Below are positions 1 through 64,000 of a stretch of 64,000 nucleotides of DNA, one piece after another. Positions within the stretch are counted from its first letter, which is position 1. Each line of letters begins with the position of its first letter. Under the pieces are notes generated by a model, which worked only from the letters and a program-made list of their open reading frames with translations, was not told the origin of the DNA and did not search any database. Made by a program: the position numbers and the translations under genes. The stretch comes from Flaccisagitta enflata (lineage: Eukaryota), in the NCBI GenBank assembly GCA_965153355.1, contig OZ231126.1:39184001-39248000 (forward strand). The letters are read 5' to 3'.

Positions 1-782
1 CCACGACCTCTTGCAAGAGCATCGGCGTCGTCGAGATCCGCAAGCATGTCGTCAGCTTGCTCCATCGGAGACGCACGCGCAGGTTCAATTTCCGAGACCA
101 AATCCGAGACCCACTGATTGACGGCATCTCCTCTTTGGATCGGCGGCAGATTTAAAAATTGACCGCCAGTTGGAGATTGCGCACCATGTCGCGGGGCCGG
201 AAGTGGTAGATACTCGGATCCGTCGGGGTTTGGCGAAGACGTTCGCATCCTTGGTGTTGGAGCGCCAGTCACATTGTCACGGGCGGCATGAGTGTCAGTT
301 GGGAGACTGTTCCATGAGAATTCATTGACGGGTCTTTTACGATTCCCAATGTCATTGTGCATTGCGTTAACGATGTCGGCGTTGGAAGGAAAACCCTCTG
401 GATAGTTTTCACGATCGAAGAAACGCATGGAGTTCCATTCGCGCCGGATTCGACGCAGAGTGGACGCCGCGAATCGAAGAGGGTCGCCGGGCATCGAGTC
501 GAGCGCCATTTGCCTTGCGTATGATATAAAGTCGTAGACCATATCCCGAAGGCCATGTCGAGCGCCATCTGATTCACATGCGGCGTCGTCGAAATCATTC
601 GATCCTTCGGCGTAAGCGGCAACGGCGTCGAAAAGGCGCCGGCATCCTTCCATCTCCGCCGTGATGTCGTTTCTCATCGCGCGCAAACGATCCGACCTCG
701 GACACTGATTCAAACCGAAGTGAGATACACGAGATGACGTTGAAGCAGTTGAGACGGTGTCGTCGCTACGCGCGGCCGCCAT
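1..782 (-). CDS. N-terminus of a long ORF running off the left edge; probably Gag of a second LTR retrotransposon
   Basis: Reading the minus strand from the ATG at 782 gives about 260 codons with no stop (MAAARSDDTVSTASTSSRVSHFG...DMLADLDDADALARG). It is intronless and CpG-rich, with codon style like the BEL element, unlike the AT-rich host DNA. No diagnostic motif lies inside the window. Confidence 0.5.
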   Translation of the reverse strand, partial: MAAARSDDTVSTASTSSRVSHFGLNQCPRSDRLRAMRNDITAEMEGCRRLFDAVAAYAEGSNDFDDAACESDGARHGLRDMVYDFISYARQMALDSMPGDPLRFAASTLRRIRREWNSMRFFDRENYPEGFPSNADIVNAMHNDIGNRKRPVNEFSWNSLPTDTHAARDNVTGAPTPRMRTSSPNPDGSEYLPLPAPRHGAQSPTGGQFLNLPPIQRGDAVNQWVSDLVSEIEPARASPMEQADDMLADLDDADALARGR

Positions 783-2178
783 TGTCCAATTTCGTTTTCG
801 GAGGTCAAGATGTAAAGAGTCGAGTCGTTTTTAAATTGTTGAAATATAAATTACGCCCACGAGTTTCAACTGGCACTGTCTATGAGCGTCTATCTGACTG
901 ACGACTTGTGGTGAAAGAAAGTTGGCCGATTGGAAAATAGGAAGGCGATCGTCTCGTTTATTCCATAAAAATTTCAACAACTGAAGAGAGGGGGAAAAAT
1001 GAAAGGGAAAGTGGGCGTTAATGGTGATCAGCAAACGCAAAAGATAACATGAAATCGAGATAGGACACAATAAAGGACAGAAACAGCACATGACAACATG
1101 TTCATCTTCTTCAGAGCCCATGCCACCTGATAATACCTGCCCCTGCCCCGGCCCATCCCATTAAATTCATCCATATCATCCCTATAGCAAGCTGATCGGG
1201 CAAGCGATAAAAACCATACTAAAATCCGGCGATAAAAATGCAAAAGGGCAAAAAGACAAAAATAACAGACCGGAAGACAAGATAAAAACAACGTTAATAA
1301 AAGCAAAGACGCGTCTATAAAACTTACTTTTAGGCCCACTTTCGTTGGTTTCAACCCACAGTCTGTCGATGTCAAACTAACGTTAATTGTCCGTTCATAA
1401 GTTTATCTGCAATAAAAAGATGAGAGATTATTGAAATTAATGAATTCCAAGGGCGCATTCAATCGATCACGAAAAATCAATCAATCACTTTAAGAAGCAA
1501 TGCCGTAAATAATAAAATCAATCAATCCAAAATTGGATGATACGAAAGACGAGTTACGTATGTTTGCCTACGTAATAAAAACAAATGGCACAAAATACAA
1601 GGCGCAACCATATGGTTACCCATCTAGCGTCCAATATAAAAAATGGCGAGAAACAAAAGACGCCGGCATTGAATAACAGGAAAAGAAGAAAAACCAAAAG
1701 CACGCAAAAGAAACAAATGCACTCATACTTAATAGACGGACGGACATACATTTCTAACAGTGACCCATTTTACCCCGCTGACCCATTTTACTCCACTCTA
1801 CCCTAAGTATTTTTGTCTCAAAAACAAAGTGCTCCCAAATTCAAACTCAGACATTTAGAGCAATTCCGATCGCCCTACTATTTACAGCTTTAATATCATG
1901 AATATCATGAATATCATGAAGCAAAATAGGCTATGTCAAAATATTTGCATTTTAGTGAAAACACTGAGAATACTAAAAGTAATTGCAGGGATTTTGGCCT
2001 CGTAGCTGCGATTAAGGCCTTGAGACTGGGATTTGAGCCGGGGGAGGGGGGCACAGAGGAAGACGGACGAGGAGAAGGAGGAGAAAGCAAAGGTCATTGG
2101 CCTCTGGCCAAACACAACATTGTTGAGTGACAACCATCCAAACCATTAAAATATTGGCCCGTTAGTTTACTTGTTGTA

Positions 2179-3145
2179 CAGAGTCTTTAATTGCGACTGA
2201 CTTATTCTAAATTGATGGTGTGCCTCTCATAGTCGACATTATGATTTTTTCTTTTTTTCCTCTTATTGCATATTGTCTGACGTTTTTTGGTTTCAGGGGT
2301 TTTTGTCAAAGCTTTTGCTTGTAACAAAAATTTCAAGTAGTTAGGGTTTTCATGGTTGTAACTGAAAAAATCATCTTTTTCATGACATCTCTTTTTCAAA
2401 CAGCCTAAATGGTTTCAGCAACAGAAGTTCAACTGGTCCAAAATGAAAGATAATTTCATGATGTTATTGGTGACATGTCAGTCTGTCAGTGACTTGGTAA
2501 GACCCTCCACATGTCCTTTTGTAGGATCATCTGACCACTGCTTATCCAGCCATTCCATGAACTCTTTTGGAACTGGCAAAACATTGCTGCCCCAATAAGT
2601 AATAAACCCCTTGTGCCACTGCTTCTGCTCTCTTGCACTCATATGAGACTGGGAATGAGTCTGGGGGAGTTATGTCTATGCCTTGTCCAAACTAATTTAG
2701 ATGGAACAATGTGTTGATATTTTGATTCCATGTGATGACCTTGAAATCGATTTCTGACAAAATGTTTTCCAAACAAACGATTTACTTTATGGTTTGTATA
2801 AAATAATTCTAGCAATATATATTTGATTTTTTAACCGCTTAAAAGTAGATTAAATTATGTTTGATTTGAGACCAATAAGTCATCTCTAGCTCTAGCTAAT
2901 CAAAATGAGAGCGATATAAAAAAAAATTGTCAAAACAAAAAACATTTTTTTCAAGTCACAATCATAGGTACCTGATCTACTTAAAATTATCATAACAGAC
3001 AAAAAATTTGACAAAAACTCTTGAAATTTTGATAAAAAAAACGTCAAACAATATGCTAGAGGAGGAAAAAAAGAAGAAATCATAATATTGACTATGAGAG
3101 GCACACCATCAATTTAGAATAAGTCAGTTGCAATTGAAGACCCTG
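2179..3145. mobile_element. Non-autonomous Tc1/mariner-type DNA transposon (MITE) with long TIRs
   Basis: Left end CAGAGTCTTTAATTGCGACTGACTTATTCTAAATTGATGGTGTGCCTCTCATAGTC is the inverted copy of the right end ...GACTATGAGAGGCACACCATCAATTTAGAATAAGTCAGTTGCAATTGAAGACCCTG; TA flanks both sides. Confidence 0.85.
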
Positions 3146-4731
3146 TAAAATACAAAATGAGAATATAATTGAAAAAAAAAATGAACGCTCGGGAGGAACC
3201 GTTGGAATGACCATTTGCCGGGCAATGTGACTTTAAGTTTAAGAGTCGCGCGCAAACGACAGAACAATTGCCGGTGATACTACGCCCATTGCATTGATAT
3301 TGATATCAACGTGAAAACGCTGACAAAAGCCATCATGTCAAACTAGTTACATTTAGTCCATCAATCAGTCTGACTTCTCTTTTTTAATGTCTCTTTTTTG
3401 GTTTTTGTCTCCGAAAGCCTCATCCTTTCCGTAGGTCGGTCTGTCAGTTGTTCTGTATTTTCTTTTTTTTTTTCTTTTTTGTTCTTTTCTGTTCTTTTTT
3501 TTTTCATTCATTTTTGTGCTTTTTAGTCGCGTGCACGCGACTCTGACCCACTTTGTCCGTCTGTGGGTCCATCTGTCTGTCTGTCGGTCTGTCCATCCGT
3601 CCATCACTCTAAGCTTTTCTTCACCTTTATACATCGTTTTAAGTCATTTTAAAGTCATTTCATATTTGTCTTTTAGTCTTGACAACCAAACGCGACTTAG
3701 CGGTGTTGGCCTTGTTTTATATTATAAATTATTCTAAGTCATTCTAAGTCATGCTTAGTCGTTCTTAATCATTTTAAGTCTTAATCAGTTATATCAAGTC
3801 ATTTAAGTCAATTTGGTCAATATAGTCATTTCAGTCATTTTACACTATTTTATGTCTTTTTAAATCACTTAAACTCCTTTCAAGTCATCTTGAGTCATTG
3901 AAAGTCAATTTAAGTCATCTTAAGTTATTTACGTCTCGCACGCGACTTATAGGTGTTGGCCTTGTTCTCTTAAAATTTTCCTGTGAGTTTTTACTTCCCG
4001 AGTCCCGACTATATATAAACTCTGGTTTTATATTTCCATCTATCCGGCCGAATCTTTGACTTGTCAGACGAAAACTTTTTTGGACTTACTTCAGTCGGCA
4101 AGACTTTTCTATTTTCCACAAAAATGGTTACTGAAGAGGAAGAACTTTCATCTAATGGGGAGACGGAAGGAAACCGCAAAAAGGACGAGCTAGGTAAATA
4201 AAAACAAGGTCATTAGACCCAAGTCCCGTGCGTCGGCACTTTCAATAAATTTCCGGCAGACAGACAGGCAAACAATTTTTTTTAAAGAAAGACATTTTAA
4301 ATAGCGGTTTACTCCTTTAAGTTTCTATTCAATCTTCTATTAAAAAAAGCACGATAAAAAAAACTTTCAAACAATGGACGGACAGAACAATGGACGAACA
4401 GACTGACAGATGGATATGACCAACCAACCAACCGACCAACCAACCAACCAACCAACCAATGGACCTACCAACAAAGGCTCATAGTGGTTTATGAATGCCT
4501 TAAAAGCATTCAAAAACATTTAAGATGTCTTTTAAATTGTGAAAGACGCCCTTTAGAGAACTTTGTGACGGACAGACAGGCGGATCGACCGACCTATGGA
4601 CTAACCAAAAAGCGGCTTGAAGTTTCTTTTTAAGCTCTCGCTGGTGCAAAAATCCGCATGAAGTTTTAAGTCTCTGTTTAGATTTGACAGTCGTTCTTTT
4701 TGTTCGTCCAATCCACCTAGATTTGTTCATA

Positions 4732-4891
4732 CAGTGGAGCTTCACTAGAGCGCACCCGCTAATAAGGCATGCCCGCTTATAGAGCATACAACGTACAATC
4801 CTATGAAAGATTTTATTTTTATTTCTACATTGGCAATAAGGCAGCTTCACTATAAGGCATAATTGGAATGCGCTCTAATGAAACTCAACTG
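4732..4891. mobile_element. Short pogo/Tigger-like MITE in intron 1 of the XK-like gene
   Basis: TA|CAGTGGAGCTTCACTAGAGCGCA...TGCGCTCTAATGAAACTCAACTG|TA imperfect TIRs with TA duplication. Confidence 0.7.
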
Positions 4892-6100
4892 TATTCATAT
4901 TACCCTTTCGACCGATATTAGAAGATGATAACGACAAGGAAAAGAAGAAATCGCCCGCGGGAGACAATTCCAGATTGCCCCAACAGTTGCATGAATGCAA
5001 AAAGATCAGCGCTTTAACAGAATCCTGTCTTGCACTGGAGAAGGCTAACAAGGAATTGAAACAAAAATACGAATTGAAAAGTCATGCAGAAAAGTTACAC
5101 AATGATAAACAGGGTGAAGAATTCAAAAATCGGCAAAAAGATGAAGGTATGTGCCGCCAATCCGACTTCGCTGTTGTTGGTTTGAAAATTGTTGGACCGA
5201 TCATATGAATGTCAGTTGTAGCCGGTCCTGCGTGGACAGATGGAAAGTCGCATGGCACCACAGCGCCTCAAATGCTGACTTTGTCTGATTCCATGAAAAA
5301 GTACGATTTTCAACATTAAGAATTCATATACGTGTAGAGCCTCCATCGTGGGGGACACTGTTGGCCCTATCTTTTGGCGTTGCATTGTACTTTTGGGACC
5401 TTGGCGCTGACGTTCTGGTGGGAAAGGAACAATATCTTCGATTTTATCAAAGACGTAAACTACAAGGTAGGAGTTTAGTAAGGACCGCGATGCTGTTAAA
5501 CCACTGTCTCAAAGGTGTCTCATTTAACTTGATTTGCCAAAGATATAAAATTCATCATTAAGACAAAAAAGCAGTGTTTTTTTTTCATGGCACAATATGT
5601 GGTTAATTTTGGAGTTAGCGAGCTAATCATCTGTGTAACAAGGTTGCAGCAAGGTTGCTATGGATAACTAACTTATCTTAAATTGAAATCCTTAATGTTA
5701 TATCATAACAATTTCACATAGCATCCTCGTGGCGAAATGAAGTTAAGAAGTGCTTCAGATATCATTTTTGCAATTTTTGTCCATCCCTTTAATCCAATAG
5801 CTAAATAGGGAATTAAAAAAATCACAAAGATAATTGTTTTCCTTTTCTCAAAATTCATTTGTCTTTCCTTTTAGAGTTGAATGAGGAAACAAATTTTCAA
5901 TGATCTTTTGTTGCTAAAGAAAAAAAATCACACAATTATTTTACAAAAATCACTCGCAAAAGCAAGACGAAAATGTTATGGGCATTTTCTGTTACACAGA
6001 TGCGCAGTCTCAACAATGCAGTTTGTAGTGTCTTGAACCAACAAATTATGTTATGCAAATTGTTTTTAAAAATGTATCAAAGAAAAAGAAAAACAGTGAG

Positions 6101-6783
6101 TGTCATCAATTGCGCCGTATTTTGTTATCCTCTTGTCCATCTACAGGAAATCTCGCAAATTTCGTTATTTCGGGTGTCGCTCCAGGACTCCTCTTCCTCA
6201 TCATCCTCCTCCTCTCACGACTCCTCGACTTCTCTCCTCCTCATCCTCGACTTCTCTCTTCCTATGGACTCTTTTCTGGAGAGAACTTTATCAGGATTCT
6301 TCGTCTTCAATCAAGAATAAATGACTCATTTAAAGTTCGACTAAAGATCACGCAAAGATCATTTTTAGATTTAAAGACTCATTGCCTCGCCATTGCTATG
6401 ATATATTGTGCATATCCTTGTTTTAGATTTCTCTTTTTCCCCCAGTGCAAGCGAGAAAGCTTCCTCTGTATATCGTTTCTATAGGACATTAATGTGGTTA
6501 TCTCGGACTTCTGCTGTCATTCCCCCCCTTCCGGAAATCATTCATCCCTGACTCCTCAGGTAGCGAGCCTTGTCAATGATGTGGTCTGGCCCACTTTTCC
6601 TTTTTGGCTCATCCTAATATCCGCCCCCCCCTCTCCCTTTTCTCATTTATCATAGAACTTACAGATCCCTTCATTCTCCAATTCGCGTATTCGTTCTAGC
6701 GGGATTCTTAAGACGGAGTTACTCAGCGATCATCAGGGCATCTAGCTAGCTAGTGAACTGTTCATACGTCACGGACTCGCACA
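6101..6783 (+). repeat. 5' LTR
   Basis: TGTCATCAATT...GGACTCGCACA; matches 17325-18007 except three substitutions seen by eye (6109, 6263, 6549). Confidence 0.97.
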
Positions 6784-6806
6784 ATCTGTAAGTTCTGACA
6801 GTTCAC

Positions 6807-6823
6807 TGGCTCCCTTCGGTGAA
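6807..6823 (+). promoter_or_regulatory. Candidate primer-binding site (imperfect tRNA-Asp-like)
   Basis: TGGCTCCCTTCGGTGAA resembles the complement of a eukaryotic tRNA-Asp 3' end (TGGCTCCCCGTCGGGGAA, from memory). It lies 23 nt downstream of the LTR, which is atypical. Confidence 0.4.
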
Positions 6824-7062
6824 AGCAAGCGAACAACACCCGCCTCCCCTTCCTCTTCACCCTTCCGGTCACGACGAAAGCTCAAGAACATTCTCCTCCT
6901 CATCTTCCTCATCACTTCTCCCTCCTCCTCATCCTCCCAATTACGGTGAAAGCTCAAGAACGTTCTCCCCTTCCTCATCTTCCATTACGTCATTCTTCCT
7001 CCTCATCATTCTAACACGGTAAAAGACAAAGAAACTCTTCCTCTTCCTCATCATCCATCACG

Positions 7063-9924
7063 ATGGCAGCAAAGGCCCGCGCAGAAAAAGCCAAAATTCT
7101 GGAAGATACTTTGAGAAAGATGCCCGACTTCAACGCCGTGATCGTGGCAGCGGACGCCGGAGCTATCGGCGGAAGCGGCGCCTCGGTAAACACGGCGATG
7201 ACGTCGGACTTCCAAACGGAAAGTGACGAGAGATCTAGAGAAGCGAAGGCAACGGCACAAACATTGGGACTGCTCGCGCGCTTCTTCGCTCTGCGACATG
7301 ACGATGTATTGAAAGAGTTCGCCGGCGTCGACGATCATGACGCACATCAGGCATTTCTCTACATTGACGACATGCGCGTCGCGCTCGTGGGAAAAATGTG
7401 GCTTTTCCACGAAATGATTACGAAAAAACTATTTCCCGCCAACACGAGAGAGGACATTCACGGACGAAAATCGGCTGGAAACCACATCAACGTCATCTTA
7501 AAAGACTTCCTCCATACGCGTCGCGCATGCCTTTCACAAGAAACCTACGACGACCCGGACTACGCGCCAAAACCGCCAACAAAAACTGACTTTGTACAAA
7601 ACTCCGCCAGAAAAGGAAGTGTATCGGACAGAGCATTGGCGCTTGCTAACTCCGCCAAGGACTTCATCGGCGAGGTCACATCGCCGAGAAAAGCGAAATC
7701 ACTCGCCAACGATAAGTTTACGGGAAAGAAAAATGATAAAAAAACGGCGTCGCCGGCGCCCCCCGGAACATCGGGGGAAACCGCGGCGCCATCGGTCAGT
7801 GACGTCAAAGTGGATAAGAAAAAACTCACGCCTAAGAATACAGAAGGTGATAAAAAAGAACAAGACCCGGCGACGGAAGACCCAAACGACGCCGACGACG
7901 CCGCCACGAAAAAGTCAGGCGCGCCTGAAGAAGACAGCGCCGAAACTGACGACGAAGCGGAACAAAAGCGCCGCCAAGCAGGAAACGCAAAAGCGGCCGG
8001 CTGGGTCGCTGATCAACAAGAACAACAAATCGCGCAACAAAACAATCAATACCATGACGCCGTCCAAAGCATCATCAACACGAGCGAGACCCACGCGATA
8101 GCAATTGAAAAAGACAATGAACATTATGAAGAAGTCCTCAAAAGAGAAAAAGAAGAAACAGAACGCGTGAAAGAAGAATTGAGAAACTTGGAAGCAATCC
8201 ACGAATTACAAAGAAAAAAACGACGAGAACAAGAAAAGAAAAAAGACGAACTAAAACAACAACAACAACAGCAGACGAACAAAGCCATACAAACGAACAA
8301 AAGACAATTAACAGCTCAAAAGAGACAAGCAGAGATAATTCAAAGCGTGGAATTGGTTCAAGCGGAAAAACAAGACGCGAGTGAAAAACTAGAAAAACTA
8401 AAGCGCCAGATTCAGAACAATTTGGACGAATTAACAGAAGAAGAAGACGAGGTACAGTTCATCGACGCCGTATTCTCGTCGACGCAAAATGACGCGCCGA
8501 CGCCAAGCGAGAGCGCCGCGACAACAACCGGAAGTGGAAAGAAAAAACGCCGATCCCCACACAAAAAGAGCCCAAATGCAGCGAGATATCCTCCTCCCAA
8601 TCTACCTCCCCTGGGCGATAACTTCCCAAAAGACGTCAGACGAGTGGGCGTCGAGTACAAACCGGCGCCAAAACCGGCGCCCAAACCGGCGCCGAAAATG
8701 CAGAACGGCGACGCCGCGGGAGGTCATGCATCCCCCGCGACTGACGCCAGACGAACAACTAATACGATTTCTTCAGCAACCGCGGCGCCGCAGCACGACT
8801 TCTCTAAATTCATTCGCACGCTAGAATTGGACACCGTCAGAAGAAGCATCGTTGGGGTCCGACCAGAGACACTATTTAAACAATACGATTCGAAAAAAAA
8901 GGGCGAATACAACTCCTTAATGAACCAGTTCGACTCGGCTTTCGGCTTCATCCCTGGAATAACCGGCAACGAAAAAGTCACGGAATTATCGGGACATTGG
9001 TTTGCTGGAGCAGCAAAAAAGGCGTTGAAGGCAGCAAGACCGACAGCGGACGATCCGAATGGAGACATCGCCTACGCAAAAGTGAGGTCACATCTAGACT
9101 CAATTTATGGCCAAGACATTGATTCCGCCGCCGACGCCCTCGCCAGACTGAAGGAAGGCGGAGTCGTCGCCAAAGACAGCCTCACTGCGCATCAAGACCT
9201 CTACCTCAACATGCTGGAGGCGGAAAGCTCGGCGTTATCAGCGTCGTCGACGGAGTTATTCGACAGAACGTCCACCCTGATCGAGATCATGTCGGCGAGA
9301 TTACCGCACCAAATGGAGAAATTCTTCGAAACGTATGAAGAAGGAGAAGGATTCCAGAAGCTTCTCGAATTCATCCATCGGCGAATTACAATCCTAAAAA
9401 CCATTCAGGTGACGACTCAAAAACCACAAACAATAAAAATTCACGCGACGGAGACAAAAGAAATTAAAAACCAACAATACGGCCCCAATACATTCGCCCA
9501 ACAAGTACAAAATTCCCCAAAGAAGGAAGAAAAGAAGGTTAGATGCACTCACTGCCAAGGCCTTCATCAGACGACAACATGCAACCGTCTTCTCATCCTA
9601 TCGCTGCCCGAAAGAATTGAAATCGCCAATAAAGCCCGAATGTGTTATCATTGCATGGAGACGACGCACAACGCTAAAGACTGCCCGGAGAAAAAAGAGG
9701 TCTCATGTTCAATGTGCAATAAAAAAGGACACATCGCCATGTTTCACGGCAGGACCTGGCTTAACCAAGCCAATGGACAGACGGACCGCTTCCGACGAGG
9801 CGGCAATGACACCAACCTAAAAATCGTCGATCCTCCGAAAACGGCGCCGCTCAACGCCGGCGCAGCGGGAAACAACGCCGCCGCGAAACAAACCGACGAG
9901 GAAGTGGAAAACCCCCCCATCTGA
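7063..9924 (+). CDS. gag: BEL/Pao Gag (953 aa)
   Basis: Long coiled-coil region and three C-terminal Zn knuckles (CTHCQGLHQTTTC, CYHCMETTHNAKDC, CSMCNKKGHIAMFH), typical of BEL/Pao. Confidence 0.93.
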   Translation: MAAKARAEKAKILEDTLRKMPDFNAVIVAADAGAIGGSGASVNTAMTSDFQTESDERSREAKATAQTLGLLARFFALRHDDVLKEFAGVDDHDAHQAFLYIDDMRVALVGKMWLFHEMITKKLFPANTREDIHGRKSAGNHINVILKDFLHTRRACLSQETYDDPDYAPKPPTKTDFVQNSARKGSVSDRALALANSAKDFIGEVTSPRKAKSLANDKFTGKKNDKKTASPAPPGTSGETAAPSVSDVKVDKKKLTPKNTEGDKKEQDPATEDPNDADDAATKKSGAPEEDSAETDDEAEQKRRQAGNAKAAGWVADQQEQQIAQQNNQYHDAVQSIINTSETHAIAIEKDNEHYEEVLKREKEETERVKEELRNLEAIHELQRKKRREQEKKKDELKQQQQQQTNKAIQTNKRQLTAQKRQAEIIQSVELVQAEKQDASEKLEKLKRQIQNNLDELTEEEDEVQFIDAVFSSTQNDAPTPSESAATTTGSGKKKRRSPHKKSPNAARYPPPNLPPLGDNFPKDVRRVGVEYKPAPKPAPKPAPKMQNGDAAGGHASPATDARRTTNTISSATAAPQHDFSKFIRTLELDTVRRSIVGVRPETLFKQYDSKKKGEYNSLMNQFDSAFGFIPGITGNEKVTELSGHWFAGAAKKALKAARPTADDPNGDIAYAKVRSHLDSIYGQDIDSAADALARLKEGGVVAKDSLTAHQDLYLNMLEAESSALSASSTELFDRTSTLIEIMSARLPHQMEKFFETYEEGEGFQKLLEFIHRRITILKTIQVTTQKPQTIKIHATETKEIKNQQYGPNTFAQQVQNSPKKEEKKVRCTHCQGLHQTTTCNRLLILSLPERIEIANKARMCYHCMETTHNAKDCPEKKEVSCSMCNKKGHIAMFHGRTWLNQANGQTDRFRRGGNDTNLKIVDPPKTAPLNAGAAGNNAAAKQTDEEVENPPI

Positions 9925-10149
9925 CTAGGAGCGACCGGCGTGGAGAATTTCATCGCGCCGGATGATGATGTGATTCGCCCGATTGTACTCGTGCGGATTC
10001 GCAACGTCGAGACCGGCGCTTCGGAAATGATTTACGCCATGTTAGATACATGTGCAGATAAGGATGTAATCTCGGAAAACATAGTAAAGCGACTCAACCT
10101 TACATACACGACAAAGACAATGACAGTACAAACAGTTGAAACAAAATGA
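9925..10149 (+). CDS. pol: Pol N-terminus: aspartic protease, in frame with gag after the TGA
   Basis: IYAMLDTCADKDVIS retropepsin-like active-site motif; same frame as gag; ends at TGA 10147 because of a 1-nt frame change. Confidence 0.85.
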   Translation, partial: LGATGVENFIAPDDDVIRPIVLVRIRNVETGASEMIYAMLDTCADKDVISENIVKRLNLTYTTKTMTVQTVETK

Positions 10150-13100
10150 CACAAAAACGCAGACTTGCAAATTTTCAATTGGAATCCATTCACTCATCGT
10201 ACAAAACTAACGTCGGACAAGCCCTAGTGGCTAAACTATGGAGCAGCGACAATGACATTCCACCAGCAAAACGTGATTTGACTAAATTCAACCATCTCGA
10301 CGGCATTAAATTCGACGACGAGGACGTGGAGGTCGGTATGATCATCAGTGTTGCGCACGCCGATACATGGACTCAAGGACCGTTTATTCGCGGCCCAAAA
10401 AAATCCCCCACCGCAATGTGGACGGAGTGGGGATACACGATCTTTGGAGTCGGCTGCCAACGCGACCATCGCGACGTTTCCGTGAACCTCCTCGCCGTTG
10501 ACGACACCAACGTTAAATACGACTACGAACGCATCTTTTATCACGACTTCCCCCAAGTGACGGCTAAAGAAATGGGAGACTCCCACGCGAATCGCAAAGC
10601 AATTCTAATGTTACAAGAAGGCATTCGATTCGACGAAGATAAACAGAAATACGTGTCGGTCCTACCGTGGTTGAAGAATAGAGAAGAAGCGGCAGCCATC
10701 CTCAACGTTCTCGATTCCGAAGGAATGGCGAAGCGCAGACTAATCTCAATGATGCCACGATTTGAACACGACCCTGTCTTTAAAGAAAGAGTCTTCTCGG
10801 AAATGGACAAATTCTTCACGAAAGGATACGCTACTCCCATCCCAAACAGCGAAATGGACCCCAGCATCCCAAGATGGTATCTTCCCATGCATCCTGTGGA
10901 TAAGCATGGGAAGATTAGAATGTGCCATGACGCCAGAGCAAACGTCAACGGAATATGCCTCAATGACCTTCTCCTCGGCGGCCCTAACATCATCAATCCG
11001 CTCGTCGATATACTTGTCAAATTTCGGGAGAACCCCATCGCCTTCATGACCGATATTTGTGGTTTTTTCCACAACGTCCTCGTCGACGAGAAGGATCGCG
11101 AAGTCTTCCGCTACTTATGGTTCGCCGACACCAAGATGGCGGAAGTGTGGAGATACCAATTTTTCTCCCACATCTTCGGCGCCGGATCGTCATCCATCGT
11201 GACCGGATTCGTCCTCCGCTATCACGCTGACAAGATTAGGCCCAAATTCCCCGACAACGTCTATCAAACGATCAGAAATAAATTTTATGTCGATGATGGC
11301 GCCGGCGGTGGACGAACAGTTGCATCTGCACTGGAACTGAAGCAGAATCTGAAGGAGGCGATGCGTCTTGGCGGTTTCCAGCTCGAAAAATGGCAGTCAA
11401 ACGCCCCCGAGCTCGTGGACGGCGAGGAAGGACACGCAATAAAAGCCATCTCAGATTCTGCCGAAGAGAACGTCACAAAGGTATTGGGCGTCTCGTGGGA
11501 CTCGAAAAACGACAACTTCGTCTTCCAATTTGACAAAGAGAAGATCAACAAAGCCGTCAATACCCCTCATCAACTTGTGTCAGTTCAAGCGTCAATATAC
11601 GACCCCCTCGGCTTCCTCTCTCCGTTCTGCCTCCTGGGCCGCAAACTGCTACAACAAGCGACTTCCGGTTCACCTGGATGGGATTCTAAACTCAAACCTG
11701 TCGTCAAGGAGGAATTCGCCGCATGGGCGAGATCCATCATCCTCCTCATCAACATCACGATCCCCAGATGCTTCACAAAGGCAGACCTCGGCGACCCGAT
11801 TGTAATCGAATGCCACATTTTCGTGGATGCAGCACCCGGAGGATTTGGCGCCGTCGTGTACAGACTGGAGAGATATTCCAACGGCGAAGTTTTCATCACC
11901 ATCGTCACATCAAGAAGCCACGTCGTCCCCTTGAATTCAGCAAAAGCATCTCACCACAATTCCATCCCGCGCCTCGAATTAGTTGCAGCAGAAAAGGGCG
12001 TGCAGCTGCACAATTTCGTCAACAGCGCCGTGGAGATCCCATTTCAAAGGACAGTGATGTGGTCAGACAGTGAAGTGGTGTTGAAACAAATCTTTGACGA
12101 AGCAAAAGTTCACGGACCTTTCATCAACAATCGCCTATCAAAAATCTACGCAGTTACAAAGCCGGACGATTGGAGATACGTCGAAGGCCCGAGGAATCCG
12201 GCTGATCACTGTTCAAGAGGAATACGCGCGGATGAGTCCGAAAAATGGGCAACATTCCATCGCGGACCCGACTTCCTCTATCAAGACGAAAGCCAATGGC
12301 CGGTCACAACTGTACCTCGACACAAAAAGCCGACGACAATGGTCCTCGCCACGCATGTAATCCCAACTCCACCGGAAGTTCCTCTAGATGGATGCGGATA
12401 CGCCAAACTGGTCGTCGACATCGACGGCTGGTATAAAAAAGTCATGAGAGTAGCATCTCTACGGAAAATCATCGCCTTCTGGAGGAAGTATCGTCGTGGT
12501 CAAGCCCAACAACCAAATCAATGGACGGCCACGTCAACTGGAAACCTGCGTATCACCATCGCAAAAAAGAAGCCCAAACAGCCCGTCAACTTAACCATCT
12601 CAATACTCGAGTTTCGAGAAGCGGAGAACCTAATTTTCGCCGCGACTCAGAAGGTCAATTTCCCAAAGGAATGGCAGAATTTGGTGGACCGCGACATCTT
12701 TCATCCCAATTCGAACAAGGAAATGACAATGAAAAACTCCCCCCTCATCACTCACAACCCCTTCGTCGACGAGTGCGGCATCATCCGCGTCGGCAGCCGA
12801 TTGGTCAACTCTACAATTAAAGAGGAAGCAAAATTCCCAATCATCCTCCCACGCAAAGATGAAAACGTGCGCGCGTATATTCGCTTCATCCATGATTATG
12901 AACTCCATGCGGGCGCAAAACACGTCCTCAACTCATCGCGTCAACGCGTTTGGATCATCCATGGGCTACAGGAAGTGACTTCCGTCATCCGAAAATGCAT
13001 CTCATGCCAAAAAGCGTTCAAAAAGCCAATGACGCAAAAAATGGCAACGCTCCCATCCTTCCGCGTGAACCCCCTTCCTCCATACGAGTATACAGGACTT

Positions 13101-14024
13101 GATCTCTTCGGCCCAATCGGCGTAAAAATCAATAAAAGAGCGTCGTGGAAAGTATGGGTGGTGGTGTTCACCTGTATGTCAACGCGATCGGTCCACGCAG
13201 AGATCGTCATGAAACAGGACGCGAGTTCTCTCATCTTGGCAATCTGCAGATTCGCAGCGCGGAACCCCAATGTCCGCCATTTCATTTCTGATCGCGGATC
13301 TAACATGACGGCAGCGGACAAAATCCTCAAACAACAACTCGCTAATTACAACGAATCTGCGGCTCAACAACTGAAAAGAAAAGGCATCCAATGGGACTTT
13401 ATTCCCACGGCTACTCCCCATTACGGCGGCGTCTGGGAGAGGGTCGTCGGACTCTTCAAAAAGCATATAAAAGCCATGGCAATCGGCGAGTCAATTCACT
13501 ACGACGTCTTCCAAACAGCCATCGTCGAAATTGAAGCGGCTTTGAACCGCCGCCCCCTAACGGCGGTACCAGCAGAATCCAACAGCTGCGAAGCCATCAC
13601 GCCTCTTTCAATTCTTAACCCGACTGCGCGATCTCACTCCGACGTCGTCGTCATTCCTGACGCATCATCAACGGAAGTCGACCGTCTCAAATCCGCGTGG
13701 ACTAATGCCCAGGCTCTAGTCAATCGTTTCTGGAACGCCTGGAAGAGAGACTACATATCGCTTCTCCATGGACGAGAAAAATGGCAACGATCCTCAAAAA
13801 ATCTCGAAATCGACGACCTCGTCCTACTGGTGGACGAAAAAGTATCGCGCGGACATTGGAAACTTGGTCGCGTGGTAAAAGTGGAAATGGACAACGGTCA
13901 TGTCAGAAAGGCATACCTGAGAACAGCCGACAAGAAAGTGGTTCTACGAGATAGGACAAAGCTCGTGCACTTGGAGATGGACCAAGAAGAGGATTCGGAC
14001 CAACAGCTCATCTCTGTGGCATGA
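10146..14024 (+). CDS. pol: BEL/Pao Pol: protease C-terminus, reverse transcriptase, RNase H, integrase
   Basis: RT motifs WYLPMHPV, LNDLLLGGP and FYVDDG; RNase H motifs HIFVDAA and SIPRLEL; integrase HHCC (H...HAG...CISC), GLDLFGP, SDRGSN and GGVWERVV; C-terminal FWNAWKRDYI...WKLGRV. Confidence 0.96.
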   Translation: MTQKRRLANFQLESIHSSYKTNVGQALVAKLWSSDNDIPPAKRDLTKFNHLDGIKFDDEDVEVGMIISVAHADTWTQGPFIRGPKKSPTAMWTEWGYTIFGVGCQRDHRDVSVNLLAVDDTNVKYDYERIFYHDFPQVTAKEMGDSHANRKAILMLQEGIRFDEDKQKYVSVLPWLKNREEAAAILNVLDSEGMAKRRLISMMPRFEHDPVFKERVFSEMDKFFTKGYATPIPNSEMDPSIPRWYLPMHPVDKHGKIRMCHDARANVNGICLNDLLLGGPNIINPLVDILVKFRENPIAFMTDICGFFHNVLVDEKDREVFRYLWFADTKMAEVWRYQFFSHIFGAGSSSIVTGFVLRYHADKIRPKFPDNVYQTIRNKFYVDDGAGGGRTVASALELKQNLKEAMRLGGFQLEKWQSNAPELVDGEEGHAIKAISDSAEENVTKVLGVSWDSKNDNFVFQFDKEKINKAVNTPHQLVSVQASIYDPLGFLSPFCLLGRKLLQQATSGSPGWDSKLKPVVKEEFAAWARSIILLINITIPRCFTKADLGDPIVIECHIFVDAAPGGFGAVVYRLERYSNGEVFITIVTSRSHVVPLNSAKASHHNSIPRLELVAAEKGVQLHNFVNSAVEIPFQRTVMWSDSEVVLKQIFDEAKVHGPFINNRLSKIYAVTKPDDWRYVEGPRNPADHCSRGIRADESEKWATFHRGPDFLYQDESQWPVTTVPRHKKPTTMVLATHVIPTPPEVPLDGCGYAKLVVDIDGWYKKVMRVASLRKIIAFWRKYRRGQAQQPNQWTATSTGNLRITIAKKKPKQPVNLTISILEFREAENLIFAATQKVNFPKEWQNLVDRDIFHPNSNKEMTMKNSPLITHNPFVDECGIIRVGSRLVNSTIKEEAKFPIILPRKDENVRAYIRFIHDYELHAGAKHVLNSSRQRVWIIHGLQEVTSVIRKCISCQKAFKKPMTQKMATLPSFRVNPLPPYEYTGLDLFGPIGVKINKRASWKVWVVVFTCMSTRSVHAEIVMKQDASSLILAICRFAARNPNVRHFISDRGSNMTAADKILKQQLANYNESAAQQLKRKGIQWDFIPTATPHYGGVWERVVGLFKKHIKAMAIGESIHYDVFQTAIVEIEAALNRRPLTAVPAESNSCEAITPLSILNPTARSHSDVVVIPDASSTEVDRLKSAWTNAQALVNRFWNAWKRDYISLLHGREKWQRSSKNLEIDDLVLLVDEKVSRGHWKLGRVVKVEMDNGHVRKAYLRTADKKVVLRDRTKLVHLEMDQEEDSDQQLISVA

Positions 14025-14498
14025 GCAGAAAAAATATCAAAAATTCCCGGGCAATCGTCTGGGACTAATTGGTATTGCTATGATCATCATATCATCTTCT
14101 TGATCCGTTATTTTCTCTCTTAATCGCTTATATTTCTTATTTTCCCCGCCTAAAAGCTAAACTCGAGAAATATCAGGATTCCCGGGCAGTTGTCTGGGGC
14201 TATTGATGTTACTACTCTCTCTATTTTTGTTTTCTCTTTATCATCGTTCATAATATTAACAATCACTCCATTCTTGCTATTACCTTTCTTCACTTCTTCA
14301 CATCTCATGACCGGCTTCTTCCTCATCCTCGACCTCTCTACATCATCATCATCTGATCTACACATGCATATGATTATTATCTTCATATGATTCCTTGCTT
14401 GCTTCTCATCTTTAAAATTCATCCCAATCACGTCGTTACATTATACATGAACTCATGCGTTCCTCCCCATTCTTAGATCAAGAGAAAGATAATACGAA

Positions 14499-16871
14499 AT
14501 GGCGAATTTAAGCGAGACGAGCGGGCGTGGAATCGCCAAGCTGGGGACGGAAGCCGGATCACCGGCGGAAACTCCCGGCGCCGGCGAAGAAACGCCCTCC
14601 TCCTCCTCATCATTCTCATCATCAACCCCCCTTCCTCCCGGCGCGAAGAAAAAGCGCCCCCACGTCGACGCCGCCGTAGATCAAAATGCGGAAGATCTCA
14701 TCGGTCCTCTCGACTACGACGACACCGACGACCAATCTCACCACCATCCCGAGTCCATGGACACATCGGAAGCTGAGGGCACGTTTAACTCCGCCCTCCT
14801 CAACCTCTCCTCATCTCTTCCTCCTCCCTCATTCCGATGCCAGTGCGTCCCCACCTCCCTCCCCGATGACGTCAACCATGAACCCAACGTGAAATATCCC
14901 GAGAACATTCACGAACAAATTTTTCAGACTAAAACCGGCACCCCTTACTGGATCAAGCCAGGCAGGGGCATCGTTAATCACGAGGACCTCACCGTCAACC
15001 CTCCCCGCCCAGCCTTCGTTTCCTTCTCCGCCGGCGTCCAAGTCCAGATTGACGACAACGAGTGTCTGGCAAAAATCCATGCGATTGAAAACGGATCGAA
15101 GAAGGAAAAGAAAAAGTTAGCCAGAGCAGCCGCCAAAGCTAGCAGTGCGGACCCCGGAACATCGGGGGAAGCTGCTGCTGCAGAGGCGACTGCCGCGGCG
15201 CATCCCCTCCTCCCATCTTCTCGCGATGCCGCTCCTCCTCCTCCTCCTCCGCCTCCTCCTCCCGCAACTCCCGATGACGGCCTTCGGCTTCCCAACACCT
15301 CACCATACCACCACTCCATCTTCATCCCCTCCTCACTTAAGATGGACAACACGGGCCGCCTCTCTCTCGCCGCCACCATTCCTCTTCTTCCTCCTCTTCC
15401 CCAACCAGAAAACAGAGCCGACGTCAAGAGAGACTTCATCGCGTCTAAGAATCTTCTCGACCACAATAAAATATTACTAGAGCAGAAAGAGGAACAATGG
15501 ATGAAACTCGGTGGCCTGGATCCCGCCCAAAAACGATTCCTCGCGGCGGGCCAGGCCCATCACGATATTTGGACGGACATTTTTACAAAATCGTTTAAAG
15601 AACGTTTCAGCCAATGTCGTCCTGCCTCTCAAATTAACCCCGCCGATCCTCCCCTCGAGAAGTCACGCTGCTTCTTTAGGAAGTATCTCGCGGGAATCAA
15701 CGAAGATCCCAACCTAATTGAAGTATTCAATCCCATCGCACCAGCGCAGACCACGCCTCCTCCTCCTCCTCCTCCTCCTCCTTCACCTCCTCGCCATCAA
15801 TCTTCCTCGGCTCGTATTCATCCTCCTCCTCCTCCTCAGCCACGCACATCATCCTCCACTCCAGCCCGTCCACGTCCACCACCACTAATGGGCCCACCAT
15901 CTCATCCTCCTCGCCAGCAACAACAGCAGTCAAAGGACGCGAAGGGCAATGCCGGATCATCGGCGGCGCCTATACGTCCCGCGACAGCCTCCACATCACC
16001 TCGTCAACATCCTCAACATCCTCCTCAACATCCTCCATCCAGCGTCGTCAACATACCACCTCCACAGAAACGCGCAAGAAGCCCCATCCGCCACCCCGAC
16101 CAAAGACGTCCATCATCACCATCTCCAGCACGACGTCAATCTCACACACCATCACTGCATCGTCCACCCACCACTTCGTCATCTTCATCATCTTCACGGC
16201 CTCGTCAATCCCCCGGCCCTTCCTCTTCTGATAGGCCAGCAGGCCCCGGCCGTCGGTCGGGGTCGTCCTCTGGCCCGTCAAGGGAGAGGGAGGAAAAGGA
16301 GAAAGAAGAGGAAAAGAAGAAAATCGACGAGGTTTTCAAGCGCCTCGCCCTTCTCGAGCTTGAAAATCAGGAATTGAAGCAGACTGTGACGTCGTTGAGA
16401 AAAGACGCGACGGCACAAAAACAACAACAAAAAAGACAAGAACAACAACAACAAAGGGACTTCAACCTGCAACAACAACAACTACAACAACATCGATCCG
16501 ACATTAACATCGTCGCTCATCGCACCCTCCAAACCACGGCGGCGGTCGGTAACGTGGGACTCGTCGTCGAATCGGCACGACGCCCTATATCGGAGATGTG
16601 GCAACGCCATCAACAACAGACGTCGCCATCTCCATCCCGCCATTCTTCCCACGATCGCCCGATGAAATTACCGGCGATAGACTTTACGTCATCTCCTTCC
16701 AACGACGAGATGGATTTCGCCTCCGAAGAGACGATTGACGATTGGGCGGCGGCCGCAAGTAATTCGCAGCCAGCCGACAACGACGACGTCTACACCCTCA
16801 GCCCGGCGCCAAAAGGAGGAACCTATCGTGGAGGCGCCACCGCTTCCGGAAGGAAATCTCGTCCTCACTAG
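14499..16871 (+). CDS. Accessory ORF3 of the BEL element (790 aa; Pro/Ser/Gln-rich with C-terminal coiled coil; function unknown)
   Basis: Uninterrupted 790-codon ORF between pol and the 3' LTR, starting GAAATGG; preceded by a polypyrimidine-TAG acceptor at 14475-14476; no signal peptide or TM segment visible. Confidence 0.85.
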   Translation: MANLSETSGRGIAKLGTEAGSPAETPGAGEETPSSSSSFSSSTPLPPGAKKKRPHVDAAVDQNAEDLIGPLDYDDTDDQSHHHPESMDTSEAEGTFNSALLNLSSSLPPPSFRCQCVPTSLPDDVNHEPNVKYPENIHEQIFQTKTGTPYWIKPGRGIVNHEDLTVNPPRPAFVSFSAGVQVQIDDNECLAKIHAIENGSKKEKKKLARAAAKASSADPGTSGEAAAAEATAAAHPLLPSSRDAAPPPPPPPPPPATPDDGLRLPNTSPYHHSIFIPSSLKMDNTGRLSLAATIPLLPPLPQPENRADVKRDFIASKNLLDHNKILLEQKEEQWMKLGGLDPAQKRFLAAGQAHHDIWTDIFTKSFKERFSQCRPASQINPADPPLEKSRCFFRKYLAGINEDPNLIEVFNPIAPAQTTPPPPPPPPPSPPRHQSSSARIHPPPPPQPRTSSSTPARPRPPPLMGPPSHPPRQQQQQSKDAKGNAGSSAAPIRPATASTSPRQHPQHPPQHPPSSVVNIPPPQKRARSPIRHPDQRRPSSPSPARRQSHTPSLHRPPTTSSSSSSSRPRQSPGPSSSDRPAGPGRRSGSSSGPSREREEKEKEEEKKKIDEVFKRLALLELENQELKQTVTSLRKDATAQKQQQKRQEQQQQRDFNLQQQQLQQHRSDINIVAHRTLQTTAAVGNVGLVVESARRPISEMWQRHQQQTSPSPSRHSSHDRPMKLPAIDFTSSPSNDEMDFASEETIDDWAAAASNSQPADNDDVYTLSPAPKGGTYRGGATASGRKSRPH

Positions 16872-17324
16872 GAGGCGATCTCATCGGTGGAGACGTATAT
16901 CGGGTCGATGTCGTCAAGATCGTGGACGGACGCCGGATCACCGGCGGAAAACCCACGGTAAATGCGGCGACAAAACCCGACGCGTAGCTCCCACCATTAT
17001 CGTCCTCCTCTTCATCTCGATCCTCCTCGCTGCGAAGCCGAATTCAACGCCGGAGCATCGGCGTGAATCTCGGCAAAAGTAACGGCAAACCCATTTTCTC
17101 ATTATTCTCGTCCTCCTCCTCATCTTCTGTACATAGTTCTTGTTTGTCTATTCTGTCGTGTTTATTCTTTTCTGTTCATCGTGTTCCCCCTCCCCCCAGT
17201 CCACATCATATTAACTTTCCTCAAAATTTTTTTTTTACTCGCTTGCACAGTAGTCATGTTTTCCTCTAGTTTTCCCCCCCCTTCGAGAAATCAACTTATC
17301 TGTCATATTGACAGATCCTGGGGC

Positions 17325-18007
17325 TGTCATCAGTTGCGCCGTATTTTGTTATCCTCTTGTCCATCTACAGGAAATCTCGCAAATTTCGTTATTTCGGGTG
17401 TCGCTCCAGGACTCCTCTTCCTCATCATCCTCCTCCTCTCACGACTCCTCGACTTCTCTCCTCCTCATCCTCGACTTCTCTCTTCCAATGGACTCTTTTC
17501 TGGAGAGAACTTTATCAGGATTCTTCGTCTTCAATCAAGAATAAATGACTCATTTAAAGTTCGACTAAAGATCACGCAAAGATCATTTTTAGATTTAAAG
17601 ACTCATTGCCTCGCCATTGCTATGATATATTGTGCATATCCTTGTTTTAGATTTCTCTTTTTCCCCCAGTGCAAGCGAGAAAGCTTCCTCTGTATATCGT
17701 TTCTATAGGACATTAATGTGGTTATCTCGGACTTCTGCTGTCATTCCCCCCCTTCCGGAAATCATTCATCCCCGACTCCTCAGGTAGCGAGCCTTGTCAA
17801 TGATGTGGTCTGGCCCACTTTTCCTTTTTGGCTCATCCTAATATCCGCCCCCCCCTCTCCCTTTTCTCATTTATCATAGAACTTACAGATCCCTTCATTC
17901 TCCAATTCGCGTATTCGTTCTAGCGGGATTCTTAAGACGGAGTTACTCAGCGATCATCAGGGCATCTAGCTAGCTAGTGAACTGTTCATACGTCACGGAC
18001 TCGCACA
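17325..18007 (+). repeat. 3' LTR
   Basis: Near-identical to 6101-6783; followed by the TSD GTGAG. Confidence 0.97.
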
Positions 18008-18142
18008 GTGAGAGCCTTGATATTAGTCCCTTTGCATTTATCAAAGGGGGCAAAATAAACGCCAACTTTTGCTACGTGAAGCACCCAAGTTGAAGAGACA
18101 GCGTCTTAAAATGCGTAGACACCTTTCTGAATGAGTTCTTCT

Positions 18143-18365
18143 TAGTTGTGGACACGCAACTCTATAAGAGGCTTTGACCGTCTGTTGTTCCGTCCGTCGG
18201 TCCGTCCATTGGTCCGTCCGTTGGTCTGTGAGCTTGAGTTGAAAAGTGGGAAAACAAGTGTTTAAAAGTTTTTTGAGTATGTGTTTGGGGAGTGGGGTAT
18301 GGATTGGGGTTGGACGCCCCTGCCCACCCGTCTGCAACGATATTGTGACCCCGCTTCACTTGTTT
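18143..18365 (+). mobile_element. Helentron/DINE-1-like non-autonomous repeat family A (representative copy)
   Basis: Recurrent TTAGTTGYGGRCACGCAACTCTATAAGAGG, then (GTCC/GTCG)n microsatellite, then GCCCCTGCCCACCCGTC...TGACCCCGC. Related copies near 3523, 22810, 26080-26240(-), 26505-26680, 34310-34480(-), 37595-37790(-), 41055, 45230-45370(-), 45788-46005, 58262-58365(-) and 63890(-). The family assignment is inferred from architecture. Confidence 0.65.
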
Positions 18366-18956
18366 TGTTAAATACGCCATGTATGTACCTAACGTGCGTA
18401 GAGTTGATAGTTTCTTTTTTTCCACCCTTTCATTCTACTAGATGCCGGTGTGTTACCAAAACTCGAAACAATATTTGAGTCTCTTTCAGTTTTTGACTTG
18501 GAGGCCTACCATCTTTTCCTGACTTGGTTTTGGATATTTACGGCACCCCCACAAGTCCAGGAAATAGAATGGCATTAGGTGATTTGCGCCATAAAAATAG
18601 ATCTGTTTGAAACATGTTTACTTAGTAGAAAATCTTAGCCGCTTATACATTTAGGTTCTATCATCTACTGACTATGTAGTTCAAGTCTCCGTCTTGCATT
18701 GTCATGGCTGACGGCCCTGAATTTTGCATTTTACGTATGAGGGTATTTTTACTCCATTTTCCTAGATCTCAGCAAATTGCACTTTTGAGTTCATTTAGTA
18801 CTCTGAGGTTTATACCTTGTCCTCTATATGAATGTCCTGCCCTGAATCTAAACCAAGGGGATAAATTGGGTCTATCTACATTGATATTTGGTAAGAAACA
18901 AATGATTTCGGGCCTAAAATGATTCTATTTCCTGATATCATATAAATGATGGGACT

Positions 18957-20570
18957 GTGACGGGGTGCTTGAGTCAGTTCTGGACAGTTTGCCGTCATAT
19001 CGGGACTCAAGATTATTTGCCACCTGTTTGGAAATGCGTTATCGTTGTTTCGTCGGCTTTTCTGCTAGGCCCTACGACAATCCATTTTTACAGCATAATT
19101 GTCATTTTATCATCAAAGCTAAATCTGCATGAAGCTTCGTTTTCTGAGTGGAAGATGAAACAGAATTTAGAAGCCGCATTATTGTTTGCCTCTCGAGCCA
19201 AACTGGGAGAAATATTTTTCGAAAGTTTTCCACAATTTCTCACTCAAGGGATGATGACCAGTGGCAAGGGTGAGAGGGGCGTGAGAGAGCTGACCTATTG
19301 GCAAAAAATGTCTGTACTGACCAGCGCTGCGACCATTGCTCTGGGGATCTCCAACTTTGGTGTCCGGATCTCAGGCGTATATCTTTCAAGAAAACACAAA
19401 AAGATGACATCTCATTTGGTGTTAGCCATCTTTTCCTTGTCGGAAGTAGCTTTTTGCGGGGGGCTTTGTCGTTTCTCTTTTGCATTGAAAGTTGGTGGCA
19501 CAAGTGCTTTGGCAATGTTGATTCCTTTCATTGCCTTGTCATCGGCGTTATCAATGGCACCAATCATCTGTTATCTATTTCAGTGGACGCATGGTGAAGT
19601 TTTCTTTCTGACACCCAAACTTTGTCTTTGGGCAATAGTGGCGGGTATATTCTTCTTTACTCAGGCAACAGTTACAGAACCCTTACAGGACCTGACGCAT
19701 AATAATTCTTTCGTCACTTTTGTAGTCACAATGACGTTGACATCCATAATCAATTTTACATTGGGGTTTTTCATTCACAAGCAAAGGACCGACTTTCATG
19801 TTTACCAATGGGTGGACGCAATTCTTAAAAAGATGGTTGACACTCTGACCGAGCCGTGTACATCTGAAACTGAATGCCGTGCCATTCACACTGAATCTGA
19901 TCAAGTGGAAGAATCAACTGAAGATTCTTCGAATAAAGAAGTGCAGATAAAATCACAAAAAACATCGAAGGTAGAAACTGGAATATCACATAAAACCTCA
20001 CATCCTAGTATGGATAACCTGAGAAGCAGAGCACGAGAAAGATTTTGTAGCATGACAGTAGTCAGATTGGCTACGCCATTGATCATCATTTTTCTCCTTT
20101 CCTTTGCGGTCATCGCTCTGTTTTTCTATCCTCTCGATGTACCACAGGAAGGTTACTGCGTGGAGTTTTACTGTGATTGTATCAGTAAAAGAAGTGATTT
20201 GCAAGGGTTCCCAGTAGTATCTGCCTGCAATGATTCTCTAAAAGGTTCCATCTGTGTGAAGAATAGGACTCCCTTGGAGTTAGTACAAATTAGCAAGGTA
20301 ATTGCGAAACAAATCCGATATGAAGAACTGCTTCTAGTTGGAATTTCAGACTATAATGGAAAGTTTGACATGGAGAATATCAAGAGCTTACAAAAACCAA
20401 TTTTGCAACCGATATGTACGGGCGAGGAAAGTAACCTCATTTTTTGTAAGCATTACGGCTTGAATGTAAGACTTAAGGAAGAATGCTATGAAGGAACTCA
20501 CCGACTTTTCGTCAGCATTATAAAAAATCATATAGATTTTCCAGGCTACCACTCTTTTTTCATGATCTAG
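18957..20570 (+). CDS. XK-related membrane domain plus Cys-rich extracellular region (part of the disrupted gene)
   Basis: AFLLGPTTIHF and AKLGEIFFESFPQFLTQ...SVLTSAATI XK-family motifs; about 7 hydrophobic helices; aligns by eye with the paralog at 28171-30907. Confidence 0.8.
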   Translation: MTGCLSQFWTVCRHIGTQDYLPPVWKCVIVVSSAFLLGPTTIHFYSIIVILSSKLNLHEASFSEWKMKQNLEAALLFASRAKLGEIFFESFPQFLTQGMMTSGKGERGVRELTYWQKMSVLTSAATIALGISNFGVRISGVYLSRKHKKMTSHLVLAIFSLSEVAFCGGLCRFSFALKVGGTSALAMLIPFIALSSALSMAPIICYLFQWTHGEVFFLTPKLCLWAIVAGIFFFTQATVTEPLQDLTHNNSFVTFVVTMTLTSIINFTLGFFIHKQRTDFHVYQWVDAILKKMVDTLTEPCTSETECRAIHTESDQVEESTEDSSNKEVQIKSQKTSKVETGISHKTSHPSMDNLRSRARERFCSMTVVRLATPLIIIFLLSFAVIALFFYPLDVPQEGYCVEFYCDCISKRSDLQGFPVVSACNDSLKGSICVKNRTPLELVQISKVIAKQIRYEELLLVGISDYNGKFDMENIKSLQKPILQPICTGEESNLIFCKHYGLNVRLKEECYEGTHRLFVSIIKNHIDFPGYHSFFMI

Positions 20571-20919
20571 GCTGATAGGTTTTCTGCCTGTGAAAAGAAT
20601 TGTCACGATATAGCCCTGGGAGAAATGTTTGTGTCAAGGCTCGTCGGTGAAAACGAAGGCGCTCTTCTTATTAAACATCTTCCCAAGAGAAATACGGAGC
20701 AAGAAAGCATATGGCTTGTGGATGGAGGATATCTAACGTCTACGGAGAAAGGAAACAAAATTGTCCTTCCTCAAAATGTGCGCGATGAAATCTTACCATC
20801 AATTTGCGTGGTTTTTCGGAAATGTAAGAGCAATCCATGCCAAAACAGAGGGACCTGTTTCGATAATGCAAATTCTTTCCTGTGTAATTGTACTTCAAGT
20901 TGGACTGGAAAGTTTTGTG
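20571..20919 (+). CDS. Degenerate C-type-lectin-like segment and EGF-like domain (in frame after the TAG)
   Basis: FSACEKNC...LV...ESIWL...PSICV followed by the canonical 6-Cys [41 protein letters not shown] donor at 20920. Confidence 0.75.
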
Positions 20920-21156
20920 GTAAGTTTAGGCTGTGATTAACATAGTACATTTCATTTCCTAGTTTGTTCCAATGTTCAGCCAAAAAGACGACTCTCGACG
21001 TAGTTAAAAAGTAGTAGATGAGGGGTTTGTTTGCTGCTATGTTTTTTTTCTGTTTTTTTTTTTTCTCTCTCTGCATGTCTGCTGCTCTGTTTTTTCTGCA
21101 TGTCTGTTTTTCTGCATGTCTGTTTTTCTATTTGTCTCTCTCGGTCATACTTTCTT

Positions 21157-21250
<94 letters not shown>

Positions 21251-21265
21251 TCCATTTCCTCTCAG

Positions 21266-22293
21266 AGTTGATCGCATCCCCCATTCCGCTGCGACTTACC
21301 AAAGCTAGTTCAGAGACAACAGGTGGCGTTGGAATGGTCGTGGAATCGATCGGAGCGAAGATTTTGCTGTGGGGATCTAGAAAAAAATCCCCCAACGTCA
21401 TCCGGATGTACGACGTGAATAATGAAACATGGGCGGAAAAGGAAGCGGGAGGCGAAATACATCCAGGTTACGCGAATGCCGCGAGTGTCATCGTTGGAGA
21501 AGAGATTTACATGTTCGGCGGTTTCCGAGATGAACAGAGAGGGAAACAAATAGAAACAAACTGCATCTCAAAAGTCTCGACAAAAACTGGCGAATTCCAG
21601 CGTATCAAAATCAACGGAGTTTCTCCTTTTCCCCGCTTTAAGGCAGTTGCCTGGAGTCACGAGGGTGATCTATGTTTCGGATTTGGTCACAGTGATGGGA
21701 GGCAAAAGATTTCGGGAGAGAGTTACATCGAAGAGAACAGAAGATGGACCCGAAAACCCGGCTTGGGTTTCACAAATGAAATCCTGCGATTTGACAAAAG
21801 ACAAAACTCTTTTGCCTCGCTCATCACGAATGGATCTTCGCCAAAACCCCGCATTGGATTTGGCTTTGCCAAATTGGATGGAAAAATATACGTTCACGCT
21901 GGACAAGGAGAACACTATAATGGGTTGAAAGACTTCTTTCGAATGGATTTAAAAATCAGTGAATGGACTTCACTGAAGGCCCGCGGTCTTCCATACAGCC
22001 TTCAATATCACTCCCTGTCGCTGCTCTCTTCGAAGCAATTGATGCTGGTTGGTGGAGAAAAAAGTCCTTGGGAAAAATCAAATCGAGTCATGATTTACAA
22101 TGTACAAAACGGTTCATGGACGGAAGATCAGCTTCTGCCGGACTCAGTCGGCGGGGGTGAAGGCGGTGGATTGGTGTACCACAGAGCCGCAGAAGTGAAA
22201 AACGGAAAGAATGTCACAACAATCATTTGTATGGGAGGAAAAGTGAAAGGCAACAAACTCTCCAAGCACATGCTTCATTTTGACTTACCCTGA
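21266..22293 (+). CDS. Kelch-repeat beta-propeller terminal exon
   Basis: IYMFGGF, PFPRFKAVAW, PKPRIGFGFAKLDGKIYVHAG, YHSLSLLSSKQLMLVGG and IICMGG; the CAG acceptor at 21263-21265 is phase-compatible with the EGF exon. Confidence 0.85.
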
Positions 22294-25282
22294 TGATAAC
22301 CCTTACCGAATAATTTCAAAATGATCTGTGAAAAATTTACAACCTGGAAAAAGATTATTCCGACACTTAGAGATTGAATGGGTTCATTGACTAAATACCG
22401 ATCAAAATATTTTAATGGAAGCATTACTATGTAATTGGTTTTCTAATAATCTATATTTCAATCTATCTATCCAAGATGATCTGGTTTTACATCTCCATAC
22501 AAAAGTATTCAAATCATTCTAGATGTATCATGTATCGATGTTTCTAACTTATCTAAAAACTGAAATATCAATGGTAGAATTTGACTCTTAGACATTAAAG
22601 GTGTCAGTATACCTATTTCCTTGGTAGTTACATTTTGGAAAAAAATTACAAAAGAAGATGCAATCACGGTATAACCGCGCCAAAAGAAAAAATTGCACTT
22701 ATCATTAAACACATACCTCATCGCTCTTGGAAACTATGGATAATCAGTGACCGTTAGAAAGATATTCAAAAATTCTTAAAAACTAGGCCTAGCAGAATAA
22801 TGTAACTTTTTTAGTCGCCACTCTACACCTTGCCGTGTTGGTCGGTAGGTCGGTCCTTCTGTCGGTCGGTCCGCCACATTTTTAAAATTTTGACTTTTCA
22901 AGTGTGCTTCAGGGTACTTGAATTACTCTAAGTACTTCAGGTACTTTTGGGTACTTTTGGGTATTTTTGAGTATTTTTCGGTATTTTTGGGTATTTTCAG
23001 GTATATTCGGATACTTTTGGATACTTTTGGGTATTATTGGGTATTTTTGGATATTTTTGGGTATTTTTGGGTATTTGAGGTAAATATGTAATGTAGATAT
23101 GTAATGTATGTAATTATGTATGAATGCAATTATGTATGTTGTACTTGAGGTTATTATGTTATTTTGTAATTATGAGATTATGTGATTATATAAATATGTA
23201 ATAATGTGATTTTGTGATAATGTAATTATGTGATTACGTGGCTATGTGATTATGTGATTATGTGATTATGTGATAAAGTAATCAGGTAATTACAGTTGAA
23301 CCCCGCTCTAACAGATATCAGTGGACCAATAATTTTCTGCTGGTATAGGCGGAATTTGTTATTGCCGCCAAAGGAAATAAAAGAAATAAATTTGAACAGA
23401 CTATGAATTGGCATCTGTTATAGGCGGAATCGCGTTGGTGACGGGTCCGTTAGATCGGGAGGGAAGGAAGGACGGAGGAAAGGAAGGACGGATGGGAGGG
23501 AGGAGGGAAGGGAGGGGAGGAGGGAAGGGAGGGAGAGGAGGAAAGGGAGGGAAAGGAGGGAAGGAGGAGGAAGGATGGGAGGGAGGAGGGAAGGAGGGGG
23601 GAGGAGGGAAGGGAGGGAGGAGGGAAAGAAGGATGGGAGGAAGGAAGGGAGAAGGAAGGAATGGAAGGAAGGAAGGAACGGAGAAAGGAAGAAAGGAAGG
23701 AGTATGCTTGTTTGAGTTGTGTGTAATTTAAAACGGAGCTCATGCCTGATGGCCTGTGGGGCTTGTTTGTTTTAAAATGACAACTAAATGAAGTTATTTA
23801 CTCTGCTCTCTCCAAAGTGAATTAATTAATTATCACAATTTTCCACATTTTCCTATGTATCAATGTAAATAATGTCCTTAATCAAAGAAAATTCATGAGG
23901 AAAAAAACCAGAAATTTTTCTACAGAATGGCGCCAAGCAGAAATTTGTGACTTAATCTGTTTAGATGTCATGATTGAATGAAAGTGAAAGGTACAGTTCA
24001 AAGGGATATGTGAAAACGTTTATTCTGACAGTAAACAAAATTGACATCTTTACTTCTAATCATTATCGGGAAAAAAGTCGAAGTCAGTCTTCGACTTTTT
24101 GACATATTCGAGAGAAAAAGGGTTTTTATTTTCTTATTAGGAAGTTGCGGGTCTCCTTCGGCTGATTGCACCCTCGGACGAAATTGATAGGGTAAGTAAA
24201 TTTGATAATTTTCTTTCATTTGGCGCCAAGCAGAATGCTCTACGACAAATATTTTTTGCGCTATGATTTTTTAAAGATTTATTTACAAAAATTGCAAATT
24301 GAATTTTTTTTTGTTTTTTATGATTTTAAGTAGGATCAATAAAAAAGTGTATTTATGTTTGTTTGAGCATGCAAATACAATAAAACATGTTTATGGGCAT
24401 AGCTGCTCATCTCTTAGGGTGTTTTTGAGCAGTCTAGCTCATTTAGCTCATTTAGCTCATTTTGCTCCGTCTTTTTTTCTGATTTCAAATTCAATAAATG
24501 AATAAATATTTTGTTACATGTTTAAGCAAGCAGATACAAAAAAACATGTCAGTGAGCTCAGTAGCTTATTTGCAAGGGTATTTTTATGTATTCTAGCTCA
24601 CTTGGCTTATTTAGCTCAGTCTTTTTTTCTGATCTTTAATGGGATAATTACATAAATGCAAATACAAGAAAGCATGTCAGTGAGCATGGCTGGTTGTGTG
24701 GTTGAGTGATTTTGAGCATTTTAGCTCATCTAGCTCATTTGGCTCAGTCCTATATTTCTCGGATTAACAGTGCAACCAATACATGCAAGTGCTCTTGATT
24801 TGATCTAACAAGTAGAAAGATTTGCAGTTACTGAAAACAAAAGCTTGGTGAAAAGTGATCAATGCTTACGACTTTTTTCCTCACGGCGACAGCCGCCATT
24901 ACTGGTAATTTCTAAAGTTTTTTAGCTACAACGCTTTAATACCACTCAATTGATAGATTTTTTGAAGCTCTTTAAAATTCCCACTGATATTTCATAGTTA
25001 CACCTCCTATGAACGAACCAAGAGTCTTCAAAAAATTGTGCAATTTTTATTTTTGGCATGGTTATTTGGAAAAAAGTCGATTTCCACGAAGAAAAGTTGT
25101 TTTCCCTTTTTTTCATGGGGCGTTCGGGAAAATTGGTCAGTTTTGGGAGCTAAATGGGACTACGCATGAAATTAATAGCTAAGAAAGAACTAATTCTCCT
25201 CTTTCAGATGACGCCAAGTAGAATTCTGTGCGATCGATAGTTTTGGAGCTATGATTTTTTAAATATTTTTTTATTCTTCCGC

Positions 25283-25349
<67 letters not shown>

Positions 25350-25474
25350 GTCAAAAATTCTTAGTCTATAAATGTAGTGGATGAGGAGGATGAAGAATAG
25401 TCGCAAAAGAGCTAGATGGTCAGCAGTTCCCGTGCCCTGCCTGAGCAGGTTGTGATTAAAATTGAGGGAACTAG

Positions 25475-25815
25475 GCAGCAGCCCAAAAAGGGCTTATGAC
25501 CTATATTTTTACAAATGGAGAAATTTCTCCTTTTCCTTGAGATTTGGGCCTTTGGGCTGAGTGTTAGACCTTGGGGCTAGGATTTTGGTCTTTTGGCTGG
25601 GATTTAGGCTTGGATTCTAAGATTTGACCCTTGAATCTGGGATTTGGGCATTGAGGCTATGATTTGGGCCTTGAGGCTGTGATATGGGCCTTGAGGCTGG
25701 GATTTAAGTTTTGAGGCCCAGGGAGGGGGATGTAGAAGGAGGAGAAGGAGGAGTGGGAGAAATTTCCCCTTTGTGTCGAAGCATAGGTCATCAGTCCCTT
25801 TGGGGCCCCTGCCCA
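25475..25815 (-). mobile_element. Repeat family B (Helentron/HINE-like, with internal 21-bp minisatellite)
   Basis: Shared head TTTGGGCAGCGGCCCCAAAGGGG.CGA..TCCTGTAGAACACAGGGG and CTCAGGCCTSAAATC-type tandem units. Related copies near 32755, 35880-36620, 54785, 55795-56282 and 59685-60180. Confidence 0.6.
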
Positions 25816-25816
25816 G

Positions 25817-25903
<87 letters not shown>

Positions 25904-26735
25904 GAGGCAATTGCAACTGTCTGTTGTTCCCATTTCATTGTGAATTTGGAAAAAAAATTTGCACGCGAAAAAAAAAAGAAAAAGAATAAAATCATGCCTC
26001 GACCCAGTGACTTTCCTAAGGACCATAACGGCTCTTATCTCACCTTATCAATTTTAACAAGGCCGGATTCACGGCTACCTTAGTCGCGTGCGGGTGGGCA
26101 GGGGCAGTATTTGAGTTACTAAAGCACTTGGGCAAGTGCAGTGAGGCCAAAGACCGCAAAAAATAAAAAAAGTAAAATGGGGACCGACCGACCGACGGAC
26201 AAAGCGGGGTGTAGTGTCGCGTAGCACGCGACTAAAAAACATGAAAAATGGTGACTCGATACAAGTGTACTGGGTTAGAACAGATATCATGGAATTGATA
26301 ATTCTGCATGATGTTGTACAGAATTCTGTGCGATCAATAGTTTTGGAGCTATGATTTTTTGAATCTTTGTTTATTTTTGCGCATTTTTCGCGTTTTCCCA
26401 AAAAACAAGGAATCGAGTTAGTTGTAGTCTATTTGAACTTCGAAATGTCCCAGGTGATAACTGTGAATCAAGGCAGCACAGTCTCTCTCTCATTTCAACT
26501 CTGGACTCTATAAGAGGCATTGTCTGTCAGTCCATCCCTTGGTCTGTTGGTCCGTCTGTCCATCCGAGTGGAAAAGTGGAAAAACAAGCGGTCTAGATGC
26601 TTTTTGAGTAGGGGTTGGGGTGTGAATGGGGGTTGGATGCCCCTGTCCACCTGTCTGCAGCGATATTATAACCCCGTGTTACATGTTTTTCTCTGTTTTT
26701 CTCTCTGTCTCTCTCTCCCCCTCTGTCTCTCTCTG

Positions 26736-26823
<88 letters not shown>

Positions 26824-28170
26824 TCTCTCTTCCACTCTCTCTCAACAACAACATGAGGACGCAATGTGACAAAAATGACAAACCCTTTTGTGTTATTGTT
26901 ATAAATTTCGCTAAAGATGATTCCATTCGCCTCGTATGTATCTTTAGATTTAAGATCAACACATGTTTAAATATTTTCGACAGAGAAAAAATGGCAAAAT
27001 TGCATGAAAAGCATTCTTTTAGTTGGCCTTTTGTGATGAAATTTTGACAATAGCAGACTGATTCTTTATTGCTTGTAATGCTTTGACAAAAATCATTAAG
27101 CAGGTGTTACTTGCTTATGTATCACGACCTATCCCCATGTCTTCTACAACTTCCAATCTGGAGCTAGCACTCTTAGTCTGACGGTACATCGCACCGTCGG
27201 TCGACCACTCTGTCTAGGTCGCTTTTGGCAATGATAAGGATCTTGGCTTTTTCGGTGGTATTTGATCATTACCTCTAAATTTTGAACGGATAGATTTTTA
27301 CAAGAGGTAACGAACCGACGTACGAATCTACAAACAGACCGATAGACTAAACAGCTTATGATCATGAAGACGTGATGATGCATCTATGAAATGTCATGCC
27401 CAGATAAAGCGATATCTGTAGAATGTGCCCGTATCTGTTTCTTTAAAATATGTCGAAGCTTTTTGATAACATTCAGTCTTCAGTCCAATATTACATTTTA
27501 TATTCTGCGGGCTCACTAATCTTCATCGAATATCGGGACGAGCTAAAAACTACATGAAATCGAGAGATAGACCAATGAGAGTGCTCAGTTACACTTACTG
27601 CTTACACTTACAGACCAACAAATGTACTCTGTAACACTTACAGCCTTCAAACAATCTATGATATGACGTGTTTTTTTTTTTCTGAAATAAAAATCTTGTC
27701 AATTTGAAAACAATTTGTAAAAAAATTTTCATTTCTTTTGCTTTGTATTGCACTGGTGCTAACTTACAAAAGTGGTTTTCGCATTGGGTGGTGAATCGAA
27801 AATTTAATTTTGATATTTTATAACAAGTGGGTAGAACATAATCCCTTCCTTTACGAGTGATACAATTTTGCGAGCTATTCCATGGCCATACCGATGGTGA
27901 TGTTTTATTTGCATTATGTTATTAAATATTAAGTAATAATGATAATAGAAACATGTGGAGGAGTCCTAAGGGCCTCTTGAACCTTCACTGACTAGTTGAT
28001 ATGTGCTCAACTTCTAGTTTTCCATTAAAAGAATTGTAGAAACGCCCATTTAGGGTCTTGCCAACCAATAATAGTCAAGGGCAAAAGAATGCTACCTGTG
28101 CAACTAAAGTTCGTCTCAATAATCTATCCCATTGCGAAAACCCCTCAATAAAAATTGGTTAAAAGCCAGA

Positions 28171-29988
28171 ATGAACATCGAAAAACTTTTCACGATTTCG
28201 TTATTCTGCGTCAGCGCCGCGTTTACGCTCGTCGACATCGGAAGTGACTCTTACCTCGCCTTCAAGTATTGGAACAACACCAAATATCGAAGTTTTCGAC
28301 ATTGCACGGAAGATCCATTTACCAGAGCCAATATGACAACCAAGGAACGCAATTTCACGAGAGAGTTTTTCAGCTTGACGGGCGAAAATTACGGCGAAAA
28401 TGGTCCGTTGGTGCAGATCATCGACAAAATTGAAAAAAAGATGAATGAATGTGACCAAACATGGAATAAAACTGACAATGTTACCGCCGACATCTTTAAA
28501 GACGAAGGAGATTGTAGTCTCTACGTTTCTAACGAGCTTGTGGACAATCCGACACACGAGGAGGTGGAGTGGGCGAGTAAGGTGTTCCATTTGAGGCATG
28601 AATTTCCTTGGAAGTGGTGGAGCCGCACCAAAAAAGTCCTTCAATATTGCGCAAATTGGATGAACCGTTCCATCCCGATTAATCCCACCCGGATCCAAAC
28701 TCAAACGGACGCGGGAGCGCTATTTAGCCTCGATTTAAATTTGCATTTTGCGATTCTGACGACGGGCTGGATCGCCGCTGGGGGATTGTTTCAATTCTTT
28801 ATCATCTTTCACTTGTTCCGCCGACAGGACTTCCGTCTTGGCATTCTGCCAAAATCTGTTCAAATCATACTACTCTTAGCATCGCCAATTTTGCTTGGAC
28901 CTGTCATCGTTTACATGTATGGCATCATTTTTCTATTGTCTGGGAAAAAAGATCAACCATTTCAACAGGGAGTCAAAAGGTAACAGAATGCATAAAGGTA
29001 ACGTGATGAAACATAGATAATACTCCAGAAAGCGTGATTGCAAAAAAATCCTTAACTCACGTTTGTATATCAATTACACCGAGTAAAGAACACCCACTTC
29101 CGCAGATAGATGTTGGATTTGGCTTGATAGTTTAGCTTACCCCGTGTTCAATCTCAAAGTGGGAAAAGTAAAAAGCTTACATTCCTAAACGCAACTAGTC
29201 AGTGATTTCAAATCATTTTTCTCTTGTAGTATTATGTTTGACGTTTTTTGTATAAAAATTTCATTGGTCTAGCCTTAATAGTTTGTCCACAACATCAATT
29301 TTAAGAAAAACAAGTGTATGAAGTTTGAGCTAAAAAACTCTTCTTTTAATCATGATAGTTTTTCTCAAAATTGCTCTAATTTCTAAACGGTTTGAGCTAC
29401 AAACACCAGATTGGTCTCAAATGAAGTATAATTTGGAAATGTTTACATCTGAGACCAATCTGGCACCTTTTATCAAGCCGTTTGAGAATTACAGGCAGAA
29501 TTTTGAAAAACGGTGTTGACAAAATCATGAGTTTTTGAGCCTCAACTGTAAATACTTGTTTTACTTCAAATTGATGTTGTGGATAAACTATTTAAGCTAG
29601 ACCAATAAAATTTGTACACAATAAACGTCAATATAATGCTAAAAGAGAAAAATGGTTTGAAATCACAGACCAAGTGCGTTTAGAAATGTAAGCTTTTTAC
29701 TTTTCCCACTTTGAGATTGAACACCCTGTATGTTTTGAAATACAACTTCTCTCCAGATTAAGCCTGCTCTCGCCATTGAATTGACAAATTGTAGGGGTGA
29801 TGGATATGTCACAATTTGTACTCATAGGTTAAACGAAATTGTGGCCGCTCTAAAGATTGGCGAAGTGGTTTTTGAGTCTGCGCCTCAACTTGGAACACAA
29901 TGGATCAGCATTCGATATCTAACGTTGTAAAATTTTTCTAATGTTGTCTTGATTAGCTATATCTCTATTTAGTATTAAAGAGAGAGAA

Positions 29989-30052
<64 letters not shown>

Positions 30053-30907
30053 CAAAACAAACATAATTTCTTCTTTAGGAACTACGCCGTTGACGATGTT
30101 ATGCCATTGATTCAACGTTTTTCCATCACAACATCCACGATCACGATCGTCGTCTCCATCGTGAGTTTCGTCGCTCGGAATCGCCAAAAACAATGGATCG
30201 ACCCCAAACATCCATCATTGGCTTCACTGGCGCCCATCGCCTGCATGGTTACCACCGCCATCCTCGGCGCGTCGATGCAATGGAGATTTATCTACAGACA
30301 CAACGACGCCAATGGCTTTTGGCAAATACCACATATATTGATATTTTCCGCTCTCAATACCTCGGCCGCCTTTTTTACTACTTTTGTCTTGTGTCAACGA
30401 TACTCGGCCATTCCGTTTTTACGCGGTAGATGTTGGCGAGTGATTCGCACCACGATTCATTTCCTGTTACACGCCTCCAGTTTCGTATTCTTAGTTACAT
30501 GCGGTACGGCGTTTATGGATACCAAACCCGAACGTGGATTTACCTGTCGATCGGTGATGGGGAGAAAAATTTCGCACCGAAATGTCATTTACATGTTTTT
30601 TACGATCATTTTTTGCTTCGGCACCCATTTTATACTCGGTCTGCTTATATTCTCTGGTTGGAGTCTCGCCAGTCTTGTCAGTCCTGTACTCTCTGCCGCT
30701 GTCATTTGCCTGAAAAAAGTAGCCAGCCTGTGTTGTTACTGTCGATCAGATTGGCGAGATTCCATCGTCAAACTACTCGATGAGCTGATGCTATCTGGAG
30801 AGGCGAGAGAGGCAGAGGAGAAAAGGGAGGCGTTGGAAATGGAGAAGTTAAAGGAGGGGTGGAGAGAAAGGCGGTTCAAAAACGCTAGAGCGAGGGATAG
30901 GCGTTGA
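28171..30907 (+). CDS. XK-related (Xkr) membrane protein, 3 exons: 28171-28979, 29828-29926, 30079-30907
   Basis: TM1 motif FTLVDIGSDSYLAFKYW; large Cys- and N-glycosylation-site-rich first loop; exon 2 encodes ALKIGEVVFESAPQLGTQW; both introns are phase 2 with GT-AG ends and join into one open frame of about 578 aa. Confidence 0.88.
29140..29728. mobile_element. Foldback MITE (Tc1/mariner-type ends) in XK intron 1
   Basis: GTGTTCAATCTCAAAGTGGGAAAAGTAAAAAGCTTACAT... is inverted at ...ATGTAAGCTTTTTACTTTTCCCACTTTGAGATTGAACACCCTG|TA; the arms extend almost to the centre. Confidence 0.85.
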
Positions 30908-30968
30908 TAATGAGGATCATTCAATTGTGGTGGGAAGGAGGTCTAAGATATCAATTCTGCTGAATTTA

Positions 30969-31725
30969 CAGGGCATTCAATCTCATTTGACACGAAAGGA
31001 ACTTTTATTGTGCTAAAACTATTTGACTTTTCACTTTGATTTTTTTCTCAAAAAAGCACTATGTATGACGTTTTTTATATCAAATTTTCATAGGGGTGGG
31101 TCTTGAAATTCAGCAGAAATCCATGTTTGAAGTTACGCAATAAACTCAACAAATAAGGTGGTTTTCTCGCAAATTTTGATTTAAAAAATGCATAAAATTC
31201 AATCTGTTTCAAGCTTCAGACGCTTGATTAAAGTCAAGTGATAAATGCTAAGACCCCAATATTAGAAATAGCAAGGTTTTATCACAGAACAGTGAACTTT
31301 AGGCAAATACTATCAAAATTTTGACAAAAATCATACAAAAACTTAATCAGCGATTGTTTTTTTCCAATAAAAAGGAAAATGGTTGATCATGATAAAATTT
31401 CAAAGAATTGTTTTTCTCAGATACAAAAACTGTAAGAAATTATCTGCCATTCTAGACCAATCTCACATCTGTAGCTCATAGAAATGAGAGCAGTTTAAAG
31501 ATGAAAGGTCAGAACCTCAAAGTTAAACAAAACCTCCCATCTCATCATGACATCTTACACTTTAAAATGGGTTATCTCCTAAACTAATTGACCCAGTACC
31601 ATGAAATTTGGACACAAAAAAACGTCATATGTAGTTCTTTTAGAAGAAAAAAAATCAAACTGAAAAGTTGATTCGTTTTTGCACAGCATAGGTTCTTTTC
31701 GTGTCAAATGAGATTTAGGACCCTG
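30969..31725. mobile_element. MITE with CAGGG termini and TA TSD
   Basis: TA|CAGGGCATTCAATCTCATTTGACACGAAAGGAAC...GTTCTTTTCGTGTCAAATGAGATTTAGGACCCTG|TA. Confidence 0.75.
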
Positions 31726-32266
31726 TACTTGAATCTGTAAAAAGTAAACAAGCCCAACAGGCCAACAGTCGCCTGCTCCGTTGCACAAATACACTAACCA
31801 TAAGTGCAAAAAAAATGGCCAATTTTTGAAAGGTCTGTAAAAGAACTAGAACTTATCTGAAGATAGCGAAACTCATGACACCTGGAAAGCCCTTCAAAAG
31901 ATCTTTCATTTGAAACTTTTGTGGGACCACCAACTCAATGAATATGCAAATGAGAGCAAGATTAGTCAAAACACTCAATTTTGAAACTGCCCATGGTATT
32001 TTTACAAAGTTCCCTAAAAAATCACAGAAGACGTTGCCCGATATTGATGAAAATTGAATTGATATTTGGGCAAATACGGGTCAACTAGCACCTAAAATTT
32101 CATCAAAATCGATGAAGATCTTCTAACCTTTTTACTCATCTAAAATATTTCAGAAAATCCGAGCGACGAATTCGGCCGTTTTTTCATGAGGTGGCAAATT
32201 AGTTGTTAGCCTTTAATCTGTCATATTTTCTAAAAGAATTGAGAAAAAAGTTGCTACATGGACTCA

Positions 32267-32600
32267 CAGCGGCGTAGGAGGGTTAAGATTTTTAGGACTT
32301 CCACTCCCAATTGGTGTCCGACAAATTCAGTTTCACAATTGAAACCAACTTATAATTCTTACTATGTAACCATAAATATTAGTGATTTCTGCAATTCTTT
32401 AGCAAATAAACAGTAAATTCTTCTTTTTTTTGTTTTCCTTTCCTTCTATTTTTTCCTTTTTTCCTGTTTTCCTTTCCTACCCTTCTTTTTTTCCTTCCTC
32501 CCTTTTTATCTCTTGGTTAATTTAGTGTCCCGACAACTTCAGTGTCCCGACAACAGGGACTTCCATGGAAGTCCCGGAAGTCCCTTCTCCTACGCCGCTG
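32267..32600. mobile_element. Non-autonomous hAT-like element
   Basis: Perfect 14-bp TIR CAGCGGCGTAGGAG/CTCCTACGCCGCTG and perfect 8-bp TSD TGGACTCA. Confidence 0.9.
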
Positions 32601-33279
32601 TGGACTCAAATGAAAGATATTTTTGACATCTCTCTACACTACATGAATTTTAGGATGGTTTCAAGAATCTTTTGACCAAAGCATGTGCTCAAAGCTGTTG
32701 AAAAATCGGCCATTTTTATTGCACTTATGGTTACATACATATTCCTTCATTTTTTGGGCAGCAGCCCCGAAGCTAAGGGGACAAAGTCCTGTAGAACACA
32801 GGGGGACTTTTGTTTGTTTGTTAGTTCATTCATTCATTCATTCATTCATTCATTCATTCATTCATTCAATCATTCATTCATTCAGACATTCATTCATTTT
32901 CAGACAAGAAAAAAACTCGACTGGAATCCTGAAACACGTTTTTCTCCGCGCTCCGTAAAAAAACTACGAAAACGGCAAAAGAACTTTCCGATTTTCTCTC
33001 CAAATTTCTCATGCATATGTAATAAATTCTGCTCTACAACATATCTCAATCTCCACGTTCAACTCTCCCACCTTCATTGTCTTTTTGCCCTAAAACTGTT
33101 TTCTCCCTCAATCAAATCTGAATATTTTTTTTCTCGCCATTTCTTAACCAAAACAATCAAATAAAATCGAAATTCCATTCCACCGTTGACCGAGCGTTCA
33201 TTCCTTTGACACAAACTTTAATTTGGCACTTTGGGACAAAATCGTTTTCTCCAGCCCTTAAGAAATCAAGATAAAGAAA

Positions 33280-34269
33280 ATGCCTCCAAAAAGGAAAGGA
33301 AAACAAATAAATGATGTTGAAACAACCCCAGCTGAAGAGAACAGTATTGAGAATCTGAGAAAGGAATTGTCTCAGGTGAAAAAGATTCAGGTGACAAATT
33401 CTGTTTTTGCTGATATGCGTAAGGAAATTTCATCTGTTGGTGGGAAGGTGGAGGGCTTGATGGAATGTATCACTGAAGAAGTTAACAGCATGGTGTCCAA
33501 GGCTGTTACCAAGGCATTTCTTGACAATGGGGGAATAGCAACTGAAGCAATGAAGAAGCATTGGGCCTCTCACCTTTTAGGCATTGCAAAGGAGCAGGTA
33601 GAAATGAACGAGGGGCAAAACTTGTTGAAGCAAGAAATTAAAAGTCTGGAAGCTCAACTGGCAGCATCTAGAAATTGTTTGGAAGATCAGGATAAAAGAA
33701 TCATGAATGTTGAACGGATGTGGCAGGAAGAAAAGCAAAAGCATGATCAATCATCAAAGGATGATTTTGAAAATTTGAAAGATCTTGTTGCAAAATTAGA
33801 GACAGGAATGGATGAATTAAGAAAAAATTCTGCCGTGGCACCACAAATCCTCTCATCTGCTCCAAATGAATTCCATCTGAGGGAACAAAAAAAGAACAAC
33901 TTGATTATCTTTGGTTTAGGGGAAAGCAGTGAAGCACTAAATGAAGAAGTTGTTGATGACCTTTTTCATGATCTTGGAACTGTTATCACAAGTGATGAAT
34001 ATCAATGCTTCAGAGTTGGAAAGTATAACTGTCAAAATTACCGACCACTTGTCATCAAACTGCCAAATGCCACTATCAAAAGGGATATCTTAGCCAAAGC
34101 AAAAATGCTAAAAGGTAACGAAAAATGGAAAGGAGTGAGCATCACCCATGATTTGACCAAAATGCAGTGTGCTGAAGAGAAAACAAATGAGCTTCTTCTC
34201 CAAAATGAGGCTGTCAAAAGGAATGAAGGCCTCTCACCAGAGGAAAAACTTACCAATAAAGGCGGCTAA
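33280..34269 (+). CDS. LINE (CR1/L2-type) ORF1-like protein, coiled coil plus RRM-like domain; no ORF2 present
   Basis: REQKKNNLIIFGLGES...FRVGK...RPLVIKL...ILAKAKMLKG...VSITHDLTK, the motif series of L1/CR1 ORF1p; the 3' end runs into a family A repeat. Confidence 0.8.
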   Translation: MPPKRKGKQINDVETTPAEENSIENLRKELSQVKKIQVTNSVFADMRKEISSVGGKVEGLMECITEEVNSMVSKAVTKAFLDNGGIATEAMKKHWASHLLGIAKEQVEMNEGQNLLKQEIKSLEAQLAASRNCLEDQDKRIMNVERMWQEEKQKHDQSSKDDFENLKDLVAKLETGMDELRKNSAVAPQILSSAPNEFHLREQKKNNLIIFGLGESSEALNEEVVDDLFHDLGTVITSDEYQCFRVGKYNCQNYRPLVIKLPNATIKRDILAKAKMLKGNEKWKGVSITHDLTKMQCAEEKTNELLLQNEAVKRNEGLSPEEKLTNKGG

Positions 34270-35379
34270 TCGCCCTAGGAAAAAAGTCGTAAATGCTGAG
34301 AGAAAAAAAAAAAGTTGCGGACAGGTGGACAGGGGCATCCAACCCCCATCCACACCCCAGCCTCAACCTCCACACACAAGCATCTAGACCCCTTGTTTTT
34401 TCCACTTTTCCACTCGGATGGACAAACAGACCAACAGACCGATGGATTGACTGACAGACAAAGCCTCTCATATAGTCTGTAGTTGAAATGAAAGGTAAAC
34501 TGTGCTGCCAGGATGTACAATTATCACCTGAAACATTTCAAAGTTCAATTAGACTTCAACTAAATTGTTTCCTTGTTTTTGAAAAAAATGCGAAAAATGT
34601 GGAAAAACAAAAAAACATTAAAAAAATCATAGCTTTAAAACTATCAATGACACAGAATTCTGCTTGGCGTCATCTGAAATAGGAGAATTAGCTCTTACTT
34701 AGCTTTCAATCTCATGCATAGTGTCATTCGGCCCAAAAAACAGATCAACTTCCCCAAACTCCCCATGAGAAAAGGGGAAAATTGATTTCCCCCGTAGGTC
34801 TCAAAAAGCCGAAGGTATTTTTCGACTTTTTTCCAGACAAGAATTTGGAAAGTTGTAAGTGGACGTGGATCAAGAGCTTTGGCTTTTCGGCCACTTTAAT
34901 CACAACCGAAGTGGCCCTTATTCCGCAACAACAACAACAATAACAGAAATGACAATGACATTTTTTCGACAAATCAACTTTTTCAACAATAAAATCATCA
35001 CTAATGGGCAAAATAAGTAACATTTCCGTAAAAGAAAAGACAATGACACAACAATGGAAAAAGCCATCCCATAGCGCATGTGTAAAAAAAGCAAACAACA
35101 AAAACAACAATTACAACACCAATCGAAAGAAACATCCCTCAGTGCAGTGCCGGCAGCATGAACATTTCTACCAAATTTTCTACAAGGAATTTTTACCTTG
35201 AAACCATTGGACAATTCAACATTAACAGCCTGCTTCTTTCAGGCCGTTGCCGATGGATTCAATTACGATTGAACAACCACATCAACAGCCACATCTACAA
35301 CAACAATGACAACAACAACAAACAGCAGTATCAACAATCACAGATCAATGACAGTGTCAACGACTGCGTCAATGATGGC

Positions 35380-35530
35380 GACAGCTGCAGTGACAGCTGC
35401 GGCGACAGCTGTGGCGACAGCTGGGGCGACAGCTGCGGCGAGAGCTGCGGCGAAAGCTGCGGCGACAGCTGCAGCGACAGCTGCGGCAACTGCGGCGGCA
35501 ACAGCGGCGGCAACAGCTGCGGCGATAGCT
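35380..35530. repeat. 12-bp GC-rich minisatellite (GACAGCTGCGGC)n within an (AAC)-rich tract
   Basis: About 12 tandem degenerate units are visible. Confidence 0.85.
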
Positions 35531-37313
35531 ATGGGACCGCTTTGGCAACAATTACGGCGAAACATATGGAAACAGCAACGGCGATAGCAGCGGAGACACC
35601 AAAAACACCGATGATATCGAAATTATATCAATAATGACAATGACAATGACAACAACAGCAACAAAATAGGCGATATCAGCAACAACAACAATGACAACAT
35701 CAACTTACTGGAATCGATTGGGACTAGCATAATCTAACAATCTAAGCATATCAACTTGTAAAGGCGTGAAGAAAAACAAACAATTTCGGTCAAAGTTTTT
35801 GTACTGGTAGCAACCATTACTTTACTATCTTGCTAAAAACAAGATAGTAATTAAGGACTCTCCACGGGTCTGCTTTGGTTGCTATACTTTATATTATTCA
35901 TTCATTTGTTCGTTTGTTCTTTTGTTCGGTCGTTTGTTCGTTTGTTCATTTGTTTGTTCGTTTGTTTGTTCATTTGTTCATTCAGTCATTCGTTCATTCG
36001 TTCCTTTGTTCGTTAATTTGTTTGTTTGTTTGTTTGTTTGTTTGTTTGTTTGTTCGTCCATTCGTCCCCCCCTCATCAGGCCCATCAGGCCTCAAATCTG
36101 GTTTTGGGACCTCAAATCTGGCCTCTCAGGCCTCAAATCTAGCCTCTCAGGCCTCAAATCCGGCCTCTCAGGCCTCAAATCCAACCACTCAGGCCTCAAA
36201 TTAGGCTTCTCAGGCCTCAAATCTAAATTCTCAGGCCTCAAACCTGGCCTTTCGGGCCTCAAATTAGGCCTTTCAGGCCTCAAATCAACTATCTAAGCCT
36301 CAATTTTTGGCTCTCAGGCTTCAAATCAGTCCTCTGACCTTTCAAGCCTTAATCCAGCTATCTCAAGCCTCAAGTCAGCCCTCTCAAGCTTCCGATTGGC
36401 ATTCTCAGGCCTTCTTAGACCTCAGTTTAGGCTCTTGAAGGCCTTGAGTCAGCCCTCTATAGCAACTCATCAACTTCAGGCAGGACGAACAAAGTCCCCC
36501 TGTGTTCTAAAGGACTTTGTCCCCTTCTTGGCCGCTGCCCTGCTTCCCCTCACTCCAATTCACAATCACTCAAAGCAGGGCAACAGGTATCGCTGACCAC
36601 ATCTTGCCCTTGGGCGACCTGTTCTCCCTTCCTCCCTTCTTCCCCTCCTCCCTTCCCCCTTCTTTCGTTCCTTTTTTCTTTCCTTGCTTCTTTCCTTACT
36701 CCCTTCCTTTCTTCTATTTCACAACGCAGTTTTCAAATTTTCCAAAATTTTCCACAATGTTCCACAATGTACCTCAAATACACGAAAATACCCAAAAATA
36801 CCCAAAAATACCCAAAACTACCCTTAGAACCTACAGCTATAGAGTAACTCAACGTCATTCTCTTGCCGACAAACTTTCATAAACGTTCTTATGTGAACCA
36901 CAATGCTTATTTGTATCTGTTTCTAATTCTATTCCTATTTTTTTTTTCCTTTGTAACATTGACTTTTATTCGCGTTTCTCTTTTCAATCTGTGCTACACT
37001 TATAATGTGTGAATATAAACCAATCATTGCGCACAGCAGCAAAGCTGCAAAGGAACCCCTTAATATTCCTTAGATGGGTCATGTATCCCGGTGTATGATC
37101 AACAAATGATTGCGAGTGATTGGTTGAATTATTTTTTGTCACTCCGCGCAGATTTTGCCGGGGTCTTATTTGATCAGGATTCAAAAACGAAACAAGTGTA
37201 AAGAAACAGATACCAATTACCGTTGGAAGGTTATGTTTGAAATATTTTCTGTCTATCTATCGGTCATTTTCTCTACCTTTGACTCTGTCTTCTTCTCTTT
37301 CTGTTTTTGCGTC

Positions 37314-37430
<117 letters not shown>

Positions 37431-38176
37431 CAGAGAGCCAGACAGCCAAAAAGATATTCAGTATCTGAGATAAAGAGAGACTATGTCAGAGGCAGAGGCT
37501 CAAATTTTATGCAACTTCCTCTTCCACTTTTACTCAACGCACTGTCGCATGTTGAAGTTGTTTCAATGGATTATAGGTGATGTTGATCTTTAACAAGTGA
37601 CGCGGGGTCACAATATCGTTGCGGACGGGTGGGCAGGGGCATCCAACCCTAATCCATACCCCAAGTCCCCCACTCACATGCACAAAAAGCACCAAGAACA
37701 CTCGTTTCCTCACTTTTCGACTTGTGTCCACGGACAGACCGACGGACGGACGGACAAAGCCTCATATAGAGTTGCGTGTCCGCAACTAAAAACCTTCCTT
37801 CTCATAAACCGATCTTCGAAGCTCGGAATCTTTGGCAAACGTTTCAGTTTGCTCAACTAAACAATTTCAGCCAACATGTGTTCAGAAATAGACATGGCCG
37901 GATACTGGATCAATACGTAGGTAGTCGCGTACCAAGTTGAAACCAACCAATATCACCTCTACCTCAGCCATTCCCGTGATTTTAGCGCCACTATAGATAA
38001 ACGACTGGAACATAATTCTTCAAAAAAGCATAATATCACAAGCAAGCATTGCCTTGATATAGTTTACTGTCAGTAGCAGTACTGTGCTGCAATGTTTCCG
38101 ATCGGTTTTACACAAACTTCTCAAGACCTACGGCACTGGTCTGCGAAATTCCTCGTCAGAACCACTGAGGGCGTCG

Positions 38177-38482
38177 ATGGAACTCCCCGAGTTTTTCCTT
38201 CGCGCGACTCTGAAAACCATGATTGTTTGTGTTTCGGCTTTCATCATTTATCGCACGGTTCGGCGCCAAGTCAACGACGGAACATGGCGGGAATATGTCG
38301 AGGGAATCATGGAGACCAAATGCATCCAGAAATCTCTCGGATCCTGGAACTCATATAATACTTTGATCGTTGAGTACACAATCCAAAATCAAACTGTAGT
38401 CTGTACAGTTTTAAGTTTTAACAGTCAGAAACCCTTTAACACCTGTCCGGATATTATTGTCCCAGTAGTGTCACAACTTTAG
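38177..38482 (+). CDS. Possible small single-pass membrane protein or first exon (uncertain)
   Basis: Locally GC-richer non-repetitive ORF MELPEFFLRATLKTMIVCVSAFIIYRTVRRQ... with one hydrophobic stretch; GTGAGT donor at 38500; no family recognised. Confidence 0.25.
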   Translation: MELPEFFLRATLKTMIVCVSAFIIYRTVRRQVNDGTWREYVEGIMETKCIQKSLGSWNSYNTLIVEYTIQNQTVVCTVLSFNSQKPFNTCPDIIVPVVSQL

Positions 38483-39136
38483 ATGCCTTACTACTGCTGG
38501 TGAGTAACAATATAAATCTCTGTTATTTGATGTCAGATGAGTATTTCCTAGTATGTTTTACATTGTTTTTTGTATTTTATCCCATTTTGGTTGCTTCATA
38601 TCAATTTAATCACCCCTTGACCACTAGCCAGCAACGCCCAAGTATAAATCTTTCTATAACTTTGGTTGGAATTTTTAAAGGGTTCACCTTTAAGAAATCC
38701 ATCAAAATCCATGGGCAAATTGAAGAACTTTTCAAAGGCTTTTTAGCCGTGAAATCCGCATCTGAGTATCTATCTTTATACAGATTTGGTAATAATCTGA
38801 AGTTGATTTGGTATTTCTGTTAATTTTACGATGATTTATAAGGGCAATGTTTTTACTGTTTTTGATCTTATTCGATTTTGTATGAAGCAATCCAGGCAAA
38901 ATTCATGAGCAAAATGAAGACTTTTTCAAGCTCTAACCAGTGAAAAAATCTGCATGTTGCTTAATAACCCCGTTTTAATTGGACAGTCGTTTGATTTTGG
39001 GACAATAATATCCGGACAGGTGTTATAACATCATTTATCTCGAAACACTATTCTTTTTAGCTGGCTTGCATGAATTTTGTGACTCAAATTATTATTTGCA
39101 TAAATTTGCAGGAATATACCACTTAGATTTGCCCAT

Positions 39137-39487
39137 TACGCCGATTGCATCCCGGGACCTTGCTGAATAGCTCTTATGCGTCCCCTTCATAATGTGACAC
39201 TCACAATTTCATTTCAAAGGAGCCAATGCGCAGCTCTCTAGCTTGATGGGAACCTTTTTTAGGGTCCATTTAAAGTTTACATTGAAATCAATGAAATAAA
39301 ATCCCCTTAAGAATCCCCTTAAGAAAATCCTTTTATTTTCTTTGTTAATTTCAAATTGAGCCTAAAAAAGGTTCCCATCAGAGTAGCACGCTGCGCATTG
39401 GCTTGTTTGAAATGAAATCGTGAGTGTCACATTATGAGGGGGGCGCACAGGATCGATTCAGCAAAGTCCCGGGACGCAATCGGCGTA
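39137..39487. mobile_element. Foldback MITE with 8-bp TSD (hAT-like)
   Basis: TACGCCGATTGCATCCCGGGACCTTGCTGAAT... is inverted at ...ATTCAGCAAAGTCCCGGGACGCAATCGGCGTA; flanks are TTGCCCAT and TTGCCCAC. Confidence 0.85.
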
Positions 39488-41991
39488 TTGCCCACTGCCT
39501 CCACCCGGCCCCCAACAATTGCGCGTGTCATTTGTTTTTAGTATTTAGACATATTTGTTCGTTAGTGAAATAGATTGCGGATCCCGGCGTAAAAACAAAT
39601 GGACAACATTATTCTCACATATATATGAGGTCGGTCGGTCGGTCGGTCGGTCGATCAGTCGGTCAGTCAGTCTGTCCATATTGTAAGTTTTGCAAAGTCG
39701 GTCTTACCAAGCTATTGCTTTATACAACCTGTAAAAAAAGTCTGGTGGAGCTGATTTTTTTTTTGAACAACCGTATTTGCTCCTTTCATCGCCCCCCCCC
39801 TCCATTTAACGCCTCTAACCCTTTTTTTACAGTCAACTATCTAAAACCAGGGAAATCCACATATTGATAAAATTGAAGGTTTTTAGTTGAAGGAGGGCGC
39901 AAATTCGCTTCTTGGCCAAATTTGAATTTTTAAAGCTAACCATTTATGAGGGAGCAATTCACTTTTTGGTAAAACTTGATACTATCTTGGTCAAAATAAG
40001 AGTCCGCCAAGTTCTGTAGCTCAATTCGTTTAGACTCAACAGCAAAAAGAGTAAAATGATATGCCTTGAAGATTTAGGTTAAATTTTTTTTTTTTTTTTG
40101 AAATTTTAGCATTATCATTTGGATACTTCCTGTACATATCAACTAAAGAAGCATATGAAAAATAGGTGATCATTGTAAAGTACTTAAAAAGGGCTTTCAT
40201 TTTCAACCTTGCTGAGCTCATTTGCTCAAATTGTTTAGATTTTATGACAAAATTAGTACAACCCTCTTCAAAAAATCTAAGTGGCAATACCAAATTAAAC
40301 GTTGAGAATCATCCCACACGCAAATCAATGATATTGTTATATGAGACCATAGAAATGGTTGAACATATGAAGAATGGTGATAAAATATGCTGAAATATTT
40401 TTTTGTCATAGGAGAACAAGTTTTACTAATCAACATTTAAAAGAAAATTGCTGAAGTCCATCACAAGGACTCTTAATTTTACCGAGATAGTATATTAAAG
40501 CATTCACAATTCAGCTTTTCACCTCGTTTTTAGGTGCGCCAACGTACCTCTTACACGGCGCACCAATTGGCCTATACCTACTTGGCCTGGTTACTTTATA
40601 TAAACTTTTATATATCAATGCATTTTGGAATACTTAACCTTCATTTGAAATACATTAACAAATTTAAAAATGTTTCGAGTTTTTTTTATTATGATATTGA
40701 GTCGTGAAATCCGTACATGTACTTTTAAAAACTACTTATCAATCTGTTTTTAAAAGTTGTGACTCATGATGCAATCTAGATTGCTATCAGCTCGGCCTTT
40801 ATAGAAGTTTCGGCTTTCGTGACAATAATTAGTGCTCAGGTGTTGTTATTCCGTTTGCATTGCGATAAAACAGATGTCAACTGCCCAGGCCTCATTAAGT
40901 CTCATTAAGTCTCATCTTCAAACAACAAAACCTTTTCACTCACTCACAACTTTTTTGACAGAATGCTTGAAATTGCCATTGCGAGGGTCCATTTTTCTTT
41001 CCCCTATCAAGCTTTAGTCGACTTCCTCCACTACTTAGCTAAACACAATTTTTTTAGACGCGTACTTGCATCTCTTAAAGAGGGTCTGCCCATCCGTCGG
41101 TCCGACCGTCTGTGCGTATGTATGTCCGTCATGCCTTTTCAAAAAAAAAAACACACTGAAAATCAGCGATTTTCAACAAGGGTTATTCCAAAGCCTTTTC
41201 AGACGCATTAAGAGATAGCGCAGCATCTGTTCGTCCATCTCTCCATAAGTCAGGGTGCAATCGAAGACAAAATTTGATCAGTCAAAATGTTTTTTTAGCA
41301 ATATCATAGACGTTGTAAATTCATACATTTTATCAATGAAAAATAATAATTAGTTTGTGTTTAGACTTTTTTAGCATTATAAACCATTTTTGTGTCCAAA
41401 GTTACAGTGAAATATGGGGATAAACATAAAAAAAAAGGAAGTTTTCAAGGAAAATCTTACTTTACAATCTGACATATCTTGGGTAGAATTTTAACCTTGC
41501 ATAGAGATTCAAAAATTGTCATTTTCAAAAACATGGTGTCTTTTTAGAGACTCATAAGACGAGAGCCATATGTTTAGAAATGCAAAATTTTTCATTTAGA
41601 AGCAGAATTATAATTTTACCTAACAACTTTCTGAACTTTTCCTTTCATTTTTTGGAGAAATTTTCATATTTCATTGAATAACTTTGGTCTTTATGAACAT
41701 ATTATAGAAACTTTTTATATTGTAATCATTTTTTTACATTCCAAAAGAAATCAGGAATGCAAATTTTTTTGTTTCAAAACTTGTCACTAACTAGGATAAC
41801 TATATATGATGGCGTTCCTCCGAAGGCAACATTTGTGTTTCAACAGGAGCCAAAGTAAAAAATCAAAATGATTGAATCTGAATGATTAAACTAAAATGAT
41901 CATGGAGATATATCATGATTAATATTTTTTTGCATTACTTGCATTCAAACATGAAAAAAAACAAATGGAGCTAAAATTAATGAAGAAAATA

Positions 41992-42591
41992 CCGGGTCAT
42001 CCAGCTGAGTTGTCGGATTCCGTTAAGCTTTTACTCACAGATGCTAAAAGTCATGTATTTGAAATTGATCCAGTCTCAAAGAGTATACATTGACGTTTTT
42101 TGTGTCAAAATTTCATCCATTTCGGTCAAGTGGTTTGCCTTCCACATGGATTTGAACATAAAGCTTTTATTTCAGGAATGGGCAGATTTTCCAATGAATT
42201 TCAGGAATTGAGCAGGTTGACATCACAATTTTTTTGAATCATCAATCCAAAAAAGGCTTGAATCAGTGATGTTTTTGAAGTATTTTAAAACGTTTCTCAG
42301 CTTATCTATCATTTAAGATCAATCTTATCTCTATGGCATAAATATTTTTAAAAAATGAAAATGAAGGCATACAGAATTCTTGATTTTTGATAGAAAATAT
42401 GTCAAATGTGAAAATACTCATGCCACTTCAAATTTATGTAAAAGACAAACTACTTGACCAAAATGGCTGAAATTTTGATACAAAAAATGTCAATATATAC
42501 TCTTCATGACTTAATTAATTTCAAATCCATGTCTCTTGGCATGAAGGAGTAATAGCTTAACAGAATCCGACAACTCAGGTGGATGACCCTG
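41992..42591. mobile_element. Foldback MITE (TA TSD)
   Basis: CCGGGTCATCCAGCTGAGTTGTCGGATTCCGTTAAGC / GCTTAACAGAATCCGACAACTCAGGTGGATGACCCTG. Confidence 0.85.
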
Positions 42592-42593
42592 TA

Positions 42594-43182
42594 CATGGTG
42601 TTTCATGCCAAAATAGATATAAGAAAACGATGCCATTCTGTTTTTAAAAATGCAAAAATAATTCTGAAAAAAGTTTTAAAGAGCACATAAGCTCCGATTT
42701 TTTGTCTAAAAATTTCATGGGTTTGGGTCAAATATCTTGGCCACAACATAAATTTGAAGTAAAATGAGCATTTCAAGGAGAAGCTCTTTTAACATAATTT
42801 TGATTCTAAAAGTTCTTCTTTGAAGTGTTCTCGTTTCTAAACGGCTTGAGTTACAGATACCCGATTGGTCTCAAATTAAAGTTTATCAAATTTTCTTTAA
42901 TTTGAGACCAATCTGGCATCTGTGACTTAAGCCGTTTAGAAATGAGAGCACTTCAAAGAAAAACTTACAAAATCTAAATTATGTGAAAAAAGCTTCTCCT
43001 TTAAATGTTCATTTTACTTCAAATTGATGTTGTGGCTAAGATATTTGACCCAAACCCATGAAATTTTTACACAAAAAATCGGAGATTAAGTGCTCTTTGA
43101 ATCTTTTTTCGGAATTAATTTTGCATCTTTAGAAGCAGAATGGCATCGTTTTCTTATATCTAATTTGGCATGAAACACCCTG
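42594..43182. mobile_element. Foldback MITE (TA TSD) abutting the previous one
   Basis: CATGGTGTTTCATGCCAAAATAGATATAAGAAAACGATGCCATTCTG / CAGAATGGCATCGTTTTCTTATATCTAATTTGGCATGAAACACCCTG|TA; the arms run nearly to the centre. Confidence 0.88.
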
Positions 43183-43688
43183 TATAATGCAAATCATTGA
43201 AAATTTCACTTTTGGTAACTGACAGGGGCCCGTTTAAATTCTAAGTTTGCATAGAAAATGAAAAAATGAGAAAACAAAAAACATAGTTCTCTTCCAAAAT
43301 CGATTTCAAAGAGAACCATGTTTTTGGAAATGCAAAATTTGCCTGCATTTGAAAGTCTAAGAATTTAAACGGCAAGAACAAACAAAAAAATGTAAGCAAA
43401 ATTGCAGTAAAAACCTTGTTTTTCTTGCTTCTCTTGTGTGAATTGCACTGTCAAAATTACTTTTGAGGTCAGAATATGATAGAAATGTATACACCAAGTG
43501 TCTTTGGAGACAATCTATCTTTTTTAATCATTTTTGCACCATTATTGTCCAGAAAATGATGCAAAAAGTATGGTGAAACACTTAGTTTTCCTTCAAAATT
43601 TTGCCGTCATATGATAATTTATTGTGACTGAAAGTCAAATTTTGTCTTTGTTTGCACCTCGACATAAATCTCACATGCCTTTCAAGGA

Positions 43689-43791
<103 letters not shown>

Positions 43792-44668
43792 CCCCTCGAA
43801 ATTCGTTATTAGCATGGCGCTTAAAAACCATCCTATAGGCCATATAATAGCATCCAGTGGCCCAAATTACACTCTGTGCCATGAGGTGTCAATTTCAACC
43901 GTAAGGACGCGGTCCACTCAAATAATTCAGTAGGTCCGTTAGTCAGTCAGTCTTGTTAGAATGATTGTCCAGATCTTGTATTCCGAGCTTGAAGAGCTCG
44001 TGTCACGGGCCGTGACGATCGACTGAGGCGAGAAGTCGGTGCGGCCTTTCGTCGTCTTGTTGCCGTGGTTGCAACAGCGGGAGTTGACGCCAATGTTGGT
44101 GACGGCATCATTGCCAGGGCTCGAGGTCGCTTGGCCTTGGGCCTTTCAGTGCTGATGGGCCTTCGACGTTTGGGGCCCCTGCTAGGTCGACTGGCCTCCT
44201 CCAAATCGCTCTCTGACTCTTTTCTTTTTTTGTAGGGAATAGGGGGCGCTTATTATTCTCGCGCTTATGAGTGTAGGGCGCTTATGTTTCTCGCGCTTAC
44301 CATTCCGAAGCTTTTGTTTCTCGCGCTTCCACTGAGGCGCTTATTATTCCGGTACCTGCCATGAAGCCCGAATCCCGGCCACGAGGCCTGAACCTTAGCC
44401 TAGTGGCTCGAGCATCATCCCTCAGGCCCATATCCTATCCTTAAGGCCCAAATGGCCAAATCTCACCTTCAAGGTACTACAAAATTCAGTCAAAGATAGT
44501 AAAGCTTTAGAAGTAATGCACTGAACCGCACGACATTGAAAAGATAGAGAGGCAAAAACTGCACCCACCTGAGAGTTCCCAAGAGAGGGATAAGGACCTA
44601 ACAATTGCAACGCCAAGAGAGGAGATAACGAACTCAATTTTCAATTGCAGAACCACTCCAACTCCCGG

Positions 44669-44675
44669 TATAAAA
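44669..44675 (+). promoter_or_regulatory. TATA box of the Cys-rich peptide gene
   Basis: TATAAAA 125 nt upstream of the ATG at 44794. Confidence 0.5.
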
Positions 44676-44793
44676 AGCACCGATGGATCCAATGAGTTTT
44701 TAAGCGTTGCAAAAGACGTAAACAAGGTGTTTGAAGAAAACCTTGAATTCAGTTGATTGAAGCTCATCCGCGAAGCATAACAGAAAATTGATC

Positions 44794-62380: not shown

Positions 62381-62997
62381 CACTACTGTCTGACGACCAA
62401 TCCAGGGTGAGATTGACATTACAGTTGTTTTTTTCGCAGTTTTGCCAAGCTCATGTGTGTACAATACAGGAACTATCGAGAGGAAAATCTTTCCTGGAGC
62501 GCTTTTTGAAAAAAATCAATTTTTTACCTTAAGGAAAGGTGCTGTTAATACAGATTCTTGTGGGTTGTATTGACTCATTTTTGGATTCCATATTGTTATT
62601 CTATGCAAAATTTCCTTTCATTTGATAGGTCACACTACATGGTTTCATACAGAAAGAAAGTTTTCATATTTTGAGCCACCGTTACTTTTTTGTAACAGTG
62701 ACTCAAAAAATGAAAATTTAAATTCTTTGCAAAAGTATAGAGTGCGACATATTAAATGAAAGAGAATTTTGACTAGATTAACAATATGTAATCAAAAATT
62801 GAGTCAATACAACTCACAAGAATCTGTATTCCCACCACCTTACCTTTACATGAAAAATCGATTTTTTTTCAAAAAGCGCTCCAGGAAAGATTTCCCCTTT
62901 GATGGTTCTTGTATTGTACACACATGAACTTGGCAAAACTGCGAAAAAACTCACTGTAATGTCAATCTCACCCTGGATTGGTCGTCAGACAGTAGTG
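62381..62997. mobile_element. Foldback MITE adjacent to the previous one
   Basis: CACTACTGTCTGACGACCAATCCAGGGTGAGATTGACATTACAG.../...CTGTAATGTCAATCTCACCCTGGATTGGTCGTCAGACAGTAGTG|TA. Confidence 0.9.
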
Positions 62998-64000
62998 TAT
63001 GAGAAGTGAAAAGAATGGACGTAAATTTTACATTGTAAAATTGATGGATTTTTAAACAGAATTGATTTTTGTGCATTGACATGTCTTGAGTAAAAAACCA
63101 AATCCGTCGCTTGATGTAAAATTTTGCATATTAAAAAACATGGCATCAGTCTAAACACTTCTGACAAACACTGAAACAGGCCATGTTCATCGAAATGCAA
63201 ACTTTTGCATTCAGAGACAGATTTGGTTTTTTACGTGGCAACATTAATGTTTTGCGTGCAATCTTTTTAAAAAAATCTGTTGTTTCACTGCGTATGCCAG
63301 AACTTTACCGATGCGAGATCAATACCATTGATCAGTTAGCCTTTTTTAACTTAATTTAGACAGTATGATGCATGCATAAGACTTTACTTTTGGTTACATT
63401 TTCCCTGCATAGCAGCATATTCCATTATAGAACAGAATGATTTGTTAAATGTGACGGTGTTCTGCACGGTGACATAAATCATTATTAAATGTGTACAAGT
63501 AAACGAGGCCAAGTAACAGGGTGTCCAATGAATTTGGCAAAATTTCAAAGAAAACATTAAAATCTATTCTGAACTGATTTTTTTCCATCAAAAAAATGAT
63601 CAAACATAAGGGTTAGTTTGTTGTGAATACCTATTATCCAATAGGCAGTAAAAATCCAAACAAGGATGAAGAGGTTCATTTGAAATGGTCTGGAAAAAAA
63701 TAACTTTTATGGACAAACAAAAATTGATGGTTGATTTTGAATTATTCTTTCTTCAATGCCCTGAGCCAAGTAAGATGGACTGTCCTGCTTCAATGATGTA
63801 TTCCCACTTATTTCTTGTTCAAATTTGGATAATAGATTTGATGCCAAAGGTAGCTTAAAGGTTGCTTTCCTCTCTGATTTTTTATTGGTAACAAGGCCAA
63901 GTAGGCCAATAGGTGCGACAGTGTGGATCGTCGAACGAATGCGTTACCAACCAACTGACCGACCGACCAACCAACCAACCAACGGACACAGCCAGTTATA

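Follow-up and report, generated by a model that had tools for sequence, protein, structure and literature searches.

The window, i.e. the whole 64-kb stretch of DNA analysed here, carries at positions 6101-18007 of the plus strand an LTR retrotransposon of the BEL/Pao type (Belpaoviridae) that inserted recently; the host of this family is a marine animal. We consider it fairly probable that gag and pol of this lineage share one frame with a single conserved stop codon between them and give rise to a Gag-Pol protein by low-level readthrough of this UGA, stimulated by the UGA-CUAG motif and a downstream hairpin. The stop codon, its context and the hairpin sequence are present in the window copy, and no AUG precedes the conserved residues of the protease.

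Structure of the element

The element has a length of 11.9 kb and was found as a single copy in a self-comparison of the 64-kb window. The following features were assigned:

6096..6100 and 18008-18012, plus strand: target-site duplication GTGAG, five identical bases outside both LTRs
6101..6783, plus strand: 5' LTR (TG...CA), 683 bp
7063..9924, plus strand: gag ORF, 953 aa, ending in ...ENPPI-TGA
9922..9930, plus strand: stop codon and 3' context TGA-CTAGGA (UGA-CUAG motif), read directly from the sequence
9925..10146, plus strand: 74 codons in the gag frame that encode the N-terminal portion of the protease with its DTC active-site motif
9935..9961, plus strand: predicted hairpin, 9-bp stem (9935-43 / 9953-61) and 9-nt loop
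10140..10149, plus strand: frame break with a second in-frame TGA (10147-49), pol continuing in the -1 frame
10146..14024, plus strand: rest of pol, 1292 aa, with the remaining protease, the RT/RNase H region and the integrase
14499..16871, plus strand: ORF3, 790 aa, rich in Pro, Ser and Gln, no Pfam match
17325..18007, plus strand: 3' LTR, pairing with the 5' LTR

The assignment to BEL/Pao is based on the LTRs with their target-site duplication, the Pao-type PR-RT/RH-IN order and the CCHC-type Gag. Both LTRs share an identity of 99.56% over 683 bp with three differences. Three CCHC zinc knuckles (C-X2-C-X4-H-X4-C/H) are located within the last 140 residues of the 953-aa gag product, for which the Pfam search yielded no match. 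In pol, the domains Peptidase_A17 (2.8e-30), DUF5641 (2.1e-20) and Integrase_H2C2 were detected above the curated Pfam cut-offs, while the match to rve (26.9 vs 32.6 bits) remained under its cut-off, as did both Asp_protease_2 and gag-asp_proteas at the start of the protease. Since pol terminates in TGA-G, UGA is a working stop codon for this element. ORF3 was considered as a candidate envelope gene and rejected, being devoid of a hydrophobic segment, a signal peptide and a furin-type site.

The gag stop codon and its surroundings

The initial annotation had described a gag gene ending in ATC-TGA-CTAG and a protease that continues in the same frame with no AUG ahead of the domain, and its coordinates proved to be exact. 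ATC at 9919-21 is followed by TGA at 9922-24 and CTAG at 9925-28, the extended context CTAGGA reaching to 9930. Past TGA 9922 the gag frame reads LGATGVENFIAPDDDVIRPIVLVRIRN...AMLDTCAD, with LDTCAD encoded at 10042-59. Beyond the gag stop, this frame has its first ATG at 10027, which is 3' of the conserved IRPIV strand, and the conserved residues DDDVIRPIVLV are encoded 5' of it.

Given the base composition of the element, CTAG would be expected after a given stop codon in about 1 of 270 cases; six occurrences of the heptamer TGACTAG were counted in the 64 kb, both strands included. Its description as a leaky context agrees with measurements in HEK-293T cells, where UGA-CUAG was read through efficiently in four mammalian genes and UGA performed best among the stop codons (PMC4132726).

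The pairing of 9935-9943 with 9953-9961 ten nucleotides after the stop, which had also been predicted in the initial annotation, was confirmed at exactly these positions. The stem is formed by CCGGCGTGG (9935-43) and TCGCGCCGG (9953-61) with seven G-C and two G-U pairs, and the spacer between the gag stop and the hairpin comprises 10 nt. Predicted from one sequence only and with only nested folds computed, the hairpin has a folding energy of -17.2 kcal/mol (z -2.9), and one of 200 shuffled sequences was equally stable; in a context of 102 nt it appears weaker (z -1.4). Since equally stable folds were obtained for 85 of the 3254 46-nt segments (2.6%) of the coding DNA of the element, the hairpin by itself stands out only slightly. 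Within the stem, third codon positions pair with each other (9936:9960, 9939:9957 and 9942:9954). The stimulation of readthrough by structures downstream of a stop codon, on which the earlier reading relied, matches the literature, in which such an effect is described for 3' stems with spacers of 7-9 nt (PMC3159437). By eye, the loop sequence AUUUC (9947-51) could also pair with GAAAU (10024-28) to form a weak pseudoknot of 5 bp about 70 nt apart.

Proposed expression of pol

Retroelements need far more Gag than Pol, and retroviruses employ frameshifting or readthrough. In this BEL/Pao lineage translation would usually end at UGA 9922 and yield Gag. A minority of ribosomes would decode this UGA by a near-cognate tRNA and continue into the protease, reverse transcriptase and integrase region, so that a Gag-Pol fusion would be made in a low, fixed proportion. 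This would probably be stimulated by the weak UGA-CUAG(GA) context and by the hairpin 10 nt downstream, which would be placed about where a structure meets the mRNA entry channel of the ribosome. We infer that readthrough is the best-fitting mechanism for bypassing the stop; motif and hairpin would then act as its signal and determine the Gag:Pol ratio.

A conserved in-frame stop combined with an expression of pol that does not depend on near-cognate readthrough seems unlikely, even when the conceivable routes are taken jointly, namely a non-canonical bypass similar to that of Tca2, initiation at a non-AUG codon such as GUG 9940, reinitiation after gag, and an internal promoter that drives a pol RNA of its own, or splicing that produces one. 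The only moderately unusual hairpin is in line with such routes, as is the start-type codon (NTG) that 14 pol-side relatives have in common at this position, although the latter may be just the first such codon chosen by the gene caller. Reinitiation after an ORF of 953 codons and initiation at GUG are generally inefficient in eukaryotes, and the absence of an AUG 5' of the conserved protease strand also argues against a separate start. A precedent for a different route is Tca2, in which a junction with an in-frame UGA and a 3' pseudoknot gave no readthrough in a reporter in S. cerevisiae, an internal promoter is present and Pol is made from the gag-pol RNA (PMC2194720). Tca2 thus shows that the combination of an in-frame UGA and a 3' structure does not always lead to readthrough in a reporter. 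In favour of readthrough, the stop of the BEL/Pao element lies in the specific context, UGA-CUAG, for which leakiness in animal cells has been demonstrated by experiment (PMC4132726).

Conservation of the stop position

The initial annotation had raised the possibility that most sibling copies carry a sense codon in place of TGA 9922. Among 24 related metagenome proteins from three homology searches, none spans the gag/pol junction, which speaks against this possibility at the protein level. On the pol side there are 17 relatives (63-99% identity), and 14 of them have their first residue at the equivalent of GTG 9940. This is the first possible start after TGA for a bacterial-style gene caller, so that each of the 14 contigs should have an in-frame stop shortly before it. 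Being choices of the gene caller, these start positions provide indirect evidence for a stop.

On the gag side, where the relatives include P0016-P0019, P0021, P0022 and P0024, proteins of 51-98% identity have a common end point and share a tail of the form E-[NT]-P-[PT]-I. P0021 (97-98% identity, 13 member sequences) ends in ...ENPPI, whereas at 51-60% identity P0022, P0016 and P0024 end in ...ETPTI and P0019 in ...ENPTI. The proteins P0017, P0004, P0030 and P0031 end in ...ENEL[LQ](L/I).

In the representative library, 23 of the 24 rows confined to the pol side (40-86% identity) begin within 12 residues of their own N-terminus; the 24th (P0086) turned out to be fused on inspection. A further 23 rows span the junction and all of them are 23-36% identical. 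Since only such distant relatives span the junction, the stop appears to be derived and subsequently kept. As judged from the protein ends, this BEL/Pao lineage has acquired an in-frame stop at this position and conserved it, with the restriction that below about 60% identity a gag/pol overlap with frameshifting would give an identical protein picture. The earlier statement that most BEL/Pao elements have a fused gag-pol is in agreement with the distant relatives in the library and with the ICTV profile.

No related loci were found in the viral contigs and genome contigs. A degenerate DDVIRPIV pattern detected nine loci in viral contigs, seven of which share one unrelated coding sequence and two of which are chance matches. 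Locus L001, the only one obtained from the metagenome contigs, was likewise rejected as a relative, as it represents a prokaryotic contig with a chance match to AMLDTC.

The comparison with sibling contigs covered four runs from four studies, in which 40 of 184 differences were listed. Third codon positions account for 36 of these 40 differences and, between the stop and 10146, for nine of the ten listed differences when counted in the gag frame (P = 3.6e-4). By this substitution pattern, protein-coding constraint continues in the gag frame directly past the stop. The contig of X2 record 11 bridges the gag stop without a gap, and within 9500-10500 one length difference to the siblings was detected, at 10142. 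The absence of differences at 9922-9930 and in the stem arms among the 40 of 184 listed is uninformative with regard to conservation. In the region 9925-9963 the four listed variable third positions (again from the 40 of 184) are all located outside the stem arms (P = 0.049); that variable third positions avoid the arms is suggestive only. Four RNA runs (X13, X15, X19 and X20) contain small shares (0.05-0.10) of the words of the 64-kb stretch.

That TGA 9922 is a chance inactivating nonsense mutation, either in a decaying copy or in a defective subfamily amplified in trans, was already doubted in the initial annotation and seems very unlikely in the light of the relatives, which end gag at this place down to about 50% identity. 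Gag proteins of lineages with 51-60% identity share both the position and the tail, the pol ORFs of 23 cluster representatives open directly after the stop, the library rows across the junction do not exceed 36% identity, and coding constraint acts on both sides of the stop. A mutational origin could be supported by the lesion which the window copy does have 225 nt downstream, and by the estimate that an LTR divergence of 0.44% over about 11 kb makes roughly one nonsense change not unexpected.

It is even less probable that the host routinely assigns a sense meaning to UGA or inserts selenocysteine at UGA 9922. The 953 + 1292 + 790 codons of the three ORFs contain no other in-frame TGA, and pol itself ends in TGA. 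A nuclear reassignment of UGA is not known from metazoans, which further argues against a sense reading. The hosts of BEL/Pao elements are metazoans according to the ICTV profile. In favour of selenocysteine, some of its insertion sites have a hairpin just 3' of the UGA (PMC3159437).

A second break in the window copy

While the account of the stop and the gag/protease boundary in the initial annotation held, it omitted the frame break at the second TGA (10147), 225 nt past the gag stop. Due to this TGA the protease in the gag frame comprises only 74 codons in the window copy. The break is located in a run of A residues that differs from the sibling contigs by one base in length, and 15 of the 16 sibling proteins reaching the site cross it in one frame. 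The DTC active-site motif precedes it and the MIISVAHAD motif follows it, so that the protease fold itself is interrupted. Consequently, the window copy cannot make Gag-Pol by readthrough alone and is probably not autonomous.

A programmed -1 frameshift at A-AAA-UGA (10143-49), and thus a double recoding, was rejected as the least probable of the explanations: the frames overlap by just 10 nt and pairing at the AAA codon could be re-established in the -1 frame, but the siblings pass the site in one frame, contigs with a different A-run length occur in all four runs and the site is situated within the protease fold.

Significance and comparison with known systems

A literature search based on titles and the beginnings of abstracts retrieved no BEL/Pao element with readthrough or an in-frame gag-pol stop. 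Reportedly, gag-pol recoding was surveyed by Gao et al. in 2003 (RNA), and this survey may list a BEL/Pao case. BEL/Pao elements have been described as having a fused or overlapping gag-pol, and an in-frame gag-stop-pol is not among the arrangements listed in the ICTV profile of Belpaoviridae.

We regard the arguments as evenly balanced for a more far-reaching scenario, in which an entire BEL/Pao clade from marine animals would have exchanged the fused Gag-Pol for a readthrough of the alphavirus/OPRL1 type with UGA-CUAG and a compact hairpin. The conserved tail of Gag, E-[NT]-P-[PT]-I, would then belong to the signal or serve the protease as a site of cleavage where recoding takes place, and the recoding would be the first of its kind described in Belpaoviridae and of independent origin. 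If the in-frame UGA-CUAG is indeed conserved in this way, a gammaretrovirus-like solution would have arisen independently in a third family of LTR elements, and the heptamer of vertebrate genes and alphaviruses would serve a BEL/Pao gag-pol as well. The element would furthermore provide a natural test set of many copies for the tuning of readthrough by context and 3' structure in an invertebrate. In annotation, a "premature" stop would not be a sufficient reason to classify such BEL/Pao elements as degenerate.

The element resembles typical BEL/Pao elements (Semotivirus) in its LTRs with a 5-bp duplication, the CCHC Gag, Peptidase_A17, the integrase and DUF5641, but differs from them in the in-frame stop, the length of 11.9 kb, the Gag of 953 aa and an ORF3 that is not an envelope gene.

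Similar to the gammaretrovirus MuLV, gag and pro-pol are found in one frame with a single stop in between and a structure downstream, which is a predicted one in the element. In MuLV gag and pol are separated by UAG, an RNA structure is located about 8 nt 3' of the stop and the yield of Gag-Pol is a few per cent (PMC3159437, PMC2194720). In contrast to the UAG, pseudoknot and purine-rich spacer of MuLV, a member of the Retroviridae, the window element as a member of the Belpaoviridae has UGA-CUAG and, after a spacer of 10 nt, a predicted hairpin of simple form.

Tca2, a Ty1/copia element of Candida albicans, is also an LTR retrotransposon with an in-frame gag-UGA-pol and a predicted 3' structure; however, this fungal copia-type element has a purine-rich spacer where the window element has CUAG (PMC2194720).

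The UGA-CUAG heptamer is identical to that of the alphavirus nsP3/nsP4 junction and of the vertebrate genes OPRL1, OPRK1, AQP4, MAPK10 and MDH1, and five of six downstream bases match between UGA-CUAGGA in the window and UGA-CUAGGC in OPRL1 and Getah virus (PMC4132726). The alphavirus signal likewise includes a 3' stem, with a spacer of 8-9 nt (PMC3159437), but this stem extends over about 140 nt, whereas the window hairpin is compact (27 nt). Unlike these cellular genes and RNA-virus replicases, the UGA-CUAG site in the window is located at the gag-pol junction of a retroelement.

Organisation of the element and its surroundings

The following features were annotated in the window:

6101-18007, + strand: complete LTR retrotransposon with paired LTRs and target-site duplication
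6101-6783 and 17325-18007, + strand: LTRs, 683 bp each, 99.56% identical (3 differences)
7063-9924, + strand: gag ORF, 953 aa, three CCHC knuckles within the last 140 residues
10140-10149, + strand: frame break of the window copy, with a second in-frame TGA (10147-49) 74 codons past the gag stop
10146-14024, + strand: pol ORF, 1292 aa, with Pfam domains
14499-16871, + strand: ORF3, 790 aa, following pol, Pro/Ser/Gln-rich
18137-18366, 26505-26689, 37592-37792, 45254-45376, 45788-46010 and 55062-55116, both strands: copies of a dispersed repeat, the first just outside the 3' LTR
21031-22293: Kelch-repeat ORF, 420 aa (Pfam, 1e-28)

The identity of the LTRs and the 5-bp duplication GTGAG flanking both of them indicate a recent insertion. 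Peptidase_A17 (2.8e-30), DUF5641 (2.1e-20) and Integrase_H2C2 were detected in pol above the curated Pfam cut-offs, and rve with a score under its cut-off; judged by sequence, this set of domains is of the BEL/Pao type. A Pfam search of the 953-aa gag ORF gave no match. Gag is unusually long, and its central region is rich in Glu, Lys and Gln. Two direct repeats, each about 145 nt long and overlapping one another (6845-6989 and 6917-7062, 75% identical), lie in the leader that separates the 5' LTR from gag.

Neither a Pfam match nor a hydrophobic segment was found in the 790 aa of ORF3, and owing to the missing hydrophobic segment and the Pro/Ser/Gln-rich composition an envelope protein was ruled out. 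ORF3 also contains runs of Pro and a short stretch of Glu, Lys and Gln resembling a coiled coil. Including ORF3 the element measures 11.9 kb and is longer than the 4.2-10 kb given for Belpaoviridae.

The Kelch-repeat ORF is probably a host gene or exon adjoining the insertion. The dispersed repeat, with matches of about 55-230 bp at 71-85% identity in six places, probably represents a short non-autonomous host element. The CpG observed/expected ratio is 1.27 in the element (6784-17324) versus 0.78 in the flanking 52 kb, and the G+C content about 50% versus about 39%.

The gag stop codon and its context

The gag ORF ends with ATC-TGA (9919-9924) followed by CTAGGA, and past the stop the gag frame reads LGATGVENFIAPDDDVIRPIVLVRIRNVETGASEMIYAMLDTCAD. 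CTAG would be expected after any given stop about once in 270 at the base composition of the element. The conserved DDDVIRPIV strand precedes the first in-frame ATG past the stop (10027). A hairpin of 9 bp with a 9-nt loop is predicted between CCGGCGTGG (9935-43) and TCGCGCCGG (9953-61), 10 nt from the stop. All junction coordinates of the initial annotation, which had proposed programmed gag-pol readthrough from UGA-CUAG and the 3' hairpin, proved correct on re-reading of the sequence.

The predicted hairpin is not outstanding. Its folding energy of -17.2 kcal/mol (z -2.9) was equalled by 1 of 200 shuffles, the z-score falls to -1.4 in a 102 nt context, and 85 of 3254 46-nt windows (2.6%) of the element's coding DNA fold as well.

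Conservation of the stop position

The translated region 9502-10146, with the stop read as X (query P0002; P-numbers are working labels of related proteins), was searched against large protein collections. Homologue searches in three length classes (near, longer, shorter) gave 13, 5 and 6 matches, all from metagenome assemblies, and none of these 24 relatives spans the gag/pol junction. On the pol side, 14 of 17 proteins (63-99% identity) start at the codon matching GTG 9940, the first ATG/GTG/TTG past the TGA. A gene caller of the bacterial type would choose this codon only with an in-frame stop closely preceding it, so such a stop is indicated for these relatives. Of the other three, P0013 and P0014 start further in, shortly ahead of the active-site motif, and P0020 begins with the ATG that directly precedes LDTCAD.

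Among the seven gag-side proteins, P0021 (97-98% identity, 13 member sequences) shares the C-terminus ...EEVENPPI with the window; P0016 ends with ...AETPTI, P0019 with ...DENPTI, and P0017 and P0004 with ...EEENELL. P0018 and P0003 end a few residues short, which may reflect contig ends. A wider search of 1.84 billion cluster representatives gave 629 matches, of which 150 were listed and evaluated, adding the C-termini ...ETPTI (P0022, P0024), ...ENELQI (P0031) and ...ENELLL (P0030). Metagenome Gag relatives carry a common tail that abuts the stop and reads E-[NT]-P-[PT]-I or ENEL[LQ].

Among the 150 matches listed, 24 were pol-side only (40-86% identity), and in 23 of them the match begins at most 12 residues from the N-terminus, shortly ahead of the DD.IRPIV motif; the remaining one (P0086) proved on inspection to be a fused form. 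The junction is spanned in a single ORF by 23 listed matches, all only 23-36% identical, the identities of the two groups having been computed over different stretches. The window copy thus appears to belong to a lineage that has kept an ORF end at the gag/pol boundary and that sits among relatives of the fused form. As none of the 24 relatives spans the junction and gag ends and pol starts coincide, the initial view that the stop is no chance nonsense mutation is upheld.

Sibling contigs

Runs carrying the label 'organism A' contain the window stretch, as do marine metagenomes of several studies. Four runs, each from a different study, supplied the Logan contigs aligned on 9500-10500, with 40 of 184 differences listed. 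Only one listed difference in this kilobase concerns length (10142); the frame of gag relative to the start of the protease is therefore preserved. Of the listed contigs, one (record 11 of sequencing run X2; 9721-9983, eight other letters, no gap) runs across the stop and extends more than 31 nt beyond it in both directions. The remaining listed records, whose first positions are 9894-9919, do not formally count as bridging.

Third codon positions account for 36 of the 40 listed differences. Upstream of the stop the share is 6 of 7, and from the stop to 10146, counted in the gag frame, it is 9 of 10 (P = 3.6e-4). The DNA directly following the stop has therefore evolved as coding sequence in that frame. 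No listed difference falls in 9922-9930 or the stem arms, which with 40 of 184 listed does not indicate conservation. All four variable third positions listed in 9925-9963 lie outside the stem arms (P = 0.049; same 40 of 184 differences), which is suggestive at most of the arms being spared.

A second frame break in the protease

After TGA 10147-49 pol resumes in the -1 frame, the two frames overlapping by only 10 nt. The break interrupts the protease, with the DTC active-site motif on one side and the later MIISVAHAD motif on the other. At this site the A run differs in length by one base in contigs of all four runs compared, and 15 of 16 related proteins that extend this far read across in a single frame (...VETK[MLIV]TQKRR...), so a recoding signal was ruled out; in the sixteenth, P0170, the frame is broken separately, a few codons before. 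The break is a lesion or minority variant of the window copy. The initial interpretation thus holds for the stop conserved in the lineage and was incomplete regarding this copy, which is broken further downstream. In the metagenome siblings P0170, P0013, P0010 and P0011 the protease region is disrupted by frame breaks or joins to unrelated sequence particular to each copy, and many family copies are therefore defective in different ways.

Possible mechanisms at the gag stop

Programmed readthrough of UGA 9922 is the best-supported reading and, given the context, somewhat favoured. The conserved protease residues encoded ahead of the first AUG would require ribosomes coming from gag. Since pol itself ends with TGA-G, UGA is a functional stop for the element. 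Mutagenesis showed that UGA-CUAG directs efficient readthrough in four mammalian genes, with UGA as the best stop, and the context is common to several alphaviruses (PMC4132726). Alphavirus 3' stems 7-9 nt from the stop raise readthrough 3- to 14-fold, with comparable structures predicted for several genera of plant viruses (PMC3159437).

Another bypass of the conserved stop is rather unlikely, but is favoured by the Tca2 retrotransposon, which has an in-frame UGA and a 3' pseudoknot, yet whose flanking sequence gave no readthrough in a yeast reporter (PMC2194720). That TGA 9922 is a plain lesion is highly improbable, as the boundary is conserved as an ORF end in relatives.

Comparison with known systems

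In gammaretroviruses gag and pol are separated by an in-frame stop that is read through. Gag-pol recoding was reportedly surveyed by Gao et al. 2003 (RNA). In our literature search neither readthrough nor an in-frame stop came up for BEL/Pao or Belpaoviridae; 'BEL/Pao' is not matchable as a phrase, so an earlier mention is possible. A fused gag-pol is the usual form of BEL/Pao elements, whereas in the window lineage the ORF ends at the boundary. In-frame stops are described in Tca2 and, between pol and env, in SIRE1 (PMC2194720); in the reporter assay of Tca2 an internal promoter was a confounder. The MuLV pseudoknot lies 8 nt past the stop (PMC3159437), compared with 10 nt for the predicted hairpin of the window, and CUAGGA of the window matches CUAGGC of OPRL1 and Getah virus in five of six bases (PMC4132726).

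Follow-up and report, generated by a model that had tools for sequence, protein, structure and literature searches.

Seven dispersed G/C hairpins in a BEL/Pao retrotransposon of Flaccisagitta enflata as candidate cis-acting RNA stem-loops

Results

The host element and its reading frames

The window analysed is a 64,000-nucleotide stretch of the F. enflata assembly (GCA_965153355.1, OZ231126.1:39184001-39248000). It contains a young LTR retrotransposon of the BEL/Pao class (Belpaoviridae), to which the pol domains, the LTRs and the target-site duplication all fit (Table 1). Three Cys/His knuckle-like motifs (CX2CX3HX4C, CX2CX4HX4C and CX2CX4HX4H) can be read off the translation in the C-terminal region of Gag. 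For ORF3, residues ~81-215 gave a poor structure model (pLDDT 36), and residues ~251-420 were modelled as a helical hairpin (pLDDT 64) for which there was no PDB match at E <= 0.001. A search with ORF3 among proteins of near length found no relative, and one among shorter proteins found two fragments at 96% identity. The ORF3 stop occupies the same position in relatives P0010, P0011 and P0020.

All nucleotide evidence comes from one copy of this one element, and its relatives are represented by protein fragments. DNA contig pieces from three runs lie on the element (4049, 1169 and 393), many of them just 85-95% alike; the fragments run into thousands, with a likeness of 85-99%. In a polyA RNA run from the same organism, ~6% of which was read, the reads on the element were CAA repeats only. 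Metatranscriptome runs X12 and X15, with small shares of words, are left out of account.

Table 1. Features of the element (stem-loops as predicted), with positions counted from the first base of the window
Feature	Position	Strand	Remarks
Target-site duplication GTGAG	left 6096..6100, right 18008-18012	+	flank contexts
5' LTR	6101..6783	+	683 bp, TG...CA; 3/683 positions differ from 3' LTR
gag ORF	7063..9924	+	953 aa; no Pfam match
Stem-loop 1	7119..7212	+	94 nt, 33 bp; purine internal loop GGA/GAA; pair probability 0.86-0.88
Hairpin 1	7155-7171	+	CGCCGG-AGCTA-TCGGCG; 5-nt loop; in gag
Stem-loop 2	7717..7814	+	pair probability: apical 0.99, lower stem 0.43-0.45
Hairpin 2	7761-7776	+	CCCCGG-AACA-TCGGGG; in gag
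pol ORF	10146..14024	+	Pfam: Peptidase_A17 (2.8e-30), DUF5641 (2.1e-20), Integrase_H2C2, rve; hairpin module absent
ORF3	14499..16871	+	790 aa, mostly low-complexity; no Pfam, Atlas or fold match
Stem-loop 3	14511..14607	+	97 nt, 31 bp; internal loop ACGGAA/GGAAAC
Hairpin 3	14553-14566	+	GCCGG-ATCA-CCGGC; in ORF3
Stem-loop 4	15120..15199	+	80 nt, 27 bp; internal loop GGA/GAA; pair probability 0.72-0.90
Hairpin 4	15152-15167	+	CCCCGG-AACA-TCGGGG; in ORF3
Stem-loop 5	15926..15988	+	63 nt, 19 bp; weakest of the seven; without purine flanks
Hairpin 5	15951-15964	+	GCCGG-ATCA-TCGGC; in ORF3
Candidate eighth, divergent member	16200..16311	+	CCCCGG/UCGGGG arms; centre pairs on to a GUC triloop
Stem-loop 6	16889..16989	+	101 nt, 32 bp; 3' UTR; internal loop ACGGA/GAAAAC; pair probability 0.88-1.0
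Hairpin 6	16931-16946	+	CGCCGG-ATCA-CCGGCG; 3' UTR
Stem-loop 7	17027..17085	+	59 nt, 21 bp; 3' UTR; AUUCA/UGAAU prolongs the apical hairpin
Hairpin 7	17048-17063	+	CGCCGG-AGCA-TCGGCG; 3' UTR; ATTCA/TGAAT pairing beneath
3' LTR	17325..18007	+	683 bp, TG...CA

A recurrent hairpin in gag, ORF3 and the 3' UTR

An earlier note, made from the sequence alone, had described seven dispersed copies of one RNA hairpin inside the element, and on re-reading the sequence all seven were found where it had placed them. Two are in gag and five in ORF3 and the non-coding 3' sequence, the distribution it had given; the leader (6784-7062) holds no copy, and both the strict pattern and covariance model R1 agree with the remark that pol has none. 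The loop is ANCA in six of the seven hairpins and AGCUA in copy 1. The 3' arm runs on into GAA or GGAA in 5/7 (TGAA in copy 7, GCG in copy 5), in line with the description of a frequent GAA tail, and the proposed extension of the stem of copy 7 by ATTCA/TGAAT is seen in the predicted fold. Copies 1, 3, 4 and 6 contain a ~27-nt unit, RCGGAM-SCCGG-ANCA-YCGGS-GGAARC, with a GGA/GAA purine internal loop.

The stems had also been said to covary. This holds for one apical pair, which is changed on both sides (G-C in five copies, C-G in two), but not for the other pairs: in an alignment of the 6-bp apical stem 97.6% of cells are paired, a score equalled in 26/500 shuffles. Over 19 nt copy 2 matches copy 4 exactly, as copy 3 does copy 6, so that independent events are few; because both C-G copies are identical over those 19 nt, the apical covariation amounts to about one event. 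Recent copying between sites could also pass for synonymous constraint. The 5' arm has the codon phase xCC-GGA in every copy, the UTR copies being counted in the frame of ORF3, a hint that the arms may go back to coding or to duplication.

The motif is far more frequent than expected by chance. The strict pattern CCGGANCAYCGG (CCGG-ANCA-YCGG) has six matches on the plus strand, all inside the element, and none on the minus strand or outside the element in the 64,000 bases; dinucleotide-preserving shuffles of the element (n=2000) gave a mean of 0.013 and a maximum of 1. There are 17 CCGGA words on the plus strand of the internal region, and NCAYCGG comes next in six of them. The codon-shuffle check that had been suggested for gag and ORF3, with the proteins kept, bore out the enrichment: four matches were observed, against an average of 0.032 and at most 2 in the shuffles, of which 0/5000 had four or more. 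The motif is not a consequence of the protein sequence.

Covariance model R1 scored its seven training sites at 32-40 bits, which is high by construction; its next best hit had 15.5 bits, at 35461 in an unrelated GCGACAGCTGCG tandem repeat. No Rfam 15 family matched: E-values were all > 0.6, and the best scores of 13-19 bits, none of them at the hairpins, compare with gathering thresholds of 37-95. A motif scan of viral contigs returned 41 loci with one copy each, on either strand, which we took as chance matches. Scans of metagenome contigs with pol (44 pattern stretches) and with the gag N-terminal alignment A3 (378 stretches) yielded no relatives. Two look-alikes within the element were set aside, namely CCGG-CGCT-TCGG at 10013, whose folding z was +0.3, and an AU-rich ANCA hairpin at 11150, of a kind expected 1.1 times per shuffle.

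Non-coding copies and protein relatives

Copies 6 and 7 lie in true 3' UTR and are untranslated, because they follow the conserved stop of ORF3. The 3' arm of copy 1 reads I-G-G, not S/P-A/G-E, because its loop has five nucleotides; despite this shift in the codon phase of the 3' arm, copy 1 retains both the hairpin and the GAA behind it. At the copy 1 site of gag relatives P0003 and P0007 (57% and 73% identity), D-A-G and I-G-G are invariant and the loop codon alone varies (A, M, C). At copy 2, P0005 (67%) retains PGTSGE between diverged flanks. At copy 3, P0017 (55%) retains D-A-G-x-S-A-E; the implied loop in P0017 is AUAY, not ANCA. The copy 4 site in the distant ORF3 relatives P0013 and P0016 (36-40%) reads VSGAESG / VSGAEGG, and the arms are not kept. 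Judged from such fragments, support for conservation in relatives appears mixed.

Predicted extended stem-loops

Folding predicts that each of the seven hairpins is the apex of a longer stem-loop of 59-101 nt and 19-33 bp, a feature new to the present analysis. In 80-nt contexts the hairpin tops the minimum-energy fold at all seven sites, with z from -2.2 to -3.9. Pairing between the two 30-nt flanks of one and the same site had a mean energy of -22.7 kcal/mol, compared with -16.4 over the 42 combinations of flanks from different sites (permutation P 0.00095). When the flanks were dinucleotide-shuffled with the core fixed, z for copies 1-7 was -3.9, -0.6, -2.6, -1.5, -0.8, -2.9 and -1.8, and the summed energy (z -5.4) was reached by 0/500 shuffles; local folding thus exceeds what composition provides. 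The excess is individually clear at 3/7 sites and borderline at copies 4 and 7; copies 2 and 5 have flanks no more structured than their shuffles. Synonymous resampling of the flank codons of copies 1-5, with the core protected, gave z of -3.7, -2.8, -3.2, -0.4 and -1.0; 71 control sites from these ORFs averaged 0.0 (sd 1.13, minimum -2.88; Mann-Whitney P 0.0014). Synonymous sites are constrained, those flanking copies 1-3 in favour of pairing.

When the sites were folded within 414 or 814 nt of sequence, 13 of the 14 foldings gave an apical pair probability of 0.76-1.0; the apical hairpin of stem-loop 3 disappears in the 814-nt context. The lower stem of stem-loop 2 is only partly supported by these predictions. 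When 418 windows along the element were ranked by the stability of their local fold, the segment at 16200..16311 came first (-63.2 kcal/mol, z -4.4). Its R1 score is just 9.2 bits, and it is a possible eighth member of the set.

On the minus strand, the optimum fold of that strand itself was as good or better at 4/7 sites; the plus-strand structure, when mirrored, was weaker there at 7/7, a comparison skewed by the way in which that structure had been obtained. We infer the sense strand only from how the loop and its GAA tail are oriented. Among the 40 differences listed, of 1437 between the element and the DNA contig pieces, none falls in a hairpin, a count that carries no weight either way.

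Discussion

The earlier note had interpreted the hairpins as multi-copy protein-binding signals. The codon shuffle, the UTR copies, the phase of copy 1 and the site-specific stems uphold the part of this claim that concerns a structured signal at the nucleic-acid level; protein binding and the process served are putative. Our leading interpretation, which we hold tentatively and rate somewhat below an even chance, is that the seven sites are cis-acting stem-loops of the sense RNA, repeated docking sites for one protein, perhaps Gag, that mark the RNA for particles. The lower stem of each stem-loop (~60-100 nt) would be built of local, site-specific sequence, and the tip would be a common module in which an ANCA tetraloop caps a G/C helix of 5-6 bp, (C)SCCGG/YCGGS(G); copies 1, 3, 4 and 6 add a purine internal loop, 5'-GGA / 5'-GAA. 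Most likely, a single RNA-binding protein would dock at these modules repeatedly and with high affinity. The element's own Gag, with its three Cys/His knuckles, heads the candidates, and the bound protein would mark the element RNA for capture into particles. We infer each of these steps: the RNA strand, the binding of a protein, its identity as Gag, and packaging. It is unlikely, if conceivable, that the identical modular tags (G/C helix, ANCA tetraloop, GGA/GAA loop), set on local stems and running through coding sequence, together form a code, read at many sites, for assembly or trafficking of the element's RNA.

Packaging signals of this dispersed kind have precedents. STNV and MS2 are described as having many dispersed stem-loops with a common AXXA loop that act as coat-protein packaging signals (PMC3593212), those of MS2 being TR-like hairpins, and HBV as having dispersed packaging signals with RGAG loops (PMC7612645). 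The element resembles the signals of ssRNA viruses and HBV in its stem-loops scattered over coding and non-coding sequence, its varied stems and its common loop (PMC3593212, PMC6281560, PMC7612645). Its ANCA loop is a case of the AXXA of STNV, and it has seven sites between 7119 and 17085, compared with 0.013 in shuffles. Unlike those viruses it is an animal LTR retrotransposon, with just 7-8 copies and putative capsid-protein binding, and what it conserves is more than the loop, taking in the G/C stem and an internal loop of purines as well.

The MS2/R17 coat operator has a four-base ANYA loop and an unpaired purine two pairs below the loop. Comparison with this operator, as first proposed, is apt for the loop, since ANYA fits AUCA, AACA and AGCA (ANCA in 6/7), but not for the stem, which is without the unpaired purine; the apical helices run uninterrupted for 5-6 bp at all seven sites, in keeping with the reported absence of the bulged A. 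The string GGAUCACC in copies 3 and 6 is presumably the top of the high-affinity C-variant of the MS2 operator. Identity with the MS2 operator is ruled out by the unbroken stem and by the lack of a levivirus coat Pfam family in gag, pol and ORF3; the host of the element, moreover, is a eukaryote.

Gag of MPMV and MMTV selects unpaired purines adjoining a palindromic stem-loop (PMC7674771; PMC8096270). Similarly, the element places a G/C palindromic hairpin beside unpaired GGA/GAA, its Gag has zinc knuckles, and copies 1 and 2 are at the 5' end of gag. On the other hand, its module occurs seven times, with five copies in the 3' third and none in the leader. We therefore rejected a placement of the retroviral Psi type (5' leader or gag start, absent from spliced RNAs). 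The sites are a poor fit to a signal selective for genomic RNA, because the five in ORF3 and the 3' UTR would also be carried by any subgenomic ORF3 mRNA. Putative splice signals for such an mRNA are a donor-like GTAAGT at 6789 and an acceptor-like sequence ahead of 14499.

That distribution suits a second explanation, in which a host factor or ORF3 acts through the same RNA stem-loops on the export of the RNAs from the nucleus or on their translation, stability or localisation, in the way of the CTE/DR elements of retroviruses or the localisation signals of retrotransposons. CTE and the RSV direct repeats lie upstream of the 3' LTR, after the last ORF. This is also where copies 6 and 7 sit, and the likeness extends to the extended stem-loops and the repeated conserved motif; there is no sequence or Rfam similarity to CTE or the direct repeats, and the element has more copies in gag and ORF3. 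Retroviral RNA export elements have been reviewed (PMC4829213). The structural evidence (codon shuffle, folding and flank tests) applies equally to such a role, and the present evidence does not separate export or localisation from packaging. Rfam, however, matched none of the sites, and ORF3 has no recognisable RNA-binding fold. We consider a role of this kind a realistic, if rather unlikely, alternative.

The hairpins might instead be a by-product of an in-frame module, [D/E/N]-[A/P]-G-[S/T/A]-[S/P]-[A/G]-E, which template switching or gene conversion spread from site to site and which is either functionless or functional as peptide. The xCC-GGA phase of every 5' arm, including both UTR copies, the two pairs of copies identical over 19 nt and the peptides retained in relatives are all consistent with such copying. 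Against this, two copies are untranslated, beyond a conserved stop, and the hairpin of copy 1 is intact though its 3' arm encodes another peptide. Furthermore, the flanks lack a common sequence yet pair with their own partners, and the flank synonymous sites of copies 1-3 favour pairing. Such copying, with or without a function of the peptide, is an improbable account of the seven sites.

Still less probably, the motif works in double-stranded DNA, as an interrupted CCGG...YCGG palindrome recognised by a DNA-binding protein of the host or the element, such as a transcription factor or silencing factor, or targeted for CpG methylation. Each palindromic arm has two CpGs, folding energies are alike on the two strands, and CCGGAA/CCGGAT in the hairpins resembles what we take to be an ETS-type core. 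A DNA site would have no need of 20-40 nt of complementary flanks or a synonymous pairing bias, however; all copies have a single orientation, the LTRs, the expected home of control elements, are without copies, and copies 1 and 7 have loops that mismatch the ETS core. Least probable of all is that the hairpins are processed or sensed as dsRNA (as Dicer/Drosha-type substrates or sources of small RNAs), or act on the antisense strand or the minus-strand cDNA: the 19-33 bp stems with internal loops and the equally good folding of the minus strand would suit this, but such substrates are not known to need a common apical module, and the RNA run, of which ~6% was read, is empty over the element, CAA repeats aside.

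If the hairpins are a copying relic, they would counsel caution in reading repeated hairpins in GC-rich transposon ORFs. If they are real signals, RNA structure would be overprinted on two unrelated coding regions, and the module of ~27 nt would provide a compact, testable handle on how BEL/Pao elements choose or move their RNA, and possibly an orthogonal pair of RNA tag and binding protein. The open-access literature searched describes no cis-acting RNA signals for BEL/Pao elements. An assembly or trafficking code of the kind considered above, if borne out, would be the first cis-acting RNA element defined for Belpaoviridae, and would extend the principle of dispersed packaging signals from small RNA viruses to this family.

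Host element

The hairpins lie in a complete LTR retrotransposon, which belongs to BEL/Pao because of the domains encoded by its pol ORF. A Pfam search of gag and ORF3 matched no family; the translated C-terminal end of gag contains three Cys/His knuckle-like motifs. The family is very abundant in the DNA runs of one organism (4049 contig pieces, many 85–95% alike), was also found in marine metagenome runs from several studies, and varies among copies mostly by transitions.

Features of the element and of the rest of the window
Feature	Position	Remarks
LTRs	6101-6783 and 17325-18007	683 bp each; 3 positions differ between them
5-bp duplication GTGAG		on the outer side of both LTRs
5' leader	6784-7062	pyrimidine-rich
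gag ORF	7063-9924
Copies 1, 2 (gag)	7155-7171, 7761-7776
Tandem AAACCGGCGCC x3	8658-8697	codes for KPAPKPAPKPAP
pol ORF	10146-14024	Peptidase_A17, integrase, DUF5641
pol-ORF3 spacer	14025-14498	AT-rich
ORF3 (third ORF)	14499-16871
Copies 3, 4, 5 (ORF3)	14553-14566, 15152-15167, 15951-15964
Copies 6, 7 (3' UTR)	16931-16946, 17048-17063
ORF with Kelch repeats (PF24681, 1.1e-28)	21031-22293	downstream of element; probably part of a host gene
Long tandem-repeat arrays	21046-21310, 26615-26901, 37221-, 50797-51700	periods 8-14 nt
Array of GCGACAGCTGCG type	35370-35520

At the gag-pol junction (9919-10145) the gag stop TGA is directly followed by CTAG, a strong context for stop-codon readthrough, and a protease-like segment (…MLDTCADKD…) runs on in the gag frame past it. 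At ~10140-10146 the frame of this segment differs from that of the long pol ORF in this copy, so that pol is either interrupted there or needs a frameshift; copies of the element differ in length near this point. The leader contains imperfect ~78-nt repeats built around ACGGTGAAAGCTCAAGAAC, whose number varies, since other genomic copies skip 78–79 nt there, and GTAAGT at 6789, shortly 3' of the LTR, is a consensus-like splice donor. In the spacer, a ~40-nt motif, AATATCA..ATTCCCGGGCA.T.GTCTGGG.CTA, occurs twice (near 14030 and 14165), and an acceptor-like ttcttag immediately upstream of the ORF3 start would suit a putative spliced ORF3 mRNA. Palindromic words of the GCCGGCGC type are frequent across gag and ORF3.

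Number and distribution of the hairpins

The earlier note had described seven hairpins in the element and none in pol; all seven were confirmed in the sequence and a search of pol found none. The observation stands, and is stronger than first claimed. The strict pattern CCGGANCAYCGG matched six times on the + strand, always within the element, and neither on the − strand nor in the remaining 52 kb of the window; copy 1, a variant with a 5-nt loop, falls outside this pattern. The strict motif averaged 0.013 occurrences, with a maximum of 1, across 2000 shuffles that preserved the element's dinucleotides. Within the internal region, CCGGA occurs 17 times on the sense strand, six times followed by NCAYCGG. 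A covariance model built from the seven copies matched, by construction, only those seven in the window (32–40 bits), the next match (15.5 bits) being an unrelated tandem repeat. In the alignment of the apical stem 97.6% of cells were paired, a level matched by 26 of 500 shuffles. As for the proposed stem covariation, only one pair changes on both sides, being G-C in five copies and C-G in the other two, and the covariation argument is weak taken alone.

All copies have the same orientation, and folding energies compared on the two strands preferred neither. In a polyA RNA run from the organism of the DNA runs, of which ~6% was read, the only element reads were CAA repeats. One ORF3 fragment bears the source label 'merc', which we take to be a marine transcript catalogue, and was given no weight as expression evidence.

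Copies 6 and 7 are situated downstream of the last ORF and upstream of the 3' LTR, and the set as a whole is biased towards the 3' end (5/7), a placement that would suit export or stability elements at least as well as packaging.

RNA signal or peptide motif

The 5' arms share the codon phase xCC-GGA in 7/7 copies and the coding copies yield related peptides (DAGSPAE-like and DPGTSGE-like), so that the possibility of a peptide motif, or of duplication in frame, had to be weighed. Against this, synonymous-codon shuffling of gag and ORF3 gave a mean of 0.032 copies versus 4 observed, none of 5000 shuffles reaching 4. Copies 6 and 7 lie downstream of the ORF3 stop, and its position is the same in protein fragments of three relatives (P0010, P0011, P0020). 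With one more base in its loop, copy 1 has the 3' arm translated in a different phase (I-G-G), but retains this arm and the GAA that follows. The flanks have no sequence common to the copies, yet pairing is common to them.

Comparison with relatives was at the level of protein fragments. At the copy 1 site, gag fragments P0003 (57% identity) and P0007 (73%) retain D-A-G and I-G-G and differ in the single loop codon (A, M, C); the N-terminal stretch of gag is well conserved throughout, so these residues are consistent with the hairpin, not specific to it. P0005 (67%) retains PGTSGE at the copy 2 site amid diverged flanks. P0017 (55%) has DAGYSAE at the copy 3 site, compatible with the stem but with an implied loop AUAY, not ANCA. 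At the copy 4 site, GSGTLG in P0012 (48%) could, judged from the protein, still be encoded by a G-U-rich stem, and VSGAESG and VSGAEGG in P0013 and P0016 (36–40%) are incompatible with the module. Fragments 94–97% identical retain every motif.

Predicted extended stem-loops and a shared module

In the minimum-energy fold of each 80-nt context the hairpin caps a longer, irregular stem (z −2.2 to −3.9), the predicted stem-loops being 59–101 nt long with 19–33 pairs. Left and right 30-nt flanks of the same site paired with a mean of −22.7 kcal/mol versus −16.4 for 42 mismatched combinations (permutation P 0.00095). Shuffling the flanks in place with the core fixed gave z of −3.9, −0.6, −2.6, −1.5, −0.8, −2.9 and −1.8 for copies 1–7, and the energy summed over the seven sites lay 5.4 sd below the shuffles (0/500 as low). 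Synonymous resampling of flank codons with the core protected gave −3.7, −2.8, −3.2, −0.4 and −1.0 for the five coding copies; 71 control sites in gag and ORF3, resampled likewise, averaged 0.0 (sd 1.13, minimum −2.88; Mann-Whitney P 0.0014). Among 418 sliding 100-nt windows (mean z across the element −0.23, sd 1.15), copies 1, 4, 7, 3 and 6 ranked 2, 6, 10, 13 and 23. When contexts of 414 and 814 nt were folded, apical pairs had probabilities of 0.76–1.0 in 13/14 cases, the copy 3 hairpin being displaced in its 814-nt context; lower stems were robust at copies 1, 4 and 6 and partial at the others. Judged by the four composition controls and these long-context foldings, the predicted extended stem is individually well supported at copies 1, 3 and 6, borderline at 4 and 7, and not supported at 2 and 5.

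The aligned copies give the consensus GnnGGCGGAC-GCCGG-AnCA-TCGGC-GGAAAC, and copies 1, 3, 4 and 6 have ~27 nt in common (RCGGAM-SCCGG-ANCA-YCGGS-GGAARC) in which 5'-GGA faces 5'-GAA immediately beneath the G/C helix. Copies 1 and 4 are predicted to form a 3x3 purine loop with G-C and C-G as its closing pairs, and the purine internal loop of the module may consist of tandem purine-purine pairs. The element's most stable local fold (16200-16311; −63.2 kcal/mol, z −4.4) has CCCCGG/UCGGGG arms like the copies, its centre pairing further to a GUC triloop. The fold pairs polypyrimidine with polypurine coding sequence and reads CCCCGGCC-GUC-GGUCGGGG at its apex. It is possibly an eighth, divergent member.

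Possible function

No Rfam family matched. The likeness to the MS2 operator drawn in the earlier note holds for the loop; the operator's stem has an unpaired purine, absent from the hairpins here, and the operator has a coat protein whereas the element encodes none. Dispersed packaging signals are, by analogy, the nearest working model. Published work describes ~30 stem-loops in STNV with AXXA in 4–6 base loops and similar sites in MS2 (PMC3593212), RGAG loops in HBV (PMC7612645), and unpaired purines beside a palindromic stem-loop as the choice of retroviral Gag proteins (PMC7674771; PMC8096270). In the open-access literature searched, supplements aside, no account of a cis-acting RNA element from BEL/Pao was found. 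On the predicted folding of this one copy of one element, the best supported reading is that the hairpins would be sense-strand RNA modules for protein binding, and we tentatively suggest, at somewhat under an even chance, that these modules may serve Gag-linked packaging or, at about half that chance, export, stability or localisation.

Follow-up and report, generated by a model that had tools for sequence, protein, structure and literature searches.

A young BEL/Pao LTR retrotransposon carries, between pol and its 3' LTR, a third open reading frame (ORF3) that is a genuine non-env accessory gene, representing a new family inside the known class of additional ORFs of LTR retrotransposons. Analysis of the window (the whole 64-kb stretch of DNA studied here) shows that the gene is real, is conserved in diverged siblings and encodes a soluble, non-env protein. 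The best explanation, which we regard as probable, is that ORF3 is maintained by selection and would be expressed from a spliced subgenomic mRNA, act as a dimeric, disordered regulator and descend in part from repeats of the element.

A young BEL/Pao element hosts ORF3

The element spans 11.9 kb, has recently been inserted and contains the following features:

6096..6100, + strand: left copy of the 5-bp target-site duplication GTGAG, abutting the 5' LTR and repeated at 18008-18012
6101..6783, + strand: 5' LTR, TGT...ACA, 683 bp, an ungapped match to 17325-18007 with mismatches at 6109, 6263 and 6549
7063..9924, + strand: gag, 953 aa, with three zinc knuckles and a TGA end (ORF list, translation)
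9925..10149, + strand: protease-like stretch in the gag frame past the gag stop, with an aspartic-protease-like D-T-C-A motif (three-frame translation)
10146..14024, + strand: pol, 1292 aa, with BEL/Pao-type RT, RNase H and integrase (Pfam)
17325..18007, + strand: 3' LTR, identical to the 5' LTR at 680 of 683 positions (3 mismatches)
18008..18012, + strand: right copy of GTGAG, adjoining the 3' LTR

It is a BEL/Pao (Belpaoviridae-type) LTR retrotransposon, with TG...CA LTR ends, a short target-site duplication and pol domains in the order PR-RT-RH-IN. Pfam matches in pol comprise Peptidase_A17 (Pao retrotransposon peptidase; 2.8e-30, residues 473-642) and, across residues 908-1275, Integrase_H2C2 (4.7e-06), rve (5.8e-06; 26.9 bits, under the curated cut-off of 32.6) and DUF5641 (2.1e-20). 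The Peptidase_A17 and DUF5641 matches bear out a preliminary description of this DNA that had called the element BEL. Its length exceeds the 4.2-10 kb that the available text of de la Chaux and Wagner (2011; PMC3118150) gives for BEL/Pao elements, alongside LTRs of 0.2-1.2 kb. A stop and a frame change separate gag, the protease-like stretch and pol from one another, with the stop of the protease-like stretch overlapping the pol ATG (ATGA); this copy may be non-autonomous, or it needs two recoding events. Scans of the window for tRNAs and Rfam families found none of either, and hence no clue to the primer tRNA or to a spliced leader.

ORF3 is a long, intact and conserved reading frame

Three features define the reading frame and its repeats:

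14499..16871, + strand: ORF3 (P0001), 790 aa, between pol and the 3' LTR (ORF list, shuffles, HMMER relatives)
14514..14648, + strand: ORF3 codons 6-50, a diverged copy of non-coding 16890-17037 (local alignment)
16890..17037, + strand: copy of the ORF3 5' segment in the 3' untranslated region, the leading unit of a ~110-nt tandem pair

When 14025-17322 was shuffled 300 times with its dinucleotides preserved, the longest ORF had a mean length of 155 aa (sd 52, max 431), so the intact 790-aa frame that the preliminary description had placed at the env position lies far beyond shuffled lengths. An in-frame TAA two codons upstream makes the ORF3 ATG the first possible start, and this ATG has a purine at -3 and G at +4. 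The protein is rich in proline (14.2%), serine (11.8%), alanine (9.2%) and glutamine (6.6%), in agreement with its earlier portrayal as Pro/Ser/Gln low-complexity, and contains 5 Cys, 4 N-x-S/T sequons and basic K/R clusters at residues 48-53, 200-207 and 524-528, with similar clusters in relatives.

Scanning 1.84 billion proteins in full with HMMER recovered 13 unnamed relatives at 29-96% identity (11 at E<=1e-10, 4 at E<=1e-30), all of them fragments of 69-518 aa with no second full-length copy among them. Sibling conservation had been named beforehand in the preliminary description as a test that could overturn it, and the proposal came through. The start position is common to P0003 and P0011, and the stop to P0005 and P0008, while P0004 and P0014 stop at most one or two residues away. 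P0002 is 96% identical over residues 88-252, P0008 aligns at 27% over 391 columns (E 4e-27), and the P0004 cluster, one sibling lineage, lies on 8 separate contigs. By sequence comparison, ORF3 is thus an additional ORF (aORF) in the usual sense, an internal-region frame besides gag and pol that is conserved in siblings, these siblings being known as protein fragments alone. The source label 'merc' was attached to 2 of the 10 relatives looked up (P0002 and P0006) and to cluster member P0022; we read it as the metatranscriptome-derived MERC catalogue, which the available text of 10.1101/386110 describes as assembled from 775 marine eukaryotic metatranscriptomes. Such fragments could stem from full-length genomic RNA and so do not demonstrate a subgenomic message.

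Other searches were negative. Word-index protein searches with the whole of ORF3, with residues 95-425 and, at shorter lengths, with residues 262-420 gave 0 matches and also missed relatives found by HMMER; of the 177 and 167 pattern matches obtained in metagenome contigs with alignments A3 and A4, tblastn confirmed none; and ESM Atlas searches with residues 255-425 and 60-200 gave no usable match. The divergent 10-residue tail of P0003, considered as an alternative exon, is encoded nowhere in the 64-kb window.

Part of ORF3 resembles untranslated repeats of the element

Codons 6-50 align with 16890-17037 at a local score of 41, against a mean of 12.1 in 200 shuffles (sd 1.8, max 20), and the repeat core common to the ORF3 5' segment and the 3' untranslated copy is identical at 26 of 27 positions. 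The low-complexity N-terminal segment may therefore have a common origin with the 3' untranslated repeats of the element. Descent from gag was considered and set aside: the best BLASTP E-value for ORF3 as a diverged gag duplicate was 0.34, and the 15/29 match coincides with a DNA hairpin motif common to both. A small GC hairpin motif, CCGGAWCAYCGG, is dispersed five to six times along the plus-strand RNA of the element.

These repeats bear on whether ORF3 is a captured cellular gene, or its relatives ordinary host genes, in which case its function would be that of a host protein and not specific to retrotransposons. A diverged direct repeat of ~140 nt brackets the ORF3 body, an arrangement that an insertion into a repeat array might produce; the 13 relatives are represented by protein sequence only, and an orthologue series from related species would give the same ladder from 96% to 29% identity. 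Yet neither the 1.84 billion representatives nor the word-index searches held a named or full-length homologue, and Pfam, PDB and Atlas offered no lead. In composition, ORF3 resembles the element, whose GC content is 0.50-0.52, and differs from the flanks, at 0.36-0.42, and the P0004 lineage sits on its 8 separate contigs. Moreover, the N-terminal segment that matches the untranslated repeat is kept as protein in P0011 (55%), which indicates that the gene has long been part of this sequence context. We consider capture improbable. The preliminary description had named a clear match to a known env or a captured host gene as an outcome that would count against it; none emerged in Pfam, PDB or viral-fold searches.

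ORF3 comprises four modules joined by low-complexity linkers

Four conserved modules are parted by linkers that cannot be aligned:

14700..15098, + strand: N module, ~residues 68-200, kept in three lineages (P0002 96%, P0011 55%, P0009 45%)
15258..15770, + strand: middle module, residues 254-424, a short beta hairpin plus a helical hairpin
16323..16526, + strand: coiled coil, residues 609-676 of helix 594-683 (AlphaFold2 pLDDT 96-98)
16704..16868, + strand: conserved C-terminal tail, residues 736-790 (alignment of 6 sequences)

The modules align across relatives at 27-55% identity; the linkers do not. Residues W334, G338, F347, L348 and L386 of the middle module are invariant in 8 sequences, and D736, W749, A759, Y765, L767, P769, P771, G779 and G784 of the tail are invariant in 6, with the stop co-located. 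From the N terminus, an acidic, Cys-pair-bearing N module is followed by a basic helix, a poly-Pro stretch, the beta-hairpin and helical-hairpin domain, a long Pro/Ser/Arg-rich disordered linker, the coiled coil (a parallel dimer in the model) and the short tail. The Arg/Ser-rich character of the linker is absent from P0008.

AlphaFold2 was confident only at residues 300-410 (the helical hairpin) and along the 90-residue helix 594-683, and gave no fold for the N module (pLDDT <50) despite its conservation. The two ordered islands and the C-terminal coiled coil noted in the preliminary description are present in the sequence; structure prediction upheld the second island as a confident hairpin and failed on the first. 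The coil self-pairs in models as a parallel, in-register dimer (score 0.41, against 0.02 for the best of 3 controls), with three runs agreeing in at least 96% of contacts and a partner pLDDT of at least 80. In calibration, 21 of 30 microbial proteins solved as pairs of one chain attained this dimer mark, against 0 of 23 solved as single chains; of 29 eukaryotic proteins solved as pairs, 17 attained it, though only 1 of the 7 without an older solved relative did so.

ORF3 is not an envelope gene

ORF3 has neither the signal peptide nor the membrane anchor of an env protein, as the preliminary description had said. Its highest 19-residue Kyte-Doolittle mean is only 0.88, hence the lack of a transmembrane segment, and its N terminus is polar, not hydrophobic; both absences are judged by this hydropathy scan only. 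Across 21 relatives and cluster members, the hydropathy maximum does not exceed 1.29. ORF3 matched no Pfam family, and 1 of 15 family members had a weak match (Cep57_CLD, 0.0025). The best E-value against PDB sequence profiles was 0.32. Foldseek searches of PDB and BFVD returned 0 matches at E<=1e-3, the N module being without a usable model, and the best VIA Z score (6.9, to designed helical bundles) falls short of the noise level that the tool sets for helical models. The VIA list has an HIV gp41 chain only at rank 50 (Z 5.6), amid generic helical hairpins. Pfam, PDB profiles, Foldseek and VIA thus yielded no known env, viral or host family.

We regard it as very improbable that ORF3 is a decayed env, drifting without function after loss of its signal peptide and anchor, or a chance ORF in low-complexity DNA. 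Decay would account for the env position and for a long heptad-repeat helix such as fusion subunits have, and other frames in the region are open for 150-190 codons, as happens in C-rich low-complexity DNA. However, at least five lineages, all devoid of a membrane segment, retain the start and stop positions and the four modules at 27-55% identity, and the length is far outside that of shuffled ORFs. No fold or sequence likeness to fusion proteins rises above noise, and the coil is modelled as a dimer, the sole oligomer modelled.

Several short motifs were also considered in ORF3 and rejected by eye, as their residues depart from the consensus: PPxY and P(T/S)AP late domains, YxxL, LIR, a kinesin W-acidic motif and a WASP-type acidic-Trp tail without a WH2 motif.

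Candidate splice sites place ORF3 on a putative subgenomic mRNA

Gypsy env is expressed from an mRNA in which the leader has been spliced to a site immediately upstream of the env frame. The corresponding signals, a leader donor and an acceptor just upstream of the ORF, are present in this element as candidate sites:

6788..6793, + strand: GTAAGT, the candidate leader splice donor, 5 nt past the final 5' LTR base, 6783
14025..14498, + strand: pol-ORF3 spacer, containing direct repeats spaced ~135 nt apart and 8 ATGs, every ATG lying before the acceptor
14190..14474, + strand: AG-free pyrimidine-rich tract of 285 nt that ends at the candidate acceptor (AG-run scan)
14451..14476, + strand: branch-like ACTCAT (14451-14456), pyrimidine tract and TAG acceptor (motif positions)

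The donor is the only GTAAGT, and the only GTRAGT, on the plus strand of the element, where ~1.9 GTAAGT are expected, with 0.045 in the 279-nt leader (6784-7062). It sits where a primer-binding site is expected, which counts against the splice model. The AG-free tract is the longest in the element and the second longest in the window, the longer one being a (CTTT)n microsatellite; the probability of no AG over its 285 nt is 0.003 from its own composition and 0.0005 from spacer shuffles. It runs into TCCTCCCCATTCTTAG (14461-14476), whose AG (14475-14476) lies 22 nt before the ORF3 ATG, and the pyrimidine fraction in the 15 nt before this AG (0.87) is the highest of the 9 spacer AGs. No ATG occurs in the leader or between the acceptor and the ORF3 start. 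In the mRNA that these sites suggest, the 5' exon would end at 6787 and the 3' exon start at 14477, so that the ORF3 ATG would be the first after the junction.

Reads on 5900-18200 numbered 305, of which 302 lay only partly on this stretch (RNA raw-read run and contig run). The RNA reads were piled on CAA/CAG repeats near 8250 and 16490, where apparent joints are repeat artefacts, and because they are confined to these repeats they are uninformative on expression or splicing. The acceptor tract, ACTCAT motif, 22-nt gap and donor reported in the preliminary description are all in place. Its proposal of a spliced subgenomic RNA gained from the unique donor, the AG-free tract and the absence of an intervening ATG, but no junction read was obtained; the leader-to-14477 splice is strengthened by these signals but unproven.

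The observations accommodate an internal promoter, or trans-splicing at this acceptor, just as readily as the cis-splice. ORF3 would then be functional and expressed either from a promoter in the spacer or, should the host use one, by addition of a spliced leader, an alternative that we consider unlikely overall, though it carries more weight than capture or decay. The ~135-nt-spaced repeat and a 23-nt motif shared by spacer and LTR (21/23 identical, 14317-14339 versus 6235-6257) could mark a promoter, but the match is marginal (it scores 18, the best of 100 shuffles 17), and an internal start would have to fall no more than 44 nt from the ORF3 ATG for the transcript to exclude the 8 ATGs that precede it in the spacer. 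The long AG-free tract and an acceptor 22 nt before the ATG suit trans- and cis-splicing alike; the scan of the window detected neither an SL RNA nor any other Rfam family, and without cis-splicing the unique leader donor would be a coincidence. An accessory gene of a plant element is reported to have a promoter of its own (Gomez-Orte 2013, as cited in the available text of PMC7264820).

Comparison with known additional ORFs and a possible role

Read as a selectively maintained accessory gene, ORF3 has counterparts in other groups. According to the available text of Rodriguez, Kenefick and Arkhipova (2017; PMC5408684), LTR retrotransposons of bdelloid rotifers carry non-env ORF3s, and LTR retrotransposon ORF3s are typically separate units translated from spliced messages. 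As here, the rotifer frames are sense third ORFs after pol in young elements with near-identical LTRs, and some have coiled-coil motifs only, a coiled coil being present in our ORF3 too. The named rotifer proteins in that text are DEDDy exonuclease-like, GDSL esterase-like or membrane proteins in gypsy-like clades; unlike them, the protein described here is mostly disordered, has no detectable family, belongs to a BEL/Pao element and comes from a different source, a marine one.

Plant aORFs, as covered in the available text of Vicient and Casacuberta (2020; PMC7264820), are family-specific, lie between pol and the 3' LTR and lack database similarity, all of which applies to ORF3, and their degree of conservation is similar to that of the remaining proteins of the elements. 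The same text records spliced sense transcripts for some elements (Bagy2) and a nuclear localisation for Grande GENE23, and accessory roles like those of retroviral regulators are proposed for aORFs. The plant elements are Ty3/gypsy or Ty1/copia, in contrast to BEL/Pao here; the nuclear example is antisense with its own promoter, sense aORFs often have transmembrane segments, and no sequence relation to ORF3 was found. The term 'undescribed' in the preliminary description accordingly holds for the family; the kind, non-env ORF3s, is already in print (PMC5408684, PMC7264820, as far as these texts were available). For BEL/Pao, the available part of PMC3118150 records only occasional env genes.

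The env genes of errantiviruses and of the few BEL/Pao elements that bear env share with ORF3 the position after pol and the proposed leader-to-acceptor splice; unlike these glycoproteins, ORF3 has no signal peptide, anchor, Cys or glycosylation richness or, in the profile searches and the folds that could be modelled, viral fusion similarity, and its product would have no part in membrane fusion. Retroviral accessory regulators, for example Rev-type RNA export adaptors, are made from spliced env-region mRNAs. Such adaptors have basic clusters and a Leu-rich helical oligomerisation segment, as does ORF3, for whose product a nuclear role may be proposed; ORF3 is five to seven times larger, with no sequence or fold relation found. 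Regulators from spliced mRNAs are also mentioned in the available text of PMC7264820. If the element splices, it needs a route to export unspliced genomic RNA. Towards a putative Rev-type role, the basic clusters and the dispersed hairpin motif are leads, beside the modelled self-pairing of the coil.

We infer from the architecture that the protein would be a dimeric, largely disordered adaptor or regulator that serves the cycle of the element itself. A nuclear location is probable, as predicted from the short basic K/R clusters that recur in relatives. The roles suggested in the preliminary description (a condensate scaffold, an anti-silencing factor or a poly-Pro trafficking adaptor) drew no support from any test made. 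A far-reaching version, in which ORF3 founds a new BEL/Pao accessory class of nuclear, dimeric, disordered regulators that are made from a spliced RNA, recognise the CCGGAWCAYCGG hairpin, control RNA export, packaging or silencing and arose partly de novo from 3' untranslated repeats, would be a long shot.

Implications for BEL/Pao elements

The value of the finding is moderate, as genes of this kind are already known and the function is a guess. The 6787/14477 junction is a concrete, testable splice proposal, and untranslated repeats of the element may have given rise to part of ORF3. BEL/Pao is the least studied group of LTR retrotransposons; a conserved, transcribed, soluble third gene, if true, would mean that these elements also evolve accessory proteins, like complex retroviruses and some plant and rotifer elements.

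Structure of the element and of its third ORF

The third open reading frame (ORF3) lies at the env position of a long terminal repeat (LTR) retrotransposon, between pol and the 3′ LTR:

6101-18007, + strand, LTR retrotransposon (LTR pair plus target duplication)
6101-6783 and 17325-18007, + strand, 5′ LTR and 3′ LTR (ungapped alignment, 683 bp, 3 mismatches)
10146-14024, + strand, pol (1292 aa)
14499-16871, + strand, ORF3 (790 aa; in-frame stop two codons 5′ of the ATG)

The LTRs start with TGT, finish with ACA and are bordered on both sides by a 5-bp duplication, GTGAG. The pol product matched Pfam Peptidase_A17 ‘Pao retrotransposon peptidase’ (2.8e-30), DUF5641 (2.1e-20), Integrase_H2C2 and rve, which supports the BEL/Pao assignment made in the preliminary description. 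GC content is 0.485-0.52 in the element and 0.36-0.42 in the flanks, which are microsatellite-rich host DNA with very many di- and tetranucleotide repeats. A Kelch-repeat host ORF (PF24681, 1.2e-28) follows 3 kb 3′ of the element in the same orientation (21022-22293).

Other parts of the element are also unusual. The gag gene terminates at a TGA (9922-10149 region), and 74 further codons in the gag frame carry a protease-like D-T-C-A motif; a second TGA closing this stretch overlaps the pol ATG (ATGA), and the remainder of the protease region seems to be in the pol frame. Either Gag-Pol is made via two recoding events (read-through, then frame change or re-initiation), or this is a young copy broken at two points. 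Sequence after the 5′ LTR, where the primer-binding site is expected (6784-6830), has no TGG at its start and contains GTAAGT; the first TGG-led stretch lies ~28 nt beyond the expected position, and no tRNA gene for primer comparison was found in the window. The LTR has six ATGs and a single AATAAA, at 6316, within its first third.

ORF3 was present intact, and every motif named for it in the preliminary description was found at its position. When the pol-to-LTR interval was shuffled 300 times with dinucleotides preserved, the longest ORF had a mean length of 155 aa (sd 52, maximum 431), and other frames in the ORF3 region are open for 150-190 codons. At 790 aa, ORF3 exceeds every shuffle, so the C-rich, low-complexity character of the DNA does not account for it. 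Its product is 14% Pro and 12% Ser, with 5 Cys, 4 N-x-S/T sites and a highest 19-residue hydropathy mean of 0.88.

Relatives and conservation

Word-index protein searches with ORF3 gave no matches. HMMER, run in full against 1.84 billion cluster representatives, returned 13 proteins at E ≤ 1e-3 (11 at ≤1e-10 and 4 at ≤1e-30; P0002-P0014), all fragments of 69-518 aa. Among ten relatives looked up, eight were labelled ENA, two merc, and none was named; one relative’s cluster comprises 8 members from 8 contigs, each 646-1349 bp. Identity to ORF3 is 96% for P0002 (residues 88-252) and P0003 (residues 1-76), 55-45% for P0004, P0011, P0006/P0022 (P0022 being a member of a relative’s cluster) and P0009, and 29-40% for P0007, P0008, P0010, P0012, P0013 and P0014. 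Many fragments end within poly-Pro or poly-Gln runs, suggesting short-read assembly breakage. No DNA surrounding the relatives was recovered from the metagenome contig collection in pattern scans.

The Met-Ala start of ORF3 is common to P0003 and P0011 and its end residue to P0005 and P0008, and P0004 and P0014 end within 1-2 residues of it. Conservation is concentrated in four blocks, namely the beginning of the coil plus these three:

Residues ~68-200, N module
Residues 254-424, middle module (W334, G338, F347, L348 and L386 invariant in 8 sequences)
C-terminal tail (nine invariant residues in 6 sequences)

Linkers between blocks retain length and disorder but not sequence (P0008 versus ORF3). 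Shared ends, conserved blocks and changed linkers together form the pattern expected of a protein under selection. The ORF is thus conserved among siblings, whose absence of conservation would have counted against the original proposal, and ORF3 is likely to be a real, maintained, non-env accessory gene.

Predicted structure

AlphaFold2, run on a 15-row alignment, gave ORF3 a mean pLDDT of 54, with high confidence confined to residues 300-410, which hold helices 306-336 and 342-372 and a further two short helices, and to one uninterrupted helix, 594-683 (pLDDT 96-98); values for the N module were below 50. Modelled alone, the middle module kept its topology, with a beta hairpin in front. Foldseek against the PDB and viral models found nothing at E ≤ 1e-3, and the top hits of an exhaustive VIA search (Z 6.9) were designed helical bundles, within the tool’s stated noise for helical models. 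PDB sequence profiles did not match ORF3, the ESM Atlas did not match its segments, and Pfam gave nothing across the 15 family members beyond a weak hit in one of them, to Cep57_CLD (0.0025). Modelling residues 590-694 in two copies gave a parallel dimer, paired in register via 609-676, with at least 96% of contacts agreeing between runs and pLDDT of at least 80. The dimer score was 0.41 versus 0.02 for the best of three controls, on a scale whose dimer mark is attained in microbes by 21/30 solved pairs and 0/23 single chains and is weaker in eukaryotes (17/29, and 1/7 without an older solved relative). These models suggest that ORF3 probably dimerises through its coil.

Candidate splice signals and transcription

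The preliminary description proposed that ORF3 is expressed by joining a GTAAGT donor in the leader to an acceptor 22 nt 5′ of the ORF3 ATG. The 11.9-kb element has a single + strand GTAAGT (or GTRAGT), located at 6788 within the 279-nt leader; ~1.9 would be expected across the element and 0.045 across the leader. The proposed acceptor AG (14475-14476) closes an AG-free stretch of 285 nt, the longest in the element and exceeded in the window by just one run, a (CTTT)n microsatellite. AG-exclusion zones are established features 5′ of 3′ splice sites. The stretch’s own composition predicts 5.4 AGs (P(0) = 0.003), and 0.05% of spacer shuffles produced an AG-free run of that length. Pyrimidines make up 87% of the 15 nt directly 5′ of the acceptor AG, a larger share than for any other of the nine spacer AGs, and all 8 spacer ATGs lie 5′ of this acceptor, with none between it and the ORF3 ATG. 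Donor uniqueness, the AG-free stretch, pyrimidine fraction and ATG placement together raise the odds for 14476/14477, a candidate 3′ splice site with an even or slightly better chance of being real. The same signals fit cis-splicing and trans-splicing alike, and ORF3 might instead be expressed by trans-splicing at 14477 or from an internal promoter; translation from an RNA spliced at 14477 is marginally favoured. A 23-nt motif is common to the LTR (6235-6257) and the pol-ORF3 spacer (14317-14339; 21/23 identical); its score of 18 versus a shuffle maximum of 17 is marginal, and it may be a promoter or binding element common to both places.

We take merc to stand for the Marine Eukaryotic Reference Catalog, a protein-level assembly from 775 marine eukaryotic metatranscriptomes (10.1101/386110). 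If so, P0002, P0006 and P0022 derive from RNA and ORF3 is transcribed, either in this element or in one almost identical to it; genomic and subgenomic RNA both fit. A look-up of sequencing runs containing this stretch listed none, and reads of one raw-read RNA run on the element were confined to CAA/CAG repeats.

Repeats and origin

ORF3 codons 6-50 (14514-14648) are a diverged copy of an untranslated, tandemly repeated stretch directly 3′ of ORF3 (16890-17037), with a local score of 41 versus 12.1 in 200 shuffles (sd 1.8, maximum 20) and a core identical at 26/27 positions. This N-terminal segment is kept as protein in P0011. A CCTCCTC-type motif, which codes Pro/Ser runs, occurs 23 times across the leader, spacer, ORF3 and 3′ region. 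These matches point to common ancestry of the element’s untranslated repeats and ORF3, or at any rate the low-complexity N-terminal part of it. Tandem or near-tandem units are found in all three untranslated regions (72 nt at 6845-6982, 135 nt at 14032-14202 and ~110 nt at 16924-17126). The ORF3 body is flanked by a ~140-nt diverged direct repeat, one copy coding and the other untranslated, and such bracketing could let reverse transcriptase skip ORF3 to give ORF3-less derivatives.

A 17-nt motif, CCGGAWCAYCGGSGGAA, lies at 7763, 14554, 15154, 15952 and 16933, with a variant at 17047. Allowing ≤2 mismatches it has 5 matches, all on the + strand and within the element, versus 0.03 expected for a pattern derived from these same copies. 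All copies fold into small GC hairpins (z −0.9 to −4.7), and the base preceding CCGG co-varies with S (C..G in 2 copies, G..C in 4). This hairpin may be a cis-acting RNA element.

Possible function and known counterparts

K/R clusters at 48-53, 200-207 and 524-528, comparable ones in P0007, P0008 and P0010, and the modular disordered build are the grounds for a tentative and rather unlikely reading of ORF3 as a nuclear adaptor or regulator of the element’s RNA or particle traffic. The earlier suggestions of a poly-Pro adaptor, condensate scaffold or anti-silencing factor are possible roles. A limited full-text literature search found no description of an ORF3-like protein in BEL/Pao, and the available part of a BEL/Pao survey mentions merely that few such elements have env (PMC3118150). 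Non-env third ORFs are described from rotifer LTR elements (PMC5408684) and plant elements (PMC7264820), where most, like ORF3, are without database similarity and such ORFs are regarded as accessory factors. ORF3 is therefore a new family within an already described kind, the non-env third ORF.

Follow-up and report, generated by a model that had tools for sequence, protein, structure and literature searches.

The stretch of DNA analysed here (the window, 64,000 nucleotides of the animal assembly G000, which comprises 794 Mb in 9 contigs) raises the question of whether an XK-related membrane core, a series of cysteine-rich modules and a Kelch propeller that follow one another on the forward strand belong to a single living gene. 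The analysis demonstrated that the locus is one of about 50 genes in which an XK-type protein is joined to a putative recognition arm, and that the constant unit of this family consists of the XK, extra helix, SRCR-like and lectin-like domains in one chain. The sequence-only reading had suspected an XK protein that was assembled by exon shuffling within one lineage and resembles a receptor in its outer part, and this idea was supported. DNA of the window was also present in marine metagenome runs.

The main exon (18442-20919, + strand) encodes the XK core (18442..19817), which is split by a MITE in the assembled haplotype, followed by a charged linker (19818..20066), an extra membrane helix, LATPLIIIFLLSFAVIALFFYP (20067..20132), an SRCR-like domain (20151..20522), a short C-type-lectin-like domain (20550..20819) and an EGF domain located within the exon and in its frame (20823..20918; Pfam EGF, E 4.8e-8). 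A phase-1 intron of 346 bp with an 86-bp (TC)n tract (20920..21265) separates this exon from an open terminal exon of the same strand encoding the Kelch propeller (21266..22293; Pfam Kelch, E 5e-29). The core, linker, additional helix, EGF and Kelch parts named by the sequence-only reading were all confirmed by reading frames, Pfam or folds. Its phase-1 junction was also found to have the proper sites, with a GT donor after 20919, an AG acceptor before 21266 and phase 1 at both, and a splice from EGF to Kelch is predicted from them. The + strand frame of 18936-20570 (544 aa) runs to a TAG codon and continues beyond it to 20936, and the Kelch frame ends at 22293. The start proposed at 18766 had to be abandoned, as this position is located inside the MITE (18544-18959) and the exon begins at 18442; 18766 was rejected as a splice acceptor as well, the frame there having many stops.

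The gene itself starts far upstream of the main exon. Its first XK helix (FWDLGAD, with the D-x3-D motif) is encoded at 5338-5466 by a phase 1-1 exon of the + strand that matches the exon of a paralogue in tblastn (E 1e-7), and counterparts of this exon were found upstream of 20 of the 40 paralogue regions. Further upstream on the same strand, a putative phase 1-1 exon for a charged, coiled-coil-like segment (4922..5146) is predicted from its open frame and splice signals, with no Pfam match, and a putative first coding exon with an ATG and a phase-1 donor (4124..4193) is proposed from sequence only, with neither homology nor transcript support seen for it. The intron between the first-helix exon and the main exon accommodates a young BEL/Pao LTR retrotransposon of 11.9 kb (6101..18007, + strand), whose LTRs (6101-6783 and 17325-18007) are 99.56% identical and whose target duplication is the 5-bp GTGAG.

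A search of G000 with the window core gave 65 matches, about 50 of which covered most of the query. All 40 fetched paralogue regions (two of which overlap one inverted pair) contained an XK match and then an SRCR-like match, and in at least 31 of them the main frame carried no stop between the core and the far end of the lectin-like domain, two of these being without the core start. Intact paralogues, as had been anticipated, do exist, and a chance neighbourhood of unrelated parts is ruled out by these two counts. PMC8500837 and PMC8298096 give nine XK genes for humans, compared with the approximately 50 subfamily copies in G000. Over a hundred further XK-like matches, again against nine human genes, were also observed in this genome. 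A profile search outside G000 (1.84 billion representatives) resulted in 108 matches, many of them near-identical to G000 loci; in P0019 and P0030, at about 25% identity, the parts follow one another as they do here, and the best G000 match of P0030 is far from identical, so the fusion is probably present in another species.

The dN/dS ratio of the core was 0.06–0.37 in eight of nine paralogue pairs and 0.66 in the remaining pair, that of the linker was 0.31–0.96 (nine pairs), and that of the outer part was 0.22–0.56 in the seven pairs with usable dS; such ratios indicate that core and outer part alike are under purifying selection. In the L039/L040 pair, dS was 0.035 in the core against 0.46 in the outer part, which suggests ectodomain swapping.

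The earlier view that the window copy is damaged proved correct for the assembled haplotype, which carries the MITE and a TAG codon (20568-20570, in the lectin-like domain), but not for the locus. The MITE (416 bp, 18544..18959) has CAC...GTG ends and a 4-bp duplication, ACGG, adds in-frame stops to the XK core, and together with its duplication accounts for the 420 bp that split a stretch across which the paralogues are continuous. Its relatives in G000 (40 scored matches among 376 candidates) include one that is 99.8% identical, the target duplication was perfect in seven of eight copies examined, and the MITE is a genuine insertion. Sample contigs and RNA reads were placed on window positions 18020-21140, a span that ends before the Kelch exon. 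In the X1 contig, which extends to 21036, and likewise in X4, position 18539 is joined to 18960 without the MITE; X1 and X2 have different letters at 20567-20568 and no stop (the X4 contig leaves these positions uncovered). X1 possibly comes from the source sample, X2 and X4 both belong to a single different study, and such contigs can show presence but not absence. Moreover, three database proteins, 98.3–98.8% identical to the window, have 691 open codons that cover all parts between the start of the core and the EGF domain, EGF included. These contigs and proteins mean that the locus is alive and that the assembled copy is a null allele; the MITE and the TAG are specific to the assembled haplotype, and a dead locus is ruled out. 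The TAG at 20568 may be an assembly error. In RNA run X19 (poly-A), from which 12.2 million reads or about 6% were used, 0 reads fell on the coding part within 18020-21140, the reads at the locus being repeat-derived and located near 18200, and none of the RNA runs was listed as carrying the window stretch. Translation of the fused core can be assumed with high confidence.

The XK identity of the window copy could not be read directly from Pfam, where PF09815 scored 12.1 bits (E 0.093) against a cut-off of 24.8. This cut-off was passed by the paralogue L038 (25.1 bits) and the database protein P0002 (27.3 bits), with eight of the nine paralogues tested and the allele P0003 remaining below it. 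In the model of the L037 main exon (pLDDT 75, pTM 0.50; the first helix is absent from it), residues 14-315 matched XKR4, XKR8 and XKR9 with Z values of 13.8, 13.7 and 13.0 (rmsd 4.5–5.3, 253–267 aligned residues, 9–12% identity). These were the top three among 48,161 chains, and the next helical match had a Z of 8.4. Foldseek alone retrieved XKR9 weakly (E 0.17), a PDB sequence search with full and core profiles found no XK chain, and a protein atlas search gave no usable match. The window copy is assigned to the XK type because its paralogues exceed the Pfam cut-off and because the fold matches.

Scrambling by Xkr8 requires D26, D30, K134, E137, E141 and R183, according to PMC8500837. The D-x3-D motif was present in all 20 first-helix exons found, and [KR]-L-x-E-x3-E-x2-PQ was present in 39 of the 40 cores, the 40th keeping E, E and PQ. 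This spacing equals that of D26/D30 and K134/E137/E141/Q145 in Xkr8, as mapped by spacing, not by superposition; by the same measure, D26, D30, K134, E137 and E141 have counterparts, and R183 could not be mapped. Many paralogues have a basic residue directly after G-x-S, and the search for equivalents of R183 and of the gate residue W45 yielded no alignment to Xkr8 at residue level. The family has the fold and the charged path spacing in common with the XK-related scramblases (XKR4, XKR8, XKR9, CED-8 and XK), but its tail adds a membrane helix and a multi-domain ectodomain. The hallmark of the caspase-activated members (XKR4/8/9), a caspase-3 site after the last helix, was not found as a shared feature of the linker sequences: of the 21 linkers inspected, a single one contains D-x-x-D-[GSA], so the usual caspase switch seems absent, other protease sites being possible.

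In XKR9, eight membrane helices are followed by a C-terminus that is cytosolic after TM8 (PMC8298096), and a ninth helix would therefore place the remainder of the chain outside. The extra helix of the family, helical in the model, had a hydrophobicity of 1.8–2.8 over a 19-residue window in 21 of 21 paralogues measured, with 0 columns conserved at 90%. On the analogy with XKR9, the linker, which is variable in the family and modelled with low confidence, is predicted to be cytosolic, the extra helix would be N-in/C-out, and the SRCR, lectin-like, EGF and Kelch parts would very probably lie outside the cell. Across 21 paralogues, basic residues number 2.9 before the extra helix versus 1.7 after it, and glycosylation sequons per 100 aa amount to 1.34 in the outer part versus 1.41 in the linker, i.e., with no outer enrichment.

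Both cysteine-rich segments after this helix had been taken as lectin-like, which probably holds for the second (20550-20819); the first had been misjudged, and the structural models assign an SRCR fold to 20151-20522. In a paralogue ectodomain model (pLDDT 87, pTM 0.87), the first 138 residues gave VIA Z values of 8.5, 8.4 and 8.2 to Pit54, SCARA5 and CD163, respectively; Foldseek also supported the SRCR-like fold, and the fold matches include SCARA5, SCARA1 and MARCO. The SRCR motif C-x-G-x-E-x-x-L-x-x-C is present, eight of nine weak matches in a PDB profile search were SRCR proteins (E 0.11–8.2), and the database homologue P0053 exceeded the Pfam SRCR cut-off, the window segment itself giving no Pfam match. 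Residues 136-233 of the ectodomain model matched many lectin-fold chains, the best with a Z of 5.4, which is below the clear level (rmsd 3.1, 94 aligned), and a C, a W and a C are invariant among the paralogues; on these models, the lectin-like assignment is weaker than the SRCR assignment. The sugar motifs of Ca2+-dependent C-type lectins appear to be lacking in the family, with one EPN, zero QPD and zero WND in the sequences of 28 paralogues and none of the three in the window copy. No contact between the arm and the core was confident in the full L037 model (pTM 0.50).

Two known arrangements resemble this one. The Xkr8–basigin and XK–Kell heterodimers likewise combine an XK protein with a single-pass protein bearing an ectodomain, Kell being a type II protein with a peptidase ectodomain; the family, however, has both in one chain, and SRCR and lectin-like domains make up its ectodomain in place of Ig or peptidase domains. 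The class A scavenger receptors (SCARA1, MARCO, SCARA5 and SCARA4), which have type II topology, share an N-in helix (predicted for the family) followed by an SRCR or lectin-like domain. In contrast to them, no collagen or coiled-coil stalk was seen between the helix and the SRCR domain of the family, SRCR and lectin-like domains stand in tandem, and the cytosolic side is joined to an XK core.

The tails beyond the lectin-like domain are variable, and most other paralogues have a cysteine-rich tail within the main exon. The window gene and nine paralogues form one clade in the core tree (bootstrap 100), and in all nine paralogues a donor directly follows the lectin-like domain. A fusion with both EGF and Kelch, as expected for some paralogue, was found in L031, the only other paralogue with this ending, in which EGF is a separate exon before Kelch, while the EGF of the window gene is inside the main exon; the supports bearing on a possible sisterhood of the two were 33–64 in the core tree (36 rows, with 6 near-duplicate or broken rows omitted). 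Tails with EGF or Kelch belong to this one clade and are not obligatory there; its members swap terminal phase-1 exons, either Kelch or EGF plus Kelch. Kelch exons of the window type gave 119 matches among 407 candidates in G000, and of ten related loci fetched, six had a NACHT match, one had another P-loop match and three had no long frame within 8.6 kb. In the NACHT-Kelch NLR-like genes, the same Kelch type, 34–42% identical, is also the terminal module, with the propeller predicted to be cytosolic after the NTPase there and outside in the window gene. In a Kelch tree (10 rows, no outgroup), the window and L031 exons fell together with the Kelch of NTPase genes (100/100) and were separated from the five remaining exons of the clade; the simplest reading of this topology would be that Kelch exons were captured twice. 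Attractin and MEGF8, both of type I topology, contain CUB and PSI domains and have an outer Kelch propeller after EGF; EGF and then Kelch is also the order at the window locus. The parallel with them drawn by the earlier reading is no more than an analogy, because the nearest kin of the Kelch exon in the genome are on NACHT genes; no CUB or PSI match was obtained with Pfam in the window exons or allele P0003, and on the Kelch exon the ATRN-LZTR1 propeller model (E 8e-18) scored lower than a KLHDC2-type model.

The Kelch frame might also belong to another gene or be a stranded exon, the protein then ending after EGF. This is quite improbable, even though no junction-spanning read was seen among those placed on 18020-21140, a frame reading past the donor meets a stop within a few codons, and the abundance of such Kelch exons makes chance neighbours possible. 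A protein search with the Kelch exon gave no match at E 1e-20 (longer proteins) or E 1e-30 (near-length proteins); at these strict thresholds no spliced protein was recovered, which is weak evidence. On the other hand, a same-strand downstream Kelch frame follows seven of the nine nearest paralogues (none was found within about 15 kb in the other two), the acceptors were in phase 1 in six of six checked, and the remaining 31 fetched regions had no Kelch match. With 105 bp (L037) and 346 bp (window), the gap leaves no room for a separate 5′ end, and the order of EGF and then Kelch recurs in L031 on another chromosome. The Kelch exon is thus likely to be spliced onto the main exon, as judged from phase and position. 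As to the function of the fusion, the reading that we favour, tentatively, is a family of recognition-coupled scramblases with the outer arm and XK core in one chain, comparable to a scramblase to which a type II scavenger receptor is attached. The outer arm would bind foreign or damaged surfaces, and once the protein is bound or clustered, and its linker cleaved or phosphorylated, the kept hydrophilic path would open; phosphatidylserine would then be exposed at the contact and mark the cell for engulfment or lysis. The single-frame fusion, the purifying selection, the folds, the kept path spacing, the cytosolic XKR9 tail, the Kelch type shared with NACHT genes and the signs of ectodomain swapping speak for this reading. 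The sequon and caspase-site counts lend it no support, and the absence of RNA reads on the coding part, the unmapped R183, the missing sugar motifs, the low pTM of the full model and the pair with a core dN/dS of 0.66 count against it.

A doubtful alternative is that the XK core has lost its scrambling activity and now works, in a family of adhesion or recognition receptors, as an anchor with several membrane passes or as a scaffold for signalling. The divergence of the core, with one of nine tested copies over the Pfam cut-off and no PDB XK chain found by sequence, and the rarity of caspase-like sites in the linkers are in line with such a role, as is the lack of strong liposome scrambling by purified XKR9 (PMC8298096); an anchor, however, would hardly explain why paralogues of about 40% identity without exception keep the buried acids at the spacing of the Xkr8 path, or the strong purifying selection on the core. 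Slightly less probable still is that the helix and ectodomain substitute for a basigin- or Kell-like partner in trafficking, stability or localisation, with activation remaining intracellular, as for Xkr8 or XK–VPS13A. Xkr8 depends on basigin or neuroplastin to arrive at the surface, XK associates with Kell (PMC8298096) and Xk cooperates with Vps13a (PMC8851519), but the extra helix has no 90%-conserved column, unlike a fixed packing face, and a chaperone role leaves 50 diversified ectodomains with swapped tails unexplained. For the recognition-coupled scramblases, the separate predictions differ in strength: the core has about an even chance of scrambling lipids, a role in innate recognition falls a little short of that, and gating of scrambling by ligand binding is a rather unlikely prediction. 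Most speculative is the complete picture of putative ligand-gated scramblase immune receptors, in which an Xkr core with a diversifying SRCR/lectin-like sensor would trade Kelch exons with NLR-like genes, and recognition at the surface would by itself lead to phosphatidylserine exposure without caspases.

No published XK-ectodomain fusion or XK expansion was found among the literature matches listed; supplementary domain tables of genome papers could list one. Since Pfam misses most domains of the subfamily, standard annotation would hide the family. In PMC8500837, PMC8298096 and PMC8851519, the switch of the Xkr proteins lies with caspases, kinases or partners inside the cell, and an ectodomain comes from a separate protein. 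The approximately 50 natural XK-ectodomain fusions could be used as constructs for studying gating from the outside, and for examining path residues that are kept at 10% identity. Moreover, one Kelch module appears to be common to NLR-like and surface genes of this genome.

The PF09815 (XK-related) family was represented throughout the 794-Mb assembly by 117 matches (289 candidates, 119 scored), most of which lay outside the loci of the XK-SRCR-lectin-like subfamily, and many of which were held in frames of 800-3092 aa. Among the 17 PF09815 loci that were fetched (L079-L095), none carried the SRCR/lectin-like unit; one (L081) had two XK domains in a single frame, and another (L092) combined XK with a ubiquitin C-terminal hydrolase domain. 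The window itself contains a second XK-like gene, distinct from the fusion gene (28153-30907, + strand, approximately three exons). Its first loop is long and contains Cys residues, its tail is short, and no fused ectodomain was seen in it.

Within the subfamily, the paralogues L039 and L040 were nearly identical in the core (dS 0.035), whereas their ectodomains were far apart (dS 0.46), a contrast that likely reflects recombination or conversion between paralogues. In the paralogue L045 (contig C5), an F5/8 type C (discoidin) frame was located 4.7 kb past the lectin-like domain (locus positions 8894-9373) and is perhaps a further swapped tail exon. At the window gene, the alleles differed from the assembly at adjacent pairs of bases at 19249-19250, 20081-20082, 20567-20568 and 20886-20887.

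Subfamily sequence was also found without the XK core, as a linker-helix-SRCR-lectin-Cys tail fragment in units that were near-identical across different chromosomes (L111:678-7681, L112 and L113, on contigs C3, C8 and C9), with a similar match on C4. These three units also carry a seven-helix frame, labelled by eye as adhesion-GPCR-like, and possibly represent a gene-capturing mobile unit.

Two other frames in the window deserve mention. The third frame of the BEL/Pao element, between pol and the 3' LTR (14493-16871, + strand), encodes a Pro/Ser-rich product of 792 aa, for which Pfam gave no useful match. Judged by eye, the frame at 51701-52159 (- strand) resembles a papain-family cysteine protease in its opening part.

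The Kelch family is likewise large and genome-wide (119 matches among 407 candidates; loci L096-L105 fetched), and several of its members cap NACHT genes, which is an NLR-like NACHT-Kelch architecture.
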